In this document: positions 1 through 64,000 of the stretch, one piece after another | Position numbering within the stretch: the stretch's first letter is position 1 | How the letters are laid out: each line of letters begins with the position of its first letter | Assembly (NCBI GenBank): GCA_009103225.1 | Contig: RHPI01003369.1 | Coordinates: 565,500-629,499, forward strand | Length of the DNA stretch: 64,000 nt | Reading direction: 5' to 3' | Source: Chlorokybus atmophyticus | Taxonomy: Eukaryota; Plantae; Mesostigma and Chlorokybus algae | The notes under the pieces: generated by a model | Told to the model about the DNA's origin: nothing | The model's input: only the letters and a program-made list of their open reading frames with translations | Databases searched by the model: none | Program-made: the position numbers and the translations under genes

Positions 1-510
1 TGCATGATGTGCATAGTGCATAGCATAACGCAAAAGTTCTACCCTAATTTGCACACACATGATGCAGCTTGCATCTTTTGTACATATGCAGGTGTAGATG
101 GCAATGGTTGAGGCGTATGCTGCTCACTACACACCACATTGTTTGTGTCACAGTCCAAACGACACAATCACTACCCAGGATGAGTCCAGCATGATTCAAT
201 TACAGTCATGGGTCCTAACTGTGAGTAACAACCAAAATTTGGCCTACTACACATGAAGTTCAGCTCAGCAAGAATTGGCCTGATGCAGAGCGCAAGGTCC
301 AGCTCCACATAACCACTTGAACATGACTATGCAAGAAAAATGTGCCCGCCCTTATATTCCTCTGCATGCATGTGTGTGCTACTGCGGGTGCCCTATGCAT
401 AGACAACCAAGCGCATGCAAGCAGCACACACGCACCAATGCGGCACAATTGGCGTGAGAGAAGCTTAATATTGTTTACACAAAGCACTGCATAGAGCACA
501 ATGTCTGCTT

Positions 511-1352
511 TCACCGCAGGCGCCTGGCCTCGCGCTCTGACTCCAGCAACGTAAGGATGTCACCTAAGAGCACAAAGCAACTGTTCTACCACAAGTTCGA
601 CACCAACATTGCAACACGTTGATAGTGCGTTCTGACTGTGGATGCGTCAATGCCAAAGAGAACGCAAACCACACAGCAACCGCTTTCGTCATGGGCTGTT
701 GCTAAACCATGCACGAAATCAATATGGCTGTGTAATTGTGTAACTGGATGGCGCACATGGATGTGTGGTTTGTGTAGAAGCACATACCTGGGTTGACCTG
801 CCTGTACAATCAATGCGTGAAGGCAATGTGTTTACGTGCACACTCAGTTACTAGTGATTCGCGTAAACTGACACACTGATGGCCCATGCTGCTTGGGAAC
901 TACACGTAAATGATAATGTCATGACGATCGCCAGTAGTATGCTGTTGAAAGGAACAACTTGTGACGGTAAACAACAACGTGTTTGGTCTGTGACGATGCA
1001 ACTTCAAAGTAGCTAAACCGAGTATGAACAGACTGCAATTGAAAGCCGCTTGTGAGGGATATTCATTTGTGACTACCTTCGCGGACGGGTCCCTTGACGT
1101 TGCGCATGATGAGGCGGTTCTGATCGTCCAAGAACTTGACGCGCACCTGGGTGACCTGACCTCTGCTTCCCGTGCGGCCCATCACCTTCATCACAATAGC
1201 CAGCTTCACCGGCGCATCCTGCAACACACAAGACAACGTCTCAACCCTTGTCTGGAAGCATCCTCTGCTCCCCATAACACCCGCTCCACCAAATCATAAT
1301 CCCGACGACGTATATCTCCCCAAGGCAATGACGCATCCAGCTTCCTCACCAT
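511..1352 (-). CDS. RPS28: 40S ribosomal protein S28 (eS28), 3 exons, 65 aa
   Basis: Exons 1352-1350 (ATG|GTGAG), 1218-1077 and 563-511, all with GT-AG boundaries. They splice to [65 protein letters not shown], the eS28 signature sequence. Confidence 0.97.
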
Positions 1353-1449
1353 GACTTCAGCCGACGACGACCACGATGCCCACAAAGACAACGCCCGCGC
1401 GGCGGCGGCGGCAGCGGCGGCAAGAGCGGCGGTGACCAGAGAGGGCGGA

Positions 1450-1636
1450 TTAGGGTTTCAGCCGCCGATTTGCGCTGCAAAGCAAACCAATGCCCGCCTG
1501 CAGTCATCGCTCTGCAAGTACAGCGTGCAACAGTCAGTCCAATTTGGACGGCTGAGATTAGGTTAGATTAGGGCGTTTCGGGTTCAGAGTTGGATCACTT
1601 GGCTCACCTGGGTTCGGTTTACGCTCAGCTTGGGCT
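1450..1636. promoter_or_regulatory. Telo-box (AAACCCTAA on - strand, 1450-1458) and site II motif (TGGGCT, 1631-1636) in the RPS28/F-box divergent intergenic region
   Basis: TTAGGGTTT at 1450-1458, ~100 bp upstream of the RPS28 ATG, and TGGGCT at 1631-1636. This motif pair is typical of plant ribosomal-protein promoters. Motif match only. Confidence 0.5.
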
Positions 1637-1668
1637 CACTGTTGCACCTCAGGGTGCTTGTCTTCCCT

Positions 1669-3682
1669 ATGGCGGAGGGGATGGCGGAGCTATGGGGGGC
1701 AGCGGCGGCGCGCCGGGAGAGTGAGGGTAGTCTTAATGACGAGGATCATACGGAACTCCTTCCTGCCATGCGTGTGAGTAGCGAATTGTGCAACTGCACA
1801 CAGCTTGGACGCTGAAGCTGTGAGCTGCTGTCTGCTCAGCTCACAGCTGTGAGCAACCAAGCCGTGTGCAGTTGCAGCTGGAAGCGTTGGCCACTGATTG
1901 TTGAGCAGTCTCAAGCCATTTAACATTGAGAAGCTTGGAGCTAGTTGATTGTATGTATGTTCTGCAGGAGTCCGTTGGTCCGTTTGCTAGCGACGAGCCA
2001 CTGCTGCGGGCGCTGCGTGAGGCCAAAGGCAAACTGCGGTGGGCAGGTGCTTGTTCATCTTAAGTACACCTCAAACACCACCACATTGCACGTAATATCC
2101 CGCCCACAAGACAATCAACCTCTCCATCGTACGCTCGTCAGAGTGTTCTTCACCTTGAACTGACACGGAAGCATTCACGCTTGAGGTTGATGACGTTCAA
2201 AACCAAAGTTCAGGGTGGTCCGGCAGGGTGGTGAGAACTTTTGTGTTCACATTGCCATAAGAGCATGGCCATGCTCATCAGTGGCAACTCGGTCATTATA
2301 TCAACAAAGGCAGTTGTGCCATTTATTCACAGCAGCAGTGTTTGGTTATGGTTATGGTTATTGAGTTCCCTAGGCAGAGGCAAGCTGTGCACCCAGTCAG
2401 CTGCTCAGCCTGCCATACAACCCGCAGTCAGTGGCTACTTCCGCGACCAGATCCTGGCGATGGATGCCGCATGCGACGGCTGCCAGCCGCCCTCGCGCGC
2501 TGCCGACTACCTGCCGCACCCGCCCACAACCGCCGACGTGAGCATGGACAGAGGCGAGGCAAGCGCTTCTGTTGCGTCGAGTGATGAACTTCTTGAAGGG
2601 TCTACGGTCCATGGTTCTCAAAATCAACAACCCCAAGTAAGCAAATACACCTGTTGTCTACCAGATGCGGAGCCTGGCTGCCTATCTGGCAGGCGTACAT
2701 GTCTTCATATCGAAGACACTAGCAACAATTTGAATGTGATATTTGAATGTAGTGAGTTCTACATTGACACCATACACCACCAAGAAACAGCACTCCCCTC
2801 TGTTTTTCCCGCCAACCACTGATCATAATTGTTTGAAGACTGACACGGGAGAGGTTACATCTTGCACAATGCTGCAACTGATTAGGCTACTTGCAGGTGT
2901 TTATGGCCTTGCCCGAAGCGGCTATCATGGCAGTGCTTGCGCTCTTGGAGCACCGCGATCTCTGCGCAGTCGCGTGCACGCACAGCTACATGCGGCAGCT
3001 GGCATCTGCCGACATCTTGTGGAGAACCCTTTACCACAGGCAGTGGTCGTCCAGCTCCGGCCCGCACAAGTGCACGCTGGCTTGCAAGCTGAAGAGCACC
3101 AGGAGACGTACGATGGTGGAGGTGGCCAACGTGACTGTAGTCAATGTGCATGTTATGGAGGATGACTGTGGTGAAGCGATCAAGCCCATTCAAGGTTTTG
3201 ACAATGAGGGTTTGCGGAGAGAGACCTTTGCTTGGAAGGTCGCATTCGCCCAGCGCAGCCTTGCACAACAGCAACTGGCATGCTTCAGATGTTCAGGTAA
3301 CATGCTACTTTTGGCGACATAAACAGAGGTGACCCATGGCATGCTCACCATGCCAACTCTGCAGCTTTGTTTGTACCTGTCGTATATGGCTTTCCTTCGG
3401 ACCCACTTGTGGCCAGGTACTTTGCGTTCATAGCGTGCTACTATGGTGCGACAAGCTGCTTGGCTGACTGACTTCTTGCCTTGCAGGATGCGGGCTGGGC
3501 AGTGCTACTTGGGAGGGGATGATGTTGGCGGTCACGATGCGGTGTGGTGGTGTCCAGGTTGCCGCATAGGCTTCACGAGGTGGCCGAACCACAACTGGGC
3601 GCGGCTGTCGTCGGCATTGGACCACTTGTTGTCGACAGTAGACAGGTTTGCTGCCCTGATACCCCAATTTCCTTTCATATGA
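1669..3682 (+). CDS. F-box protein with C-terminal CxxC...CxxC zinc-ribbon-like domain (multi-exon)
   Basis: F-box motif LPEAAIMAVLALLEHRDLCAVACTHSYMRQLASADILWRTLY in the exon starting ~2897. The 3' exons (donor 3297, exon 3365-3416, exon 3487-3682) splice in frame to ACFRCSALFVPVVYGFPSDPLVARMRAGQCYLGGDDVGGHDAVWWCPGC. The 5' exons (ATG 1669, ~1969, ~2370-2636) are less certain. Confidence 0.72.
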
Positions 3683-4734
3683 TAGAGAGTAGCTATGCGC
3701 TTGTTTAGCAGCAGCCCTAGCTGGATTAAAGAGACATGACATGTCCAGTGTATGTCGATAGTGTACAGTTTGTCCAGGCCTGGCGTCACCCAGCAGCGTA
3801 ATCCTGTTACAAAAGTGGCGCTGCTGATAGGTGTAAGCCAGCTGGCGAGGCTTTGAGTAAAAGCAGTCAGTAGGCCAACCATTGTACGCACGCAACAGAG
3901 GGTGCTTGGTATCGAGAAAGGTGCACGCAACAGGCAAGCATTCACCCAATGGAAGTGGAGCACAATGCCGGCTCATCTCGCCACCCGCATAGGGTATAGC
4001 ATGGGTCGGAAGCAGTAGAGACAAGCAGCATGCAAGCAGGTTGTTGTGCACATGCATGGTCTCAGCTATAGGCAACACATATCACACCAGACCAACACTC
4101 ATTCCTAAATGACATGCGCGACCACCATTCCAAGGCGCTTGCATGCTACCCACCCTCTACCCCCCACCCCAACCCCAACCCCCGCGCGCGTCAGTCATGC
4201 GTGCATGCCATTGCCGGTGCTTGCTCACATCCTAGTGTATTGATTGTGCATGGCAGTGTGAGGTGTTGATGTCAGTGTCACATGTCTAGCTACAGTCGTT
4301 GCCCATGCGTTAGCTGGCGTTTGCATTGCATTGCAAATTGCAGATATAACTTGCAAATGCATTGCAACCTTGAGTCTACATGTGCCGGTGGACAACGATG
4401 AGTCCATGCAGCAGCAGCAGCAGGCCAACTCGCTTCGCACCGTCACTCGTGCCCTCGCTCCCAGCCTTTTGCCAACAACCGGCGGCCATGGCTCTGACCG
4501 GAGTATTGTGTATTGCGTAATGGCTAAGGTTGCGTCAGCTTGCCAACTCCTTAAACTCTATTACCGTTGACACACAAGTGTTCGCTGTCGGTGCTGTAAC
4601 CATACCTAACGGCCACTAGGCCAAACCGTACACAACAAACCGTCACGGTTGTGTGAAACAACCCTCAACAAACTAGTAGCTACCAGCATGACGGGGTACT
4701 GCCCCGTAAGCGAGCGCTGCGTCTACCTCAGTAG

Positions 4735-5040
4735 TCAGAGGGCCTTGAGCCACATGACCTCATCCCGATACCGCGGCCGCCGCCGGAGCTCCTCGCACCA
4801 AGATAGCCATCGATGGCGATCGCCTGTGCCCGCTGCAAGGCGCATGCCACGTGCTGATGGCAGATGCGGATGAAGCCCTCCCGACGCCGTGGCTTCGCCC
4901 CGCGTGCTGTGGCGATGTGGCGCGCATATAATCACAGCACGTGCTAGAAGTGCTCTCATAACGTCCCATGCTTGTCCATCGCGAGCGGGTAGAAGGCGTC
5001 TCCCGCCGGGTGGTCATCATTCTTGCATCGCTTGTCAACT
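4735..5040 (-). mobile_element. Decayed 3' fragment of an RLE-type (CRE/R2-like) non-LTR retrotransposon
   Basis: A minus frame broken by stops reads GDAFYPLAMDKHGTL*EHF*HVL*LYARHIATARG...ICHQHVACALQRAQAIAI. It matches the RLE C-terminal motifs (P-L-A-x-E-x-x-G-x-L; R/H-x-ACALQRA) also seen at 26.2-26.45 kb. Confidence 0.6.
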
Positions 5041-6169
5041 GCATGCGCGTGTAACCCAACACATGCTATGCATCACATCCTTTCAGGGGCCGAGTCTTAA
5101 TTGTGGCAGCACCAACGAAATCTTATCTGACACAACTTCATGAGATATTGTGGAAGTAAGCACTTACTCGTATGTTCGCATCCTTGGAAGCGATAAAATG
5201 TCCTCGCAACTGAAGTTGGTTTAACAATTGACTAGATCGAAGCACTAGTAAAACCATCTCAATGCAGCCAACGAGGGTACAATGGAGTAGCACCCCCACC
5301 ATCCGCATACTGTGCTGCGTGCCCAGTAGTACATGTACCCATTATTGTGACAAATGACAAAAGGTTGGGCACAAGCACAAAATGCAGATGTATACACAGT
5401 TGCAGCACGGCAGGTATGTGGTGGAAGAGCAGTGCTGGACACAGCAAAGGGAATAGTACTCAACTCCGCTCTGTGCATTGGGCTGCGTTGCGGTGGGTAA
5501 GGCCATCCTCATAGTGCACAGTCTCTTGTGAGCATATGCAGGCTTGTGCAGGTGCCTTGCCTGCTGGATGCAGTGAGCTAAGTGCTCGAAGCTTCTACAG
5601 CTTCAGTTGTGCGAGCTGTGCAACGGCTCATGTACGAAGTCGGGGTCATCATGTAGCGCATACGATGCAATGGTTGGAGGGTGCCTCCATGTCCTCCAAG
5701 ACAAGTACGCTAGGCCCCCATACGCACACAGCAGGAAGAAAGCGCATGCCTGTGGGACGAACACACTGTTGGACAGCTGACAGCGCTGCTGGAGTGCAAA
5801 ACCAAAACAAGCTGCGTAATGTATGGCCTGTGCAAGCCACGTACTTGCCATCTTGCTCAAGCATGACAGCCTAAGCCACGACTCCATGATGCTGCTCGAT
5901 GCATCGTGTGAGTGCAGCAACTGAGACTTCACTTGTATACCCGTGCTACATGCACTACATGCTACGACATGCCTGCTACACAGTGAACAGAATCACCGAC
6001 ATGAAAGCCGACCAGCTTAGTTAAACTGATTTAAACTACATCACCATATCAAGAAAGATGCCATACCACCACCCTTGCTTAAGGCACGCACAACGCAAAA
6101 TATGACCAACCAGCAGTCTGACGATGGTGACAGCTACATACAACGTAAACCCTGTGGACTAACAAAAAT

Positions 6170-7017
6170 TTACTGTAATTGTGTTATCTTAATTACAATA
6201 TGGCTGCTTTTGTTGGCAAGAACAGATTGCAATGTGAATAAAGATAACAAGAGCAAAACCAAACATACCGCAGCTACTTTTGGTTTCAGCTCGCCGCTGC
6301 AGACTTTGGTTTGCGCTTCTCCGACAGCGCGGTTGCATGTGACCGAGGCCAGGATCAAGCAGATAAAAGCCAGGGAGCCCGCCGCGACATTGGCCCAAAA
6401 CTCCTGCCACACACACCAGACATGAGTCCGGACTTGCAAACAAGCACAACTCCAAGCATGCACGCACACGTCGAGGACAACAGCATTGCGCATGACGTTT
6501 ACCACAATGGGTGCGAGTGGGGGTCCGTTCAGAAGCTGATACACGAGATATGTACTTGCAAGCCCCCACATAACAAGCCCTGCAGCACATCAACACAATA
6601 TAACGCGACCACTCCTGAAAGCAAGCTGCACATGATGAAATAAACCAGGAAAGAGACCACAAACTGTTGCAGTGCGTGGGAGAGTACATGCACATACCGA
6701 ACACAACAACAAACTTGAACTCCCCGTGCTGGCCGTGCTTCGAGTAGGACAGCATCAGACTCCACATCAACAGTGAGCAGACCTGCATGACAGAAACAGC
6801 AGGCAAATACTTCTGTATAGCCAGCGGAACTATGGCATGCACATGCGCATGTGACGATGATTGTTTGGTTGAGAAACAGCAGCGTGAGCAAGTGTTGCCA
6901 GATTTGCGACTACAACCACACCGCACGCACCCATTGGGCGAATGTGACGCGAAATTTCGGAGTTGATAGCGCGTCCCAATGCAGCGTAACAGCAGCTGCT
7001 GAACCAAAAGCTGGCAT
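6170..7017 (-). CDS. Four-TM MARVEL / CASP-like membrane protein
   Basis: Exons 7017-6931, 6782-6698, 6579-6470 and 6403-6170 are phase-compatible with GT-AG boundaries. The product has four hydrophobic segments (FRVTFAQWVCSLLMWSLML; FKFVVVFGLVMWGLASTYLVY; EFWANVAAGSLAFICLILASV; KVAAVCLVLLLLSLFTLQSV) and two Cys in the TM3-TM4 loop. The 3' end may be spliced further. Confidence 0.55.
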
Positions 7018-7570
7018 GGCTGCTGAAGCAGCAGGCACATGCGGGGGGCTCCGCCCCCCGCCTTACATCCAACCTAGACTAACTCTGCTTCTGCCTTAAC
7101 ACCGTTCGGGGCAACCACCCGTCGTTTGACTAGGATGAAAACTAATACCAGCTCCTTGTCGTTGCCGCCACCATCGCCGCCGACGACACCGCCGCCACCA
7201 ACACCACCGACGTCGCCGCTGCCTTCAGCAATGCCGACAAGCATAGCGTGCAGACAGCGTGCACATTGTCGACTACCGACGGTCATCAGTCGACAGTCGG
7301 TGCTTCTAGTTGCAACAAGCAGGTTGACCTCGACGACGGTAAGTGCACCTATAAGCTGCTGGGCGGCGGTGCTGCAGGCGGCGGCGGTGTGGACGAGGAG
7401 TTTGTTGTGTGGTGGATTGCCTTATCGGTCGTAGTCCTGCCTGTTTGGCGCTTCGTTCGCTGGAAGGTGTGAAAGGCGCATGTGGGTCGTTGGGGAGGCA
7501 GTGAGGGCATGGGCTAGCCCAGTGAGCTGCTACCAGCGCTGCTGCTCGGTCAGCAGCAGCAGCGTCGTTG

Positions 7571-10500
7571 ATGGAGGCGGAGGAGTGGCCGCCAGGGCTA
7601 CGGGAAGCTCTGCTGGGCGAGCTGCTGTCGTCGTCGCCAGGGTCGGCCGAGGAGACAGAGTCCTTGCTGCCGGAATTGACGCAGCAGCTCGCTGGGGCCT
7701 TTGACGACAGCGCCGACAAGGACACTGACATTCAGAACCTTACTACTAACCCTTTGCAGCTGCTGCTTGATCCGCCTGCATTGACAGCCAGGTCGCGCTT
7801 GTCGGATCGCGGAGCTGCCCGCGTGGTGTCAGCCGCACGCTGGCTGATAAGCCTTGATTCTCAAACGGCTGTTGAGGTGTGTACTCGTGAGATGCTTGGT
7901 GCTATGCTCCGACATTGTTCGCATGGTGGCATTGTAACTGTCGTATAACAAATCACATCGTCAATGACAATCATGACAACACAACCAGTTTCTGCATACC
8001 AGTTGTTGCTGCATATACAGAAATTGTTGTATGCCTTCAGATGGGCGCGGTTACAGCGCAGCATGCCCGGGGTTGCTGATTGCATGGCCCGTACTGTCAC
8101 CGACTTGCAGGGCCAACAGTTGTGAACAACAGTTTTGATGGTTCGTTTGTGATGTTGTTTGGTATGTCAGCGCTGTGGCAGCAGCTTAGGAATCAATTTG
8201 CAAAACTAGTTGCAGTAGTGAATTAAAGGTTTCAGCATTGCCTACCCTGCATGCATTACTAGCTGACAAATACGTTGCAGTCCAATATCCACCCAGACGT
8301 GGTCGGTCAGGTTGTACTGATAGTCATAACACTGTATGTTCTGCTTCTGCGTTTTGCTACATGCACAACCAGCATGTGAGCCATCAAGGGAGTCCTCATG
8401 CAGTCTCATTGCCAGTTCTATTTGCAGCACAAGTACATTGCTCTTGTTTATAACTATTGTGAACTTGATATCATTGCATAAAGTTGCCATTGTCATTAGC
8501 ATGGCAGCGGATCCATGTCAGTGTGCTATTTGATGTCTACGCTCACTTTTTGCATGCGGTTGGCAGACAGCGGGTGCGTTGCTGCGATGGTTGCAAACAG
8601 CCAATGTGGCTGCTGGCATTGAGACCGCCAATGCACTAGTGGAGTTGGTGAGCATTTTGCCATTTCAGACTCGTTCAGCCACAGGAGCAACTGCAAACAT
8701 CTCGCTTGCAGTGTTCCTGTTAGAATTCGCTGATACAGCTTATGAGGACGCGAGTGTGCCTTTCAATCTCAAGAGTTTGGTGGCAGCGCGCTTGCTGGCA
8801 CCATACCGGACGCATGTCCCGGCCAGAACCAACTTAGCAACAGGGCAGCATGACGGCCTGGCCAGCCTCATCTGCTATGGTCTGCAGCTTTGCATGGAGC
8901 TCGCATCAATTGGGCCGCTCGGACATGGCGCTGCAGCAGCATCTGCAAGCAACAGAGCAGCTACATTTGACAACGGGCAGGCACTTTTTCAGCAGTACAG
9001 TCCATTGTCTTTACTGGAGCATGTCTTGTCCTGCGAAGGACAGGTGTTCACGGGATTGCTCAGGTTGTTGACAGTAGCGGCCGCACTATGTCATAGTGAT
9101 GCTTCGGAAGGTGGTTTGAGCCCTGTCAGTGACAACCTGTTCGGCACGGACGCTGGTGCTTCTGATATCGCCTTCAGCGATGAAGAAGCATGGCTTGCAG
9201 ATCTGTTTGAAGAGGACTTGAGCTTTCGCAGCTTTGAGCACGAGCATGAGTCGGCAACTATGAATGTAAGTATTCGTGCAGCAGTGGTGCAATGCAAGAG
9301 GGTAGGGTCATGTTTCTAGGCAGTCTTGTCCTTGCTTCATGAACTGCATGCAGGTATTGCTTCTAATCTAGGGTGTGAGTATGGTGGATTTGGTATCGCT
9401 GAAGTTCCTGTTCTTGGACAGTTGTTTGGGACGCAGGACAGTACCTGGTCGCACGTCATTCAACTGGTTGCAGATATTCTCATTGACCATCGCTGGGTTT
9501 GGGTGGGGCAGTCCGGGCAGCTGCGGCCTAACCATGTCGATCAGGCAGTGGAGGCTTTGTGCAGTTTGGACTCTCAGCCTGGATTACCTCCACACTCACC
9601 TGCAAACAGGTATGTAGCCAGGGGTAACTGACTCACCGTCATATTGTTATTTTGGCCAAAATGTATCTAATGATCTGTTTTGTGGTGGAGACTAGTACGT
9701 AGGAGTAGGAGCACGTCTGTGTCAATGTGGTTCTTGACTTCTTGGACTTGACTGGTCTTATAGTTTTTGTGTTTGTAGTGTGCTGCAGGTTGTCAACGCT
9801 TTATTCGATGCAGCCAGTAATGAGGTGCAGTATTACGTGTTGCGAATACTGCTTCACGCAGTCCTGCAGCGCAGATGCACGTCGGTGGAGGTGACCAAGC
9901 TTGTGCTGAGATTGGCTGCGACAAAGGTCGCGTCAACTCATGTTGATCATGTGGCCAAAATGTTGTGGCAAGATTATTTCACGTTTGTTGGCAACGCATT
10001 CACCGATGAAAACGCCACGTTCACAGCAGCTGTGGCGGCAGTTCCCCCTCGCCATTATCTGGAGTTGTTGTTAATGTTTTATCACAGTACCAAGGAAGCA
10101 AAGCCAGATATCTTCTCTACTGCTTGCAATGCGGTTGCACAATTTCAGAGCCTTGACTCCAGCGTGCTCAGGCGTGCACCAGTGCACTTGCATGCCAGTC
10201 ACCTGCTGTCCATGCTGCAGCATCTTATCACCTATCAGCAACAGCTGCCAGCCTGGTTGGTGCTGCGCATGCAGTCACTACTCCACAATGGAGATATTGC
10301 CGATGACAGTCTGCACCCATCAAGCTTGGATTGGGCACGCGCTTATTGCGCAGCCCTCCAGCATCTGCCTTTGTACCAGTTGGTTCCAGACCCTGATGTT
10401 GCCACTGGTGCCGGCTGCGGATCTGTCAACACAGATGCACTTGTTAAGCTGCTCGAGGCCACTTTGTCTTCCCAGGAGGGTGATGGCGAACAGTTGGTTG

Positions 10501-13500
10501 CTGGTCATTGTCGCCAGCTGGTCTTTAATCTGCTTGACATGCGCAACTTACCGCAGCTGGACGTTGCATCCTCTGGGCTACAGCATGTCATGCGACTGTA
10601 CCAAGCTGGCCACCGTTTGCAGGACTCTGTGACACAGGGGATTGTCAAAGAATGTGCTGTTGAACTAGCATCAGCTGCATTGGCTGCACACCATGGTGAC
10701 GCCTCAGCCATGTTCGGCGTCAATGCTGCATTGGAGTTTGCATTGTGTCAGCTGCAGATTGCAATTAGTTCCATTGGAGTTGACGCAGGTGACTGGAGTA
10801 CTGGCATCAGGCAGTTCAGCATGATTATCCGGGGTTACAGCACGACGCTTAGTGAACTAGCTGTGAAGGCCATCGCCCATGAACATGGCGAGCGAACAGC
10901 GAAGGCTGCCCTACTGCTTCTGACCTCTGGTACAAATGCATTGCAAGCTGAAAAAATGGCTCGGTTGCCAGAAGGATACTTACATACGTTCCATCAACAC
11001 GGTTGGGAGGAATGGCAATCAAGGTCTACGGGGCTCATAAACAGCAGAAAAGGCGTGCTGCTTGAGCTGTTTGTATGGCACGGGTTCCCGCCTTTAGCTG
11101 CGTTTAGGTCCTGCCAAGCTGCACTGTATTCAGTGCTGGTTTCTGCTTCCACTCTACTCTCATCTGGGGTGCGGTTGGAGGCGCCAGACGTTGCAGTGAC
11201 CATGCTGCAGGAGGTGTCATCTATTGCAAGCAATGGCTTTTTAAGTTATGCGCATGCACCTTGCGCAAGCATTCTGCAGGTTTTAGCGGCAGACGCGTCC
11301 CATCAGTTGCAAAGGGACTGCATGTACATGCAGCATTCACTGTCTGTATTGAAAGAGGTTGGCAACCAGACGCTCAGCTCAGACATGCAAATGACAGTTC
11401 TGGCTGGAGTCAGCGAGAAGTGGCAAAAGCTGTATGAGGGGAACTTGCAAGATGCCTTTGCTGAACATCTGGGTCAGGCTCATGCTGTGCAACTGCTGCT
11501 TGAAACTCTGTCCAAGTCCCCAGCTGTTGATACCAAGACTATGGCCTTACTGGTGCTGCTTGCAAAAAATCAGCAATTGTGCAGTGACATGCGCCAATGG
11601 GTCCTTCAGTCTGATCAGGCAGTGTAAGTCGCGAGAAACTCATACCAATTTTGGTAATGCACACACTTATGCTTGCATAAGAGTTTCTACAGTATGCATA
11701 CGCATATGTTGGTAGTCTGGCATTTTTATCTTAGCAATGATTGTGCGCAGGTTCTCAGCTTGGTTGATGCCACGCATCTTGGCACCATTGCAGGAGGTGC
11801 GAAGGTTGAGTGGAGAGCTCTTGGTGCTGTGGTGTTGGGCCGGAGAAGGTCCTCAGCTGGAAGTCACGGAGCGCATACTGGCAACGCTGCTGGCATTTGT
11901 GCATCAGTCCTTTGAGATGGACAGTCATGATGCATCAGCTATTCAGGAATTGGTCACTGTGGCGCTGCAGTTGGCTTGTTCCGCTGGGCCTGTATCCAAG
12001 TCACTCCTTCATCAAGTGCTTGTGTCGCTGCAGAAGCTGTTAATTGCCGCCCTAAGCCTGTCTGATTACAACTTGCGCAGCAGTCGGCTATTACTCTTGA
12101 TCAGGATCTTGGATGGGTTTCTTGCGTACGGAGCGTTGCATACGACATCTCTCAACCCACCAGGTGACAAGAACACTGGGGCAGTTTCCGACGATACGCA
12201 TGCTTTGACCGCCGGCAATAAAGTGATGACTGCCAGCAGTTTTCCTGACCTGGATGTGGCATCTGATGACGATGAAGAGGATGCTGAGATTGTTTCTGAT
12301 AATGAAGCTGCTGGAGCAAGGGATGTATTCTCTGATGCTACAGATTTTGCTGGCTCTGATGACGAACGCGCACTTTGTTCCAAGACGTGTACATTTACCA
12401 CAAGCGGGAGCAGTTTCATGGAACAACATTGGTACTTCTGCTACACTTGCGACCTCACACTCTCCAAGGGTTGTTGCAGTGTGTGTGCGCGTGTTTGTCA
12501 CCGTGGCCACGCCGTGTCTTATTCACGTTACTCCCGCTTCTTTTGCGACTGTGGAGCCGGGTAATCAATATTGCACATCGCAGGCCAAACAAGTTGCAGA
12601 TCTCTTGCTGACTGCTTGCTCTTGTGCAGGGTCCGAGGTACCTCTTGCATGGCTCTGGCTCCTCGAGCGTACGTGCCGTCTGTCAGAGATGGGAGAATTT
12701 CTCTAAGTCCCGGCAGAGATGGAGGCATGCTTGACGGTGACAGTGACAGTGATGATGATGCAGAAGGCGCTGGTCCCAAGAAGTTGCAGCCTTTGCCAGA
12801 ACAAGTTAATGTGCATCCATCACTGCAGCAATCTGTCAAGCAGCTGCTTGTCGACTCACAGCTCGAGCGCGATTTACTTCAGATGTGCTTAGATGTCCTG
12901 CAAGCATCTGAGGACCTCAAACTCGAGCGCAACAATTTAATTGCATTTCAGAATCTGTCACTGGCTGCTGACTTGCTACCCGAGAGTGCTGAGCTGATGT
13001 CGCTGAATCGCTCATTTAAGGTGGGTAATGTCATTACTTGGGCTTCTCTGGTGGCTGACTTGTTACCTGATTGAACTGGTCTGGTCCTGCAGAGCGGGAG
13101 TCTGGATCTCAAGGTAAAGGTGGACTACCCTCTGTCGCGCGATTTGCGTAATCTGACATCAGGAGGCCAGCTAGTAAAGGCATGTGTGAGTGCTTCACAT
13201 GCTGGGCGCATTGCAGTCGGGGAAGGTGACAAGGTTGCTTTATTTGAGGCGCCTTCAGTATCGGGGCAAGCAGCAACAGTGAGTGATAAAAGCAGCCTGA
13301 AAGTGCTATCTCGCAACGCGGTGCGGTTTGAAGTGGTGCATGTGGCTTTCAATGCCATCAACGACTCCTTTTTAGCTGTTGCTGGGTAAGTACTTGCTGA
13401 TGTCCATCAAATCGTTTGCATTGTGCTAAGGTGTGGCACTGTGTGCGCTGGCTAGCGCTCAATGCTTGCAAGTGGATAGCTAACCATGTTATTGTGGCAG

Positions 13501-16500
13501 CATACGTGATTGCCAGGTGTTCATTCTCAGCTCGCAAGGCGAAGTGTTGGATAGGCTCAGCGTAGAACTGTCTCTTCCTGATGGCGTTCATATACAGCAG
13601 ATTGCGTGGCTTCCAGGGTCTCAAAGCCATTTGCTTGTTGTCACAAGCGACAGCATCAGACAGTATGACTTGGCAGCTGACAAGCTTAGCCCTCGTCTGT
13701 ATTTGACCATTCCAGGAGGCAAATGGCGTTCAGCTTGTGTTGTTTGCTGCACTGGAACACCCTCAGTGCTGCTGGCTTTGGCAGATAATGGCCAGCTATA
13801 CCGTCGCACCCTTGACGAGGACACTGATATTCCAATGACAGTATTGGACTTTCCCACCCGCTTGCATTCTGGTCGCTGCACGTCCATCACGTACTCCAAT
13901 AAATTGCAGCTGTTTGCAGCGTCATTTGATGATGGAACATGTGTCCTCGCGCGATTTAACTCGGATGCATCCTCGATGACTGGGTGTGCGGTGGACTTTG
14001 AGAGCAGCACCCAAGGCCGAGGCGAGGGTCTTGCGTTTGTCCCGGATATCGGCTTGGTAGCAGGTGTCCTGCGGAAGCCTGGGGGTTTTCTAGTGTTTGG
14101 TGTGGAACAGGGACAGCTGTCTGTTCAGGTGTTACGGCCAAATGGGTCATCACCTGCTATTGTGGGGTCCGCATCATATGTAGAACCCCGGAGCAAGCAG
14201 TTCTGCACGCTGGTGGTTTGTGAAGATGGAAGTTTGCAGGTAAAATAAGCGTTGAAATTACCAAGGTGTCAACTGCAGCAATTGCAGTTTTTCGGGGCAA
14301 GCATGTGTCACTAGCTCACATTATGCCATTTTCACAGGTCTACACCCCCGTCCATAACAACAGCTGGAAGGAGGTTTTGCCACCATCTACATTGACGCCT
14401 TCCACACCGCAGCACAAACGCAAGTTGGGGTCTACGCACTTGTTCCCTGTGGACTTTTTCGAGTCCACGACAAGCATTACAGCAGACATCAAGCTTGCTG
14501 GAGAGTTTCTGACTGGTACTACTCCAGAGGGTGCCAAAGTGGCACTTGCTTCTGAAGATGGGTTTCTGGAGAGTCCAAACCCTGAAGGTCTCAGGCTTTC
14601 TGTGCAGAATCACAACCCAGAAATGCTGATGGTTGGCTGCCGTATAGCAGTTGGAGCTACGTCCAGTGCGCACATACCCACTGAGTTCCGTGTCTTCAAT
14701 CGCGTGATTCGAACAGATGAGGGTGTTCGCCGGTGGTACGACATTCCTTTCAACAACCAAGAAGCCTTTTCTGCTGGAAAGGAGTTCACCCTCTTCATCT
14801 CACACGCCTACAGCAATGGCATGCTGCCTCGCATTGATTGCCTTGAGGTGTATGGTCGTAATAAAGAAGAGTTTGGCTGGCGGGATCTTGACACACCGAC
14901 TGTTCCTGAGCCATTGGAAGCCAAGGCAGATGGTGAAAACTTATCACCAATGGATGAGGTGCTTTGTGGTTGCCTGCTTGTGTTTACCAGCACTTGTCTT
15001 GCAGTTTCTGTCTTGATATTTGCTTTGTATGGCAACAGGTACTGAAGGGCGCACTAGGTCTTTTGCAGAGGTTGTACATAGTGGGTATTGTTGGAGAGCA
15101 AGAAAGATTACGGCTTGCCGTGTTTGATGGTTGTCAGAAACGACCTGCATTGCGGCCTGATATACGCGCACTACTGCGCTCCCTGCATACAACCGAGGCA
15201 TACAAGCTTCAGTATGATGCAGTGCGGTTGCGGTCAGCAGCGAATGGGATGGGTTTGCTTCAGTCATCCATTGTCCAGGGCGGTCTTCAGGGTAGCTGGG
15301 CCTTGACAGAGTACTACTTGCAGACATGCTTTATTACCAAGGTGGCAGCGGTGCGGCCCAAGAGCCTGGAGAGTTTTCTGCAGGCTCATGGTAAGTTCGA
15401 GCCAAGACTTATCAATAAGTTCGTTGACCTACATGCCTGCATCCTTACCTTGCTGTTCTATATACCATTGGGCGCACTTGTCCTCATGTGACATACCTTT
15501 GGTTACTGTACACAGGCCAGTTCTGTGACCAGTGGTGTGCTATCTTTTTCGCAATACACCCAATGGAAGAAGTACCTGTCAGCATTGTGAGCGAGTTGGT
15601 GTTCGGTGTGGTTGATCTTCTACACACAGAAGCAAAGCTTTTGCATCGCACCGTTGTGGAAGGCGTTTCCCCAAAAGTTGCCTTGAAGCCAATTCATTCC
15701 TGCTTGCAGCGGTTGCTGGCATCACCTTTGCTCACAGTTCGCGCCGCATGCAGGTGCGATCCTGCTGCCTTTGTCGGTCTTTTTCTTGTTTTTCCTTTGT
15801 TGGGTGGGGGGGGAACGCCTGTTTGATCGCGGTGTATGTCTGTCTCGCAGTCTGTCGCTTGCACCCCGTATACTGTCAATACGCATTTCTGTCCCAGCTA
15901 TTGTATCTCCGTCAATAGCAGTGAAGCGTGCGCAAGTCACTGCGTCTCCACCAGCGAGCTTTGAGCCACCACAAAGCAGCGAAGTGCAGTACTGCTGCGA
16001 CCTCTGCGGGATATGTCCAATACCTGACTTGCGGTGGCATTGCGATGTGTGTTCAGATTTTGACTTGTGCGATCGCTGTTTTAACCAAGATCAAGATCAG
16101 TTACAGCTTCAGTTCCCTGGCGAACATACCTCTCTGCACCACATGACCGCCACTCTTGTGAGTGGTCCAGGTGCTACTCTGCACGCAATTGCCACCAATA
16201 TCACTGAGCAGGTGCTGCTGCGCACTACTAGTAGCGGTGCTGATTATTCGGCAGCTGAGGCAGAGAGCAGTTCTCTAGAGGTGTCTGCTAGCCTGCAAGA
16301 ACTGTGGCCAGGAGCACCGGTCGACATGGGTGTAGGAGTGGCGTTGGGTAGGTTTTTGGCTGAGGACCTGGAGCGTATACTGGCCAGTGGTTGCAATGGG
16401 CTGCAACTGCTGCCGTACTTGCAAGTGCTCTCCCAGCTGTGTTCCAGCACTCAAGCCGATGATATGCTGGACCTCGAGCGCATCACTCTGAGCATACTGT

Positions 16501-19500
16501 CGCATCTCAAGGGCTTAGACGAGCTTCCCATTGCTAAGCGTTGCAGTCAAGGCGAAGTGCTGATCTTGTCGCTGATGTTTTTGGCCCTCATCATGCGTGG
16601 TTGGAGGCGATCCGCATCCTCGGACAAGGTGCCTGCTCTGTCATCTGCAAATACAGAGAGCACCCAGAGTAGTGAAAAACGCCAGCGCCAGCGCAGACAG
16701 CGTTCAAGTTCGCAGCTGGAGCGCACTCGCGCTCTCCTGCGACAGCCAACCCTGATTGCCTTGCTAAGAAGGTTGGCGGAGGTAAGCTTGCTTTGTTGCA
16801 GTCTGTTGAAGACATCTGTTGAGCTTGCACACGTAAGGACATTGCGATTGATCTAGTTGAGCGCATTTCAAACAGGCACTGCAAACGATGTTCTGTCCTC
16901 CCGAAGCTGCATATGCTACGCCAGAGGATGCGCCAGGACTGGGGTCACAGACTACGTTGCTGGTTGTGGATACAGAATTTGCGGCTGGAAGCTTCTCCCC
17001 CTTCTTTTCTGATGGCTACGTGAGAGCCCATCAAACTGATCCCTTTGTGGATTATCACAGCTTGCTGTTGGAGAGCACCTTTCGTACAGCGTACAGCTTG
17101 ATTCGAGGAGCGCAAGGGCAACCTAGGGATCGGGTAGAGCCAGAGGTTGGTCTGTCTGACTGGAAGGACTTGCTGTGTAGGTACATCAACCATCCCAAGG
17201 CCGCTTCTGTGCGCAAGTATACCAGACGGTTGCTTGTGCACGCATGCGGGGGCAAGCCTGCGTACTATAGCACCAGGGACGAGCATCAGCTTGCTGATGC
17301 ACTTGCGCAGCTGCAATTCCTACAGTCCTTGCCGATGCTGTCTCACGAGCAACTGGCATTGCTTATGAGGCTTCTCACAGCTGTGTTGGAGATTGCAACT
17401 GCTCGACCGCGGAACTGGCAGCGGTTCTGCTTGCGACACACAGCTTGCATCACGACTCTGCTGGAGGTGGGTGTCTGACTGTGTTGTTCGAGCTGTTGCT
17501 GCACAACATGTTTGAGTGTGATGTGCTATGGTGCAGTGTACGCTTTTGCTGACAGTGTGGCATTCTGGTCGTTCTGAAAAGCCTTGGATGCAGGGTGTAC
17601 ACAAGCTGCCTGATGAGTGCATGCTGCTGGAGGTAAAGCTCTTGGGGTTAACGTACTACACAACGCAAACAGACTCTGCAACACCACCAGACACTCCGGA
17701 GCCTTCAGCACCCGCACAGAGCAGTGGGAGCAAGGACAGTAAAAAGCGAAAGAGCACCAAAGACAAAAAGCAATCTCGCACCAGCAGCGAAGAGCTGGAG
17801 ATGCCAGCCAGCGCCCTTCTTGGTGACAGTGCCTCTCGCTTGACCGCCTTTATTCGAGATATTCTGCTGAGCCGCAATGTGGCTGCTGTCAGAGCGGAAG
17901 CCATCAAAGTGTTGCAAAATCTCTGGCACCACTCGAGCCCAGCAGAGAAAGAGTCTTATGCCCTGCTTCTGCTAAACAACCTGCCTCATGAGTCTTCTTA
18001 CGGACGCAATATCACGGACTTCATGAGCCTTCTGCAATGGGTGGTGGCCAATGTGCTGGACGACCAATTGCTCATGAGCGAGTTGAACCTTCGTGTGTTA
18101 AGCACCATGTGCGCGATCTTGCGCGCTTGCAACTCTCAAATAGCCAATCATCCCAATGCTCCCATCTATGGCACTTTGCAGTCGCTGGTGGAGTTTGAGG
18201 GCTACTACTTGGAGAGCGAGCCATGTCTGGCGTGCAACAACCCTGAGACCCCATTCACCAAACTCAAACTGGAGAACATTAAAGCAGAGACCAAGTACAC
18301 AGATCGTCGTATACTGGTTAAATGCGTCGGCAGTCACGCGATCCAGTCCATGACCATGAATGTTCATGATATTCGGCGCTCCAAAACCGTGCGCACGCTG
18401 CAACTATACTACAGCAATCAGCCTGTTGCAGACTTGTCTGAACTGCGGCAGAACTGGTCACTGTGGAAGCGAGCGCGGACTTGTCATCTCGGCCCTGCTC
18501 AAACAGAGTTGCGCTTGGACTTTGTCGTCCCTTTTGTCGCCTGCAACATCATGGTCGAGTTTGACTCCTTTTATGAGAACCTGCAAGCAGCAAGCCTTGA
18601 CACACTGCAATGCCCTCGCTGCAGCCGCTATGTCACTGACCGGCACGGTATCTGCCGCAACTGTCATGAGAACGCCTACCAGTGCCGCCAGTGCAGGAAT
18701 ATCAACTACGAGAACCTGGATTCGTTCTTGTGCAATGAATGTGGATACTCTAAGTACGGGCGCTTTGAGTTCTCCTTCCTTGCCAGGCCCAGCTTCAGTC
18801 TGGAGAGAATGCAGAGTGCCGAGGACATGCGGCGAGGACTTGAAGTCATTGAGGCAGAGTCAGAGAATGCGCACCGGCGATACCAGCAGTTGTTGGGGTT
18901 CAAGAAGCCCTTGGTGAGGTTATTAGCCAGTATCGGGGACTCAGACTTGGACCCCAAGGATAGCATGGCCCAGATGGTGGGCTCTCTGCCGGCGTCCACC
19001 TCCTTGAAGGTGCACCGAAAGGTAGCCATACTTGGCGTGCTGTATGCAGATAAGTGCAAGCAGGCGTTTGACAGTGTCAGCAAAAGTGTGCAAGCGTTGC
19101 TGGGAGCTCGCCAAACGCTCATGGAGTACCTTAATCGCCGGAATGTCAGCAGTTTCGCAGCCGAGATCCCAACTCCCCAGCCTGCAAGCCATTGCTATGG
19201 CTGTTGCGCCGCCTACATTGTGCCCATTTTGGAGCTGCTTGGGCTGCTTGCAAAGGTACCGCGCATGCCAACATGCCACACTGCTAATTGGTGTTGTTTC
19301 TGACGAGATCTGGTGGCCTGCTTGCAAGTTGTTCTGCTGGCAGCGGAAATTTGTTGACAGCTTGCATACGCTTCCATGGTTCTAGCATTGCATGACTGAT
19401 GGGACTCCTGCAATCTTGCAGGATCCAACTTGCCGGACACAACTTGTGGAGCTAGGCGTGGTCCAGGAGCTGTTTAGCAACAACCTGCATCAGGGCCCAC

Positions 19501-22500
19501 GGCATGCTCGCACTCTGGCTCGCTCTGTGCTGTGCGCGTTGACAAATGGGGATGGATTTGCTGTAACCCAGCTGAGTCACCTGCTGTCTGAGAAAATTGT
19601 CTACTGTCTGGAGCACCATCGCACTATGGATGTAGCGGCCTCTGTCAGAAACGAGATGCAGCTGTTGGCTGATACATGTAGCATTCACGACGAGGTGTGG
19701 AAACTTCGCCTAAAGCTGGCTTTCAACCTGCTGGTTGAGGCGATCAGACAAGGAGTGACGAATCCTGCTGTTGCTGAGCATGTGATTTTGCCTTGTCTTC
19801 GCATCGTATCGCGCTCAAGCACAGGCACAGACAATGATACCGACGCGGGCACCACCTCTGGCACCGCAGATGTGGAAGCACCTTTGGTGGTCCATCATGC
19901 GTGGCTCAACGGTTTTAGTTTGGATGACGTCCGCCGTCAGGAGGTAAGTCAGCTGTGTTGTCTGTCTGTCGCATGCTTCACAACTCTTGTCCTTCCATAT
20001 GCCTAGCCTGCTGCCTATGCCCTGAGCATGTTACATTTGCCGCAGACTTCGCACTTGTCAAAGTCGTCGCATGCACTGGCATTAAAGTACGTCAGGCGCT
20101 GGCGGGGAGCGGTACGTGGGCACATGGAACTGTTGCAGGACAACTGGGTGAGGGAGTTGGTTCTGTGCGAGTGCAGTCAAGCCATACGGCATGAGACAGC
20201 TGTGCTGGTGGATGCTCTTGCAGCCCAGTCCCATAGACGGCAGCTGGCACTCCTGGACCTTCTCACCAAGCTGTTGCCTGTAGCCTGTGCCCGTGGTGAC
20301 AACGCCGCTGAGTTTTTGGACCTGTACGGGAGGCTGCTGCGAACCGAAAGCAACCGCTTGTACTTGGCTGCAAAGGGTTGGTTGGACACTGTCAGCAAAT
20401 CAATCTCAAACGAGGCCGCCAGTCTTCAGGCTAACGAGCAGTTCTTCAGCACCAACTTGTCCCAAGGTTTTGTGTTGAAGCAGTTGATTGAGTTTCTGAT
20501 GGAGTTTCTGAAAGTGTCCACTATTCGCCAGCGATTCGTGCAAGATGGATTGGTGATCAATGCCCTGCAGACGCTGGTGGCTGTGCGCGGTCTGATTGTG
20601 CAGCAGACAAAGCTCACAAGTGACTGTGCAAAGGCGCTGGCTGATTTGCTAAAGAGCATCGGCAGCGCATCAATTGAGTTCCAGCAAGTGTTTGTGCACG
20701 CCTGCATCGCAGCCTTGAAGTCGTTTGCAAAGGGTGATGGACGAGCAACATCTTTAGTTCTTGAGCAACTACGGTCAGTGATCTGCCCAAAGAAACCTGA
20801 GGCTGTCTACATGCTGATTCTCAACAAGACTTCCACACAAGAGGAGTTCATACGAGGCTCGATGACTAAGAATCCATACTCCAGTGCGGAGGTCGGCCCG
20901 CTCATGCGGGATGTCAAGAACCGCATATGTCGCCAGCTGGACCTGCAAGGGCTTCTAGAGGATGACTACGGCATGGAGCTGCTGGTTGCTGGCCAGATTA
21001 TCAGCCTCGACATGAGCGTGAGGCTTGTATATGAGCAAGTGTGGCGTCGGTCAGTACCCGCCACTGCGCATGTTGACAATCCGCCTATGGTTGTCACTTA
21101 CCGGCTGCAGGGGCTTGATGGTGAGGCAACTGAACCCATGGTCGACAACTTGGAAGATCAGGCTGAGGCTGCGACAGACCCAGAGCAGGAGTTCCAAGTG
21201 GCTCATGCTGTGAGAGATTGTGGCGGACTTGAGGTTCTGTTGGAGATGGCCACTGATGGTGGTGAGAGCGGACCCCAGGCGGAGCCGCTACTGACTGTGC
21301 TGCTTCACTGCTGCAAGCTACATGCCAACAGAGTGGCGTTGCTCAAGCTCGGTGCATTGACGGCATTGCTGGAGAAGGCTCGCATGGCTGTGGAAGCCCA
21401 GTCAGACACTGCGGAGCTTTTGCTACTGATCGTGGAAGTACTTGTTATGGAGGCAAACGCTTTGGATGTCCAGTTGAGCTCCAACGTGTCTGCCCCTTTT
21501 GACGCTGCAGCTGCCGTGCGCATGTTTCTGGAGAAGATGTCGTCGGCAGTCTCAAAGTCTCAGAGGCAGCTGGCCGATACAGTCGCACGAATCCTGCCAT
21601 TCTTGGCCTACAATGATGCGCACGCTATGGCAGAACTTGTGGACCATTTCGTTCCCCACACTGACTTTGCAGCACTTGACCAGTCATCACCACAACTAGC
21701 CACCGCACAACGCGTGCAGCTGGAGAGCTTGGTCAAGCTGGCGGAAAGCATCAAGCTGGATGCACCAGGAGGTCGTCTGAAGCAGCTGTTCCTGCAGCAT
21801 CAAGTGACATCACGCGCGGTTCACCACTTGCTGACGGTGTTCCCAACCCAGCAGGACCGCACTTCTCTAGAATGGACAGAGGCTTTAGCGAAGCCGTCAA
21901 TCTCGATCGTGCTTGGGCTTCTTCGTGGCCTTGCGCAAGGGCATGAAGAAACACAGCGGCTCATGCAAGTTTCCAATACATTGGCTCTACTGCATACACT
22001 GGAGACTATGTCTAGTGTGCGCGACATTGGGATCCTGGCTGAAAACATACTGAACGCTGTGAGCGAATCCGCTGAGGGTAACATCCTTGGAGAGGCAGTG
22101 AAACAACTACGCACAACTACCAGAGAGTCAGCTCGACAGCGGTTGCAACAGCAGCGGGATGCTGTCTTAAAGGTATGTAATGTCATGGCGTCTGGTAGTC
22201 ATCCATTCTACAAGTCTTCTGGTTTGCTGTGGTAGTGTGGTAAGCTCTGCATGTACGAATTCTTTGGGCTGACATCTGCAAGCTGCATGCAAAGAATCTG
22301 TTGGGGCTCCAACCATTGAGGCTCTACCCAGGACGCAATCAGCATCTGACTTTGCTGCTGTGTACAGGACTTGGGCATGCGTAGAGAGGTTGGTGCCGAT
22401 GGTGGGGAGAGGATTGTGGCTCATTCGCCCAGCATTGAGGGGCTTGATGAGATCGAAGAGGAGACTGAGTTGGCGTGCATGGTATGTCGCGAGGGCTACT

Positions 22501-23865
22501 CTCTCCGCCCGACAGAAGTCTTGGGGACGTATGTGTTCTGCAAACGCGTCCATCTGACTAGCATCGTTGGCGAGTCAAGTACACAAGTTCTTCCGAGTCC
22601 AGGACGCACTGAGCAGGCATACACGTCAGTCAGCCACTTCAATCTGATTCATTTCAGCTGTCACTTGGACGCCAAGCGCGCAGACGCGTCTCTCAAAGCC
22701 CCAAAGAGGGAGTGGGAGGGTGCAACCCTGCGCAACAGTGAAACCCTCTGCAACAATCTGTTTCCGATCAGAGGTGCCGCTGTGCCTCAGCCACAGTACG
22801 AGCGCTGCATGGACTTGTACTGGGACAACCTCAGCCTCCTGGGCCGCGCAGATGGTGCTCGCTTGCCTCTGCTTGTGCTAGACATCGCAGCACTACTGCG
22901 CCGGTTTGCCACTGGTGCATCATTCAGGTAGGTGCTTGATGGCCGGTTGGTCAATGCTGTGGCCATGCTGCTGTCCATGGTCACTGACAGATACTGATAC
23001 ACTTGCAGCGAGGACTGCAAAGGTGGCGGTCGTGAAAGCAATATCCTTTACTTGCCATTCCTTTGCCAGATGGGTTGCCATTTGCTTCAGCAAACAAGTG
23101 CTGTTCAGGTACCACTCTTCTCGCAATTGCATAGTCTGCACCCATGCCGCATACTCCCCCTCCCAACCGTTGATCTACCATTTAGCACCTACCATTTCTG
23201 ATTAACGGCAATGTGCACCGCAGCGACGTACCTACGAACGATCCTTGGCAACCTTCTTGTCACCAGAGCAAGCGTTTGTCCAGAGCCCTGCGCGCTCAGC
23301 AGCAGTCCCTGTTAGCTCTCCCACACCCACGCATTCAAGTTTGCTCATTCGCATAGAGGACTCCGCACCTTACATGCTGGTGTTGTCCATTTTTGTCGTA
23401 CCATTGTCCGAATGGATGCGGGTACGGCGCAGCATGCTTCAAAAGGCCCTGCAGCATGCGTATCTGCAGCATTGTAAAGCTCGCGGACTTGACCCCGCCA
23501 CGAACATTTCGTCGCCAAGTGACCTGTTTAATGCAGTGAAGCCTGCATTGATCTATATGGGCATTGTTGACCAGCTTCAACAGCTGTTTAAAGCAGCCGA
23601 CCGCAGTCGAGCCGCAAGCGAGCGAGCGTCTTCATCTGAATCTACCGCGGAAGATGTTTGGGCTATCGCCATGCGAGAACGGTCGCAAAACATGGCGCTG
23701 CTGGCCTCCCGAGCGCCTTCAATTTTGGAATTCATTACCGAGCTGGAAGGTGCCCTTGATATCCAGGAAGCCCTGGACATCATGGGCCTTTTGGGCGATG
23801 TGCTCTCGAGTGGAGTCTCATCGTGCGACGCCTTCCTCCAGCAAGCGCTGGCATTCATTGGGTAG
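7571..23865 (+). CDS. BIG: Auxin transport protein BIG / UBR4 (calossin/p600) orthologue, multi-exon giant E3 ligase
   Basis: UBR-box CTFTTSGSSFMEQHWYFCYTCDLTLSKGCCSVCARVCHRGH...FFCDCGAG (~12.39-12.56 kb). Beta-propeller-like region (13.1-14.2 kb). ZZ finger YCCDLCGICPIPDLRWHCDVCSDFDLCDRCF (~16.0 kb). Cys-rich domain EGYYLESEPCLACNNPE...LQCPRCSRYVTDRHGICRNCHENAYQCRQCRNINY (18.2-18.75 kb). UBR4 C-terminal motifs EEFIRGSMTKNPYSS, LEDDYGMELLVAGQIISLD, LACMVCREGY, HFNLIHFSCH. The start codon at 7571 is the best guess. Confidence 0.95.
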
Positions 23866-25645
23866 CCAACTGCGGACTCTCCACCTGTAGAGGTGAAGAA
23901 GTCTACTAACAACTTTGGAGGTTGTTTAGCAACCATAGTGCTCACACGCAGCGTGATTATTATGTGGGTTGCTTTGTAGATGTACCTTCTCTTAGTGCCA
24001 TTGCATTGATGCGTGTACAGAGTTTTTAGTGCTGTCATGAGTTATGGCAGCTTGTCTTGCATGCCTTGCCTGTGTCACAAGTTAGTTAGGATCAGTATAA
24101 TTATGCGTGTTTATGTGTGTGTTGTCCATGGCGTTGGTATACTTGTTGTATGATAGGGTGAGTCAGACTTGTTGTATAACATGAATCTGAGGTCTGATAT
24201 CCGCAAATCTTCCACCCACACGCGCTTGCTACCTGCGGCAATGTAGTGTGGCTGTGTTGCTGTGTGCATTGTGTTGCTTACGTGGTTGGTAGGCATGGAG
24301 TGTGCTACATAGCATGAGCACACGCTTGCTGTGTAAGTAATGAGAGAGACCTACAGTGCACTGTGCAGCGTTTATGTGCCTACCGCTAACTTGTCGGTGC
24401 CCCTAGCCCAACCCTCAGCCCGTGCGCTCAGCTTCCTGTATGCTTAGGGTACGCATCGTAGTCATTTCAAATGTCACACACATGCTCATGTACAAGCAAT
24501 CAGCATACAAGCACAAACTAGCATGCACAACCAACACCAACACAATTATTACACCCGGGGCCGTCCACCACATTTATCCTACACCACACTAAGTGCCTTA
24601 TATGCGATGCAAATAGCGAGCAGCAGGAGCAGGCAGCAACCAACCCATGACTCAACCGACCTGTAGATCACAAGTCACAGGCGAGCGTCAGTCCTTGGGA
24701 AGTGGGCGAGTAGAGGAGCACGAGAGGCAAGGCAAGCGCAGGCAAGAGATGTGCGATGATGTGCTGTGCTTGCCTAGCTGGTGTTGTTCTGACTGTTGAT
24801 TCGAATTAGGTCCTTGTTTCTGCTTCTGTAGGCAAAAACATAGTATAGACTAATCAATACAAGCAAGCTATCAACCACACAACCACACAACCGTAACCAC
24901 ACTTACCAACGTAGCTAGGCACACCACAGTTAGCTCGAGGTGTTAGAACAACAAGCAGGAGTAGGGCGAGCGGCAACAGCAGCAGCGGTAGCAACAAGTT
25001 AGCATTGGTCATTGGCGGCAAGCGTAGGGGCAGCTTTGGACAAGTGCGAACAGCAGCAAGTCATATGCAGCGTCAGACCAGGGCGGCAGCAGTACTGCTG
25101 CCGCCCTGGCTACTTAGCAAGCAAGTATGACAGTAGCAGCAGCGTGCTGGCCCCTCAGCAGCGGAATCAACGCCAGGCTGTAACCACAGTAGCACTTCAC
25201 CTCTCTCTGCATATTATGTCAAAACAACCACAAAGACCCAGTGTCAAAGCCATAACGCTAACCCAGCATCACAAGTCCAAGACATCCACAACGCGCATGC
25301 ACAACACAATACAACTATGCACTACATACAGGGAGCGCTTTGTCACTGGCTTTGCAAATGGCTAATGACGATGGTGGCTGAGGGGTACAATTTGCATGCG
25401 TTGCTTGCCAAACTGCACGTACGTCTATGCAAGAGCAGTTTACTGGTTTATGGGGCTTCCGGACAGCACTTGCACTTACAATTAAAGTTGAGTGCCTCGC
25501 ATGTGGTGCTATAGGGTAATGTGCTCGACACCGACAGACAATACAGTGCTCTCCTTCGACTAACAGGTAATACAAAGTGAGCGCATGCATGTCGGGGACG
25601 TGGACGGGAAGCAAGCAAATGCCCGCATGCATGCTGGTTGGCAGC

Positions 25646-25870
25646 ATTATGACATTTGCTTATCAAGTTCAACATGATCGTTTTAAATGCTGATTGTATG
25701 AGTGATGTCGCCTGATGTAACATTTAATCCTAGCCCTAATGGCCGTCATGTCGCTTTATGTGATGTTTATTATGACATTTGCTTATTCAGTTTTATATAA
25801 ATGTCATAAATGATCTAGGAGTCATGTCGCCTGATGTGACGTTTTAACCCTAACCCTAATGGCCGTAATG
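25646..25870. repeat. Degenerate ~123-bp tandem duplication ending in telomere-like CCCTAA units
   Basis: ATTATGACATTTGCTTAT starts at 25646 and 25769. Both units end ...GTCGCCTGATGT...CCTAGCCCTAAT / AACCCTAACCCTAAT GGCCGT(C/A)ATG. Confidence 0.85.
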
Positions 25871-26189
25871 AGTTGCGCAGATACATAGCACTGCATTGAC
25901 AGCGACCGCGGTGGCTGTCAAGTCGTTATCCTGTAGTCGTTCACTGCCAGTTCCCTGCCACATCGTACTTTGAAGCCGGTGCTGACACCACGGCTGCCAA
26001 GCAGGTAGCCCATTATCGACACCTGTCCTGCTGCCGTATCATCATCGTGGTCGGTCAGTTAACGCCGCCCCTGCTGCTGCTGCTTGCATTTACTTTGCAA
26101 TAGGCCCTTAGCCGGCCCTGATGTATATAGTTACGTATGCTATTGCTTGTTTGCTGGGTTTGGGTGTGCGAATGCATCAGCATGGTTGC

Positions 26190-26745
26190 GCATGTGTGGC
26201 ACAGCCTATTCGATAGATAGTGGCCAACCCGAAGCCGCACACGCGGCCGTCGTTGCTCTCTTCAACAGAGCCACGCCATGAGCCCGTTGTAGTGCACAAG
26301 CAAGCCGCTGCCTGTAGATTGAGATAAACCTAGATATATGTGTCGTATGCAACCCCAGGTGCTAGACCACAGCGCGCGCAGTCGGCAATCCTGCTCACGG
26401 AACGAAGCTCTCAGGGTGCCAAACGTCTCCGCTGCCAAAAGGCTGAACTTGTTTCTCTTGGCGCGCGATTACTGTAATACCGACAGCCAACTCGGCTGCA
26501 CGCGCTCTCCCTCTTGACTGCTCGCTGCATGTGGTAACAGTGGTGTCCAACAGTCGGCGTCAGTTGGTCGGTCGGTCTGTCGAGGCCTGGCTCCGAAGCC
26601 ACCTGGTCCAATCAACGTCCCTGCAACTCCGTTAATGGAATTGGCATGAACAAGAGCGCTTCCTGCTGACCGAGTACCCCGCTTCCCGTAGAACATATTA
26701 CGCCTCGTCACACAGGGCGTTGTGCAAGGCTTTGCGCGGACGACC
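26190..26745 (-). mobile_element. RLE-type (CRE/R2-like) non-LTR retrotransposon, 3' part (endonuclease region), degenerate
   Basis: Minus-strand reading: GRPRKALHNALCDEA*YVLREAGYSV..., LLAAETFGTLRASF..., YRQRLACALQRAHGVALLKRA. These are RLE-domain motifs, interrupted by stops and frameshifts. Confidence 0.7.
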
Positions 26746-27082
26746 TGTAAAGGGAGAAAGCCAAACTCCCCCTTTAATCCTCTACCCCAACACGCACGTC
26801 AACGACCCTACCTACGATGCCGCTGTGACAGTCATGGTAAAGAACTCTCGTCCCCACCACTCACTATCAGCTTCAGCTTTGACCAGTCTGATTGATATGA
26901 ACCAGATAGGGTACGAGTCATGGATATCGCCCGTTGAGACTCATAATTTACATGAGACTCATATAAGGGTCTGGATAAGCATCGAGCGAGGAACCCATGG
27001 AGCTTAGCATGTGATTGACCACTTAAGATCATATGAAATGATGTTAAGGTGAAAACCTGAAGTATAAGAAACGCCCTTGACA
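26746..27082 (-). repeat. 3' LTR of chromovirus A
   Basis: TGTAAAGGGAGAAAG...GCCCTTGACA. Alignable over its length with 48541-48869, but visibly diverged. Confidence 0.9.
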
Positions 27083-28719
27083 TTGTTCCCCCTCAAAGAA
27101 GGCAGCGCCCGACACCGTTAATCAGATAACGCCAACATCGGATCCGATCCCGAAGAGGGACGAGGGTTGCACACTGAAGACATGCTGCCTCACGCCCTGT
27201 TAGTAATGCGGTGGGCACACACGCTAGCGAGTTGCATTCCAAAAAAACCTGGCTTTATCAAGTTCCTTTCGGGCTCACCCACGTGTTGTGCTCAACACCA
27301 TACCCTTTCCACTTGATCAGATATGACGTGCATCCACGCTTATCAATCTTATAATCAAGTATATCCTCCACATCATATTCCGGGCCCCTCACTGTCATCC
27401 AGAACAACAGCAGTAGGTGGGGGTTGAGTCCGTCAGTACAATAGGCTGCAAAGAGGCTCACGGAAAAGACATCATGTATCTTTTCCATCGATGCTGGCAA
27501 CTCAAACCGGTATGCAAGTTTGCCAACTCGCTCGCGTACTGCGACGGTACTACAAAGCGTGGCATGAGTTTGCGGGTACCCTTTGCTTTAAATGACAAGT
27601 TCTTGGTGCTTAGCAACACCATGTCACCAATGTCAAACTCAACATTACGCCGATGCTTATTAGCATACGCTTTGCATCGATCTTGCACCGCATGCATGCA
27701 CTCACGTGCTCGTTGCGTGCTTGATTGCAAGTCAATTGCAAGATTGCATGCAGCTGGCACCTTATCATTAGGTGGCATCTTTATATCAGCCACCCCCAGT
27801 GGGTGTTTGCTATGGTTACCCAAGAAGGGTGTGTTGTTGATGCTCGCTTGCCAAGCATTACTTATGGCAAACTTTGCCATGGCCAAGTAAACATCCCAAT
27901 CAGTTTAATTACGTGCAACGTAATGTTGCAAAATCTCTTCCACAATCTGGTTGGCACATTTGGTTTGCCCCTCCGTCTGAGGATGAAACGCAGTGCTCAT
28001 GTCATGGTCAATGTGTACGAAGACAGACACTAATCTCAAAAATTAAGACGTAAATCTCGGAGCTCTATCCGACGCAATGTTGCATGGCAAACCATGCAAA
28101 CGGAACACTGAGGAGAGGATCAGCCACCACAAATCCCACAATCGTTGTATGGCCTGAGGTAGTCTTTGGTAACTCAGTAATGAGGTTCATATTGACACTC
28201 CCAACTCATCATCAGCAATGGGATAGGCATTCGTTGCAGAAGGCCAGACATTTTTTGCCGTCTCGGCTTGTTGCGCTAACATGCATCGCTTGTCGCAACA
28301 TACCGATCGACATCCACTGTAACCTGGCCCAGTAAAAGTGTTGTTGGGTAGCAGCGGTAGTCTTGGACCGCCCAAAATGATCAGCATGCGGGGGGTCATG
28401 CATACTAGTGATACACTCACTGCGCAAACCATTATGATCAGGTATGGCAAAAGCATTGCCCTTGTACCATAGTCCATCCCGCATCTCAAGGCCCTTTACG
28501 TGTTCATGGTTATCAAACCAAGGGTCACATTTGTACCCAGTCTTGACACAAGACGAGAATGATTTGTCCGGTGTAACCGTCGCAATATTTTTCCCCTGCC
28601 GGCCGATCAAATATCGGCAACGGCCGTGCACCTGGAGATACTTATTTAGACTGTCGTGGCTCAGTCCACCTATAATCTCGTTACACGTGCCTGAGTATAA
28701 CACCCGTCCCCGGCCGTTT

Positions 28720-30127
28720 ACACAAAGGGACTAACTTGGACGGACAGGTACCTGTCAGTTACGTACTCGTTAGGCAAAAGGGACTTAACCTAACTAACCG
28801 GTACCTGTTGGTTAGGTACAGTTAGTGTACCGGTGACTGTACACTAACTTAGTGTGACTAACAGGTACCTGATGGTACCTTTTCCCTACCAACCGTTATT
28901 GATAGGTATGTCAAAAGGTACCTGTTAGTACCGTTCATGATTAAATACTCAAATGCGTGACAAGCAAGACGGCGACTAAAAGAAAATACAGTATATATTG
29001 CAAGTTACAAAAGTACTACAATGTATGCACAATCTGAACTACCTATTGTGAGCTACTACTACCATTACTACTAACCTAGTCTAAGGCCTTAATAGAAACC
29101 GGCGCTCCTGCACCGCGCTCCACCTCCGCCGCCGCTCGTTATCCACCGCCGCTCCTGCAAAGCACAATGCAATTAATCAAGCGCTGTCAATAGAAACATA
29201 CACAACCTTCACACTCGCATGCTGGCGCTTGCCATACCGCCGCCGCCGCCGCTGCCTAGTTTGGCTTGGCCTAATTTGGTCTGGCCAGGGCCGCCCTGAG
29301 ACAAGAATGGCAATTAGCTTGCATGCGCATAGCAATGTCAGCATACAAGCTTACTTCCTGTAGGCCGTCACCGTCGCCGCCGCCATCGCCTAGCGCTCAC
29401 CTATTCAACACTTCAAGCCGTTGAGCGTTTCAATGACTTGGGCTGCCCAAAACATCTAAATGCTCAACGGTACAATGGCACCGTCGTACCATTGAAATGG
29501 TACGATGATGTTATTATAGCAGTGGAAATTTTGTACCATTAATATAGTACGATAGTTGCATTGTACCACCGTCCCGACTTACCGGCATTACTCGCATATA
29601 GGGACGGGCGGTAACTTGCTTGCATAACCGTTAGGTCGCCGCCGCGTTAAGTGCACGTTCGGCGGTCGACCGTCACTTAATAGACGCGATAAGGTCATCT
29701 GATAGGGACCAACGATGACTGGCTTGCCACAGTAGGCAGGCCGTTGCGCATACTTTCCGACGTTCAAGGTATGACCAACGGTCGGCCGTCACTGTATGTG
29801 ACGAAAACGTGACTTATTTGCTATACAGATAGGTCGCCATCGCGCAAATGGGACGATCGACAATCGGCCGTCATTTCAAAGTGCGGTGTTGCCGTCACAG
29901 GCAGGCCGCCATTGATTGTACCTGTTGGCCGACCGCTTGCCGTTGGTATATGTTGCTTAATAGTAACGACCGTCATAAAAAGTCCCTATATGGACCAATC
30001 CATTACTTCAGGTAGAATCAGGCAGGGTCAGGCACCCGTCAGTCCCTCAATCCCTTGTCAGTGACTGTGTAAAATTTGCGACGACAGCAAAAAAGGCATT
30101 GATGTATGCCCGAATGTTGTTAAGACG
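28720..30127. mobile_element. Unclassified ~1.4-kb non-coding insertion splitting chromovirus A between RNase H and integrase (putative non-autonomous DNA transposon)
   Basis: The element-A reading stops after ...SRFDFE (~30130) and resumes at KRPGR... (~28715). The insert has no long ORF. It has AGGGACT twice at the left (28725, 28779), inverted AGTCCCT twice at the right (29981, 30041), and clustered GGTACC and CCGTCA motifs. Boundaries are approximate. Confidence 0.6.
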
Positions 30128-30470
30128 GTTCGAAATCAAAACGAGATGAAAACTCAATCAAGCGTGCTTTGCGATGAGAAAGCATTGGCTGAGTTTGAAA
30201 GGACACGAGAGGGTTGTAATAAGTTATCACTGTAAAGTGTACGCCCTCGAAAAAGCAACGCCATGTTTTCAGTGCATGCATCACACTTAATAGTTCTTGC
30301 CCAGTAGTGGTATAATGTACCACTAGTTGTAGTTGACCTCAGCCGGAGTGAACTTGCGGGACGTATAAGCATACACGAGATCATCTTGCATGAGCACCGC
30401 ACCACATCCGAACTTGGAAGCACCACTAATCACAGTGAAATGTTTCTTCCAATTTGGCATTGCCAGTACA

Positions 30471-31151
30471 TGTAACAGTCGAGGCCAAGTTTCATGATTT
30501 GATGACCTTTTTTAGCCCATTTATCGAGCACCACGTTTTCATGACTTGTGGCAGATATCGGCGAGTTATGAGTCTGCCGCGGATATCGACCGGGGCCCCA
30601 GGACCAGTCCGGAAGGTGCCAGACAACGGAGGGGCCAGTCGAGAAGGCCTCGACCAGATTTCTGGAAGGGCCTGGCGCCAAGTAGTATAACTTGACCATA
30701 TGAGCACCTAACCAGGAGTTCTTTGGCGCGTAAGAAAGGTCTAGAAGTATACTACAAGGTTCCGCAATAACATCTTAGCATCTAGTTTTGTGTAGCACGA
30801 AAATCGTCTAGACAGTAGCATGTGCAAACTGATAGGTATAAAAGCGACATTCCACAATGTGCAATACAACCTTTAGCTCCCTAGTTTCTGGTGTGCAAGC
30901 TTGGTGGTGGTTAGCAGGGGTTGCTAGCATGTGTCCACTGGTGGGTGTGTGCTTGTTTGTGTGACTATCCAAGGCGCTACACAAGTCAGTGTGTAGCTTG
31001 GAGCGCATGCGCGTGCGCACGCGAGTGGCGGGGCGCGCGTGTGTGCTTGGCAGAGGGGGCAAGGTTCTGGTGTGAATACCGTGTCTTGGTGAGAGAGTTG
31101 TTGTTGTTGATTGGACCAACTCACAGGTGATAAGGCACGAGCACCGTCACA
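30471..31151 (+). repeat. 5' LTR of chromovirus B
   Basis: TGTAACAGTCGAGGCC...GCACCGTCACA, highly similar to 43991-44648. Confidence 0.95.
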
Positions 31152-33140
31152 ACTGGTATTGGAGCACGGTTTACGGTGAGAGAGGAAGTGTGTGGGCGGT
31201 TACACTTTTCATCCGGAAGCGGAGTGTAATATGTTAGTGGAGATGGAGAATGCTCGCATGGAAGAGCTTCAAGCTGCCATCTTAGCATTGAGGGAAGAGC
31301 TTCATCACACTCAAGCGGCGGCACAAGCACAACGCGAGGCGTATGAGCATGCGATGGCGCGTGTACAAGTTCCCATGGCATCAAGCTTGCGCGTGCATGT
31401 GAAGGTGCCAAAGCCCAAGCCATTCAAGGGTCAACGTGATAGAAATGCAGTAGACGAATGGACTTTCCAAGTATCGTTGTGGTTGAAGCTCACGGAGGTG
31501 CCCACGCATCTGCACATAGAGGTTGCAGCGACATTGCTTGAAGGTGCAGCACTTGTATGGTGGAGACATCGTTGTACGCGTGTTGCAAGTGGTTTGGCGC
31601 TACCATTGACCACCATGGAAGATATGGCTCTGGAGATCAGTTTGTTCCTGTGGAGAGTGTGAAGGCCGCACGCGATAAAATTGCAGCCCTTGTGCAAACG
31701 GGGTCGGTGACGGCGTACACGGCTACGTTTAATCATTTGATGATGTCCATACCCAACATGACCGAGGAAGAGCAATTTGACAAGTACACCCATGGTTTGA
31801 AACCGTTGAGGCGCAAAGAAGTGGAGCTACGGGACCCTAAAACTTTGGCGGAAGCTATACGCATCGCGGAGCGTCTCGACGCGCTGTACTTCAAGTCTTC
31901 TGCAACAAACGCTGATCGGAGGCGTGGGAGCAAGCAAGAGCGTGGTGATCAGCCTAGGGGAAGCTTTGAACATGCATGGACACGAAGGGAACCAAGTTCA
32001 CAACTTGCAAAGGAAGGTGGAGCTGATTTTGGACCATCATGAATGGAGGTGGGTGCCGTACACACGCGTAACGGCGTGGCGAAACACGGTGGATGTGGTG
32101 AGGCAGGTAGCAGCGTGTGCAAGTGTTACGTGTGCGGTTCAACAGAACATTTGGCGTTCAATTGCTTGAAGCGGCACACGCAAACATCTGCATCAGCTGG
32201 CAACACATATCGCGACGCATCAACGCAATGGAGGAAGATGGCGTGGAGAATCAGGGAAACGACTCCCCCCAGTAGGTAAGGAAGCTATTGCTGGGGATGA
32301 GGGGGAGCCTCACGCACAAATGAAGATGTGACATCGCAACCACGGAAGCAAATGAAGGTGGCTATGAACACGCCCATGGTGGTAAGTTATGCAAGCGAGG
32401 AGGCAACAAAGTATGTTGGCACGCATTTGCGATGACCGAGGACAATGGAGGGAGTGCAACCTTATGGTTGATAGTGGAGCAAACAGCAACTTCATGAGTG
32501 AGAAGGTTGCACGGCGCTACGGTTGGCTTTCACCATTACGAGGAGGAGACGTGAAGCTCGCTAATGGGGAACCACCCTCTAGAGGTACCGGTGCTGCGTT
32601 TTTAACCAAGGAGTTGTGTGTTCACATGGGGAAGTTGAAAAAGTGAATGTGCACTTCTGCTGCATCACCCTACGGAACGGGTTTGATGGAATTTTGGGAC
32701 CGTGGCTGTGGCAACCTAACCCATCTATCGACTGGAGGAAGCGTGTGCTCACCATCAACGGAAACGATGGAGAGTCCATTCAAGGTCTACACGCGTGCTT
32801 CATTGAAGTGGAAAACCACTCTTGCGAGGAAGCAAGAAGGGCTTTGTCATATCTGCATCGGACGTCGCTAAGGCAAGTATGCACACGTGTGTTGAGCATC
32901 TGCAAGGGGATACACCGGAAAGGCATGGCACGCGCAATCAGGTGGGGTTAGCATTGCTCAAGTTTCCTATGTGCAACTGAGGAGGCTGCTTTCTCCACGA
33001 AAAGCGAAGGCTGCATGGTTGTGCAAGGTGCGTCGATGCACATTAAAGTCAGCACCGAAGCTGAGTGACTGCACTGAGATAGCCACAATGGACCCCACGA
33101 TAGAGGTGTGCAAACTTGTTTGGGACTACCAAGATATCAA

Positions 33141-34597
33141 CATCATTAGAAATGGGTTTCGGAAAGTTAGGCTGGATGCGCAACTTTGTAATGGACGGAG
33201 CCGGATATAAATTGCGGATTTCGTAAACTTCACGGAGGTTTTGTATATATGTTGTGGCTGTAGCCGAAATATTGTTACAACCTGTCACAAACGGCACTCC
33301 GCTGGTGACAATTGTAAGCACTGAATCCTCAACAACGTTGAGGATTCGGCATTGACGTAATTGAAGGTTTAGTTCGTGAGAAAGGCATGTGTAAATCGTG
33401 ATTACGGTTGTAACCAAATCATTAACAATGCGACTGTACTCCACGCAATTGAGGACGCGGCGGTAGTATAAAAATGCATTGACGCTGCATGCTAAAGCTA
33501 TACACATCATCATGTACGTTGTGATCGATTCCATTAATAATACACCAATGTATATACTTAACAGGGTGTGTGTTACAATTGTTGCTTGCACTAGTACTAA
33601 CCCTGATGATTTCATGACCTCATCATTGCCAAGATCAACCCCACGGCCTATCAATGGCTTGCCCCGCGGCTTGCTAGTAGCAGGCCGCGGGGCAAGCAAG
33701 TACATGTAGAAGGCTGCTACTTGCATGTGTTATGATTAGTACAAGCACATGAGTTAAATACTTCCCCAACTCACCGCAAACAACCTTGCCATAACAGGTG
33801 ATGCAGGGAACTTAATGCAAACATCTGCCAATTATAAAGCGCTGCGATTGGACGGGACGGCAGGTCTAACACATTGTTCATCTTGAAGTCACCTACATCC
33901 CCGTAATTTCCTTCACGATTATGGATTAAGAATAAAAACACAGGTACCGGTAGCCGTATACATATAAACGGCTACCGGCTTATAGATGTATATACATGTA
34001 TACATATATACATTGTATATACATATGTATATGTATATATATATACATATATATATGTATGACTACTATATCCATGCGTGCAATCCATTCAACAATTCTT
34101 GCGACATGTAAGACAAGTAGGGCAACTTAAAAAGGTAATGAGAGGTACACTTGCTATGCTACGTGTCTTGTGTCGTTGTAGTCTAGTTGGTTAGGGTTTA
34201 GGTCGTAAGTCGTTGCGTGCAAACCCGACAAGCGCATCCGCACACGTTCGAAACCCGGCGACGTGGTCGCCAATCCCGCTGCGTTTTTGGTTTGCCGCAA
34301 ACTGTGGCCATAACATTTTGGGGTTAGATCACGCATTAAGTTTGATCCCCTTAATACATCATCCAACCAACAAATAGTACAGGATGTGGACATTATTGAG
34401 TTCAAGAGAAGACGGACTCCGAATGTAATGCACAATAAGTACTTGACCTTAATGGCAGCCAAATACCAAACTAAATTGTGACTGCATCAGGTAAAAATGC
34501 AAAATCCGACACGTTGCTTGCATGCGGACTCCTAATTAAGTTATTGCGAGATCTCCATTTAAGTTGAGGCAAGGCCGAACTGTTGGGGGGCCACTTC
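33141..34597. other. AT-rich ~1.45-kb insertion in chromovirus B pol (between protease and RT), flanked by TATCAA direct repeats
   Basis: Pol motif EVCKLVWDYQDI (33.10-33.14 kb) resumes as VDGLPARLPPSRSVDHRVELIEG (~34.61 kb). TATCAA occurs at 33135-33140 and 34598-34603. The insert holds an intronless minus ORF, two perfect 11-bp hairpins and a TA-rich tract. Confidence 0.65.
33981..34060. repeat. TA/TACA-rich microsatellite
   Basis: tatagatgtatatacatgtatacatatatacattgtatatacatatgtatatgtatatatatatacatatatatatgtatg. Confidence 0.85.
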
Positions 34598-35479
34598 TAT
34601 CAATGCAAGGTGGACGGACTTCCAGCTAGGTTGCCACCCTCACGGAGCGTTGATCACCGTGTAGAGTTGATTGAGGGCGTGCACAAGCCATCCTACAGGC
34701 TTGTATACAAGTTGTCACCTTTGGAGTTGGAGGAGGCCAAGAAGCAGATAGCGGATCTTCTTAATTTAAAAGATCCGCTATCTGCTTCTTGGCCTCCCCT
34801 CACTCCAAAATGGATATTTGGCTGGATGTAACCTTTCTCTAAAGAGAGGTTACATCCAGCCAAGTAAGTCACCTTATGGTGCACCAATACTATTCGTGCG
34901 AAAGACATTAGGCGAAATTTCAATGAAAAGGTGCAGTAGACGGCCGGCGATTTTCGCAACGCGCACCGCCGCCTTACTAGGGCTTTTTCGGACATACCGG
35001 TCGCGTTTAGACTCAAGACTGAAGGTCACATTGGGCAAAGTCTACGACTCAGGTAACTTGTGCTGGTCTTAACAACTGTTGGCGCCAAAGTTTAGCCCCA
35101 ACCTATACCATTAGAATGCAGTGTTTACACAGCAAGAATGAGTTTATGTTACTGTTTTGGGCAGATGTTGAGGGGGGTTTTCTGTGTATATTTGCAGCTC
35201 TTAGGCATTAGATTAGATACTCCTGTTACCAAAAGCTGCATTAACTACCACATTAACTCCCGCTAAGCTATCAGGTAGCTGGGGCGGCGGAGGAGGCAGT
35301 GCCAGCAGAGGCGGCAGGGAGGCAGTGGTGTAGGCATGTGGGCGAGGGCATTGGAGTGGCTGGTTGCATAGTAAGGCACATCAGCCGGCTACCTGCCCAG
35401 CTGGAGCTCCTTTGTGCGGCCTGGTGAGGTGAGGTTCGTGCACGACGCTGCCATCGCCGATGCTTATAGGCACGCGTGC

Positions 35480-35815
35480 ATGTGTCTGCACAGGGTGCAC
35501 GCGTGTGTTCATGCGTGTGCGTAAGGTATGATAGGCAGTGAGTGATGTGCGTACTTGTTCTGCAACGCTCTCGCTCTTGCTGGTGTGCATCTGCGCTGTC
35601 ATGTGCATAGCATGTTCAACTACGTACTTGTTGCACCCGTGACAGGTGCATGCCAGGCATGCGTGTATTCATGCTTGTGCGTGAGGTGCGAATGGAAGTG
35701 AGTGCCACAGTGTTGATGTGCGTACTTGTTTTGCAATGCACTCACTGTTGCGATATGGGTGTTTGTGATCACAGGTGCACAGCATGTCCCACTACGTACC
35801 TGTTGCACCCATGGC
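35480..35815. repeat. Imperfect tandem duplication at the transposase 5' end
   Basis: GTGATGTGCGTACTTGTT(C/T)TGCAA and ACTACGTAC(T/C)TGTTGCACCC each occur twice, ~165 bp apart. Confidence 0.6.
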
Positions 35816-38800
35816 TGCTGACGCATCCCTGCGCCTTAGTCCTGTCAAGAAAAAGCGCAAGTTTGACATACATGTGCGTGTTGACCCGGAGCTGCAACAA
35901 GGCTGGTTGCATTGGACAGTTGGCAGCAACTATGCCTGTCCTTTGCCATTCACTAATGCCACTGCACTGATTCGCTGGCTGGCTGGTGGCGGCTTGAATG
36001 CGTTCGTCACCCATCAGATACAAGCCAACAATCACCTCTATGGAGCACTCTCACGCCAGCAGTTTGCGAATGCTCAGCTGCAAACAGATGTTGCATTTAC
36101 CAAACAACAAGTGGAGCATTGGCAGCAGCAGGACGCGCTAGCACGCACTGAGATGGCAGAGGTAGAGAGGAAGTTTACGGCAGCAGCCGAGAAGCTTTCA
36201 ACTCTGCAACAGGAGTTGAAGGAGGCACAAAAGCTCGCAGCTGCTAGGCAATCTCGAAAGGACTTCAGTCAACTGAGCAAGCGAGGGCGAGCATATGCCA
36301 CCGTACATATCAAGTAAGTAATGTCACGCCCTACAACACTAGCTCAGCAACCATTGTAACGCAGCAAGCGGTCATGCATACTTGCAGTCAAGTCCGCACC
36401 GCATTGTGTCCAAGCTTTTACTAAGTTGTTGTGCTGCGCAGGGATACATTAGTCCCCGGCTGGCGCAGTTTAAGCGATGCTGATAGGGCTGAAGCCTTTG
36501 GGATAGCCTTTGCCATGTTGATTAAGACCAAGGAGATGAAGTGGGCGCTTGGCCACAGCAAGTATCTCGAGGTGATTAGGGCGTTGAAGGTATGCAGTCT
36601 TGAATAGCTGACTGTGATAACGATAAGCATGGATGCTGCATACAAGCGTTGGTTACATGTATGTGCGCACACATATGGTGTGTGTGTTTGTGTGTGCGCG
36701 CTTGTGCGTGTGTGCGTGCGCGCGTGCGTGCGTGTAGAGTGACGGACTCAACAGCATGTTTGACCATGTGGACATCAACGATATTTGCATGGTGTTGGAC
36801 ACCACTCGAGGAGAGCAGTCTTATGATGGCTTGTACAAGTTGCTGGCGCAAGCCTCTAGTGTTGCTGGCCTGAACATGCGTTTGCGAAGCAAGGATGACA
36901 AGGTGTCTGTGAACACTTGGCAGCTAGTGCAGGACAGGAGGTGAGATGCTGAGACCTTCAACACGCATGTAAGCACGCGCGTAAGCGCCAGCATGCATGC
37001 TTCCATGGCTCACGCACTGTCAAACACAAGCATGCATTGATGGTGCGTTTGCTTGATGCAGACACACCAACGACCAGACAACGGCAATTCCCATTGTCGA
37101 TACAGCCATTAATAATGGCAAACAGCTGGAGCTGGTGCGGATGTTGGATCTCTCCATTCGATTGCACAATCTACAACCAGGTGCCTTGCCGAAATGCCGA
37201 TAGTAACTTGCATAGTGTTGTTGGGTGGCACTTACTTGTTTGATTTGCAGATGTGCACTCGCCGTTGCAGATCTGCTTCTACTTAGACGAGACAACGGAA
37301 TATAACGACCGCAAGATCCAACGCATCTGTTTTTGAGTCATGAACCATGCCTTGGGGGTTGTCAACGGGACTGAGAGAGGCAAGGCCATGTCTGAGTATG
37401 ACATGCTACCAATCTCTGCGTTTCACGTGAAGAAGGAGAACCAGCAAGACATCATGGCCAATACCGAAGACATTCGATCATTCATACAACAACATGACGT
37501 GAGTGTGGAAGGCAGCACGCCCCTGCAGGTATGCAACATGTGGTGAGCGCTGTGGGTGGCAGCATTGACGATGGCTGATTCTGCTGCTGCTGGCTTGCTG
37601 CAGACATCGATGGGGGATTTTTTGATCGAATGCCATGTAGCTGGTGACTTGAAGACTCTTAAGATATGCGCGGGGTGCAGTTTGGGAGCCATGGCCAAAG
37701 AGCCCTGCTTGTACGGCCATTGCACACGTGACCATCGCGGTTTGCAAGCATGTGGGCTGCGAAGGGACTTTGCTGACACCGTCTTCCCTTTGCCCCCCGA
37801 GCGTATTCACATATGCACCATGCACGCGGACATGCGCATCGTAGAGAAGGTGCGCTTGGCATATGGCATACATCATTGAACATGACCGCACATGACACGC
37901 TGTTGTTTGCAAGGTTCTTTGGTTGCACATCAACTTCGCTTGGACCTTTGAGGGCGGTGACAACGACCAGTCACAAGCTCGCATTGCCAAGATTGAGAAG
38001 TTCCTGAGTTCCCTGTGCATTCAGGGAGGAAACTGCAAAATTGTAGCTGATGGCAAGGCCGGTCGTGAGCACTACCCCGCCAAGATATCCATGAAAGACA
38101 CGACGTGTCGAAAGCTTCTTTCTGGTACACATGGACACACATGAGCTTATACATGCATATTAGCAACCTACTAGGACTGACACTGGTTGTGGTATCAGGC
38201 GTTAATTATAGAAAGCTGCTGGCTGCTGAAGGTGATCCAAATCCCAGCCGACGTGCTGCGAAGCGAGAGGTCTGGGTGGCGCTGATAGCTCTAGCTGCGT
38301 ACTTTACCAATATGTCACTTGATGAGAGTCAGGTGGAGGCCTTCACCACATGCATCACGGATTTCATGGAGAAATTTGTTGCTTGTTGGGGAGAGCACCA
38401 TATCACCCACTACATGCACATTTTGTGGTGTCATGGCCCGGAATATGTGAGCACAGAGTCATCGTTGGCTGTATGGAGCACTCAATCTATGGAGAAGAGC
38501 CATTGGCGTTTCAAGGCAGCTTGGCAAGCTCACACTAACCATGGAGGAGGCACTGCGGAGAACTGTCCAATAGAGCAAGTCCTGCGTATGAGCTGCGATG
38601 TATACACCATAGGTTGCGAGCCAACTACTTGTGCGCATTAAGGCAGAAGTTGATGGAAGGGGACGACAACTTGCAATGGACTGTGCGCGGTTGGCGAACC
38701 GCGTATGGCAATAAAGTGGTGGGAACACAACTTTCGTCATTGCAAACCGCTACAGATTCCCTAGCTGATTTGGAGTTAGAGGTTGATATAGCAATAAAAG

Positions 38801-38844
38801 AACACTGGGACCAAATCGCTGCATTCTACAAGGAGGAAACATAG
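35784..38844 (+). pseudogene. RAG1/Transib-like (CMC-supergroup) DDE transposase, 8 exons, ~790 aa; one in-frame TGA and one frameshift
   Basis: Exons 35784-36313, 36442-36589, 36738-36940, 37062-37180, 37251-37528, 37604-37849, 37914-38124 and 38199-38844, all GT-AG and phase-compatible. Motifs: ICFYLDETT (D1), AGDLKTLKICAGCSLGAMAKEPCLYGHC (D2 + Zn), ICTMHADMRIVEK, ISMKDTTCRKLL, ITHYMHILWCHGPEYVSTESSLAVWSTQSMEKSH (HxxxxH + E). TGA at 37334-37336 (likely CGA>TGA); frameshift near 38590. Confidence 0.78.
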
Positions 38845-38919
38845 TGCAAGAACTGACTAACAATGCCATGATATGCTATACCTCACATATCATTCCAACA
38901 TGGCAGCATAACACTCAAC

Positions 38920-40996
38920 CTACACAGCCACTACCTCAACCACACCAGCCTCCTTCCACCCCCCTGAATGCGGGTGCACCGCACTCACATTGTCCTCGTC
39001 TATCATGTTCACTATCCCATCAGCCGTCTGGAACAGCCAGACTGATGGCATGTGCCACCCTTCATCAACAATTGCTTCGCGCAGCTGACTGAGCGAACAT
39101 GGTGGTGTGATGTCAATGGTGCCTAATGCATTAGCAGCGCACACAATGATGCAAGAGCGCACAGTAACCCCCGCTAGGGTCGAGGAAAATGACCGCCATG
39201 TCATTGTGCTTTGCAGCCCTTCTCCCTCGCGTGTGCCGGTGTGAAAGGGGCATCTGACTGCATGCAAAGTTTATTGAGCACCACTTAGAGGCACTACACG
39301 TTGAAAGCAAGTATGGCTATGAAGCCCAACTTACTTGACAGTAGTTGGCGCATGAGGTAGTAGCGGATGACAACATCAGCGACAACGATGCAAGCTTCAG
39401 TTCCGTTAGCAAAGTGACGGACATCCCAACCAGGGGCGATGGCATCCAATGGAGCTTTAAAACGCTGCACGGCCACCCCGTCCTCGTCGCCCTCTATGTG
39501 CGCCAGGAAAAGCAAAGACTTAGGTGATTGCTTGCAAGGCATACAACGCAGCCTTGCAGCCACCCACTCGTGGGCTGCCAACATTCAACAAGTTAGCTAC
39601 TGCATGCGTGCACGCATGCAAGCTTCCATGCATGCGTGCGCTGCAACTTACGTACGCCATGGAGCCTCACTGTTTTGGCAGTGTGCGTTGTAGCCGCCAA
39701 AGCTCCATGATTGGAGCGCGCCACCAACTGGTCAAATGGGGCGAGAACCACCTCTGGCAATGCCATAAACTGCATCCGCCAGAACTTTACAATGTTGCGT
39801 TTTACCTTGATGCTGCCAAATTCGGAGTCATCTCTGGGCAGCTTGTACCTGTTAATGCATGCGTGCGAATACAAACTAAGCACAATGCAATGCATGGCAT
39901 ATCAACCAACAAGAGCTGTACCTGTATTGATAAAAGTAAACAGGCCTATCAGCTGCCGGTGCTGACTTGCTGAACTTCAAGGCAAACATATGCCAAGGTA
40001 ACACGTCGCACATTCGCACAATCAACCTTGGATCCAAGTCTTCTTTTTCGTCTCCCTCAAACACCTCTGCACAGTTGCGGGATGAGCTAGTTCACGTGCA
40101 TATGCATGCTTTAAAGCATGAGTGTATGCAACACACAATGGGATCGCACATACCATGAGGTCGTGGTTGTAGCGGATGCTGCAACTCCAAGTGATGATGA
40201 TGGACGTAGTGTTGTACGCGCAAGAAGCTCTTGCGTCCTTTACTTGGCTGCAGCGCTAATACCTTGACCACCCAAGGCAGCTGACGAAGCTGCTCTGTGA
40301 GGGCCAACTCAGCCCAATAGCCATGCTGTGGTGGGGTTATCTCATAGCACCCTCCCACTTGCAGGCTCAAGTTGCCGAACTTGTATGCTGCTGGCTTTAA
40401 GCGCGGACGCCGACCTGGGTTGATAAGGAACAATTGTGCACAGCAATTTAGGGACAAGCCAATGCACACAACATGCGCATGACATCACGATAGAGTTGTG
40501 CTTGATGTGTGCCTGCTGCGTGCATATGCTGCATGTGCACATCGCATGCAGCTGCGTATACAAACAAGGGACACGCCAATGCACACAGCTTGCGCATGCT
40601 ATCACAATAGGTTGCAATTGTGCTTGATGTGTGCCTGCTGCGTATGCTGCATGTGCACATCATTTGCAGCTGCGTGCGTATACACGCAATGGACACGCTA
40701 TTGCCCACAGCTTGCGCATGCCATCACAATAGGTCGTGCTTGATGTGCGCCTGATGCGTATGCTGCATGTGCACAGCATCGTATGCACACAAGGGACATG
40801 CCAATGCACACAGCTTGCGCATGCCATCACAATAGGTTATGCTTGATATGTGTCTGCTGCATGTGCACACCGCATGCAGCTGCGTGCGTATACACGCCGC
40901 ACAGCAACGAAAGCAGCATGGCAGATCTAGAGTAAAAACGAGTGTTTACTTACCTCTTCTGGAGCTGACGACCTCAGCCCCCACCTCGCTCTGCAT
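38920..40996 (-). CDS. Transposon-borne BAH-domain protein (BAH + CxxC...CxxH module + small C-terminal domain), 6 exons, 407 aa, intact
   Basis: Exons 40996-40954, 40414-40154, 40066-39922, 39848-39652, 39574-39335 and 39257-38920 total 1224 nt, in frame, all GT-AG. BAH pattern: LQVGGCYEITP...PWVVKVLAL...FLRVQHYVH...EVFEGDEKEDLDPRLIVRMCDVLPW...VYFYQYRY. The ATG exon is the best phase-compatible candidate. Confidence 0.75.
40440..40900. repeat. ~115-125-bp tandem repeat (about 4 copies) in intron 1 of the BAH gene
   Basis: Recurrent GCCAATGCACACAGCTTGCGCATG(C)...ATCACAATAGGT...TGCTTGATGTG(T/C)GCCTG units. Confidence 0.8.
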
Positions 40997-43990
40997 CCCA
41001 TCACCCACGCCCCCGCCCGTTGCCACGCACTGACCCCGTCATACAACAGTGGGTTTCAACTGGCGCCATCTAAACTAAGCGTCCCCGACAATCTGGTGTA
41101 CCCGCTGGCACCAGCGCGGTCGCCGCCGCCGCCGCCGCCGCCGCCACCGCCAACAACCACGCCCACACCGCCGCCACCAGGCCTGCTAACCTAGCCGCCA
41201 GCATCCAAGTAACGGGAGGAGAACAGCAGAGTCAAGACGTGCGGCTTGACTGGACCAGCTCGCTGACTTGGCAGTCGCTTACTACTTGCTGCAACGATGG
41301 ACACTCGAGTCGCACCTCATTGGTCCACAGCTATTATGAATTGATGGCCGTCGAGGGGTCCATTGCACCGGTTTAATTGGAACTTTGCCTAATGAGAACG
41401 GGAGCCTGCGTATGTGCATTGACTACCAAGTGCTCAACACCATTACAAAGAAGCACTGCTTCCACTACCGCGTATTGACGAGTTGCTGGAGCAGCTACAA
41501 AGTGCGCAGTACTTTACCACACTTGATCTTGCTGGAGGTTATCATCAGATCCACATCGCACTTGAGGACGTGGAGAAGACAGCGTTCAACACGCGCTATT
41601 GACGTTATGCATGGTCAGTGGTGTCGTTTGGGCTTACGAACACGCCAGCGACATTTTAGACGTTGATGAACAGCGTTTTTGCTGACTTGCCGGGTAAGGG
41701 AGTCCTCGTGTACCTCGACGACATTTTTGTGTACTCGAAGACGAAGGATGAGCATGTGAGTTTTCTACGGTGCATGTTGCAGCGTTTACGGGAGCACAAG
41801 TCTAACGCTCAGCTACAGAAGTGCAACTTTTTGCTACGCGAGGTGGAGTACCTGAGCCACATTGTGTCACACGAAGGGATCAAGCCGGACCCCAACAAAG
41901 TGCAAGTGGTGCGCGAATGGTTTGCCCCAACCAACGTGAAGGAGGTAATGTCGTTTTGGGGCCTTGCCGGGTATTATCGCAAGCTTATCGTGGGATTTTC
42001 GTGCAATGCGGCCTCTTTAACCACCCTACTCGAGAAAGGGAAGTCTTGGAGCTGGTCTGCAAAGGAAAAGCATGCATTTGCTGCATTGAAGAAGGCGTTG
42101 ATAGAGGCAACCGTCTTGGCTCACCCCGACATGGACAAACCCTTCATTTTGGCTTATGACGCATCCAACACAGCTGTGGGAGCCGTGTTACAGCAAAACC
42201 AATGCATGGGTTTTCAACCTGTAGCGTTCTTTACTAACAAACTGAGTGGAGCAGAGCTGAACTACCCTGTGCGCGAGAAGGAGCTATTGGCGCGAGTGAT
42301 GGCGCTGCGACAATGGCGATGCTTTCTTGAGGTCAAAAGGTTCGTGCTGGAGACTAACCATTCCCCATTGAGGTACTTACAAACACAGCCACATCTGAGC
42401 CGGAGACAAGGGCGGTGGTTGAAGTTCTTGCAACTTTTTCATTTTGAGAGTAAGTACAAGCCCGGTACGTCTTGGGAGTGTGGCCGATGTGCTAAGCCGG
42501 TTGAATGCGATTAAAGAACTCGCTCAAGTGCAACCGGAGTGGGCCGACCAGATCCAACAAGTGCTTTGCGAAGACACAGAAGGTAGGAGAGCCTTGCGGG
42601 ACATGGGGAGTACAGTAATGGACACAAGTGGATATTGGACAAAGCAAGACGGCGTACTCTGGCATCATGGCCGCTTGTACATCCCCAATGTTGCACATAT
42701 ACGCGTTCAACTTTCAAAGGAAGCTCGTGACGTACCCATGGCTGGCCACTAAGGCGTGGAGAGGACGTCACCAAGCTTGAAACAACGCTTTTACTGGCAG
42801 GAGATGCATCGTTATGTACGCGACTATGTGGCATTATGCGGCGCATGTCAAAGGGTGAAAGCAAGCAACCAAAAGCCAGGTGGGTTGCTACAACCTCTTC
42901 CCGTGCCATTGTCCAAGTGGGAGGAAGATACTATGGACTTTGTTACGGGCCTGCCGAAGACAACAGAAGGGTACGACGTAGTACTCGTGTTCATCGGACA
43001 AAACTAGCAAAATGGTACGCTTGGCACCGTGTTGTGAGTCTTGCACAGCACCAGAGACAGCAAGCTTGTTTATGAAGCATGTCTTTCGTTCCCACGGACT
43101 ATCACGAAGCATTGTGAGCGATCGTGATCCCCGCTTCACAAGTAAGTTTTGGGAGGCGCTGCATAGTGCACAGGGTACTACCTTAAAGTTTAGCACAGCT
43201 TTTTACCCGCAAACTGATGGTTACATGGAGCGGGCCAACCGTGTGATTGAAGATATGTTTCGCTGCTACGTGAATGCACGGGAAGACAATTGGGCGGAGT
43301 TGCTGGAAGTGGTGGAAATTGCCATTAACAACCACACGAATGCAAGCACGGGTGTCACCTTTTTGCTCATGAACTACGGCCAACACCCGCTGACACCGCT
43401 GACGGCGTGGACCCCGCGACGAAGTGACGTTGATGTGGAAGCAGTACACGATTTTTACAACGTGTGACATCAACAAGGCACCGAGAGAGGCGCTATTGGT
43501 GGCACAAAATAGGCCAAAACAGTACGCAGACGCGCATTGCCGACGTGTCACATTTCAAGAAGGCGACATGGTATTGCAATCTGCGAGAAACTTACAGGTG
43601 CGTGCTGGAGTTCACAAGTTAAGTGAGCGCTGGCTTGGGCCATTTCGCTTCATCAAAGTGGTTTTGGACGTGGCGTACAAGTTGCAACTGCCCGACTTTA
43701 TGCACATCCACCCTGTCTTTTACATATCCCTGCTGAAATTATATCGAGGAGAGCCACCATTGCGTCCACCGCCTGAGTTGGCTACGGAAGGTCATATGGA
43801 AGTGGAGGACATATATGGTGCGCAACATGCGCAAACATTTGGTGAAGTGGAAAGGCTACCCGATGCATGAAGCCACTTGGGAACCGGAGGAGCACTTGGC
43901 AAATGCACAACATATCGTGCAACAGTATTTGCAACAACGACCAGAGAATCCTGGAGAGCTTCGGACGAAGATCACCTTGGGGGGGAGGAG

Positions 43991-44648
43991 TGTAACAGTC
44001 GAGGCCAAGTTTCATGATTTTAAGACCTTTTTTGGCCCTGTTTTCGAGCACCACGGTTTCATGACTTGTGGCAGATATCGGCGAGTCTGCCGCGGATATC
44101 GACCGGGGCCCAAGACCAGTCCGGAAGGTGCCAGAAAACGGAGGGCCAGTCGAGAAGGGCTCGACCAGATTTCTGGAAGGGCCTGGCGCCAAGTAGTATA
44201 ACTTAACCATATGAGCACCTAATCAGGAGATGTTTGGTGCATAAGAAAGGTTTAGAAGTATACTACAAGGTTCTGCAATAACACTTAGCATCTAGTTTTG
44301 TGTAGCACGGGAATCGTCTAGACAGTAGCATGTGCAGGCTGGTAGGTATAAAAGCGACATTCCACAATGTGCAATACAACCTTTAGCTCCCTAGTTTCTG
44401 GTGTGCAAGCTTGGTGGTTAGCAGGGGTTGCTAGCGTGTGTCCACTGGTGTGTGCTTGCTTGTGTGACGATCCAAGGCGCTACACAAGTCGGTGTGTAGC
44501 TTAGAGCGCATGCGCGCGCGTACTCGAGTGGCGGGGAGCGCGTGTGTGCTTGGCAAAGGGGGCAAGGTTCCGGTGTGAATACCGTGTCTTGGTGAGAGGG
44601 TTGTTGATTGGACCAACTCACAGGTGACAAGGCACGAGCACCGTCAAA
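43991..44648 (+). repeat. 3' LTR of chromovirus B
   Basis: TGTAACAGTCGAGGCC...GCACCGTCAAA (terminal CA mutated to AA), followed by TSD GTACA. Confidence 0.95.
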
Positions 44649-47454
44649 GTACAGGTGCTGATGTTAGTGCATGCTTGATCAGGCGCATAGATCCATCAGG
44701 TTTTGCATCCCATGAAAAGCATTGTCTTGTCCGCAACAATGTTGTCAATGGCAAAGTCAATGAATTGTCACCCAGTACAGAACATCGAAAGTAGTTAGCT
44801 AGGCCCAAAAATGACATCAGCTCATGCTGATTGCGAGGGGTAGGCCATTCTTCCACGACCTTCACTTGGTAGGATCGGGCTTGATGCCATCAGCACCAAA
44901 AATGTGCCCTCAATATGGCAACTCCTGCTTGCCAAAGTTGCAGTTGCGGAGGTTGGCAAACAAGTTGTGCTTTTGCAACCGCTCAAGAACAATTGCCACA
45001 TCTAAATTCTTACCATGAATGAAGATGTCATCCAAGTAGACCTTTATAAACTTACTCAGCAAGTCGCCAATCACAGCATTCATCTCGGCTTGAAAGAGCG
45101 TTGGTCAAACCAAAAGGCAACACCTTGTATTCATAATAGCCAATTGGCGTTCTGAAAGCAGTCTCGTGCACATCATTAGGATGCAACCGGATCAGATGAT
45201 AATCATTGATCAAGTAAAGTAATGTAAAGTACTTACTACCCGACAATGAGTCCAGCATGCCATCAATGCGAGGTAAAGGGTACCTATTTTTAACCGTAAT
45301 TTCAGTCAATGCACGATAATCCACACACATGCGCAGCTTCCCGTCCTTTTTTTTTCCACAAAGAGAATGGGAGAGCCGTATGGGGAATTACTCGGCTGAA
45401 TCAGACCTTTGGCCAATAACTCAGTGATCTGCGTTTTCATTTCTTCCCTCTTTATAGGACTCAGCCTGTAGGTAGGTCGTGAAAGAGGGGCAGATCCTGG
45501 TTCAATAGGAATGGCATGACTAATACCTCTATCCGGTGGTAGTTCCGGCAAAACGTCAGCAAACACATCACCGTACGTGTTAACCAGTTGTTGCATTTCC
45601 TGTATGCTATTAATTTGTGCTTGCGATACACACGTTTGGCTTGCAAAGCACTTATAAGCCATGTAGACTCATGCAAAGTTTGTCGCAATTGCGTGGTGAG
45701 CATAATTCTACGCTTACCTTTGCGTACATAACATATTTTCGCATACGTGTCTAGAGTCAGGCGCACAGCTTGCTGCCAAACATGCCCTAGGATGACATCA
45801 ATAATGGCAATCCCAAGATTTGTGATCAATAGCTTAAACACGCCCGGGTATGCACGAATGCGCATGCGTGCATTGACCACGCCATATAGAGGCAAAGTGT
45901 TACGCTCTGCGGCATGCATGTTTGCTGATGATAGCCGAGGATAAGCGCTTCACTGAAGAATAATCAATGAACTATGCATAGCAGCGGTGTCCAACACGAA
46001 TGAAGCATGATAACCCGTTAAAGAACCCTGAAAGGTCCATAGTAAGGGAATGAGATGACCACTAAATGCGGCCACAAGTGCATGGTCACTGTGCGGTGGA
46101 AGCACCACCAACTTCATGGAAGTAGGCATTTCGGTTGTCCGCTTGAACTTAGCCACAAGGTGTACAAGTGATGTCCATCTAGACCATGAGCCATGATAGC
46201 ATGGCATTAAGACATACCCAGTGATAGCAGGATGCTGTATCTAAAACATAGCAAACTCTGCTAAAGTACTACTTCAGCTAGTAGTTGCAATAAATCAGTT
46301 GGTTTGCATGCAAGCTACACACGTGCATCATGCACTGATTCACCACGATGTACAATACAGGCAATGTGTCATGCTTAAACCAAGCATGTGTAACACCATG
46401 TGTACGCAAAACAGATGTCAAAACCAACGTTACTACGCACAGTGGCTACTCCCTACAGCTGCTGCTGAGCCTTGCCCTTTGCCCTTGCCCTTCTTCTAAG
46501 ATGTAGAGGGCTGAGCTCAGGGTGCAGCTGCCAACAACGGTTTGCCGTGTGACCAGGCCTCTTGCAAGAAGCTCAAGTCACCTTTCGCTTGTCGAAGCGG
46601 GGCTTCTTAAGCTGCTGAGGTGCCCCACGTTTACCGTTCGTGTGCGCTCTCTTCTTTTACGCTGACACTGTAGCTGTACCCTCAGTTGAGTTGCCTTGGT
46701 AGATCGCAAAGAGTGGTCGAGACTTATGACAGCCTTGATGTACTCATCCAGATCCCCAGGCCCCCGCACAGTGTTGTCCCCCTTCAGCTGCAAGCTGGTG
46801 ATAAGATCCTTGCATAATCTACTGCGAAAGGAGCGCATCGGTGCAGCCGCATTATATGGAAGTGGTCCTGAATTGACTTCATCAACAAACAGGCGCTACT
46901 CGCGCGCATACACATCAGCCTTCTCGTTGCCCACTCGAAGTTAAGCCAACTTCTCATTTGCTTCCACCCAGGGCGCAACATTTTAGTAGTGGCTGCGCAT
47001 GTAGTCCAACAGTGCTTGCATGATATTTGCAAATGTGCCCTTCTCATGCTGCACCTGCACCTCAGCTGATGCCAAGTCGAGAACAATGTTGAACTTGTCC
47101 TCCTCTCGACATGTTAGGCTAAGGCCAACCAGTTGTTGATGGACATGATCTACTTCTTAATAGTAGTCTTCCTGTCTATGAGATAAAACTTAGATGGCTT
47201 GACCAATGCCATCTTGGCACTAGCAAACATAGTGCTCGTGGCGGGCGCAGAATGCAACGCCGTCACTTACTGAGATGATGTGAGACCAATGACTCTGCAT
47301 TCCCCGGTCTAGAAGTAATGCCTCGCGTCAATGCTTCCTGATGGCAACAATTATGTGCCAAGGATTGGAATGCCATTATGCAATGCGCAAAGCGGGCCAT
47401 TGGAAGCAGCGTCAAGGACACGAAGCAGATTCTGAAATGAATTCATCACTGGGC

Positions 47455-48063
47455 TCAGTGGGTTGCAACATAAAAGGTGGGGCTCTGTTGAGCTCCGCCT
47501 GATGTAGTGTGAGTAGCTGCTGGTGCAAGTTGGTTGCTGTGTAGTTTTCTCCCCAGGCGGTCGACAACAACATGCACAACCTGAGCAAGGTCTGCAGGCA
47601 ATTCTAATGGGGTCGCCCCATGTTTAACTTCTTTCAACCGCGTCTCTACATCAAGTATATAGCGCCGTTGCCTAGCGAGTTCAATTTTATCGAGCTGTTT
47701 ACCAACAAGATGGGTGCCTTCGTACATCACCTGGAAAACACTTCGCCTCCCCACTGAGTAGGGTTGACTGCGGAAAAAACGTTTTTGCTTGGTGAGCTCA
47801 AGGAGAATGGCCCCTTCAACCTCATCTTGCGGGTCAACTATATCCTCCTTGTGCCCCTTTACTTGCATAGCGGTAGGCGTGGGATTTTCAGTGCCCCGAG
47901 ATGTCTTCTTTGACTTGCCTTCTGCCATGTCTAAACACAGTAATACAGCTTGTAAGAACAATGCTGTGCAAGCCAGAAGAGTTGTGCAAGCCAAGCTCGC
48001 AACAACAACCAGTCTTATGCCAGGGGCTGCTCGTGTTGTAATACTAAGTGTTATGCCACTCAA
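47455..48063 (-). CDS. Uninterrupted ORF of unknown function between the 5' LTR and gag core of chromovirus A
   Basis: 202-codon open frame with a hydrophobic N-terminal stretch, then MAEGKSKKTSRG...; no recognisable domain. Confidence 0.35.
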   Translation of the reverse strand: MSGITLSITTRAAPGIRLVVVASLACTTLLACTALFLQAVLLCLDMAEGKSKKTSRGTENPTPTAMQVKGHKEDIVDPQDEVEGAILLELTKQKRFFRSQPYSVGRRSVFQVMYEGTHLVGKQLDKIELARQRRYILDVETRLKEVKHGATPLELPADLAQVVHVVVDRLGRKLHSNQLAPAATHTTSGGAQQSPTFYVATH

Positions 48064-48540
48064 AGAATGGTATTAACGTGTGAGTGAGTGTTGTCACTTA
48101 TTGCGATGCAAAGCAAAGCAACTTAATGACCAAGTGCTGCGCATCGCAGCGCAGAGGAATATCCGAGAGGCTCCCTCAATTTATGAGGGGATTATCTCAA
48201 GAGGCTCCCTTTGCTAATAAATGTGCATACATACGCACACAATGCACGCGAGTCAGCAAACACTCATGCACATTCACCTGCCCACAAGGAGAGGGGCCAG
48301 ATTAGCATAAAGCAACCTATACAAGCTAAGTATCTACTTGTTTGGATTGCGCGGCGGTCTGTCCGGCGGTCGATGATGTGATGGTACTTGCTGCGATGTA
48401 GCAGGTTGCGCAGCAGGTGGCTTGCCAGGCTCTAGGCCTGGAGGATGTGAATGGCGGTGCTGCTCCACCACAGTAATAATAATAACCACATTAATCACAA
48501 TAAGGTCCACCCACAAGGAGGACCTAGCTCTAGAAGCAAA

Positions 48541-48869
48541 TGTTAAGGGAGAAAGCAAAACTTCCCCTTTAGACCTTCACCCCAACACCCACGCTATCGA
48601 CCCTACCCACGCTGCCGCCGTGACTGACGTGGTAAAGAACTCCCGTCCCCACTTACCAATAGCTATAGCTTTGACTAGTGTTGTTGATATCAACCAGATC
48701 GGGTAGGAGTCATGGACACCGTTCGTTGACACTCATAACTTATAGACTCATATGAGTCTTAATAAGCATAGAGCGAGGAACTAATGGAGCTTTGCGTGTG
48801 ATTGACCATCTAAGGTCGTATAAAATGATGTCAAGATGAAGATCTTAAATAAGGGAAAAGCCCCTGACA
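48541..48869 (-). repeat. 5' LTR of chromovirus A
   Basis: TGTTAAGGGAGAAAG...GCCCCTGACA, homologous to 26746-27082. A degenerate PBS-like TGCTTCTAGAGC follows on the - strand. Confidence 0.88.
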
Positions 48870-49450
48870 AGACTAGATGAGCAACGCAGCAGGTGTATGC
48901 CATGTCCATTCGGCAAGGCCGTACCACAAGCACAATGAAATATACGTGACAGCATAGGTGAACCAATCAACGCAGGATACAGCGGCAACGCCAGCAGCCA
49001 TGCACCTGCTCCCAACCCCGATACCGATTGAGGGCGTGCGACATTGTGTGCTGCTGCCCCAGTCACGAAGGAGTTACGCGTCAGGCCGTTCAACGCCTCT
49101 GTGATGTCCTGCTAAAGCGACCGCCACTCCACGCGCGCCAGTGCGGAGAACGGCGGGATGGTGTGATGCACTGAGTCGGAGAGTCTGGCTTGGGCTGGAC
49201 GGATGTCGGGCAAAGATCGTAAGGTGCCGGACGCCACGGGATAAATGGCGATGAAGGGAACAGAGCCAGCCACGGGAGCGAAGCGGTATCGTAGCACTGC
49301 TACAGCCCACCAACCCAAGAAGGCGGCTGGCGCGACAAAGGCCGTCTGCCGCAGCCCCACGCCTCCCATCGACGCCAGCAATGACAGTTTGCGTATGCAG
49401 CAGCAAGGACCATGGCAACTGACGCAGAGCATAACACACGGCAAGGCAAG
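48870..49450 (-). mobile_element. RLE-type non-LTR retrotransposon, 5' part (end of RT and CCHC region), degenerate, 5'-truncated
   Basis: Minus strand LSLLASMGGVGLRQTAFVAPAAFLGWWA (post-RT GGLG motif) and SVSGLGAGAWLLALP...FHCACGTALPNGHGIHLLRCSS. It joins in frame across the chromovirus-A TSD to GRPRKALHNALCD at 26745. Confidence 0.72.
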
Positions 49451-50376
49451 GCACTATACAACTAGTCAGTCAGTAGGGTGAAAGCGAGGTGCTAGGTGCG
49501 GACTTGATGGAGCAGCATGAGCAAGTTGTATCAGCGAATGGCAAGAACAACAACCGCAGTATATAAAGATCTAAGACACTAGTCGACATGGCAACAATGC
49601 TTTTCACACGTTTAACTTGTTCAATATTTACACGCATCAACTCTTCAAACATACATACCTCAAGCCGACCACCACCGGGCACAACTACTTACTCTACGCC
49701 AACTAACCAACTACCCCACCCTGTTAGTCATGCATGCATGCATGCAGACCGAGGTACCTGCACCACGGCCGCTGGTTAGCGCTCAGTCCCTGCAGGGATG
49801 CCAGCAACAGCAGACCCAACGGACTGCCCCTCCTTCTCCGCCCACATCCCCGCCACCTCCCGCTCATCCACCATCATGCAGTCGATTGCGGTTTTAGGGT
49901 TTGAGTCAATACGCATGCATGTACGGCAGGTACGGATACTCCTGCGTGTTGTGGCTCCATGTGCTGGGCCCCTCAGCTACACACGCGCCACTTGCAATGA
50001 AACGCCCAAGCACAGCGCCTCACTTGCCAAGCAGCGCCACACGGGAGACGTAGCCAACAGGGGCCTGCATGCATAGGCAATGGATTGCTTGTGCGCTATA
50101 GCGAGCACATGACGCGACGGAAAGGGTGACTACCGTCATTATTGCTTGCGGATTGGCTTGCACTGCGGCCTGCCCCTAGGACTACCTTGTTCAACATTGC
50201 AGTATCTTTGGCGTCACGCTTGCATGCTAGTGCACGAAGTTTTTGATACGAGTGGTCAATGCAATCCGTGTTGGCTTGTGATTGGTTGCTGCGTGTAGCG
50301 CGATGGCTCTCCCTCCCTCCCTCCCTTCCTCGGCAGCACTCTCGCTCCGTCCCACTCATGTCCCCCCCTACTTGGC

Positions 50377-50572
50377 NNNNNNNNNNNNNNNNNNNNNNNN
50401 NNNNNNNNNNNNNNNNNNNNNNNNNNNNNNNNNNNNNNNNNNNNNNNNNNNNNNNNNNNNNNNNNNNNNNNNNNNNNNNNNNNNNNNNNNNNNNNNNNNN
50501 NNNNNNNNNNNNNNNNNNNNNNNNNNNNNNNNNNNNNNNNNNNNNNNNNNNNNNNNNNNNNNNNNNNNNNNN
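50377..50572. other. Assembly gap (196 N) followed by a poly-C run
   Basis: Direct observation. Confidence 1.
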
Positions 50573-50832
50573 CCCCCCCCCCCCCCCCCTGCGCACGTAC
50601 TCTTCGCCTCTGGCTCTCCTGGGCCTGTTGCCTTGCTCGCTGGAGATGCCTGTGTTAGCGGCAAATGTGAAGGGTGCCCGCATAGTGTTTGCCAACGAGT
50701 GAGGAGGACATAGTTCTGTTTGCATTGCACCACCATTTGTGCAAGTTCGCAACTTGCATTTGCTGCTCTTTGAAGCATGCACTTGCATGGGATGGCACGG
50801 CTTGGACACGACACAATATCCCTGAAAGCACT

Positions 50833-52588
50833 CTAGTATACATCGCGCACAACATCTGTTAGAGGCTGCAGCAGCGTAACCTCCTTGCCACTACCGCCAG
50901 GCCTCAAAACCCAATCCCGCTTCTTCCGGTACTCGCCAATGACTTGCTCCCGCAACCGCTGCATGCTCATCGCCTTCAAACGACTTTCCTCCGACCATGC
51001 TTCCGGGGCAGTTGACTGTGACACCAATACCAACGCAAGGTGAAACCCATGCACATTCATACATCGATCATTGACTGTTCCAACCCTGAAGTCCATTTAC
51101 CTTTGGCAAGCGCGGCCGTTTGTCAATCTTTGGCGGCTGCTGTACAATCTCTCCAAACTTGACGTGGTCTTTTACAACATCCTCAAACTCGTCTTCTGAC
51201 CTTTGCTTCCTTTTCCTTTTTTTTTTCTGCTCTAAGAATCTGCAAAACCTCATACTCAGCCAGCATGAACCAGAAGCAAGTAACCCATTGTTACTGTTCG
51301 CGCTAGCTTCACCACATGGTGGCCATACTAAACCTCACACTGCGCGCGTGCAATTGTCTATAGGCATGCCACTGAACCCCTGTTTGCTTGCTTGTGACCC
51401 TAACACAAAGTAGTAGGAACAACACCATGCAAGAACATACCATGATGAGCAACAATCGTGACCAACTTGCATGCCTATGGACTACTTCAAAACCTCATGC
51501 AAGCCGTCATCGTGTACCTTTTCTTTCTCTCGGGTAGCTTGTGCTCTGACATGGACACGTTCTTCAGTTGGGTTGCTTTCAAGTCAAGTGCTCCTGTTAC
51601 CTCCCGGCACCTCTTCTTGCTGTCCTTGCCAGATGCATCGACATCCCTTCTTTCACTCAATGTGGCATCGTTGAGCTTGGAGGACTTGGCCTCTGTGCAA
51701 GTCAGCTGTGGCCTCAATGGAAGAAGGATCAACATTGTCACATCAACGCATTGCTGTTTCTTCAGCAGTGCCATGTAGCTCCAACAACGAGATATAGATT
51801 GAGCATTGACCACAATATGTGGTAGGCGCCAACTGACATGCGCAGTCCATGTGAAATGGTTATGTGATACTTGTCCTGTGCTGTTGTTAAGTGTAGCAAC
51901 CCAGTTGCGCATTGCATAATAGCGTGCAGTACAGTGCGCATGATACGCTATGGGAGGCCTGCGCAGCTCAACTACCACTATGTGTGCGTGTGTGCGCATG
52001 GAGGCACATACTCACACACTCTGTGCCTGTGCATGTGTGTTTGTCACAACAGGCGATTTGTCAACCAGGCAACGCCGCTCCATTCATCATACCATGAGTG
52101 CGTTCACAACCCTGAGCCTTGCCATATGTCTGCACACGCAATACCCAACAACTGCCACTAGTTGTGAAAACGGGTGCACGTCGTATAATCCTGGCCATGC
52201 AAGTGATGTTGATGGTCTCATTGCAGGATGATACATGCGGGTGGTGATGGTCTAGAGGTTTAAACATTACGTCATAGTGCAGCTGCTGCTGTGTTATTGT
52301 CACGCGCCAGCCGCACCTGATCGCTGTATGAGCTGCTGCAGGCGGCGGAGCTTCAACGGAAGCGCCTTCTCGTCTTTACTTGACGGCGGCGGAGGCAAAG
52401 CACTGCCGATAAGATACTGTCAGCCTTTGCGTGTGTTACAAGATATAGCAACAGCAAGCGGCAAGCACAAGGTCTGCGCGTGCCGCCGCATGAGCTTGCC
52501 TGCTCCTGTCGCTGAAGCCCGCTTTCGCTGCCGTCGCCTCCCGCGCGTTGGCCTCCCGCCTCCTCCTCCCCTTGCCCCTTGAAACCAT
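50833..52588 (-). CDS. CCDC137-like basic coiled-coil protein (multi-exon)
   Basis: Lys/Arg-rich exons: MVSRGKGRRRREANAREA..., ALPPPPSSKDEKALPLKLRRLQQL, KKKRKRKQRSEDEFEDVVKDHVKFGEIVQQPPKI, SMQRLREQVIGEYRKKRDW. The D-x-V-K-F-G-E-x-V-x-x-P-P plus R-x-x-x-I-x-x-Y-R pattern is typical of CCDC137 (from memory). Exon boundaries are only partly resolved. Confidence 0.6.
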
Positions 52589-53384
52589 CCGCTGCCTCCA
52601 GCACCACCACCACCACCACCACCTCCGCCGCCGCCGCCGTAGTCCGGTCAATTACGCTTGTACTATGCTGGCTTGGACTGTGCGCAAGTGCAGTGTAATT
52701 GAGCACTGCCAGTGCCGCTGCCGTATTTTGGCTTCTGACACACAGAGCGAAGCTTTGAGATATGGAGAGCTCACACCTAGCTGCGGAGCTTTGCATGTTG
52801 GCGCGGCGTTAGGAGACTTACCTAGACAGTGAATTGTGATAGCTTGCTGTTGGTCGCGTCAGCAATGACGTCAGCAGCAGAAGTACACGCTCTCAGAGAA
52901 CGTTACAGCTAGTGTCTTGTAGAGCTGGTACCACCTGATCCTTATGGAACTTAACAGAAGTTTGTTTGAGCTGATCACATTGCCACATCAGGTAGGTGAC
53001 TTGGGTCTTGGTGTTAAAAGGGCCCTATCACACCGCCCGCGAAGCCTGCAAGGCCGGGCGAACATGCCTAGACTTTAAGCGTAAAAAGTTTGGAACATGG
53101 CTTGCATAGGCAGGTTGAAAAGTGAGAAGGGACTATTTGCTGCAGGCAAGTTGCTTTGTGCCTCAATATGTGTCTGTAGACTTCCTCCGTTACAAAGCGA
53201 CGTCGTCATGTTGTCCATGGCACCGTCGCTGCCCGAATCAAACCGCAGGTTGCATGCGTTCGTGTTGCCTGGGAAACACACTGCATGGGTAAATAGTCAG
53301 CCAAGCCTACCGTGCGCAGCGTTGCAGTGAGTTGCTAGCAGGCCTGCGGTTGTCACTATCAACATTATTTTGGGTGGCGGCAGC

Positions 53385-56300
53385 ATGGCTGTACCTCTCA
53401 CATCCCCACCAGCAGCTCTGCTCCTGGTGCTGGTCCTGTCTGCTGCTGCTGCCGGGACTATGCGTGTGTGCGCCCACAACAACGCCCCCGTCAAGGAGTT
53501 CGACTGGGAGGTGACGTGGCAGTTCATCGCCCCCGACTGCTTCGAGAAACAAGCCGTGGCTGTCAACGGACTAGCGCCGGTCGGTCCAACCATTGAAGTC
53601 AATCAGGTAGGTGGCATGTCAGCTACAGGTTACGAGACGCTTTTTCCAAGAGAATTACAATCACTGACTGCGTGACTCTGAGTCTCGCTTTTCTGCTCAC
53701 TCACACACTCACACTCTGTCACTCTCACTGTCTCTTACGAAACCACTCACTCTTTTTCAGTGAGTGAGTACACTGTGTCTGTGAGCGAGTGAGTGAGTGA
53801 GTGAGTGAGTGCGTGTGTGTCAGTTTCCCGCATACGCACTTCAGCACCACCATCAACACCATACCCAATGCAGGGTGACTTGGTCCTCGTCAACGTCGTC
53901 AACCACCTTTGGCAAGAAGGCGTTTCCTTTCACTTCATGGGCATCCACAACAGGGGCACACCCTGGCACGACGGCGTCCCCGGCGTCACACAGGTACACA
54001 TGATAACAACTTACCTGTCACTCACCAACACCTACTCACCAACAAACTCCTCCTTGTGCAGTGTTCCATCAGGCCCGGTGAGCGTTTCCAATACAAGTTC
54101 TACGCGGACAATGCGGGCACCTACTGGTGGCACTCGCACTACGCCATGCAGCGCGGGGAGGCAGCCTACGGGTTTGTCATTGTTCACCCGATGAAGCCGG
54201 AACCCTTTACGTATGATGCTGAGCTTAGACTTATGGTGAGAGTTGGTGTCATGTCATGCACGTGGCGCATGGTGTGCTTGTTGTTTTGGTTGACGATGAT
54301 GCGTGGTTCTCCAGTTTGGAGACTACTATCATGCCAGTAGCAATTATCAGGAGCTCGGGCTGCAGCAGAAGCTGCCCGCACTCTTTCGCTGGGTAAGCGT
54401 GTTGCGCTAGGCGTGTGTTTGTGTATGCGTGCGTGCACGCATGTGTGCGTTTGTGGGTGGGTGCGTGCCCGCGTGCCTGCTGTGTGCAAGCGCGTGCACG
54501 TGTTGGCACGCATGTGTATACGCACGTGCCCATGCCTGTGCGTGTGTGTATGCGTATGAGCATGCACGCATGCAAGTGTGTGCGCATGTGTGCGTTTGCA
54601 TGTGCGCGTCATCACACTGACTCTTGTCAGCCAACCAGCACGCTTCGCTTGCACTATACGCTGGCTTTGTCCTAGTGCCACTCTTGACCACACATGTGCA
54701 CGACAGGTTGGCGACAGCCAGGCCATTCTGTTCAACGGCCAAGGTGTCTTCTCGCCCTGCACGCTGGGCTACCCCAACGCAACCATCCCATTCGCCCTCA
54801 CGGTTGAGCCCGGCAAGACATACCGCTTGCGCCTGGTGTGTGTGTGTGTGTGTGTGTGTTGCTTGTGGCTGCTACTGTTGTGATAAAGGATGATTTTGTT
54901 TTTGTGCAGGTCAACACGGGCTCGCTGCAGTATCAGAACATCAAGTTTGCTGGGCACAAAGTGACCATAGTCGAAGCAGGCAAGTGGCAGCAGTAGTAGT
55001 CATGGTTGGGGTGGGGTGTGTGGCGGCACGCATGCTACACAAACAAAACACATGCACATACATAAATGCACCAACGCGAGCGCACCCACACATGCAGGCA
55101 GGCTCATGCATGCGCACGCATGGCCGCCTTCATGTAAACTACTGTAGTTATTACATCACTCACCCTGGCGTAGCTAATCTGGTAACATCATCGTTGACAG
55201 ACGGTACGTACACGACACCTGTGGAGGTGGACAGCGTGGAGATGAACCACGGCCAGCGCTACTCCGTCCTCCTCACGGCCAACCAGCCCGCAGACAACTA
55301 CTGGATCAGCGTCATGGGACGCTTCCGCCCTGCTGGTAAGCACACACCCAACAACTACACCACCATCACAACAACAACTGATAGTACTCATCATCAGCGC
55401 CTTCGGGATTGGCGGTGTTATCCTACGCGGGCGTGACTCCGGCGGAGCCATCTGCACCCGTGCCGATAGACCAACCTGCCAACGGCGACATCGACTACGC
55501 GCACGCCTTTAACCACGCCATCCGCACACGCAAGGTGGCGCATGAGACATGTTGTTGTTGTGTTGTGACGCATGTTGGCTGATTGCTGTTGGTTGTAATG
55601 TGCAGGGTTACAGGAAGAGAGTGCCCGCGGTTACAAGAAGTCTCATCCTTGTTGGCACTCAGAACCGTCTCACTGACGGTCGCCTCGCCTGGACAATGAA
55701 CAACATAAGCTACCAGTGAGAGAAAGACACACTCTTGCGCAGCATTACATGGCCGAAACGAAACATATCCAGCAACAAGTAACACAACGTACACACAGGT
55801 TGCCTAGTACGCCGCTGCTGGCTTCGGCGTACTATTCTCTTGCTGAGGATCAGCGATCAGATATTACCGATACACCGCCGGTTGCGTATGACTACAGTAA
55901 GACTCTTGCTGAGCAAGGCCTGTCGATCATCACCGCGGAGGGCAACGGCGTGTACCACCTTGAGCGCGACGACGTGAGTGAGATTGTTGCATTGTTGTAG
56001 TTGGCAGGTTGTGATCTAAGGCGATTGCTCAGTCTGTTTGTCAAACTGTGTGCGCTGTTTCATCACAGGTTGTGCAAGTTGTGTTGCAGAACACGCGCTC
56101 GCTCAACGGTGTTTCCGAACAACACCCTTGGTGAGTATGAATGCTGGCACTGCCGTACGACATCGTCCAAGCAACTAAGCATTGGCTCAACTCAAGAAGC
56201 TCCCAACATAACACACAATACCATATGTACCCTTTCACTTGCAGGTACCTTCACGGCCACTCCTTCTGGATTGTTGGAGAGGTACGTGCACACTGCGAAG

Positions 56301-57066
56301 CCCAATACGCACGCATTCCAACAGAAGAACAACACAACCACCAGAGCTTTGTGCAGCAATGCACGCTAACATCACTACTCACTCACTCACTGTGTGTTAC
56401 AGGGTCTTGGCACGTACAACGCGGCCACCGACAACACAACATTCAACCTGAAAGACCCGATCCTCCGCGACACCGTGACACTGCTGCCGTCCTCGAGGGT
56501 GGCTATCAGGTGGCGCGCAGACAACCCTGGCGTCTGGCAACTGCACTGCGTAAGTGTGACACACACACCAACATGGGTTTGATTCAGCCAACAAAACCAA
56601 CCAACAATGCGACCATTGCTGTACATCGATGTACATTGTGCATGTTATTGTACACCCATTTGAGTCAGTCTGTCTTTCCATCCCATGTGTGCAGTACAGT
56701 TTTATCGGTACTGCACGCATACAGAACTGTGGCACTACTACACATACTACGCCATGTCATCCCCACAGGCTGCACTTTGGAGTGTGGTAGGCTCTAGTTG
56801 ATTGTGATGCTACACTGCACCACACACTCACATCTCCCTCCGCTTCCCAGCACATCGACGCCCATCTCTTCCTTGGCATGCGCGTTGCCTTTATCGAGAC
56901 CCCGCAGCACGTCCCGCCTCCCCCGTCAGATTTGCCGCTTTCCTGCGGCAAGATCACCCTCGACTTCCTGCGAGCCAAGACCGGGTACAAGTGTGAACAG
57001 CGTAACAAGTGCAAGGAGTATGCGATGTGCAAGGATGGGGAGTGCAGGTTGTATCGCAGGGGCTAG
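53385..57066 (+). CDS. Secreted three-domain multicopper oxidase, L-ascorbate-oxidase/laccase family, with non-canonical trinuclear-site ligands
   Basis: Signal peptide, then VNG...[117 protein letters not shown]. About 14 exons with GT-AG introns. Confidence 0.92.
53755..53820. repeat. (GAGT)n/(GT) microsatellite in multicopper-oxidase intron 1
   Basis: gtgagcgagtgagtgagtgagtgagtgagtgcgtgtgtgt. Confidence 0.85.
54837..54860. repeat. (GT)n microsatellite at a multicopper-oxidase splice donor
   Basis: CGCCTG|gtgtgtgtgtgtgtgtgtgtgtgtt. Confidence 0.9.
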
Positions 57067-58985
57067 AGGGGATGTGTTGTTTGCGTGTAGGGAATATGGG
57101 TTTCAAGAGGTATGAGGGAGTCTCCCTCCGCAGGGAGTGAGGGCGAGAATGCGCTCTAACACATTCAATGTGCATTGTTGGTGTAGATGTGGTCTTGTTG
57201 TTCAAGTTGGACATTGTACTGTGTTTACTGGTTGTGTTTGTTCACGTTTGAATCATTTGGAAGTAAATAACACTGCTGAGCAGGTTGTCTTTGTAACAAC
57301 CTTGCATGCTAAAAGTAGGGGTGCTTGCATTGTCTTGCTCTGAAGTTGTGTAGCAATGCAGTGCAGGTGTTGAGTCATCTACTACTGTATGTCATTGACC
57401 TTGTTGTAATGTATATGTTTGCACATACATCTGTACTACAGATGTAGTACATACATTGTTGCACGCACTTAGCTTTATCACATAGCTATAGCTTGTGCCC
57501 TCGCCTGTACAGTCTAACCTGGATAACTGCATACCATCGGGAACACCTCTTTCTATGCACTTATCGCGGATATGCACTTACACTGCCTTATACTACCAGT
57601 AGAGTGCATTGGTGTCGGGCAAAACCATGCACTCTACACTTATTGTGGATATGGACTTATCATATATGCAATTATCGAAATTAATGTGTCATCAGGTCCT
57701 TGCCTGCTGCCGATGCTAATGCGCGCGTGCGTTTAAGTGGTCTTTGCATTTCTATTACAGAAAAGCCTATGCAGTGGTTATATCTGTGCAGTGTATGGTG
57801 CAGACCTTGCCCATGCCGTGCTGGATGTGTTGGGTTGGGCACATGTTAAAGGGAATTAACCCTCTCCTTTTAAAACTGCTTTTTGGCGAGTGACTCAAAC
57901 GAGAACATCCCATCTCTTGACAAGGAAGGGTGAGCTGCAGTAAAGCTAATTATAGCTTGACCAGCACCTTGAAGTGCATGCACCTATGTAAGTATGCTGA
58001 CACATATGCAGACTATGTACTATGCATGCACTTATTTCAGCACACACATTGTATCGCAATGTGCATTCTTAGTCACCGATAAAAGCACATTGCGAATTAA
58101 CTAGTTGTTTTGCTAAATCCCGACGGGTACACTAGACACGCACATGACAATGGCATGCAACTCTTGCACATGACTATAGTGACTTAGAGTGTTTGTTTGA
58201 CGCTGTCCATATTGCACGCAAATAGCAATACTTTGGGATGGTCTAAACTTATGTTACAGTTATAACTTATAATAAAGTGGTGTTTATGATTACTACCATT
58301 ACACCTTGTATATACAAGATATGTCCGTAAGACAATACATGTGGCATGTAAATGACCATTTGTTAGCAATATAAGGTGACCATCACCTGACGCAAATATA
58401 ATTACAAAATTAGAAACTCTGCTGCTCAATCAATATGCAATCGCGGTGACGGGCAGCAATGTTAAAAATGCAATGTGCTTACTGTTTTTGCATTTCGCTT
58501 TACCAAAATGGCGGAAGATTTCAACATGGCTATATTACACATGCACCTACAGCAATTGCTGTTGATGCATGACATTTACATCCATTAATACTGCAGCACA
58601 TAGACATAAACATGTGACCATCGTATTTATACATGAATACGGTCGGTGTTAGCACCAATTAATGTGCATCAATAATCTGCACGGACCATGCAATTAATGT
58701 TTTCAAGTTGTGATATCATGTGTTGTTAACATGGGTGGGGGAGGGGGGTCTTTTGCACGGTAGTATGGCTTTTTCAAATCTATGTATTAAGCGGTCCGCT
58801 ATCTTTAAGTCTTCGCCGTACATCCAATAACCATAAGTGTTTTACTTATGTCCAACACGAATTGTAAGGCTTACACTTTATTAAAAGATTGCAAAGCTTT
58901 GAAATGTGTGTGATCATGATAATGTGTACGCTTGCGTGTTTGTACTCTTTGTTAAAATCGGTGATGAAAATGGCATAAACGCCTC

Positions 58986-60096
58986 CACGTGTACGCACAT
59001 TGCAAAACACACCAATACAATGTTGAAGGCGTCTATATGCGCGCATGCATTGCAATTGAGTTTACCATATTTATTATTTAAACAAATTAAAATTAGATCA
59101 AGTCATTTTCTACCTTAATCAAGCATAAGCGACTTGCACGCACAGTGTTGAACATATGTATACTTACTGCCTCGTACATCGACTTGCAAGCACAGCAGGC
59201 TCATCAGCTATTTGTTAGTCAATGGTAGATCCTTTGGTTAAGCATAATTGAAAGACCAATGCAAATTGTGCATAATGCCAATGTGTCAATGCAAAATAGG
59301 TGGTTAAGAGTCACAACTAATAACTAAGCGCCACAGCAGCCCCATGCTGAGCCTATGGAGTAAGCTATACCTAGGTATGGGTATAGGTTTGCACTCTCCT
59401 CGCGCAGAAACATCTCATTGTGCTGCCCCATCATGGGGCCCCCATGCACGACAATTTGTCGTTGACAAATATCTGTGGTTGCTACTGCTCGATGCCTGTG
59501 TTCTGCTGTTGAACTGGCGTGGCATCACGCAACGTGTGACAGCGCAGCAGCGACCGGGCAGCAAACACTGACAGCACAACAGTCGCCAGACGGTACCAGT
59601 CGCCGAGCCTGCGGCCGGGGATATTTGTGAAAGCCCCGCGGCCCGTCTATACGGAGGCATGCAGAAGTTATTTACGATATTTCAAACTTTACCGCTTGGT
59701 TGCTGGCAGTGGAGCCTGTCATGAGCAGCGATCGACGGCTGCTGTGAGTCCAAAGATTGCAGACATAAGTACTCTGTTCAGCAGTCTGACTTTTCTTGGT
59801 CAGCAGCAGAGCGACCTGCCTCGTCGCTGGACCGCTGCTTTGCAGTTGCAGCCAGCAGAAACCGTTACGGTGCTTCCAAACGGTGAACGGCCGCTCGCTT
59901 GCGGTGCGCTGCTGCCCCCGCCGTCAACCGCGCACCAAAGGCACGCGCGGCCGTCGCATGGCGGCAATGACGTTAACGGCCATCAATCACCGAGACACAT
60001 GCATGAAGGCGAGGCTTGAGGCTGTCATCGCACAGCGTTCAATTGCCATATCAGTGCTATCGGACGGCTGCACGGGCCCGAATCAGCCAAAAATCT
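58986..60096 (+). promoter_or_regulatory. Candidate clock cis-elements upstream of PRR: G-box, evening-element core, CCA1-binding site
   Basis: CACGTG 58986-58991, AAATATCT 59467-59474, AAAAATCT 60089-60096. Motif matches only. Confidence 0.4.
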
Positions 60097-60599
60097 AGGC
60101 TTGTCCTCTACAGGTCGACGGATACTTCGACCGCGTTTCCGTGCTGCAGACTCGCCTCAACCTGTAGAGGCTGATTTGTCCACCGCATATCTTTTTCTCG
60201 GCCTCGGCTCTTGTATCAATGCGTTCCTCGCCTCGATTTGAAGTGTCCAAGGTCAGTGGCAGGCGTTGGAAAGCGGCGTCATTGCTGCAGAGGTTGTCCG
60301 GCGGGAGGGGTGCCAGGGGAAGGTTGGGGTGAACCTGGCGTCAGGGGTGTGGAAGGGTGGGCTAGGTTGACCGTCGGGGCCTGCCTGGCGAGGTGGAGCA
60401 GGAGCAGGAGCAGGAGTCGGGGCGGGGGCAGGGGCAGGGGCGGGCGTAGCAGCTGGACAGGGGGCAGGAGCTGGCGGATTAGCTGGTGATGGCTGGGCGA
60501 GCGAGGAGCTAGCTGGCGGCTTGGTGGGTGGCTTGGAGTTTTGGCTGGGGTATGGGGTAGTGCTGGCAGACGGCCTTTGTTGCTTGGGTCGGTGGGTGC

Positions 60600-63500
60600 A
60601 TGGGGGAGGTTCAGGCCGAGGCGGCGGCGGCAGGGCCGTCGTCCGCGAAGCAGCGCAGGCCGTCTTCGGCGTCGACCGCGCCGCAGCCGGGTCCTCAGGA
60701 GCAAGCACTGAAGGCGGAGAAGGCTCAGCAGCAGCAGCCGCAACCGACGCCTTCTCCTGCGTCTCAGCAGCAGCAGCAACAGCGGCCACACAGTTTGCCC
60801 AGCAGCTTGAGGGTGTTGCTGGTCGAGCATGACCCCTCTACTTGCCATATTGTAGCAGCTCTCCTGCGCAACTGCAGTTACTGCGGTAAGTACTTTTTGG
60901 AGTCTTGTGTTTGTGTTAGCAGAATGCTCAATGTTGTCAGCTGTAGGATGTTCCGAGCTGTTGAGCGGGCATACGACATAGAGCTGCCACCGCAGATTGT
61001 CAGCCTTTGTCAACGAAAACCGGTTGTGCATTGACTAAAAGCCACAGTTGTATGCCATTCGCGGTAGGCAGTGTACGCAGCCATGTAGCTGGTGTAGGGA
61101 CTGGATTGCCAGCCAGCTTTGCATAGCATTCAGCTATCAGAGTCGCAAGTGCTGACTGCATTGCCAACTCGGACAAAAACCCGTAAGCACAAGGCCTGCA
61201 TAGGGGCAGCCTCCCAGCAGCGCCCAACCCCATGACTGCAGGGGTAGTTGTGTTTCTTATCTTGATATTTGCCTTGGTTGAGTGCCTCTCCCTTATGAAA
61301 TGCTGCAGCTCATACTGATTTTGATTTGCGTACAGTGACTGTGGCGCATACTGGGCAGCAGGCGTTAGAGCTTATCCAGCAGGACAATGGAGAGCATGTT
61401 GACCTCGTGCTGTGCGAGGTTGGTACTCCAACAGCATGCATGCCGAGCACCTCATTGCCATGGTTGCTGTGTTCAACACATGTCCCAGTGCCTGTCAAGT
61501 ACCAACAGTGGGTGATTCTACTGCAGGTGGGCATACCCGAAGCCGGGGGCATTGAGCTCTTGCAGCGCATTGTAGAAGGAGAGCGATCCCGATCAGTCTC
61601 AGTTGTCAGTAAGTATTGGCGGCAGACACATTTTTCACAGACAAGCGTGAAGCTGCACTTGGTTTACAGTGCTTGATATCAACAATACCTTTCTCATTGC
61701 TTACTTTGCGCACTTTTGCAGTGATGTCCTCAGCAGACTCGGCAGAGACTGTCATGCAGTGCATACAGCTCGGAGCCGCTGACTTCTTGCTAAAACCTGT
61801 TCGCAAAAATGAGCTGAAGAACCTCTGGCAGCATGTCTGGCGCCGTTCATTCTGGGTACGATTGTGCGCTAGACCGCCATCGCTTTACAGTATCACTCCT
61901 GTGCCAGCTCCCACTGCAGTTGCCCTGAGTTCTGATGTTGCGACGTTGAACAGCAAACCAGTGGCAGTGGGAGCGGTATCGGCACGGGCAGTGGCAGTGG
62001 CAGTGGCAACCTGAATAACTCAGGCTCAGGGTCCGACGGTGACGGCCAGAACAGGTCTGGCTCTGGTGGATCTGATGCCTTGAATGCTGGAGATGCTTGT
62101 CCAAACGGCAGCGATAATGGCTCTGACACCTTGAGTGGCAAGCCCATGGTGTTCGATCCAAACAAACCTGAGGTAGGCTTACCAGAACAGGCCCTGGATG
62201 ACTAAGCATGCTCTCTGTTGGCTGTTCAGCTTTGCTGAGTCTGCACTGTATTTGCAATTAAGAGATCTGCATGGTCAGCCAGTAATTGCTGTTGCTAAGT
62301 GTTTGAGCTCAACTCATGCAGGAAGTACCGGACGCTGATTGCGCGGCAACATCGACGGGACCACCTGAGGCGAATTCTCACAAGCGCAAGGAGACAATGC
62401 CACCACCAGAGCCCTCTCCCAAGCAGGCACGGGTGCACTCTCAGCACCTCCAACAAAAGCCGCATCAACCGCAGGCAGCTCACGGACAGCAGTCGATGTC
62501 AATACCACCGTTGCCACCCCAACACCATGCGTCAGAACTGTCCAGCCCAGAACGCCCCTCCCCACGCTCCACTAAACCAGTTCCTCAGAAGACACCTCCT
62601 GGTGTTCATAATGACTTCAACCTGAAAGCAAATTCGGCTGCCTCTAAAGACAATGAAGATGTGAAACCACAGCTTGGCAGTGCCGACAAGCGCCCATCTG
62701 CTTTCTCCGCTTACAGTGCTCCACAGAACGGCAGCAACTATTCACAGGTATAATCTTGCTGCCCAAGCTAGGTTGGTCCACTGGGTTGCTTGTCTCACTG
62801 TTACTGGTTGCAGCAGGCTGGAAGCAACAGCTACAAGAACGGCAATGGCAATGGCAGTGAAGCAACAAACGGTTACAAAAGCAACGGAAGCACAGCGCAT
62901 ACTGCAGAACATGGTCATCATTCTCACAGCCACGGCCATCATCAGCCCCAGCAACATCAACAGCAACATCATGACGCCCATGCCCACCCCCAGCATCATC
63001 ATGACCAACATTCCCACGGGCACCATGCAGCTCAGTCCAACGCCCCCCATACTGAGCGCGTTGAGCAGTCCCCGGATACAGCACATGACGCTGCTACTAG
63101 ACAACAGCACTTGGGACCCTTCAACATGCATCGCTACCACCAGATGCCAGCGGCAAACTATTACGCTGCAGGCCCTAGTATGCACGCGCACAAGCCTCAA
63201 TACCCCTGGACCCAGAACAATGTTGCTGCTCCAGATACTGCAGTGGGTGCGTCTCCACACGGATTTGGGGACGCGAGTGCCAGTCCAAGTGGTGAGGGCG
63301 ACGCCACCAATGCTGAGCCAGGAGGCAGTGGCAATGGAGGCAGTGGCGAGTCTGCTGTCACAGTCGCTGGCACTAGTCAAAGTGCGAGCCAAGCTGAGGA
63401 CGCCAAGAAGGCTCACTCCACGCCTGGCTCAGCACGCCGTGAAGCTGCACTTGATAAGTTTCGCAAGAAGCGCGAGCAGAGGTGTTTTGAAAAGAAGGTT

Positions 63501-63728
63501 CGCTACCAGAGCAGGTAACCAAGGCAGGCCTTTTATGAAAGCTGCCCTGTGTTGTGGTTATGGATGCAAAATTGAGATGACATGCGCGCCACAATCAACT
63601 CATGTCGTTGTTGTGGATTTGCTGTTGGCAGAAAATGGCTAGCAGAGCAGCGGCCGCGCGTACGTGGTCAGTTTGTCCGGCGCAACAAGTCGGAACCGGG
63701 TGAGGGCGGGGGTGAGGAGGCGATATAG
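60600..63728 (+). CDS. PRR: Pseudo-response regulator (PRR7/PRR37-like circadian clock protein): pseudo-receiver + CCT domain
   Basis: Receiver [26 protein letters not shown]...[10 protein letters not shown] (Asp->Glu at the phospho-acceptor)...[28 protein letters not shown] domain [42 protein letters not shown]. Stop TAG at 63726-63728. Confidence 0.95.
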
Positions 63729-64000
63729 TGGCTTGTGAATATAGTGGCTATTACTAATTATGTACCTCAAGACGAGAGGGTATATTGTTTGTGCGCGCCT
63801 AGTTTGGACTGGTGTACATGGCTTCTGTGCAGGCTGGGTTGCTGCTTATATCGCAGGCCAGTCTCTTGTGGATCTTAGTCAATTTTGATGCGCTATGGTG
63901 ACAGTTTCAGCCAGTCCCTGTACATATTGTAATGACAGATGTTGCTCGTTCTGAGGATAATGTCTGACGCTGATTGTTCCTGTACACGGAAAATAACGTA

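Follow-up and report, generated by a model that had tools for sequence, protein, structure and literature searches.

A decayed two-gene transposon with a RAG1/Transib-like transposase core in a plant-lineage alga

We describe a decayed DNA transposon copy of 6,489 bp (34906-41394) in the window, the 64-kb stretch of Chlorokybus atmophyticus DNA analysed here. It is flanked by imperfect terminal inverted repeats (TIRs) and carries two spliced genes tail to tail: a transposase, now broken, whose fold and C-terminal motifs are of RAG1/Transib-like type, and an intact convergent partner (Table 1). On fold scores and on Pfam and PDB matches, we put at roughly three in four the probability that the element falls within the broad CACTA/Mirage/Chapaev/Transib group without being a true Transib or ProtoRAG element.

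Table 1. Positions of the element's features within the window
Feature	Position	Strand	Basis or remark
Left TIR	34906..34928		5'-CATTAGGCGAAATTTCAATGAAA; 23-nt pair, 83% complementary; starts at host RT frame break
Right TIR	41372..41394		...GGAACTTTGCCTAATG-3'; pair to left TIR
Candidate 3-bp TSD, AGA	left 34903..34905, right 41395-41397		ambiguous
Host gypsy-type pol, rest of RT and RNase H	41395..42514	+	upstream part stops at 34905
Subterminal direct repeat, ~170 bp x 2	35470..35813		just upstream of transposase start and overlapping it
Subterminal tandem array, 122 bp x 3.4	40450..40837		within partner gene intron 1
Transposase gene, 8 exons, ~793 codons, now pseudogene	35784..38844	+	gene model and homologue alignments
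Transposase exons 1-4	35784-36313, 36442-36589, 36738-36940, 37062-37180	+	
Transposase exons 5-8	37251-37528, 37604-37849, 37914-38124, 38199-38844	+	
Catalytic Asp 1 (FYLDETT)	37286..37288	+	aligns with ITLDET of P0016/P0008/P0103
In-frame TGA, exon 5	37334..37336	+	sense codon in relatives (ERVCIKV against QRICF*V here)
Catalytic Asp 2 (HVAGDLKTL)	37646..37648	+	followed by PCLYGHC; relatives PCLYC, C(2)C motif
H(4)H motif (THYMHILWCH) and catalytic Glu (SMEKSH)	38417..38494	+	HMMER against RAG1; invariant family columns
1-nt frameshift, exon 8, site approximate	38583..38590	+	PIEQVLR to YELRCIHHRLR; continuous in relatives
Partner gene, 6 exons, intact 407-aa ORF	38920..40996	-	GT-AG junctions, consistent phases, no internal stop
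Partner exons	40996-40954, 40414-40154, 40066-39922, 39848-39652, 39574-39335, 39257-38920	-	

The element's ends read 5'-CATTAGGC...GCCTAATG-3' over the 23-nt TIRs, and the terminal CATNAGGC is common to this element and to a related one (L003/L004/L005). The TIR arms start exactly at a break in a retroelement pol frame, between SPYGAPILFVRK and NGSLRMCIDYQVLN, and the downstream flank matches RVT_1 and RT_RNaseH_2 (E 5.6e-31). A first-pass annotation of this DNA had described a 6.5-kb element inserted in a gypsy reverse transcriptase (RT); its size, boundaries and insertion site are borne out, while the TIRs, which it put at ~30 bp, measure 23 nt. The flanks (AAAGA to the left, AGAAC to the right) contain no 5-bp duplication, and the candidate 3-bp target-site duplication (TSD) is ambiguous because the flanks joined directly, with no TSD removed, also give the usual RT spacing; the host retroelement's diverged copies, as sampled by low-coverage DNA sequencing of the same organism (run X1), read CCAAAGAAA followed by AACGGG (KKNG). 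A look through sequencing runs turned up one such DNA data set for this organism and no RNA. No TSD is visible at the related element L003, and a search for a second copy within the 64-kb window found none, leaving one copy only.

All eight transposase exons are bounded by GT-AG and give a 793-aa reading, and the splice model is validated by intron-free relatives, which spliced exons 2-8 match in a single HSP (P0103, E 4e-63; L003, E 4e-51). The TGA at 37334 and the frameshift near 38590, both flagged at first pass, are present, and relatives read through both; with one stop and one frameshift in its sequence, this copy can no longer make a transposase. The two aspartates (37286 and 37646) and the glutamate (38492) fall on conserved family columns as a DDE triad, the first lying on strand beta-1 in the model of the homologue P0016. 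About 20 residues past the second aspartate, relatives carry the C(2)C motif PC-LY-C, which in this copy reads PCLYGHC, a C(4)C or C(3)H, and whose cysteines are lost in one subgroup (P0016, P0008, P0103). Further downstream, HMMER aligned the H(4)H motif (histidine codons 38417-38419 and 38432-38434) and the glutamate (codon 38492-38494) with RAG1 YLHKTLAH...EGNESGN, its ZnH2 ligands and E962. As modelled, the transposase core would comprise an RNase-H fold bearing the DDE triad, zinc ligands of the C(2)C and H(4)H kinds, a helical insertion and C-terminal domains.

A search with exon 8 recovered 75 relatives among 1.8 billion representatives, none of those looked up bearing a transposase name; related loci were found with the trimmed alignment A3, and a word-index homologue search with P0016 or alignment A1, the index being too insensitive, returned the query itself and one relative, or nothing. 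The family profile drew 16 matches from the PDB, all of them RAG1 or RAG1L (best E 4.6e-6, spanning 140 residues that include H(4)H and E962), with HzTransib absent at E <= 10. Among 38 family members scanned, RAG1 (PF12940) was the commonest Pfam family (five members, best 2e-5), its gathering score being reached by none (best relative 23.4 bits, cut-off 25), and Transposase_21, DUF4218, Transpos_assoc and Transposase_24 were matched by none at E <= 0.1; the window's single exon pieces, from both genes, gave no useful Pfam match. Structural evidence was obtained on P0016, a homologue ~27% identical, rather than on the broken protein that the window itself encodes. With its AF2 model (pLDDT 79), the top 49 Foldseek matches (E as low as 5.6e-12) were RAG1, BbRAG1L and HzTransib, the match to RAG1 and HzTransib lying far above that to any other solved transposase. 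To our knowledge the PDB contains no CMC transposase, so that a best solved match to RAG1 is not discriminating. In an Atlas fold search the best matches, at TM 0.64-0.67, were unnamed clusters from Mucoromycota and Rotifera; an arthropod RAG1_RNase_H cluster (TM 0.57) tied with Transposase_21 clusters, plant Transposase_21/DUF4218 clusters scored TM 0.57-0.58, and the language-model neighbors of exon 8 include DUF4218. The RAG1 motifs that the first-pass annotation had listed fared unevenly: HMMER recovered those near the C terminus (MNG..RKLL, H(4)H, E962), and the fold alignment of the homologue supports the claimed collinearity over the whole core, while the NBD helix gained no support, an N-terminal domain profile (A5) having matched coiled-coil proteins only in the PDB and no RAG1 NBD.

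The spliced partner gene reads 1,224 nt in frame (407 codons), lies wholly within the TIRs, and holds the right subterminal array in its first intron. Its stop (38920-38922) and that of the transposase (38842-38844) leave 75 nt between them, and the tail-to-tail layout of two spliced genes holds as first described. No partner exon matched Pfam, even at E <= 10 (Kelch, PHD and the BAH model PF01426 included), and the length and composition of the protein do not suggest a six-bladed propeller; the earlier view that the partner is something other than RAG2 agrees with the lack of Kelch or PHD in the Pfam scan. The N-terminal ~150 aa may possibly form a BAH domain, a weak lead: the language-model neighbors of exon 2 are BAH clusters (0.85), and a far-end minus-strand ORF of L003 scores below threshold against BAH (E 0.0024, 18 bits against 30.8). 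PDB sequence searches with exon 2 and with this BAH-like ORF gave His-tag artefacts only, or nothing, and the L007 partner, modelled with AF2, gave a pLDDT of 32.

Every related locus whose 3' sequence extends far enough (L001, L002, L003-6, L007, L010, L014, L019, L021, L023, L024, L025) carries a convergent downstream gene; the two-gene layout recurs in relatives from other organisms. Group J partners are homologues of one another, with E 1e-15 to 1e-50; their divergence tracks that of the transposases but runs faster, at 25-40% identity against 42-57%. Between groups, tblastn, blastp, shuffled Smith-Waterman and hhalign detected no partner homology, including to the present partner, for which homologue searches (among them an insensitive word-index search with exon 6) likewise found none; for this reason, common descent of the partners is argued from position and divergence rate. 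We infer that the partner is a fast-evolving accessory factor retained by the whole lineage.

We propose that this is one decayed copy of a DDE transposon of the cut-and-paste kind, autonomous and bounded by TIRs, with a RAG1/Transib-type core. Its transposase would recognize the CATNAGGC termini, excise the element and reinsert it, probably cutting the target with a 3-bp stagger. The second protein, encoded convergently from the other end, would serve as an accessory factor, by analogy with TnpA of En/Spm or RAG2 of ProtoRAG, for example in binding ends or chromatin, and might do so with the help of a BAH-like domain and of the repeat arrays near the element's ends. In the copy as it now stands the transposase is broken and the partner ORF intact.

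Transib elements characteristically duplicate 5 bp of target and end in an RSS-like CACNNTG heptamer. The first-pass annotation had described a ProtoRAG-like architecture with a RAG1/Transib-like transposase. On a strict Transib reading, the element would truly belong to the Transib superfamily, which is directly sister or ancestral to RAG1, and would have a ProtoRAG-like pair of genes in the green-plant lineage. We consider this decidedly unlikely, even though sequence-level PDB and Pfam matches are to RAG1 only, RAG1 and HzTransib match in fold far better than any other solved transposase, and the genes converge as they do in ProtoRAG. The best solved match is uninformative given the lack of a CMC transposase in the PDB, Transposase_21 clusters equal the Transib-type cluster at TM 0.57 with unnamed clusters scoring higher, the family profile misses HzTransib at E <= 10, and no member reaches the Pfam RAG1 gathering score; moreover, the ends read CATTAGG without a CACNNTG heptamer, neither termini nor TSD being of Transib type, and the partner gives no Kelch or PHD signal. 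The possible 3-bp TSD is compatible with such an identity, as a 2026 preprint reports that some true Transibs make 3-bp TSDs, and TSD and heptamer are known to vary in some of them. An ordinary divergent EnSpm/CACTA element, its two genes being counterparts of TnpD and TnpA, would account for the possible 3-bp TSD, the CATTA ends (one mismatch to CACTA), the subterminal repeat arrays at both ends, the presence of two genes, the fold scores of plant Transposase_21/DUF4218 clusters (TM 0.57-0.58) and the DUF4218 neighbor of exon 8. We nevertheless think it very improbable, as none of the 38 members matches Transposase_21, DUF4218, Transpos_assoc or Transposase_24 at E <= 0.1 whereas five match RAG1, the genes are convergent rather than co-transcribed as in En/Spm, and the closest structures are unnamed fungal and rotifer clusters instead of plant CACTA.

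A separate question is whether the minus-strand gene belongs to the transposon at all, since it could be a captured host fragment or an unrelated nested gene, with the convergent ORFs elsewhere acquired independently. Partners of different groups show no detectable homology, the present partner has no homologue that we found, and an intact ORF beside a broken transposase is unremarkable when ~1 lesion is expected per 1.2 kb. However, in all of the 12 or more loci that are sequenced far enough the gene keeps its place and orientation, the group J partner is kept across transposases just 42-57% identical, between-group divergence is large enough that similarity of a faster-evolving partner should escape detection, and the gene sits inside the TIRs with the right subterminal array in its first intron, all of which makes capture or chance nesting unlikely. 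A bolder version of membership in the broad group holds that the element represents an undescribed deep lineage other than Lanisha, present in fungi and rotifers as well as in streptophyte algae and protists yet to be sampled, in which a convergent, fast-evolving partner is ancestral and obligatory, here supplying a BAH reader, and the layout is old or recurrent; we entertain this tentatively and regard it as rather unlikely.

The origin of RAG1 is usually traced to animal Transib and ProtoRAG elements, and RAG2 contributes a PHD finger. The present element shows that a RAG1-type core (fold, zinc ligands and catalytic glutamate region) exists in a transposon of a plant-lineage alga, within a lineage that protein-family databases do not recognize. 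This lineage consistently carries a second convergent gene. Annotators have overlooked the family because scanned members reach no Pfam transposase threshold and looked-up relatives bear no transposase name. Should a tree confirm the placement and the partner prove functional, the lineage would offer a tractable outgroup for how RAG1-fold transposases recruit accessory factors or chromatin readers and for the age of the two-gene layout. If the deep-lineage reading is true, a RAG1-like transposase with a convergent accessory gene would not be a deuterostome novelty, and a BAH chromatin reader here would parallel the PHD finger of RAG2.

Among known systems, the element compares most broadly with the CMCT clade, defined by the motifs C(2)C and H(3-4)H, ends of the form 5'-CA..TG-3' and a TSD of 2-5 bp, and comprising EnSpm/CACTA, Mirage, Chapaev, Transib, Plavaka and ESTA, together with Lanisha (Kojima, 2025; PMC12730594); for ESTA, another lineage of this clade, RAG1 similarity by HHpred is already published (PMC12730594). 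The DDE triad, H(4)H, RAG1 similarity and CA..TG ends (CATTAGG...CCTAATG) all fit, as would a short TSD of probably 3 bp if the ambiguous AGA pair is one, and membership in the CACTA/Mirage/Chapaev/Transib supergroup, claimed at first pass, stands on fold, motifs and termini; the difference is that scanned members of the present family reach the threshold of no Pfam transposase model. Lanisha has been proposed as a separate, EnSpm-like cut-and-paste lineage, first found in the moss Ceratodon (Maumus, McDaniel and Carey, 2020; PMC8245031; MT647524), placed beside Transib and Chapaev, with tree members in Rhizophagus (Mucoromycota) and a coral (Kojima, 2025; PMC12730594). Its plant-lineage origin and Mucoromycota member recall the present family, whose best fold neighbors are Mucoromycota clusters. 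Compared by names and tree only, Lanisha is our guess for the likeliest named home, one that could fall either way, and the earlier suggestion of a family undescribed in green plants is doubtful on the same comparison, as this moss-derived lineage was proposed in 2020/21. With Transib, RAG1 and ProtoRAG (HzTransib 6PQN-6PQY; RAG1 4WWX, 3JBW; BbRAGL 6B40) the element shares MNG..RKLL, H(4)H and the catalytic glutamate by HMMER, and with ProtoRAG also two convergent genes inside TIRs, but it lacks heptamer-like ends, a 5-bp TSD, a RAG2-like partner and an NBD match, and CACTA transposases are as good a fold match. From En/Spm it differs in its convergent genes, TnpD and TnpA being alternative splice forms of one transcript, and in the family's lack of Transposase_21, Transposase_24 or DUF4218 signal; the termini read CATTA here and CATGA in L003 against CACTA. 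What it shares with En/Spm are two proteins, subterminal repeat arrays, ends beginning with CA and possibly a 3-bp TSD, ambiguous here.

The element, 6,489 bp long, is inserted in a gypsy-type reverse transcriptase (RT), as the first-pass annotation had read it, since the host pol frame is cut exactly where the arms of the terminal inverted repeats (TIRs) start (left ..KSPYGAPILFVRK, right NGSLRMCIDYQVLN..) and the right flank encodes RVT_1, RT_RNaseH_2 and RT_RNaseH (E 1e-10 to 6e-31). A search across the window found no further copy of it. AGA is present at both flanks, compatible with a 3-bp target-site duplication (TSD), and host retroelement copies that have diverged, sampled by low-coverage DNA sequencing of the same organism, read ..CCAAAGAAA followed directly by AACGGG.. 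(..PKKNG..) at the insertion site. Because abutting the flanks without removing the duplication gives ..RKKNG.., already the usual RT spacing, we regard the TSD only as probable. Some 100 bp upstream, still within the gypsy pol, lie two abutting inverted flank duplications (34716-34870); only five palindrome centres of this type occur in the 64 kb. The palindrome count also flagged short-spacer centres or simple TA/CA-type repeats at 33986-34130 and 50393-50555. The order flank, reverse-complemented flank, filler, reverse-complemented flank, flank looks like an excision footprint, a break with both ends hairpin-capped and opened off-centre, the layout expected of hAT-, Transib- or RAG-type excision. 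It may bear on the chemistry of the element; nothing links the two.

Features of the element, its surroundings and a related complete element (window coordinates unless stated)
Feature	Coordinates	Strand	Details
TIRs	bound 34906-41394		23 nt, 83% complementary; left CATTAGGCGAAATTTCAATGAAA, right arm ending ...GCCTAATG
Palindrome A / A'	34720-64 / 34765-809		45 nt, 89%, 0 spacer
Filler between A' and B'			5 nt, ATGGA
Palindrome B' / B	34815-38 / 34843-66		24 nt, 92%, 4-nt spacer
Left subterminal repeat	35470-35813		about 170 bp x 2
Right subterminal array	40450-40837		122 bp x 3.4; within partner gene intron 1
Transposase exons	35784-36313, 36442-36589, 36738-36940, 37062-37180, 37251-37528, 37604-37849, 37914-38124, 38199-38844	+
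In-frame TGA	37334-37336	+	sense in relatives
1-nt frameshift	near 38583-38590	+	transposase gene
Partner exons	40996-40954, 40414-40154, 40066-39922, 39848-39652, 39574-39335, 39257-38920	-
L003 TIRs (contig coordinates)	84-129 / 10820-10865		46 nt; ends CATGAGGCC...GGCCTCATG

The transposase gene comprises eight GT-AG exons, in phase, of about 793 codons, a model validated from outside by intron-free relatives that align to exons 2-8 of the spliced product as one unbroken HSP (relative P0103, aa 221-757, E 4e-63; metagenome contig L003, aa 189-718, E 4e-51). The window copy of this gene is dead, carrying both lesions flagged beforehand, the TGA and the frameshift. Many relatives (metagenome loci L015-L017, L019-L022, L025 and L026) have an intron right after ..ITHYM, between the two histidines of H(4)H (query aa 651/652), which the window gene lacks and which could serve as a phylogenetic marker inside the family.

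No Pfam model matched any transposase exon. An exon 8 HMMER scan of 1.8 billion representatives returned 75 relatives; the ten looked up had no names or uninformative automatic ones, and most of them lie on short contigs of metagenomes or metatranscriptomes. Against the PDB, exon 8 alone ranked RAG1 chains at the top without significance (E 0.25-1), the alignment falling exactly on YLHKTLAH...EGNESGN, and a 38-member family profile matched RAG1 or amphioxus RAG1L in 16 of 16 cases (best E 4.6e-6) over 140 residues that begin at the MNGxxxRKLL segment, take in H(4)H and reach the catalytic E962. Pfam RAG1 (PF12940) was the commonest family among the 38 members (five, best 2e-5, slightly below cut-off), and the CACTA models Transposase_21 and DUF4218 matched none of them. 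An AlphaFold2 model of the relative P0016 (635 aa, pLDDT 79, pTM 0.75) retrieved RAG1, BbRAG1L or HzTransib throughout its top 49 Foldseek matches (E down to 5.6e-12). These several independent profile and structural comparisons indicate a RAG1-type fold, and the core RAG1 motif matches of the first-pass annotation prove real and collinear. The proposed nonamer-binding helix found no support: the N-terminal exon is kept across the family, and its profile returned only coiled coils from the PDB, with no RAG1 nonamer-binding domain. P0016, P0008 and P0103 keep the DDE residues but have lost both cysteines of C(2)C, along with the second histidine of H(4)H (alignment A2); the RAG1/Transib-type zinc site appears dispensable in this subgroup.

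As the PDB holds no CACTA, Mirage or Chapaev transposase, RAG1 as best solved match cannot tell Transib from its relatives. In an ESM Atlas shape search, the P0016 model found unnamed Mucoromycota and Rotifera clusters best (TM 0.64-0.67), then a DUF1280-bearing cluster (0.58); at 0.57 the CACTA clusters, of Transposase_21/DUF4218, tied with a Transib-type one, an arthropod RAG1_RNase_H cluster. The tie is explained by the published CACTA/Mirage/Chapaev/Transib (CMCT) clade, whose members mostly have 5'-CA..TG-3' termini and 2-5 bp TSDs and of which another lineage, ESTA, also shows HHpred similarity to RAG1 (Kojima 2025, PMC12730594). The element's family fits this supergroup, to which it had been assigned at first pass: it has the DDE triad, H(4)H and CATTAGG...CCTAATG termini, and relatives show PC-LY-C after the second D, where the window copy reads PCLYGHC and one subgroup lost the cysteines. 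A closer Transib or ProtoRAG-like affinity is not established, given the Atlas tie and the missing 5-bp TSD and CACNNTG heptamer, hallmarks that a 2026 preprint found not to be invariant in Transib. Its likeliest named home is Lanisha, at about even odds. The moss Ceratodon purpureus was the source from which this new superfamily of cut-and-paste elements was put forward in 2020/21 (PMC8245031). In Kojima's tree, Lanisha families of the Mucoromycota species Rhizophagus irregularis, of a coral and of a cDNA fall between Transib and Chapaev, weakly supported (PMC12730594). The identity is suggested by the plant-lineage genome and by Mucoromycota clusters as best structural neighbours. We place the element in CMCT, possibly in Lanisha; the undescribed family envisaged in the first-pass annotation is not established.

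The partner gene has six GT-AG exons, in phase, that form a 1,224-nt frame free of internal stops (407 aa), and both gene models keep the 75 nt noted earlier between the convergent stops. Every related locus with enough 3' sequence (L001, L002, L003-L006, L007, L010, L014, L019, L021, L023, L024 and L025) carries a convergent, opposite-strand long ORF 3' of the transposase; no such locus lacks the second gene. The two-component reading with a non-RAG2 partner is supported, and of the first-pass ideas it gained the most. In one group, 'J', the partners at six loci show clear homology (E 1e-15 to 1e-50), their divergence paralleling that of the transposase and proceeding faster (25-40% versus 42-57% identity), and the L007 partner is a homologue of the L024 one (E 5e-11). 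Between groups, or between any group and the window partner, no similarity was detectable. That is expected from faster partner divergence even with common descent; it equally allows that different groups acquired their convergent partners independently.

Pfam found nothing in any partner exon. As leads only, the language-model neighbours of exon 2 were BAH clusters (0.85; the best ten named matches all BAH) and those of the last exon, weakly, ubiquitin-like-fold families (0.76-0.79). An L003 minus-strand ORF adjoining the right TIR gave a sub-threshold Pfam BAH match (E 0.0024), and the L007 partner N-terminus has a BAH-like pattern by eye. We rate the chances for and against a BAH domain as roughly equal; there is no sign of a RAG2-like propeller. 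L003 (contig 1-10951, another organism; also L004-L006) holds a complete related element of 10.8 kb, sharing the terminal CATNAGGC with the window element, and one assembler contig, L005, begins exactly at the CATGAGGCC terminus. The L003 transposase is spread over three ORFs, accompanied by a series of minus-strand ORFs that includes an internal duplication, in which 3944-5086 resembles 6614-7273 and 5474-6088 resembles 7447-8274. The first 14 nt of the contig are the final ones of a different copy at its right end, and CCCTAA-like repeats follow.

Our findings thus describe a TIR-bounded insertion that carries a DDE transposase gene of predicted RAG1-type fold. The second gene, convergent and conserved, is its feature most deserving further study. 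We infer cut-and-paste movement, in which the transposase would recognise the CATNAGGC ends and cut the target with a short stagger, the window copy depending on transposase supplied in trans. The partner may be an accessory protein that helps the ends to synapse or to be targeted to chromatin, a role analogous to the one TnpA plays in En/Spm, or RAG2 in ProtoRAG; it would perhaps bind nucleosomes or the subterminal arrays.

Follow-up and report, generated by a model that had tools for sequence, protein, structure and literature searches.

The DNA analysed here is a 64,000-nt stretch of the Chlorokybus atmophyticus assembly GCA_009103225.1 (contig RHPI01003369.1, positions 565,500-629,499, forward strand), hereafter referred to as the window. 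It contains a 6489-bp insertion, at 34906-41394, which splits the reverse transcriptase (RT) of a Gypsy element; the two RT flanks rejoin in frame as ...ILFVRK / NGSLRMCIDY.... As the host element carries a Chromo domain (E 1e-11) together with RT and RNase H, it is a chromovirus, and the original prediction that this copy had landed in such an element holds. To the left of the insertion (34720-34866), and within 190 bp of the transposon end, the Gypsy RT contains two palindromes with zero or short spacers (i.e., inverted duplications of coding sequence), with arms of 45 nt (89% complementarity) and 24 nt (92%).

The ends of the inserted element are imperfect inverted repeats of about 37 nt, with approximately 29 of the 37 positions matching and one gap, and the termini read CATTAGG. 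The only target-site duplication that fits these repeat ends is the putative 3-bp AGA, a match with a chance of 1 in 64; for a 5-bp duplication compatible with the repeat ends there was no solution. The sole related Gypsy RT in the window, at 45300-45400, is frameshifted at the site equivalent to the insertion, so that a 3-bp duplication and no duplication are indistinguishable by comparison with it. An A9 run at 45340-45360 breaks the frame of this neighbouring RT exactly at its FV(E)KK.DG motif, which means that this copy is also dead. The positions of all features are summarized in Table 1.

Table 1. Features of the inserted element and of its second gene, in window coordinates
Feature	Position	Strand	Basis
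Left terminal inverted repeat, starting CATTAGGC	34906..34942	+	Local alignment of both ends
Right terminal inverted repeat, ending GCCTAATG on the + strand	41357..41394	-	Local alignment of both ends
Putative 3-bp target-site duplication, AGA	34903..34905; second copy 41395-41397		Only duplication fitting the repeat ends
Transposase gene, multi-exon, decayed	35784..38844	+	Three-frame reading
Second gene of the element	38920..40996	-	Splice and frame check; collinear with P0001 over full length
Exons of the second gene	40996-40954, 40414-40154, 40066-39922, 39848-39652, 39574-39335, 39257-38920	-	Splice and frame check
Tandem repeats, four copies of a 103-122-bp unit	40450..40920		Fill intron 1 of the second gene
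BAH-like region, approximately residues 32-151, encoded by exons 2 and 3 plus the opening codon of exon 4 (introns 2 and 3 fall within the coordinates)	39845..40364	-	Pfam BAH on P0001, PDB profile match, atlas neighbours
Cage-aligned positions W62 (40274-40272), H83 (40211-40209) and V85 (40205-40203), then His run H86-H89	40191..40274	-	Alignment to 6VIL
Conserved region, residues 152-407, including PCKQSP, RCPFH and a strand/helix-rich C-terminal tail	38923..39844	-	No Pfam or atlas family; P0001 alignment

Two genes lie tail to tail between the inverted repeats: a transposase gene and a second gene, which is the main subject of this study. Their stop codons are only 75 bp apart (38842-38922), so the 3' untranslated regions of these convergent genes must overlap, and the overlapping ends could yield antisense RNA pairs. 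The 5' region of the second gene faces the right end of the element. In the splice and frame check, the six exons of the second gene, all bounded by GT donors and AG acceptors, join to 1224 nt, that is, 407 codons and a TAG stop. The previously proposed gene with an unbroken 407-aa open reading frame is thus borne out in its coordinates, and the strings quoted for its product (VGGCYEI, RMCDVL, YFYQYRY, RCMPCK, RCPFH and those of the C-terminus) all occur in the translation. Intron 1 is 539 nt long, the other four being 73-87 nt, and the repeat unit that fills it is rich in GCATGC and TGTGCA. A run of GCC/GCG triplets lies at 41121-41178, between the start codon and the right inverted repeat.

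The transposase gene is decayed, as the three-frame reading shows a TGA in frame at 37334-37336 and, near 38600-38615, a change of frame without an intron. It is broken while the adjoining second gene is intact. When the C-terminal piece of the transposase (38201-38638) was compared with PDB, 11 of the 15 matches were RAG1 chains, at E values of 0.3-1.1. The RAG1 matches all fall on the segment with ZnH2 and the catalytic Glu (E962), where ITHYMH..HGPE...W......E aligns with ITNYLH..HVPE...W......E, and a RAG1_ZnH2 cluster is also found among the atlas neighbours of this piece, with a score of 0.90. A Pfam search of five transposase exon pieces at E up to 10 gave no family, CACTA transposase families included, and a word-indexed search with the C-terminal piece gave no relatives. 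With E values of 0.3-1.1, no Pfam family and no relatives by word search, the label "RAG1-like" is a lead rather than a demonstration, albeit a plausible one. A direct repeat of about 171 bp occurs in two copies at 35470-35820, just ahead of the transposase gene and running into its start. Together with the repeats in intron 1 of the second gene, tandem repeats are thus present about 0.5-0.9 kb from each end of the element.

With exon 2 (86 aa) as the query against 1.84 billion representative proteins, a single true relative was found at E 2e-31, a Chlorokybus atmophyticus gene model of 405 aa (jgi Chlat1 Chrsp103S00942 in EukProt; hereafter P0001); the one further match was a repetitive junk protein. 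Between P0001 and the spliced second-gene protein, identity is 61% from end to end, with two gaps of one residue each. The six exons align collinearly and none of the five junctions falls at a gap, which validates the six-exon model independently. When 5.8 billion proteins were searched by word index with P0001 as the query, P0001 alone was returned, and the family is therefore extremely narrow. No other copy of the second gene was found within the 64-kb window.

The intactness of this one copy would by itself be weak evidence of selection, because two lesions are present in the adjacent transposase, which is about 2.4 kb long, and at that rate a frame of 1.2 kb would, by our estimate, escape by chance in about 1/3 of cases. 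We simulated unconstrained substitution of the coding sequence up to the protein divergence seen in P0001 (about 0.2 changes per site), and none of 5000 simulated sequences remained free of stops. Purifying selection on the second-gene protein therefore accounts for the two collinear open frames. What is directly observed is the gene model, together with its conservation and its place within the element, and the earlier claim that the gene belongs to the transposon agrees with its location inside the inverted repeats, its tail-to-tail arrangement with the transposase and the selection on its frame.

A different origin has to be considered for such a gene: the element may have taken up a Chlorokybus gene, or P0001 may be a host gene derived from the element, in either case a captured or domesticated gene without a role in transposition. 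P0001 is the sole annotated member of the family in the Chlorokybus proteome, as this explanation would allow. However, no homologue outside Chlorokybus exists among the 5.8 billion proteins, which is unusual for, and argues against, a conserved host chromatin gene. In addition, the gene retains its own promoter side, its six exons and its tail-to-tail place inside the repeats. We consider capture or domestication quite improbable.

The N-terminal third of the protein had been read as following the BAH pattern. As the second-gene protein of the window was searched as exon pieces, its paralogue P0001 served as proxy in whole-protein searches. In Pfam, no family other than BAH (PF01426) is plausible for P0001; E is 0.004 for residues 15-175 and 0.032 when the entire protein is used, and the match in residues 31-150 spans positions 3-110 of the 121 in the profile. 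P0001:15-175 scores 17.5 bits, less than the 30.8 bits of the gathering cut-off. A family profile (A2), built from the BAH region of P0001 and the exon 2-4 pieces of the second gene, gave exactly one match among 177,635 PDB sequences; this was the BAH domain of BAHCC1 (6VIL), which was reached via the conserved core at E 0.16. In the language-model features of the atlas, BAH clusters make up 33 of the 40 neighbours of P0001:15-175, with a top score of 0.95 and 208 of 256 features shared.

Other searches of the same region were negative. Pfam on the single exon pieces of the second gene (E up to 10) gave nothing relevant, phmmer of P0001 against PDB gave no match with either the whole protein or residues 15-175, and profile A2 gave no match in the word-indexed search at E up to 10. 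Exon 2 alone matched only the His-tags of expression constructs in PDB, because it contains an HHHH run. This run, at 40191-40202, corresponds to residues 86-89 (HHH in P0001) and occupies the place where BAH readers have the motif after the cage Trp/Tyr.

It could be argued that the N-terminal third has another fold, and that a beta-rich pattern merely happens to resemble BAH. Every one of the sequence signals is sub-threshold, including the Pfam score and the PDB match; about 1 in 100 shuffled proteins attain an atlas score of 0.95, a rate that was not measured for parts of proteins; and the AF2 model of full-length P0001, made with a two-sequence alignment only, is uninformative at pLDDT 32. 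Against this, three different methods each have BAH as their top or sole answer, and the Pfam match is in register over nearly the whole BAH profile. The Pfam, PDB-profile and atlas lines are each weak and not fully independent, yet they all point to BAH. A non-BAH fold thus seems unlikely to us, and a divergent BAH-like fold for the N-terminal third is probable. The proposed domain assignment is retained in this qualified form: the Pfam, BAHCC1 and atlas signals are concordant, whereas the score stays below the Pfam gathering cut-off.

The original prediction went further and proposed that this domain reads histone marks, by analogy with the PHD of RAG2. In BAH readers of histone methylation, a Tyr/Trp/Tyr cage holds the methyl-lysine, and a conserved His and Asp recognise H3P30 (PMC13068663). 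According to the weak BAHCC1 alignment (E 0.16), the cage positions are W62/H83/V85 in the second-gene protein and W/F/V in P0001, and the position of the His in YHPEE is His in the former and Leu in the latter. For this comparison, we took the Tyr in "PYIG" and, in "WFY", both the Trp and the Tyr to be the cage residues of BAHCC1, and the His of "YHPEE" to be the conserved His contacting H3P30. Insofar as so weak an alignment can be followed, the canonical methyl-lysine cage appears not to be kept. With W/H/V and W/F/V in place of Tyr/Trp/Tyr, this part of the prediction, the reading of methyl-lysine, is left without sequence support.

These residues bear directly on the idea that the BAH domain directs the transposase to heterochromatin by reading H3K27me3, H3K9me or H4K20me2, much as the PHD of RAG2 couples RAG1 to H3K4me3. 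The domain is BAH-like, its best PDB match, 6VIL, is an H3K27me3 reader, and the present copy sits in the RT of a chromovirus, all of which would be expected of such steering. However, the cage residues differ as described, and the YHPEE His, to which recognition of H3P30 is assigned, aligns with Leu in P0001. Residence in a TE nest is also expected from survivorship alone: insertions there are the ones that persist. We regard heterochromatin steering as rather unlikely. A wider comparison with the H3K27me3-reading BAH proteins (BAHCC1, BAHD1, EBS, SHL and AIPP3) gives a similar picture. While BAHCC1 is the sole PDB match of profile A2, neither the cage nor the presumed H3P30 His is conserved in the Chlorokybus family, and there is no PHD partner domain.

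The remainder of the protein is also conserved. Residues 152-407 share 52-78% identity with P0001 per 40-residue block, and "PCKQSP" and "RCPFH" are kept in both proteins; residues 176-405 of P0001 have no Pfam or atlas relatives. A zinc module composed of CxxC (RCMPCK) and CxxH (RCPFH) had been suggested for this part, but P0001 has Gln in place of Cys226, with which the CxxC of RCMPCK begins, and the module is therefore not conserved, even though RCPFH itself is. In the AF2 model of the C-terminal 110 residues (pLDDT 40), the low-confidence tail has the order strand-strand-helix-strand-strand, which is compatible with the ubiquitin-like fold that had been tentatively suggested for it and proves nothing. 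A basic stretch, RRGRRPRLKP, is found near the N-terminus.

Taken together, these results lead us to propose that Chlorokybus has a family of two-gene cut-and-paste DNA transposons to which the second gene genuinely belongs, its frame being kept by selection. Its product of about 407 aa would probably be nuclear and would combine the basic stretch, a divergent, cage-less BAH-like domain, the His run and approximately 250 conserved residues. Most likely, it would assist the transposase of the element as an accessory factor. Cage-less BAH domains, such as those of Sir3 and yeast Orc1, usually bind the nucleosome surface or protein partners. The cage-less BAH-like module would, in the same manner, contact the nucleosome surface or a partner protein and no specific methylated lysine, and the conserved remainder may contact the transposase or the element DNA. 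The near-terminal repeats of the element could be putative binding sites for the accessory protein, as in CACTA elements. We hold this whole reading, of a selected second gene of a two-gene transposon that encodes a cage-less BAH-like accessory factor, to be slightly better than an even proposition; within it, the BAH-like fold is probable, and the accessory role and any tethering to chromatin are inferred.

Instead of targeting insertion, the product could be an anti-silencing or decoy factor that shields the element from host heterochromatin, like VANC of Arabidopsis VANDAL, perhaps as a competitor of the BAH silencing proteins of the host. Plant examples of accessory proteins that escape silencing have been described (PMC12973397), and a cage-less BAH-like module in a gene that evolves fast and yet is selected, with 61% identity between copies, would fit an arms race. 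On the other hand, neither the exon pieces nor P0001 gave a Pfam match of the VANC type. This alternative appears very improbable, and the accessory factor of the transposase remains our preferred interpretation.

Among known systems, the ProtoRAG/RAG-like elements, with RAG1L and RAG2L, share with the Chlorokybus element two convergent genes inside one pair of inverted repeats, and the C-terminal region of the transposase aligns weakly with the ZnH2/E962 segment of RAG1. The partner gene may likewise carry a chromatin-binding module. It is important to note the differences. The Chlorokybus partner is BAH-like, and a Pfam search at E up to 10 found neither Kelch nor PHD in P0001 or the exon pieces. 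The termini are CATTAGG rather than the CAC heptamer, and the putative duplication is 3 bp, whereas it is 5 bp in ProtoRAG/RAG-like elements, as made by the RAG-like AanRAGL (PMC9435367). Both genes of the Chlorokybus element are multi-intron, and the similarity to RAG1 is at E 0.3. The ProtoRAG analogy is therefore a loose one.

CACTA/En-Spm (CMC) elements, for comparison, have a 3-bp duplication, CA-initial termini and internal tandem repeats, and encode a TnpD transposase and a lineage-specific accessory protein, TnpA. The Chlorokybus element shares the (putative) 3-bp duplication, the CA-initial termini, the internal tandem repeats and a second gene for a putative lineage-specific accessory protein. 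The termini are CACTA in CACTA/En-Spm and CATTA in the Chlorokybus element, the second-gene protein has no similarity to TnpA, and no Pfam CACTA transposase family was found in the exon pieces, which were searched as pieces only. The 3-bp duplication and the CA-initial termini fit the habits of CACTA/CMC better than those of Transib or ProtoRAG.

Capture of chromatin readers by mobile elements has occurred repeatedly across eukaryotes, mostly involving Chromo and PHD (10.1101/2021.11.30.470311). The element described here is similar in that it carries a chromatin-type module. In most cases described so far, a Chromo or PHD domain forms part of the integrase or transposase as a fusion, whereas the BAH-like module here resides in a separate gene. 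Transib-like proteins have been reported in plants (PMC9435367), and the full-text literature searched yielded no RAG-like or Transib element with a BAH partner gene. It is tempting to go one step further and suppose that a RAG1-like transposon of the green lineage independently gained an obligate partner of BAH type, in parallel to RAG1-RAG2, which would couple cleavage or target choice to nucleosomes by means of another reader fold; we consider this rather improbable.

DNA transposons with two genes are already known, as is the acquisition of chromatin modules by mobile elements. A separate and conserved BAH-like partner gene beside a RAG1-like transposase was not found in the literature searched. 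If its product is merely an accessory protein of unknown fold, the gene would represent a lineage-restricted orphan family with one relative in 5.8 billion proteins. If the protein tethers or regulates the transposase on chromatin, the element would provide a second, independent case of a RAG1-type enzyme with a chromatin-binding cofactor and, if true, a tractable system for understanding why RAG1-type transposases recruit partners.
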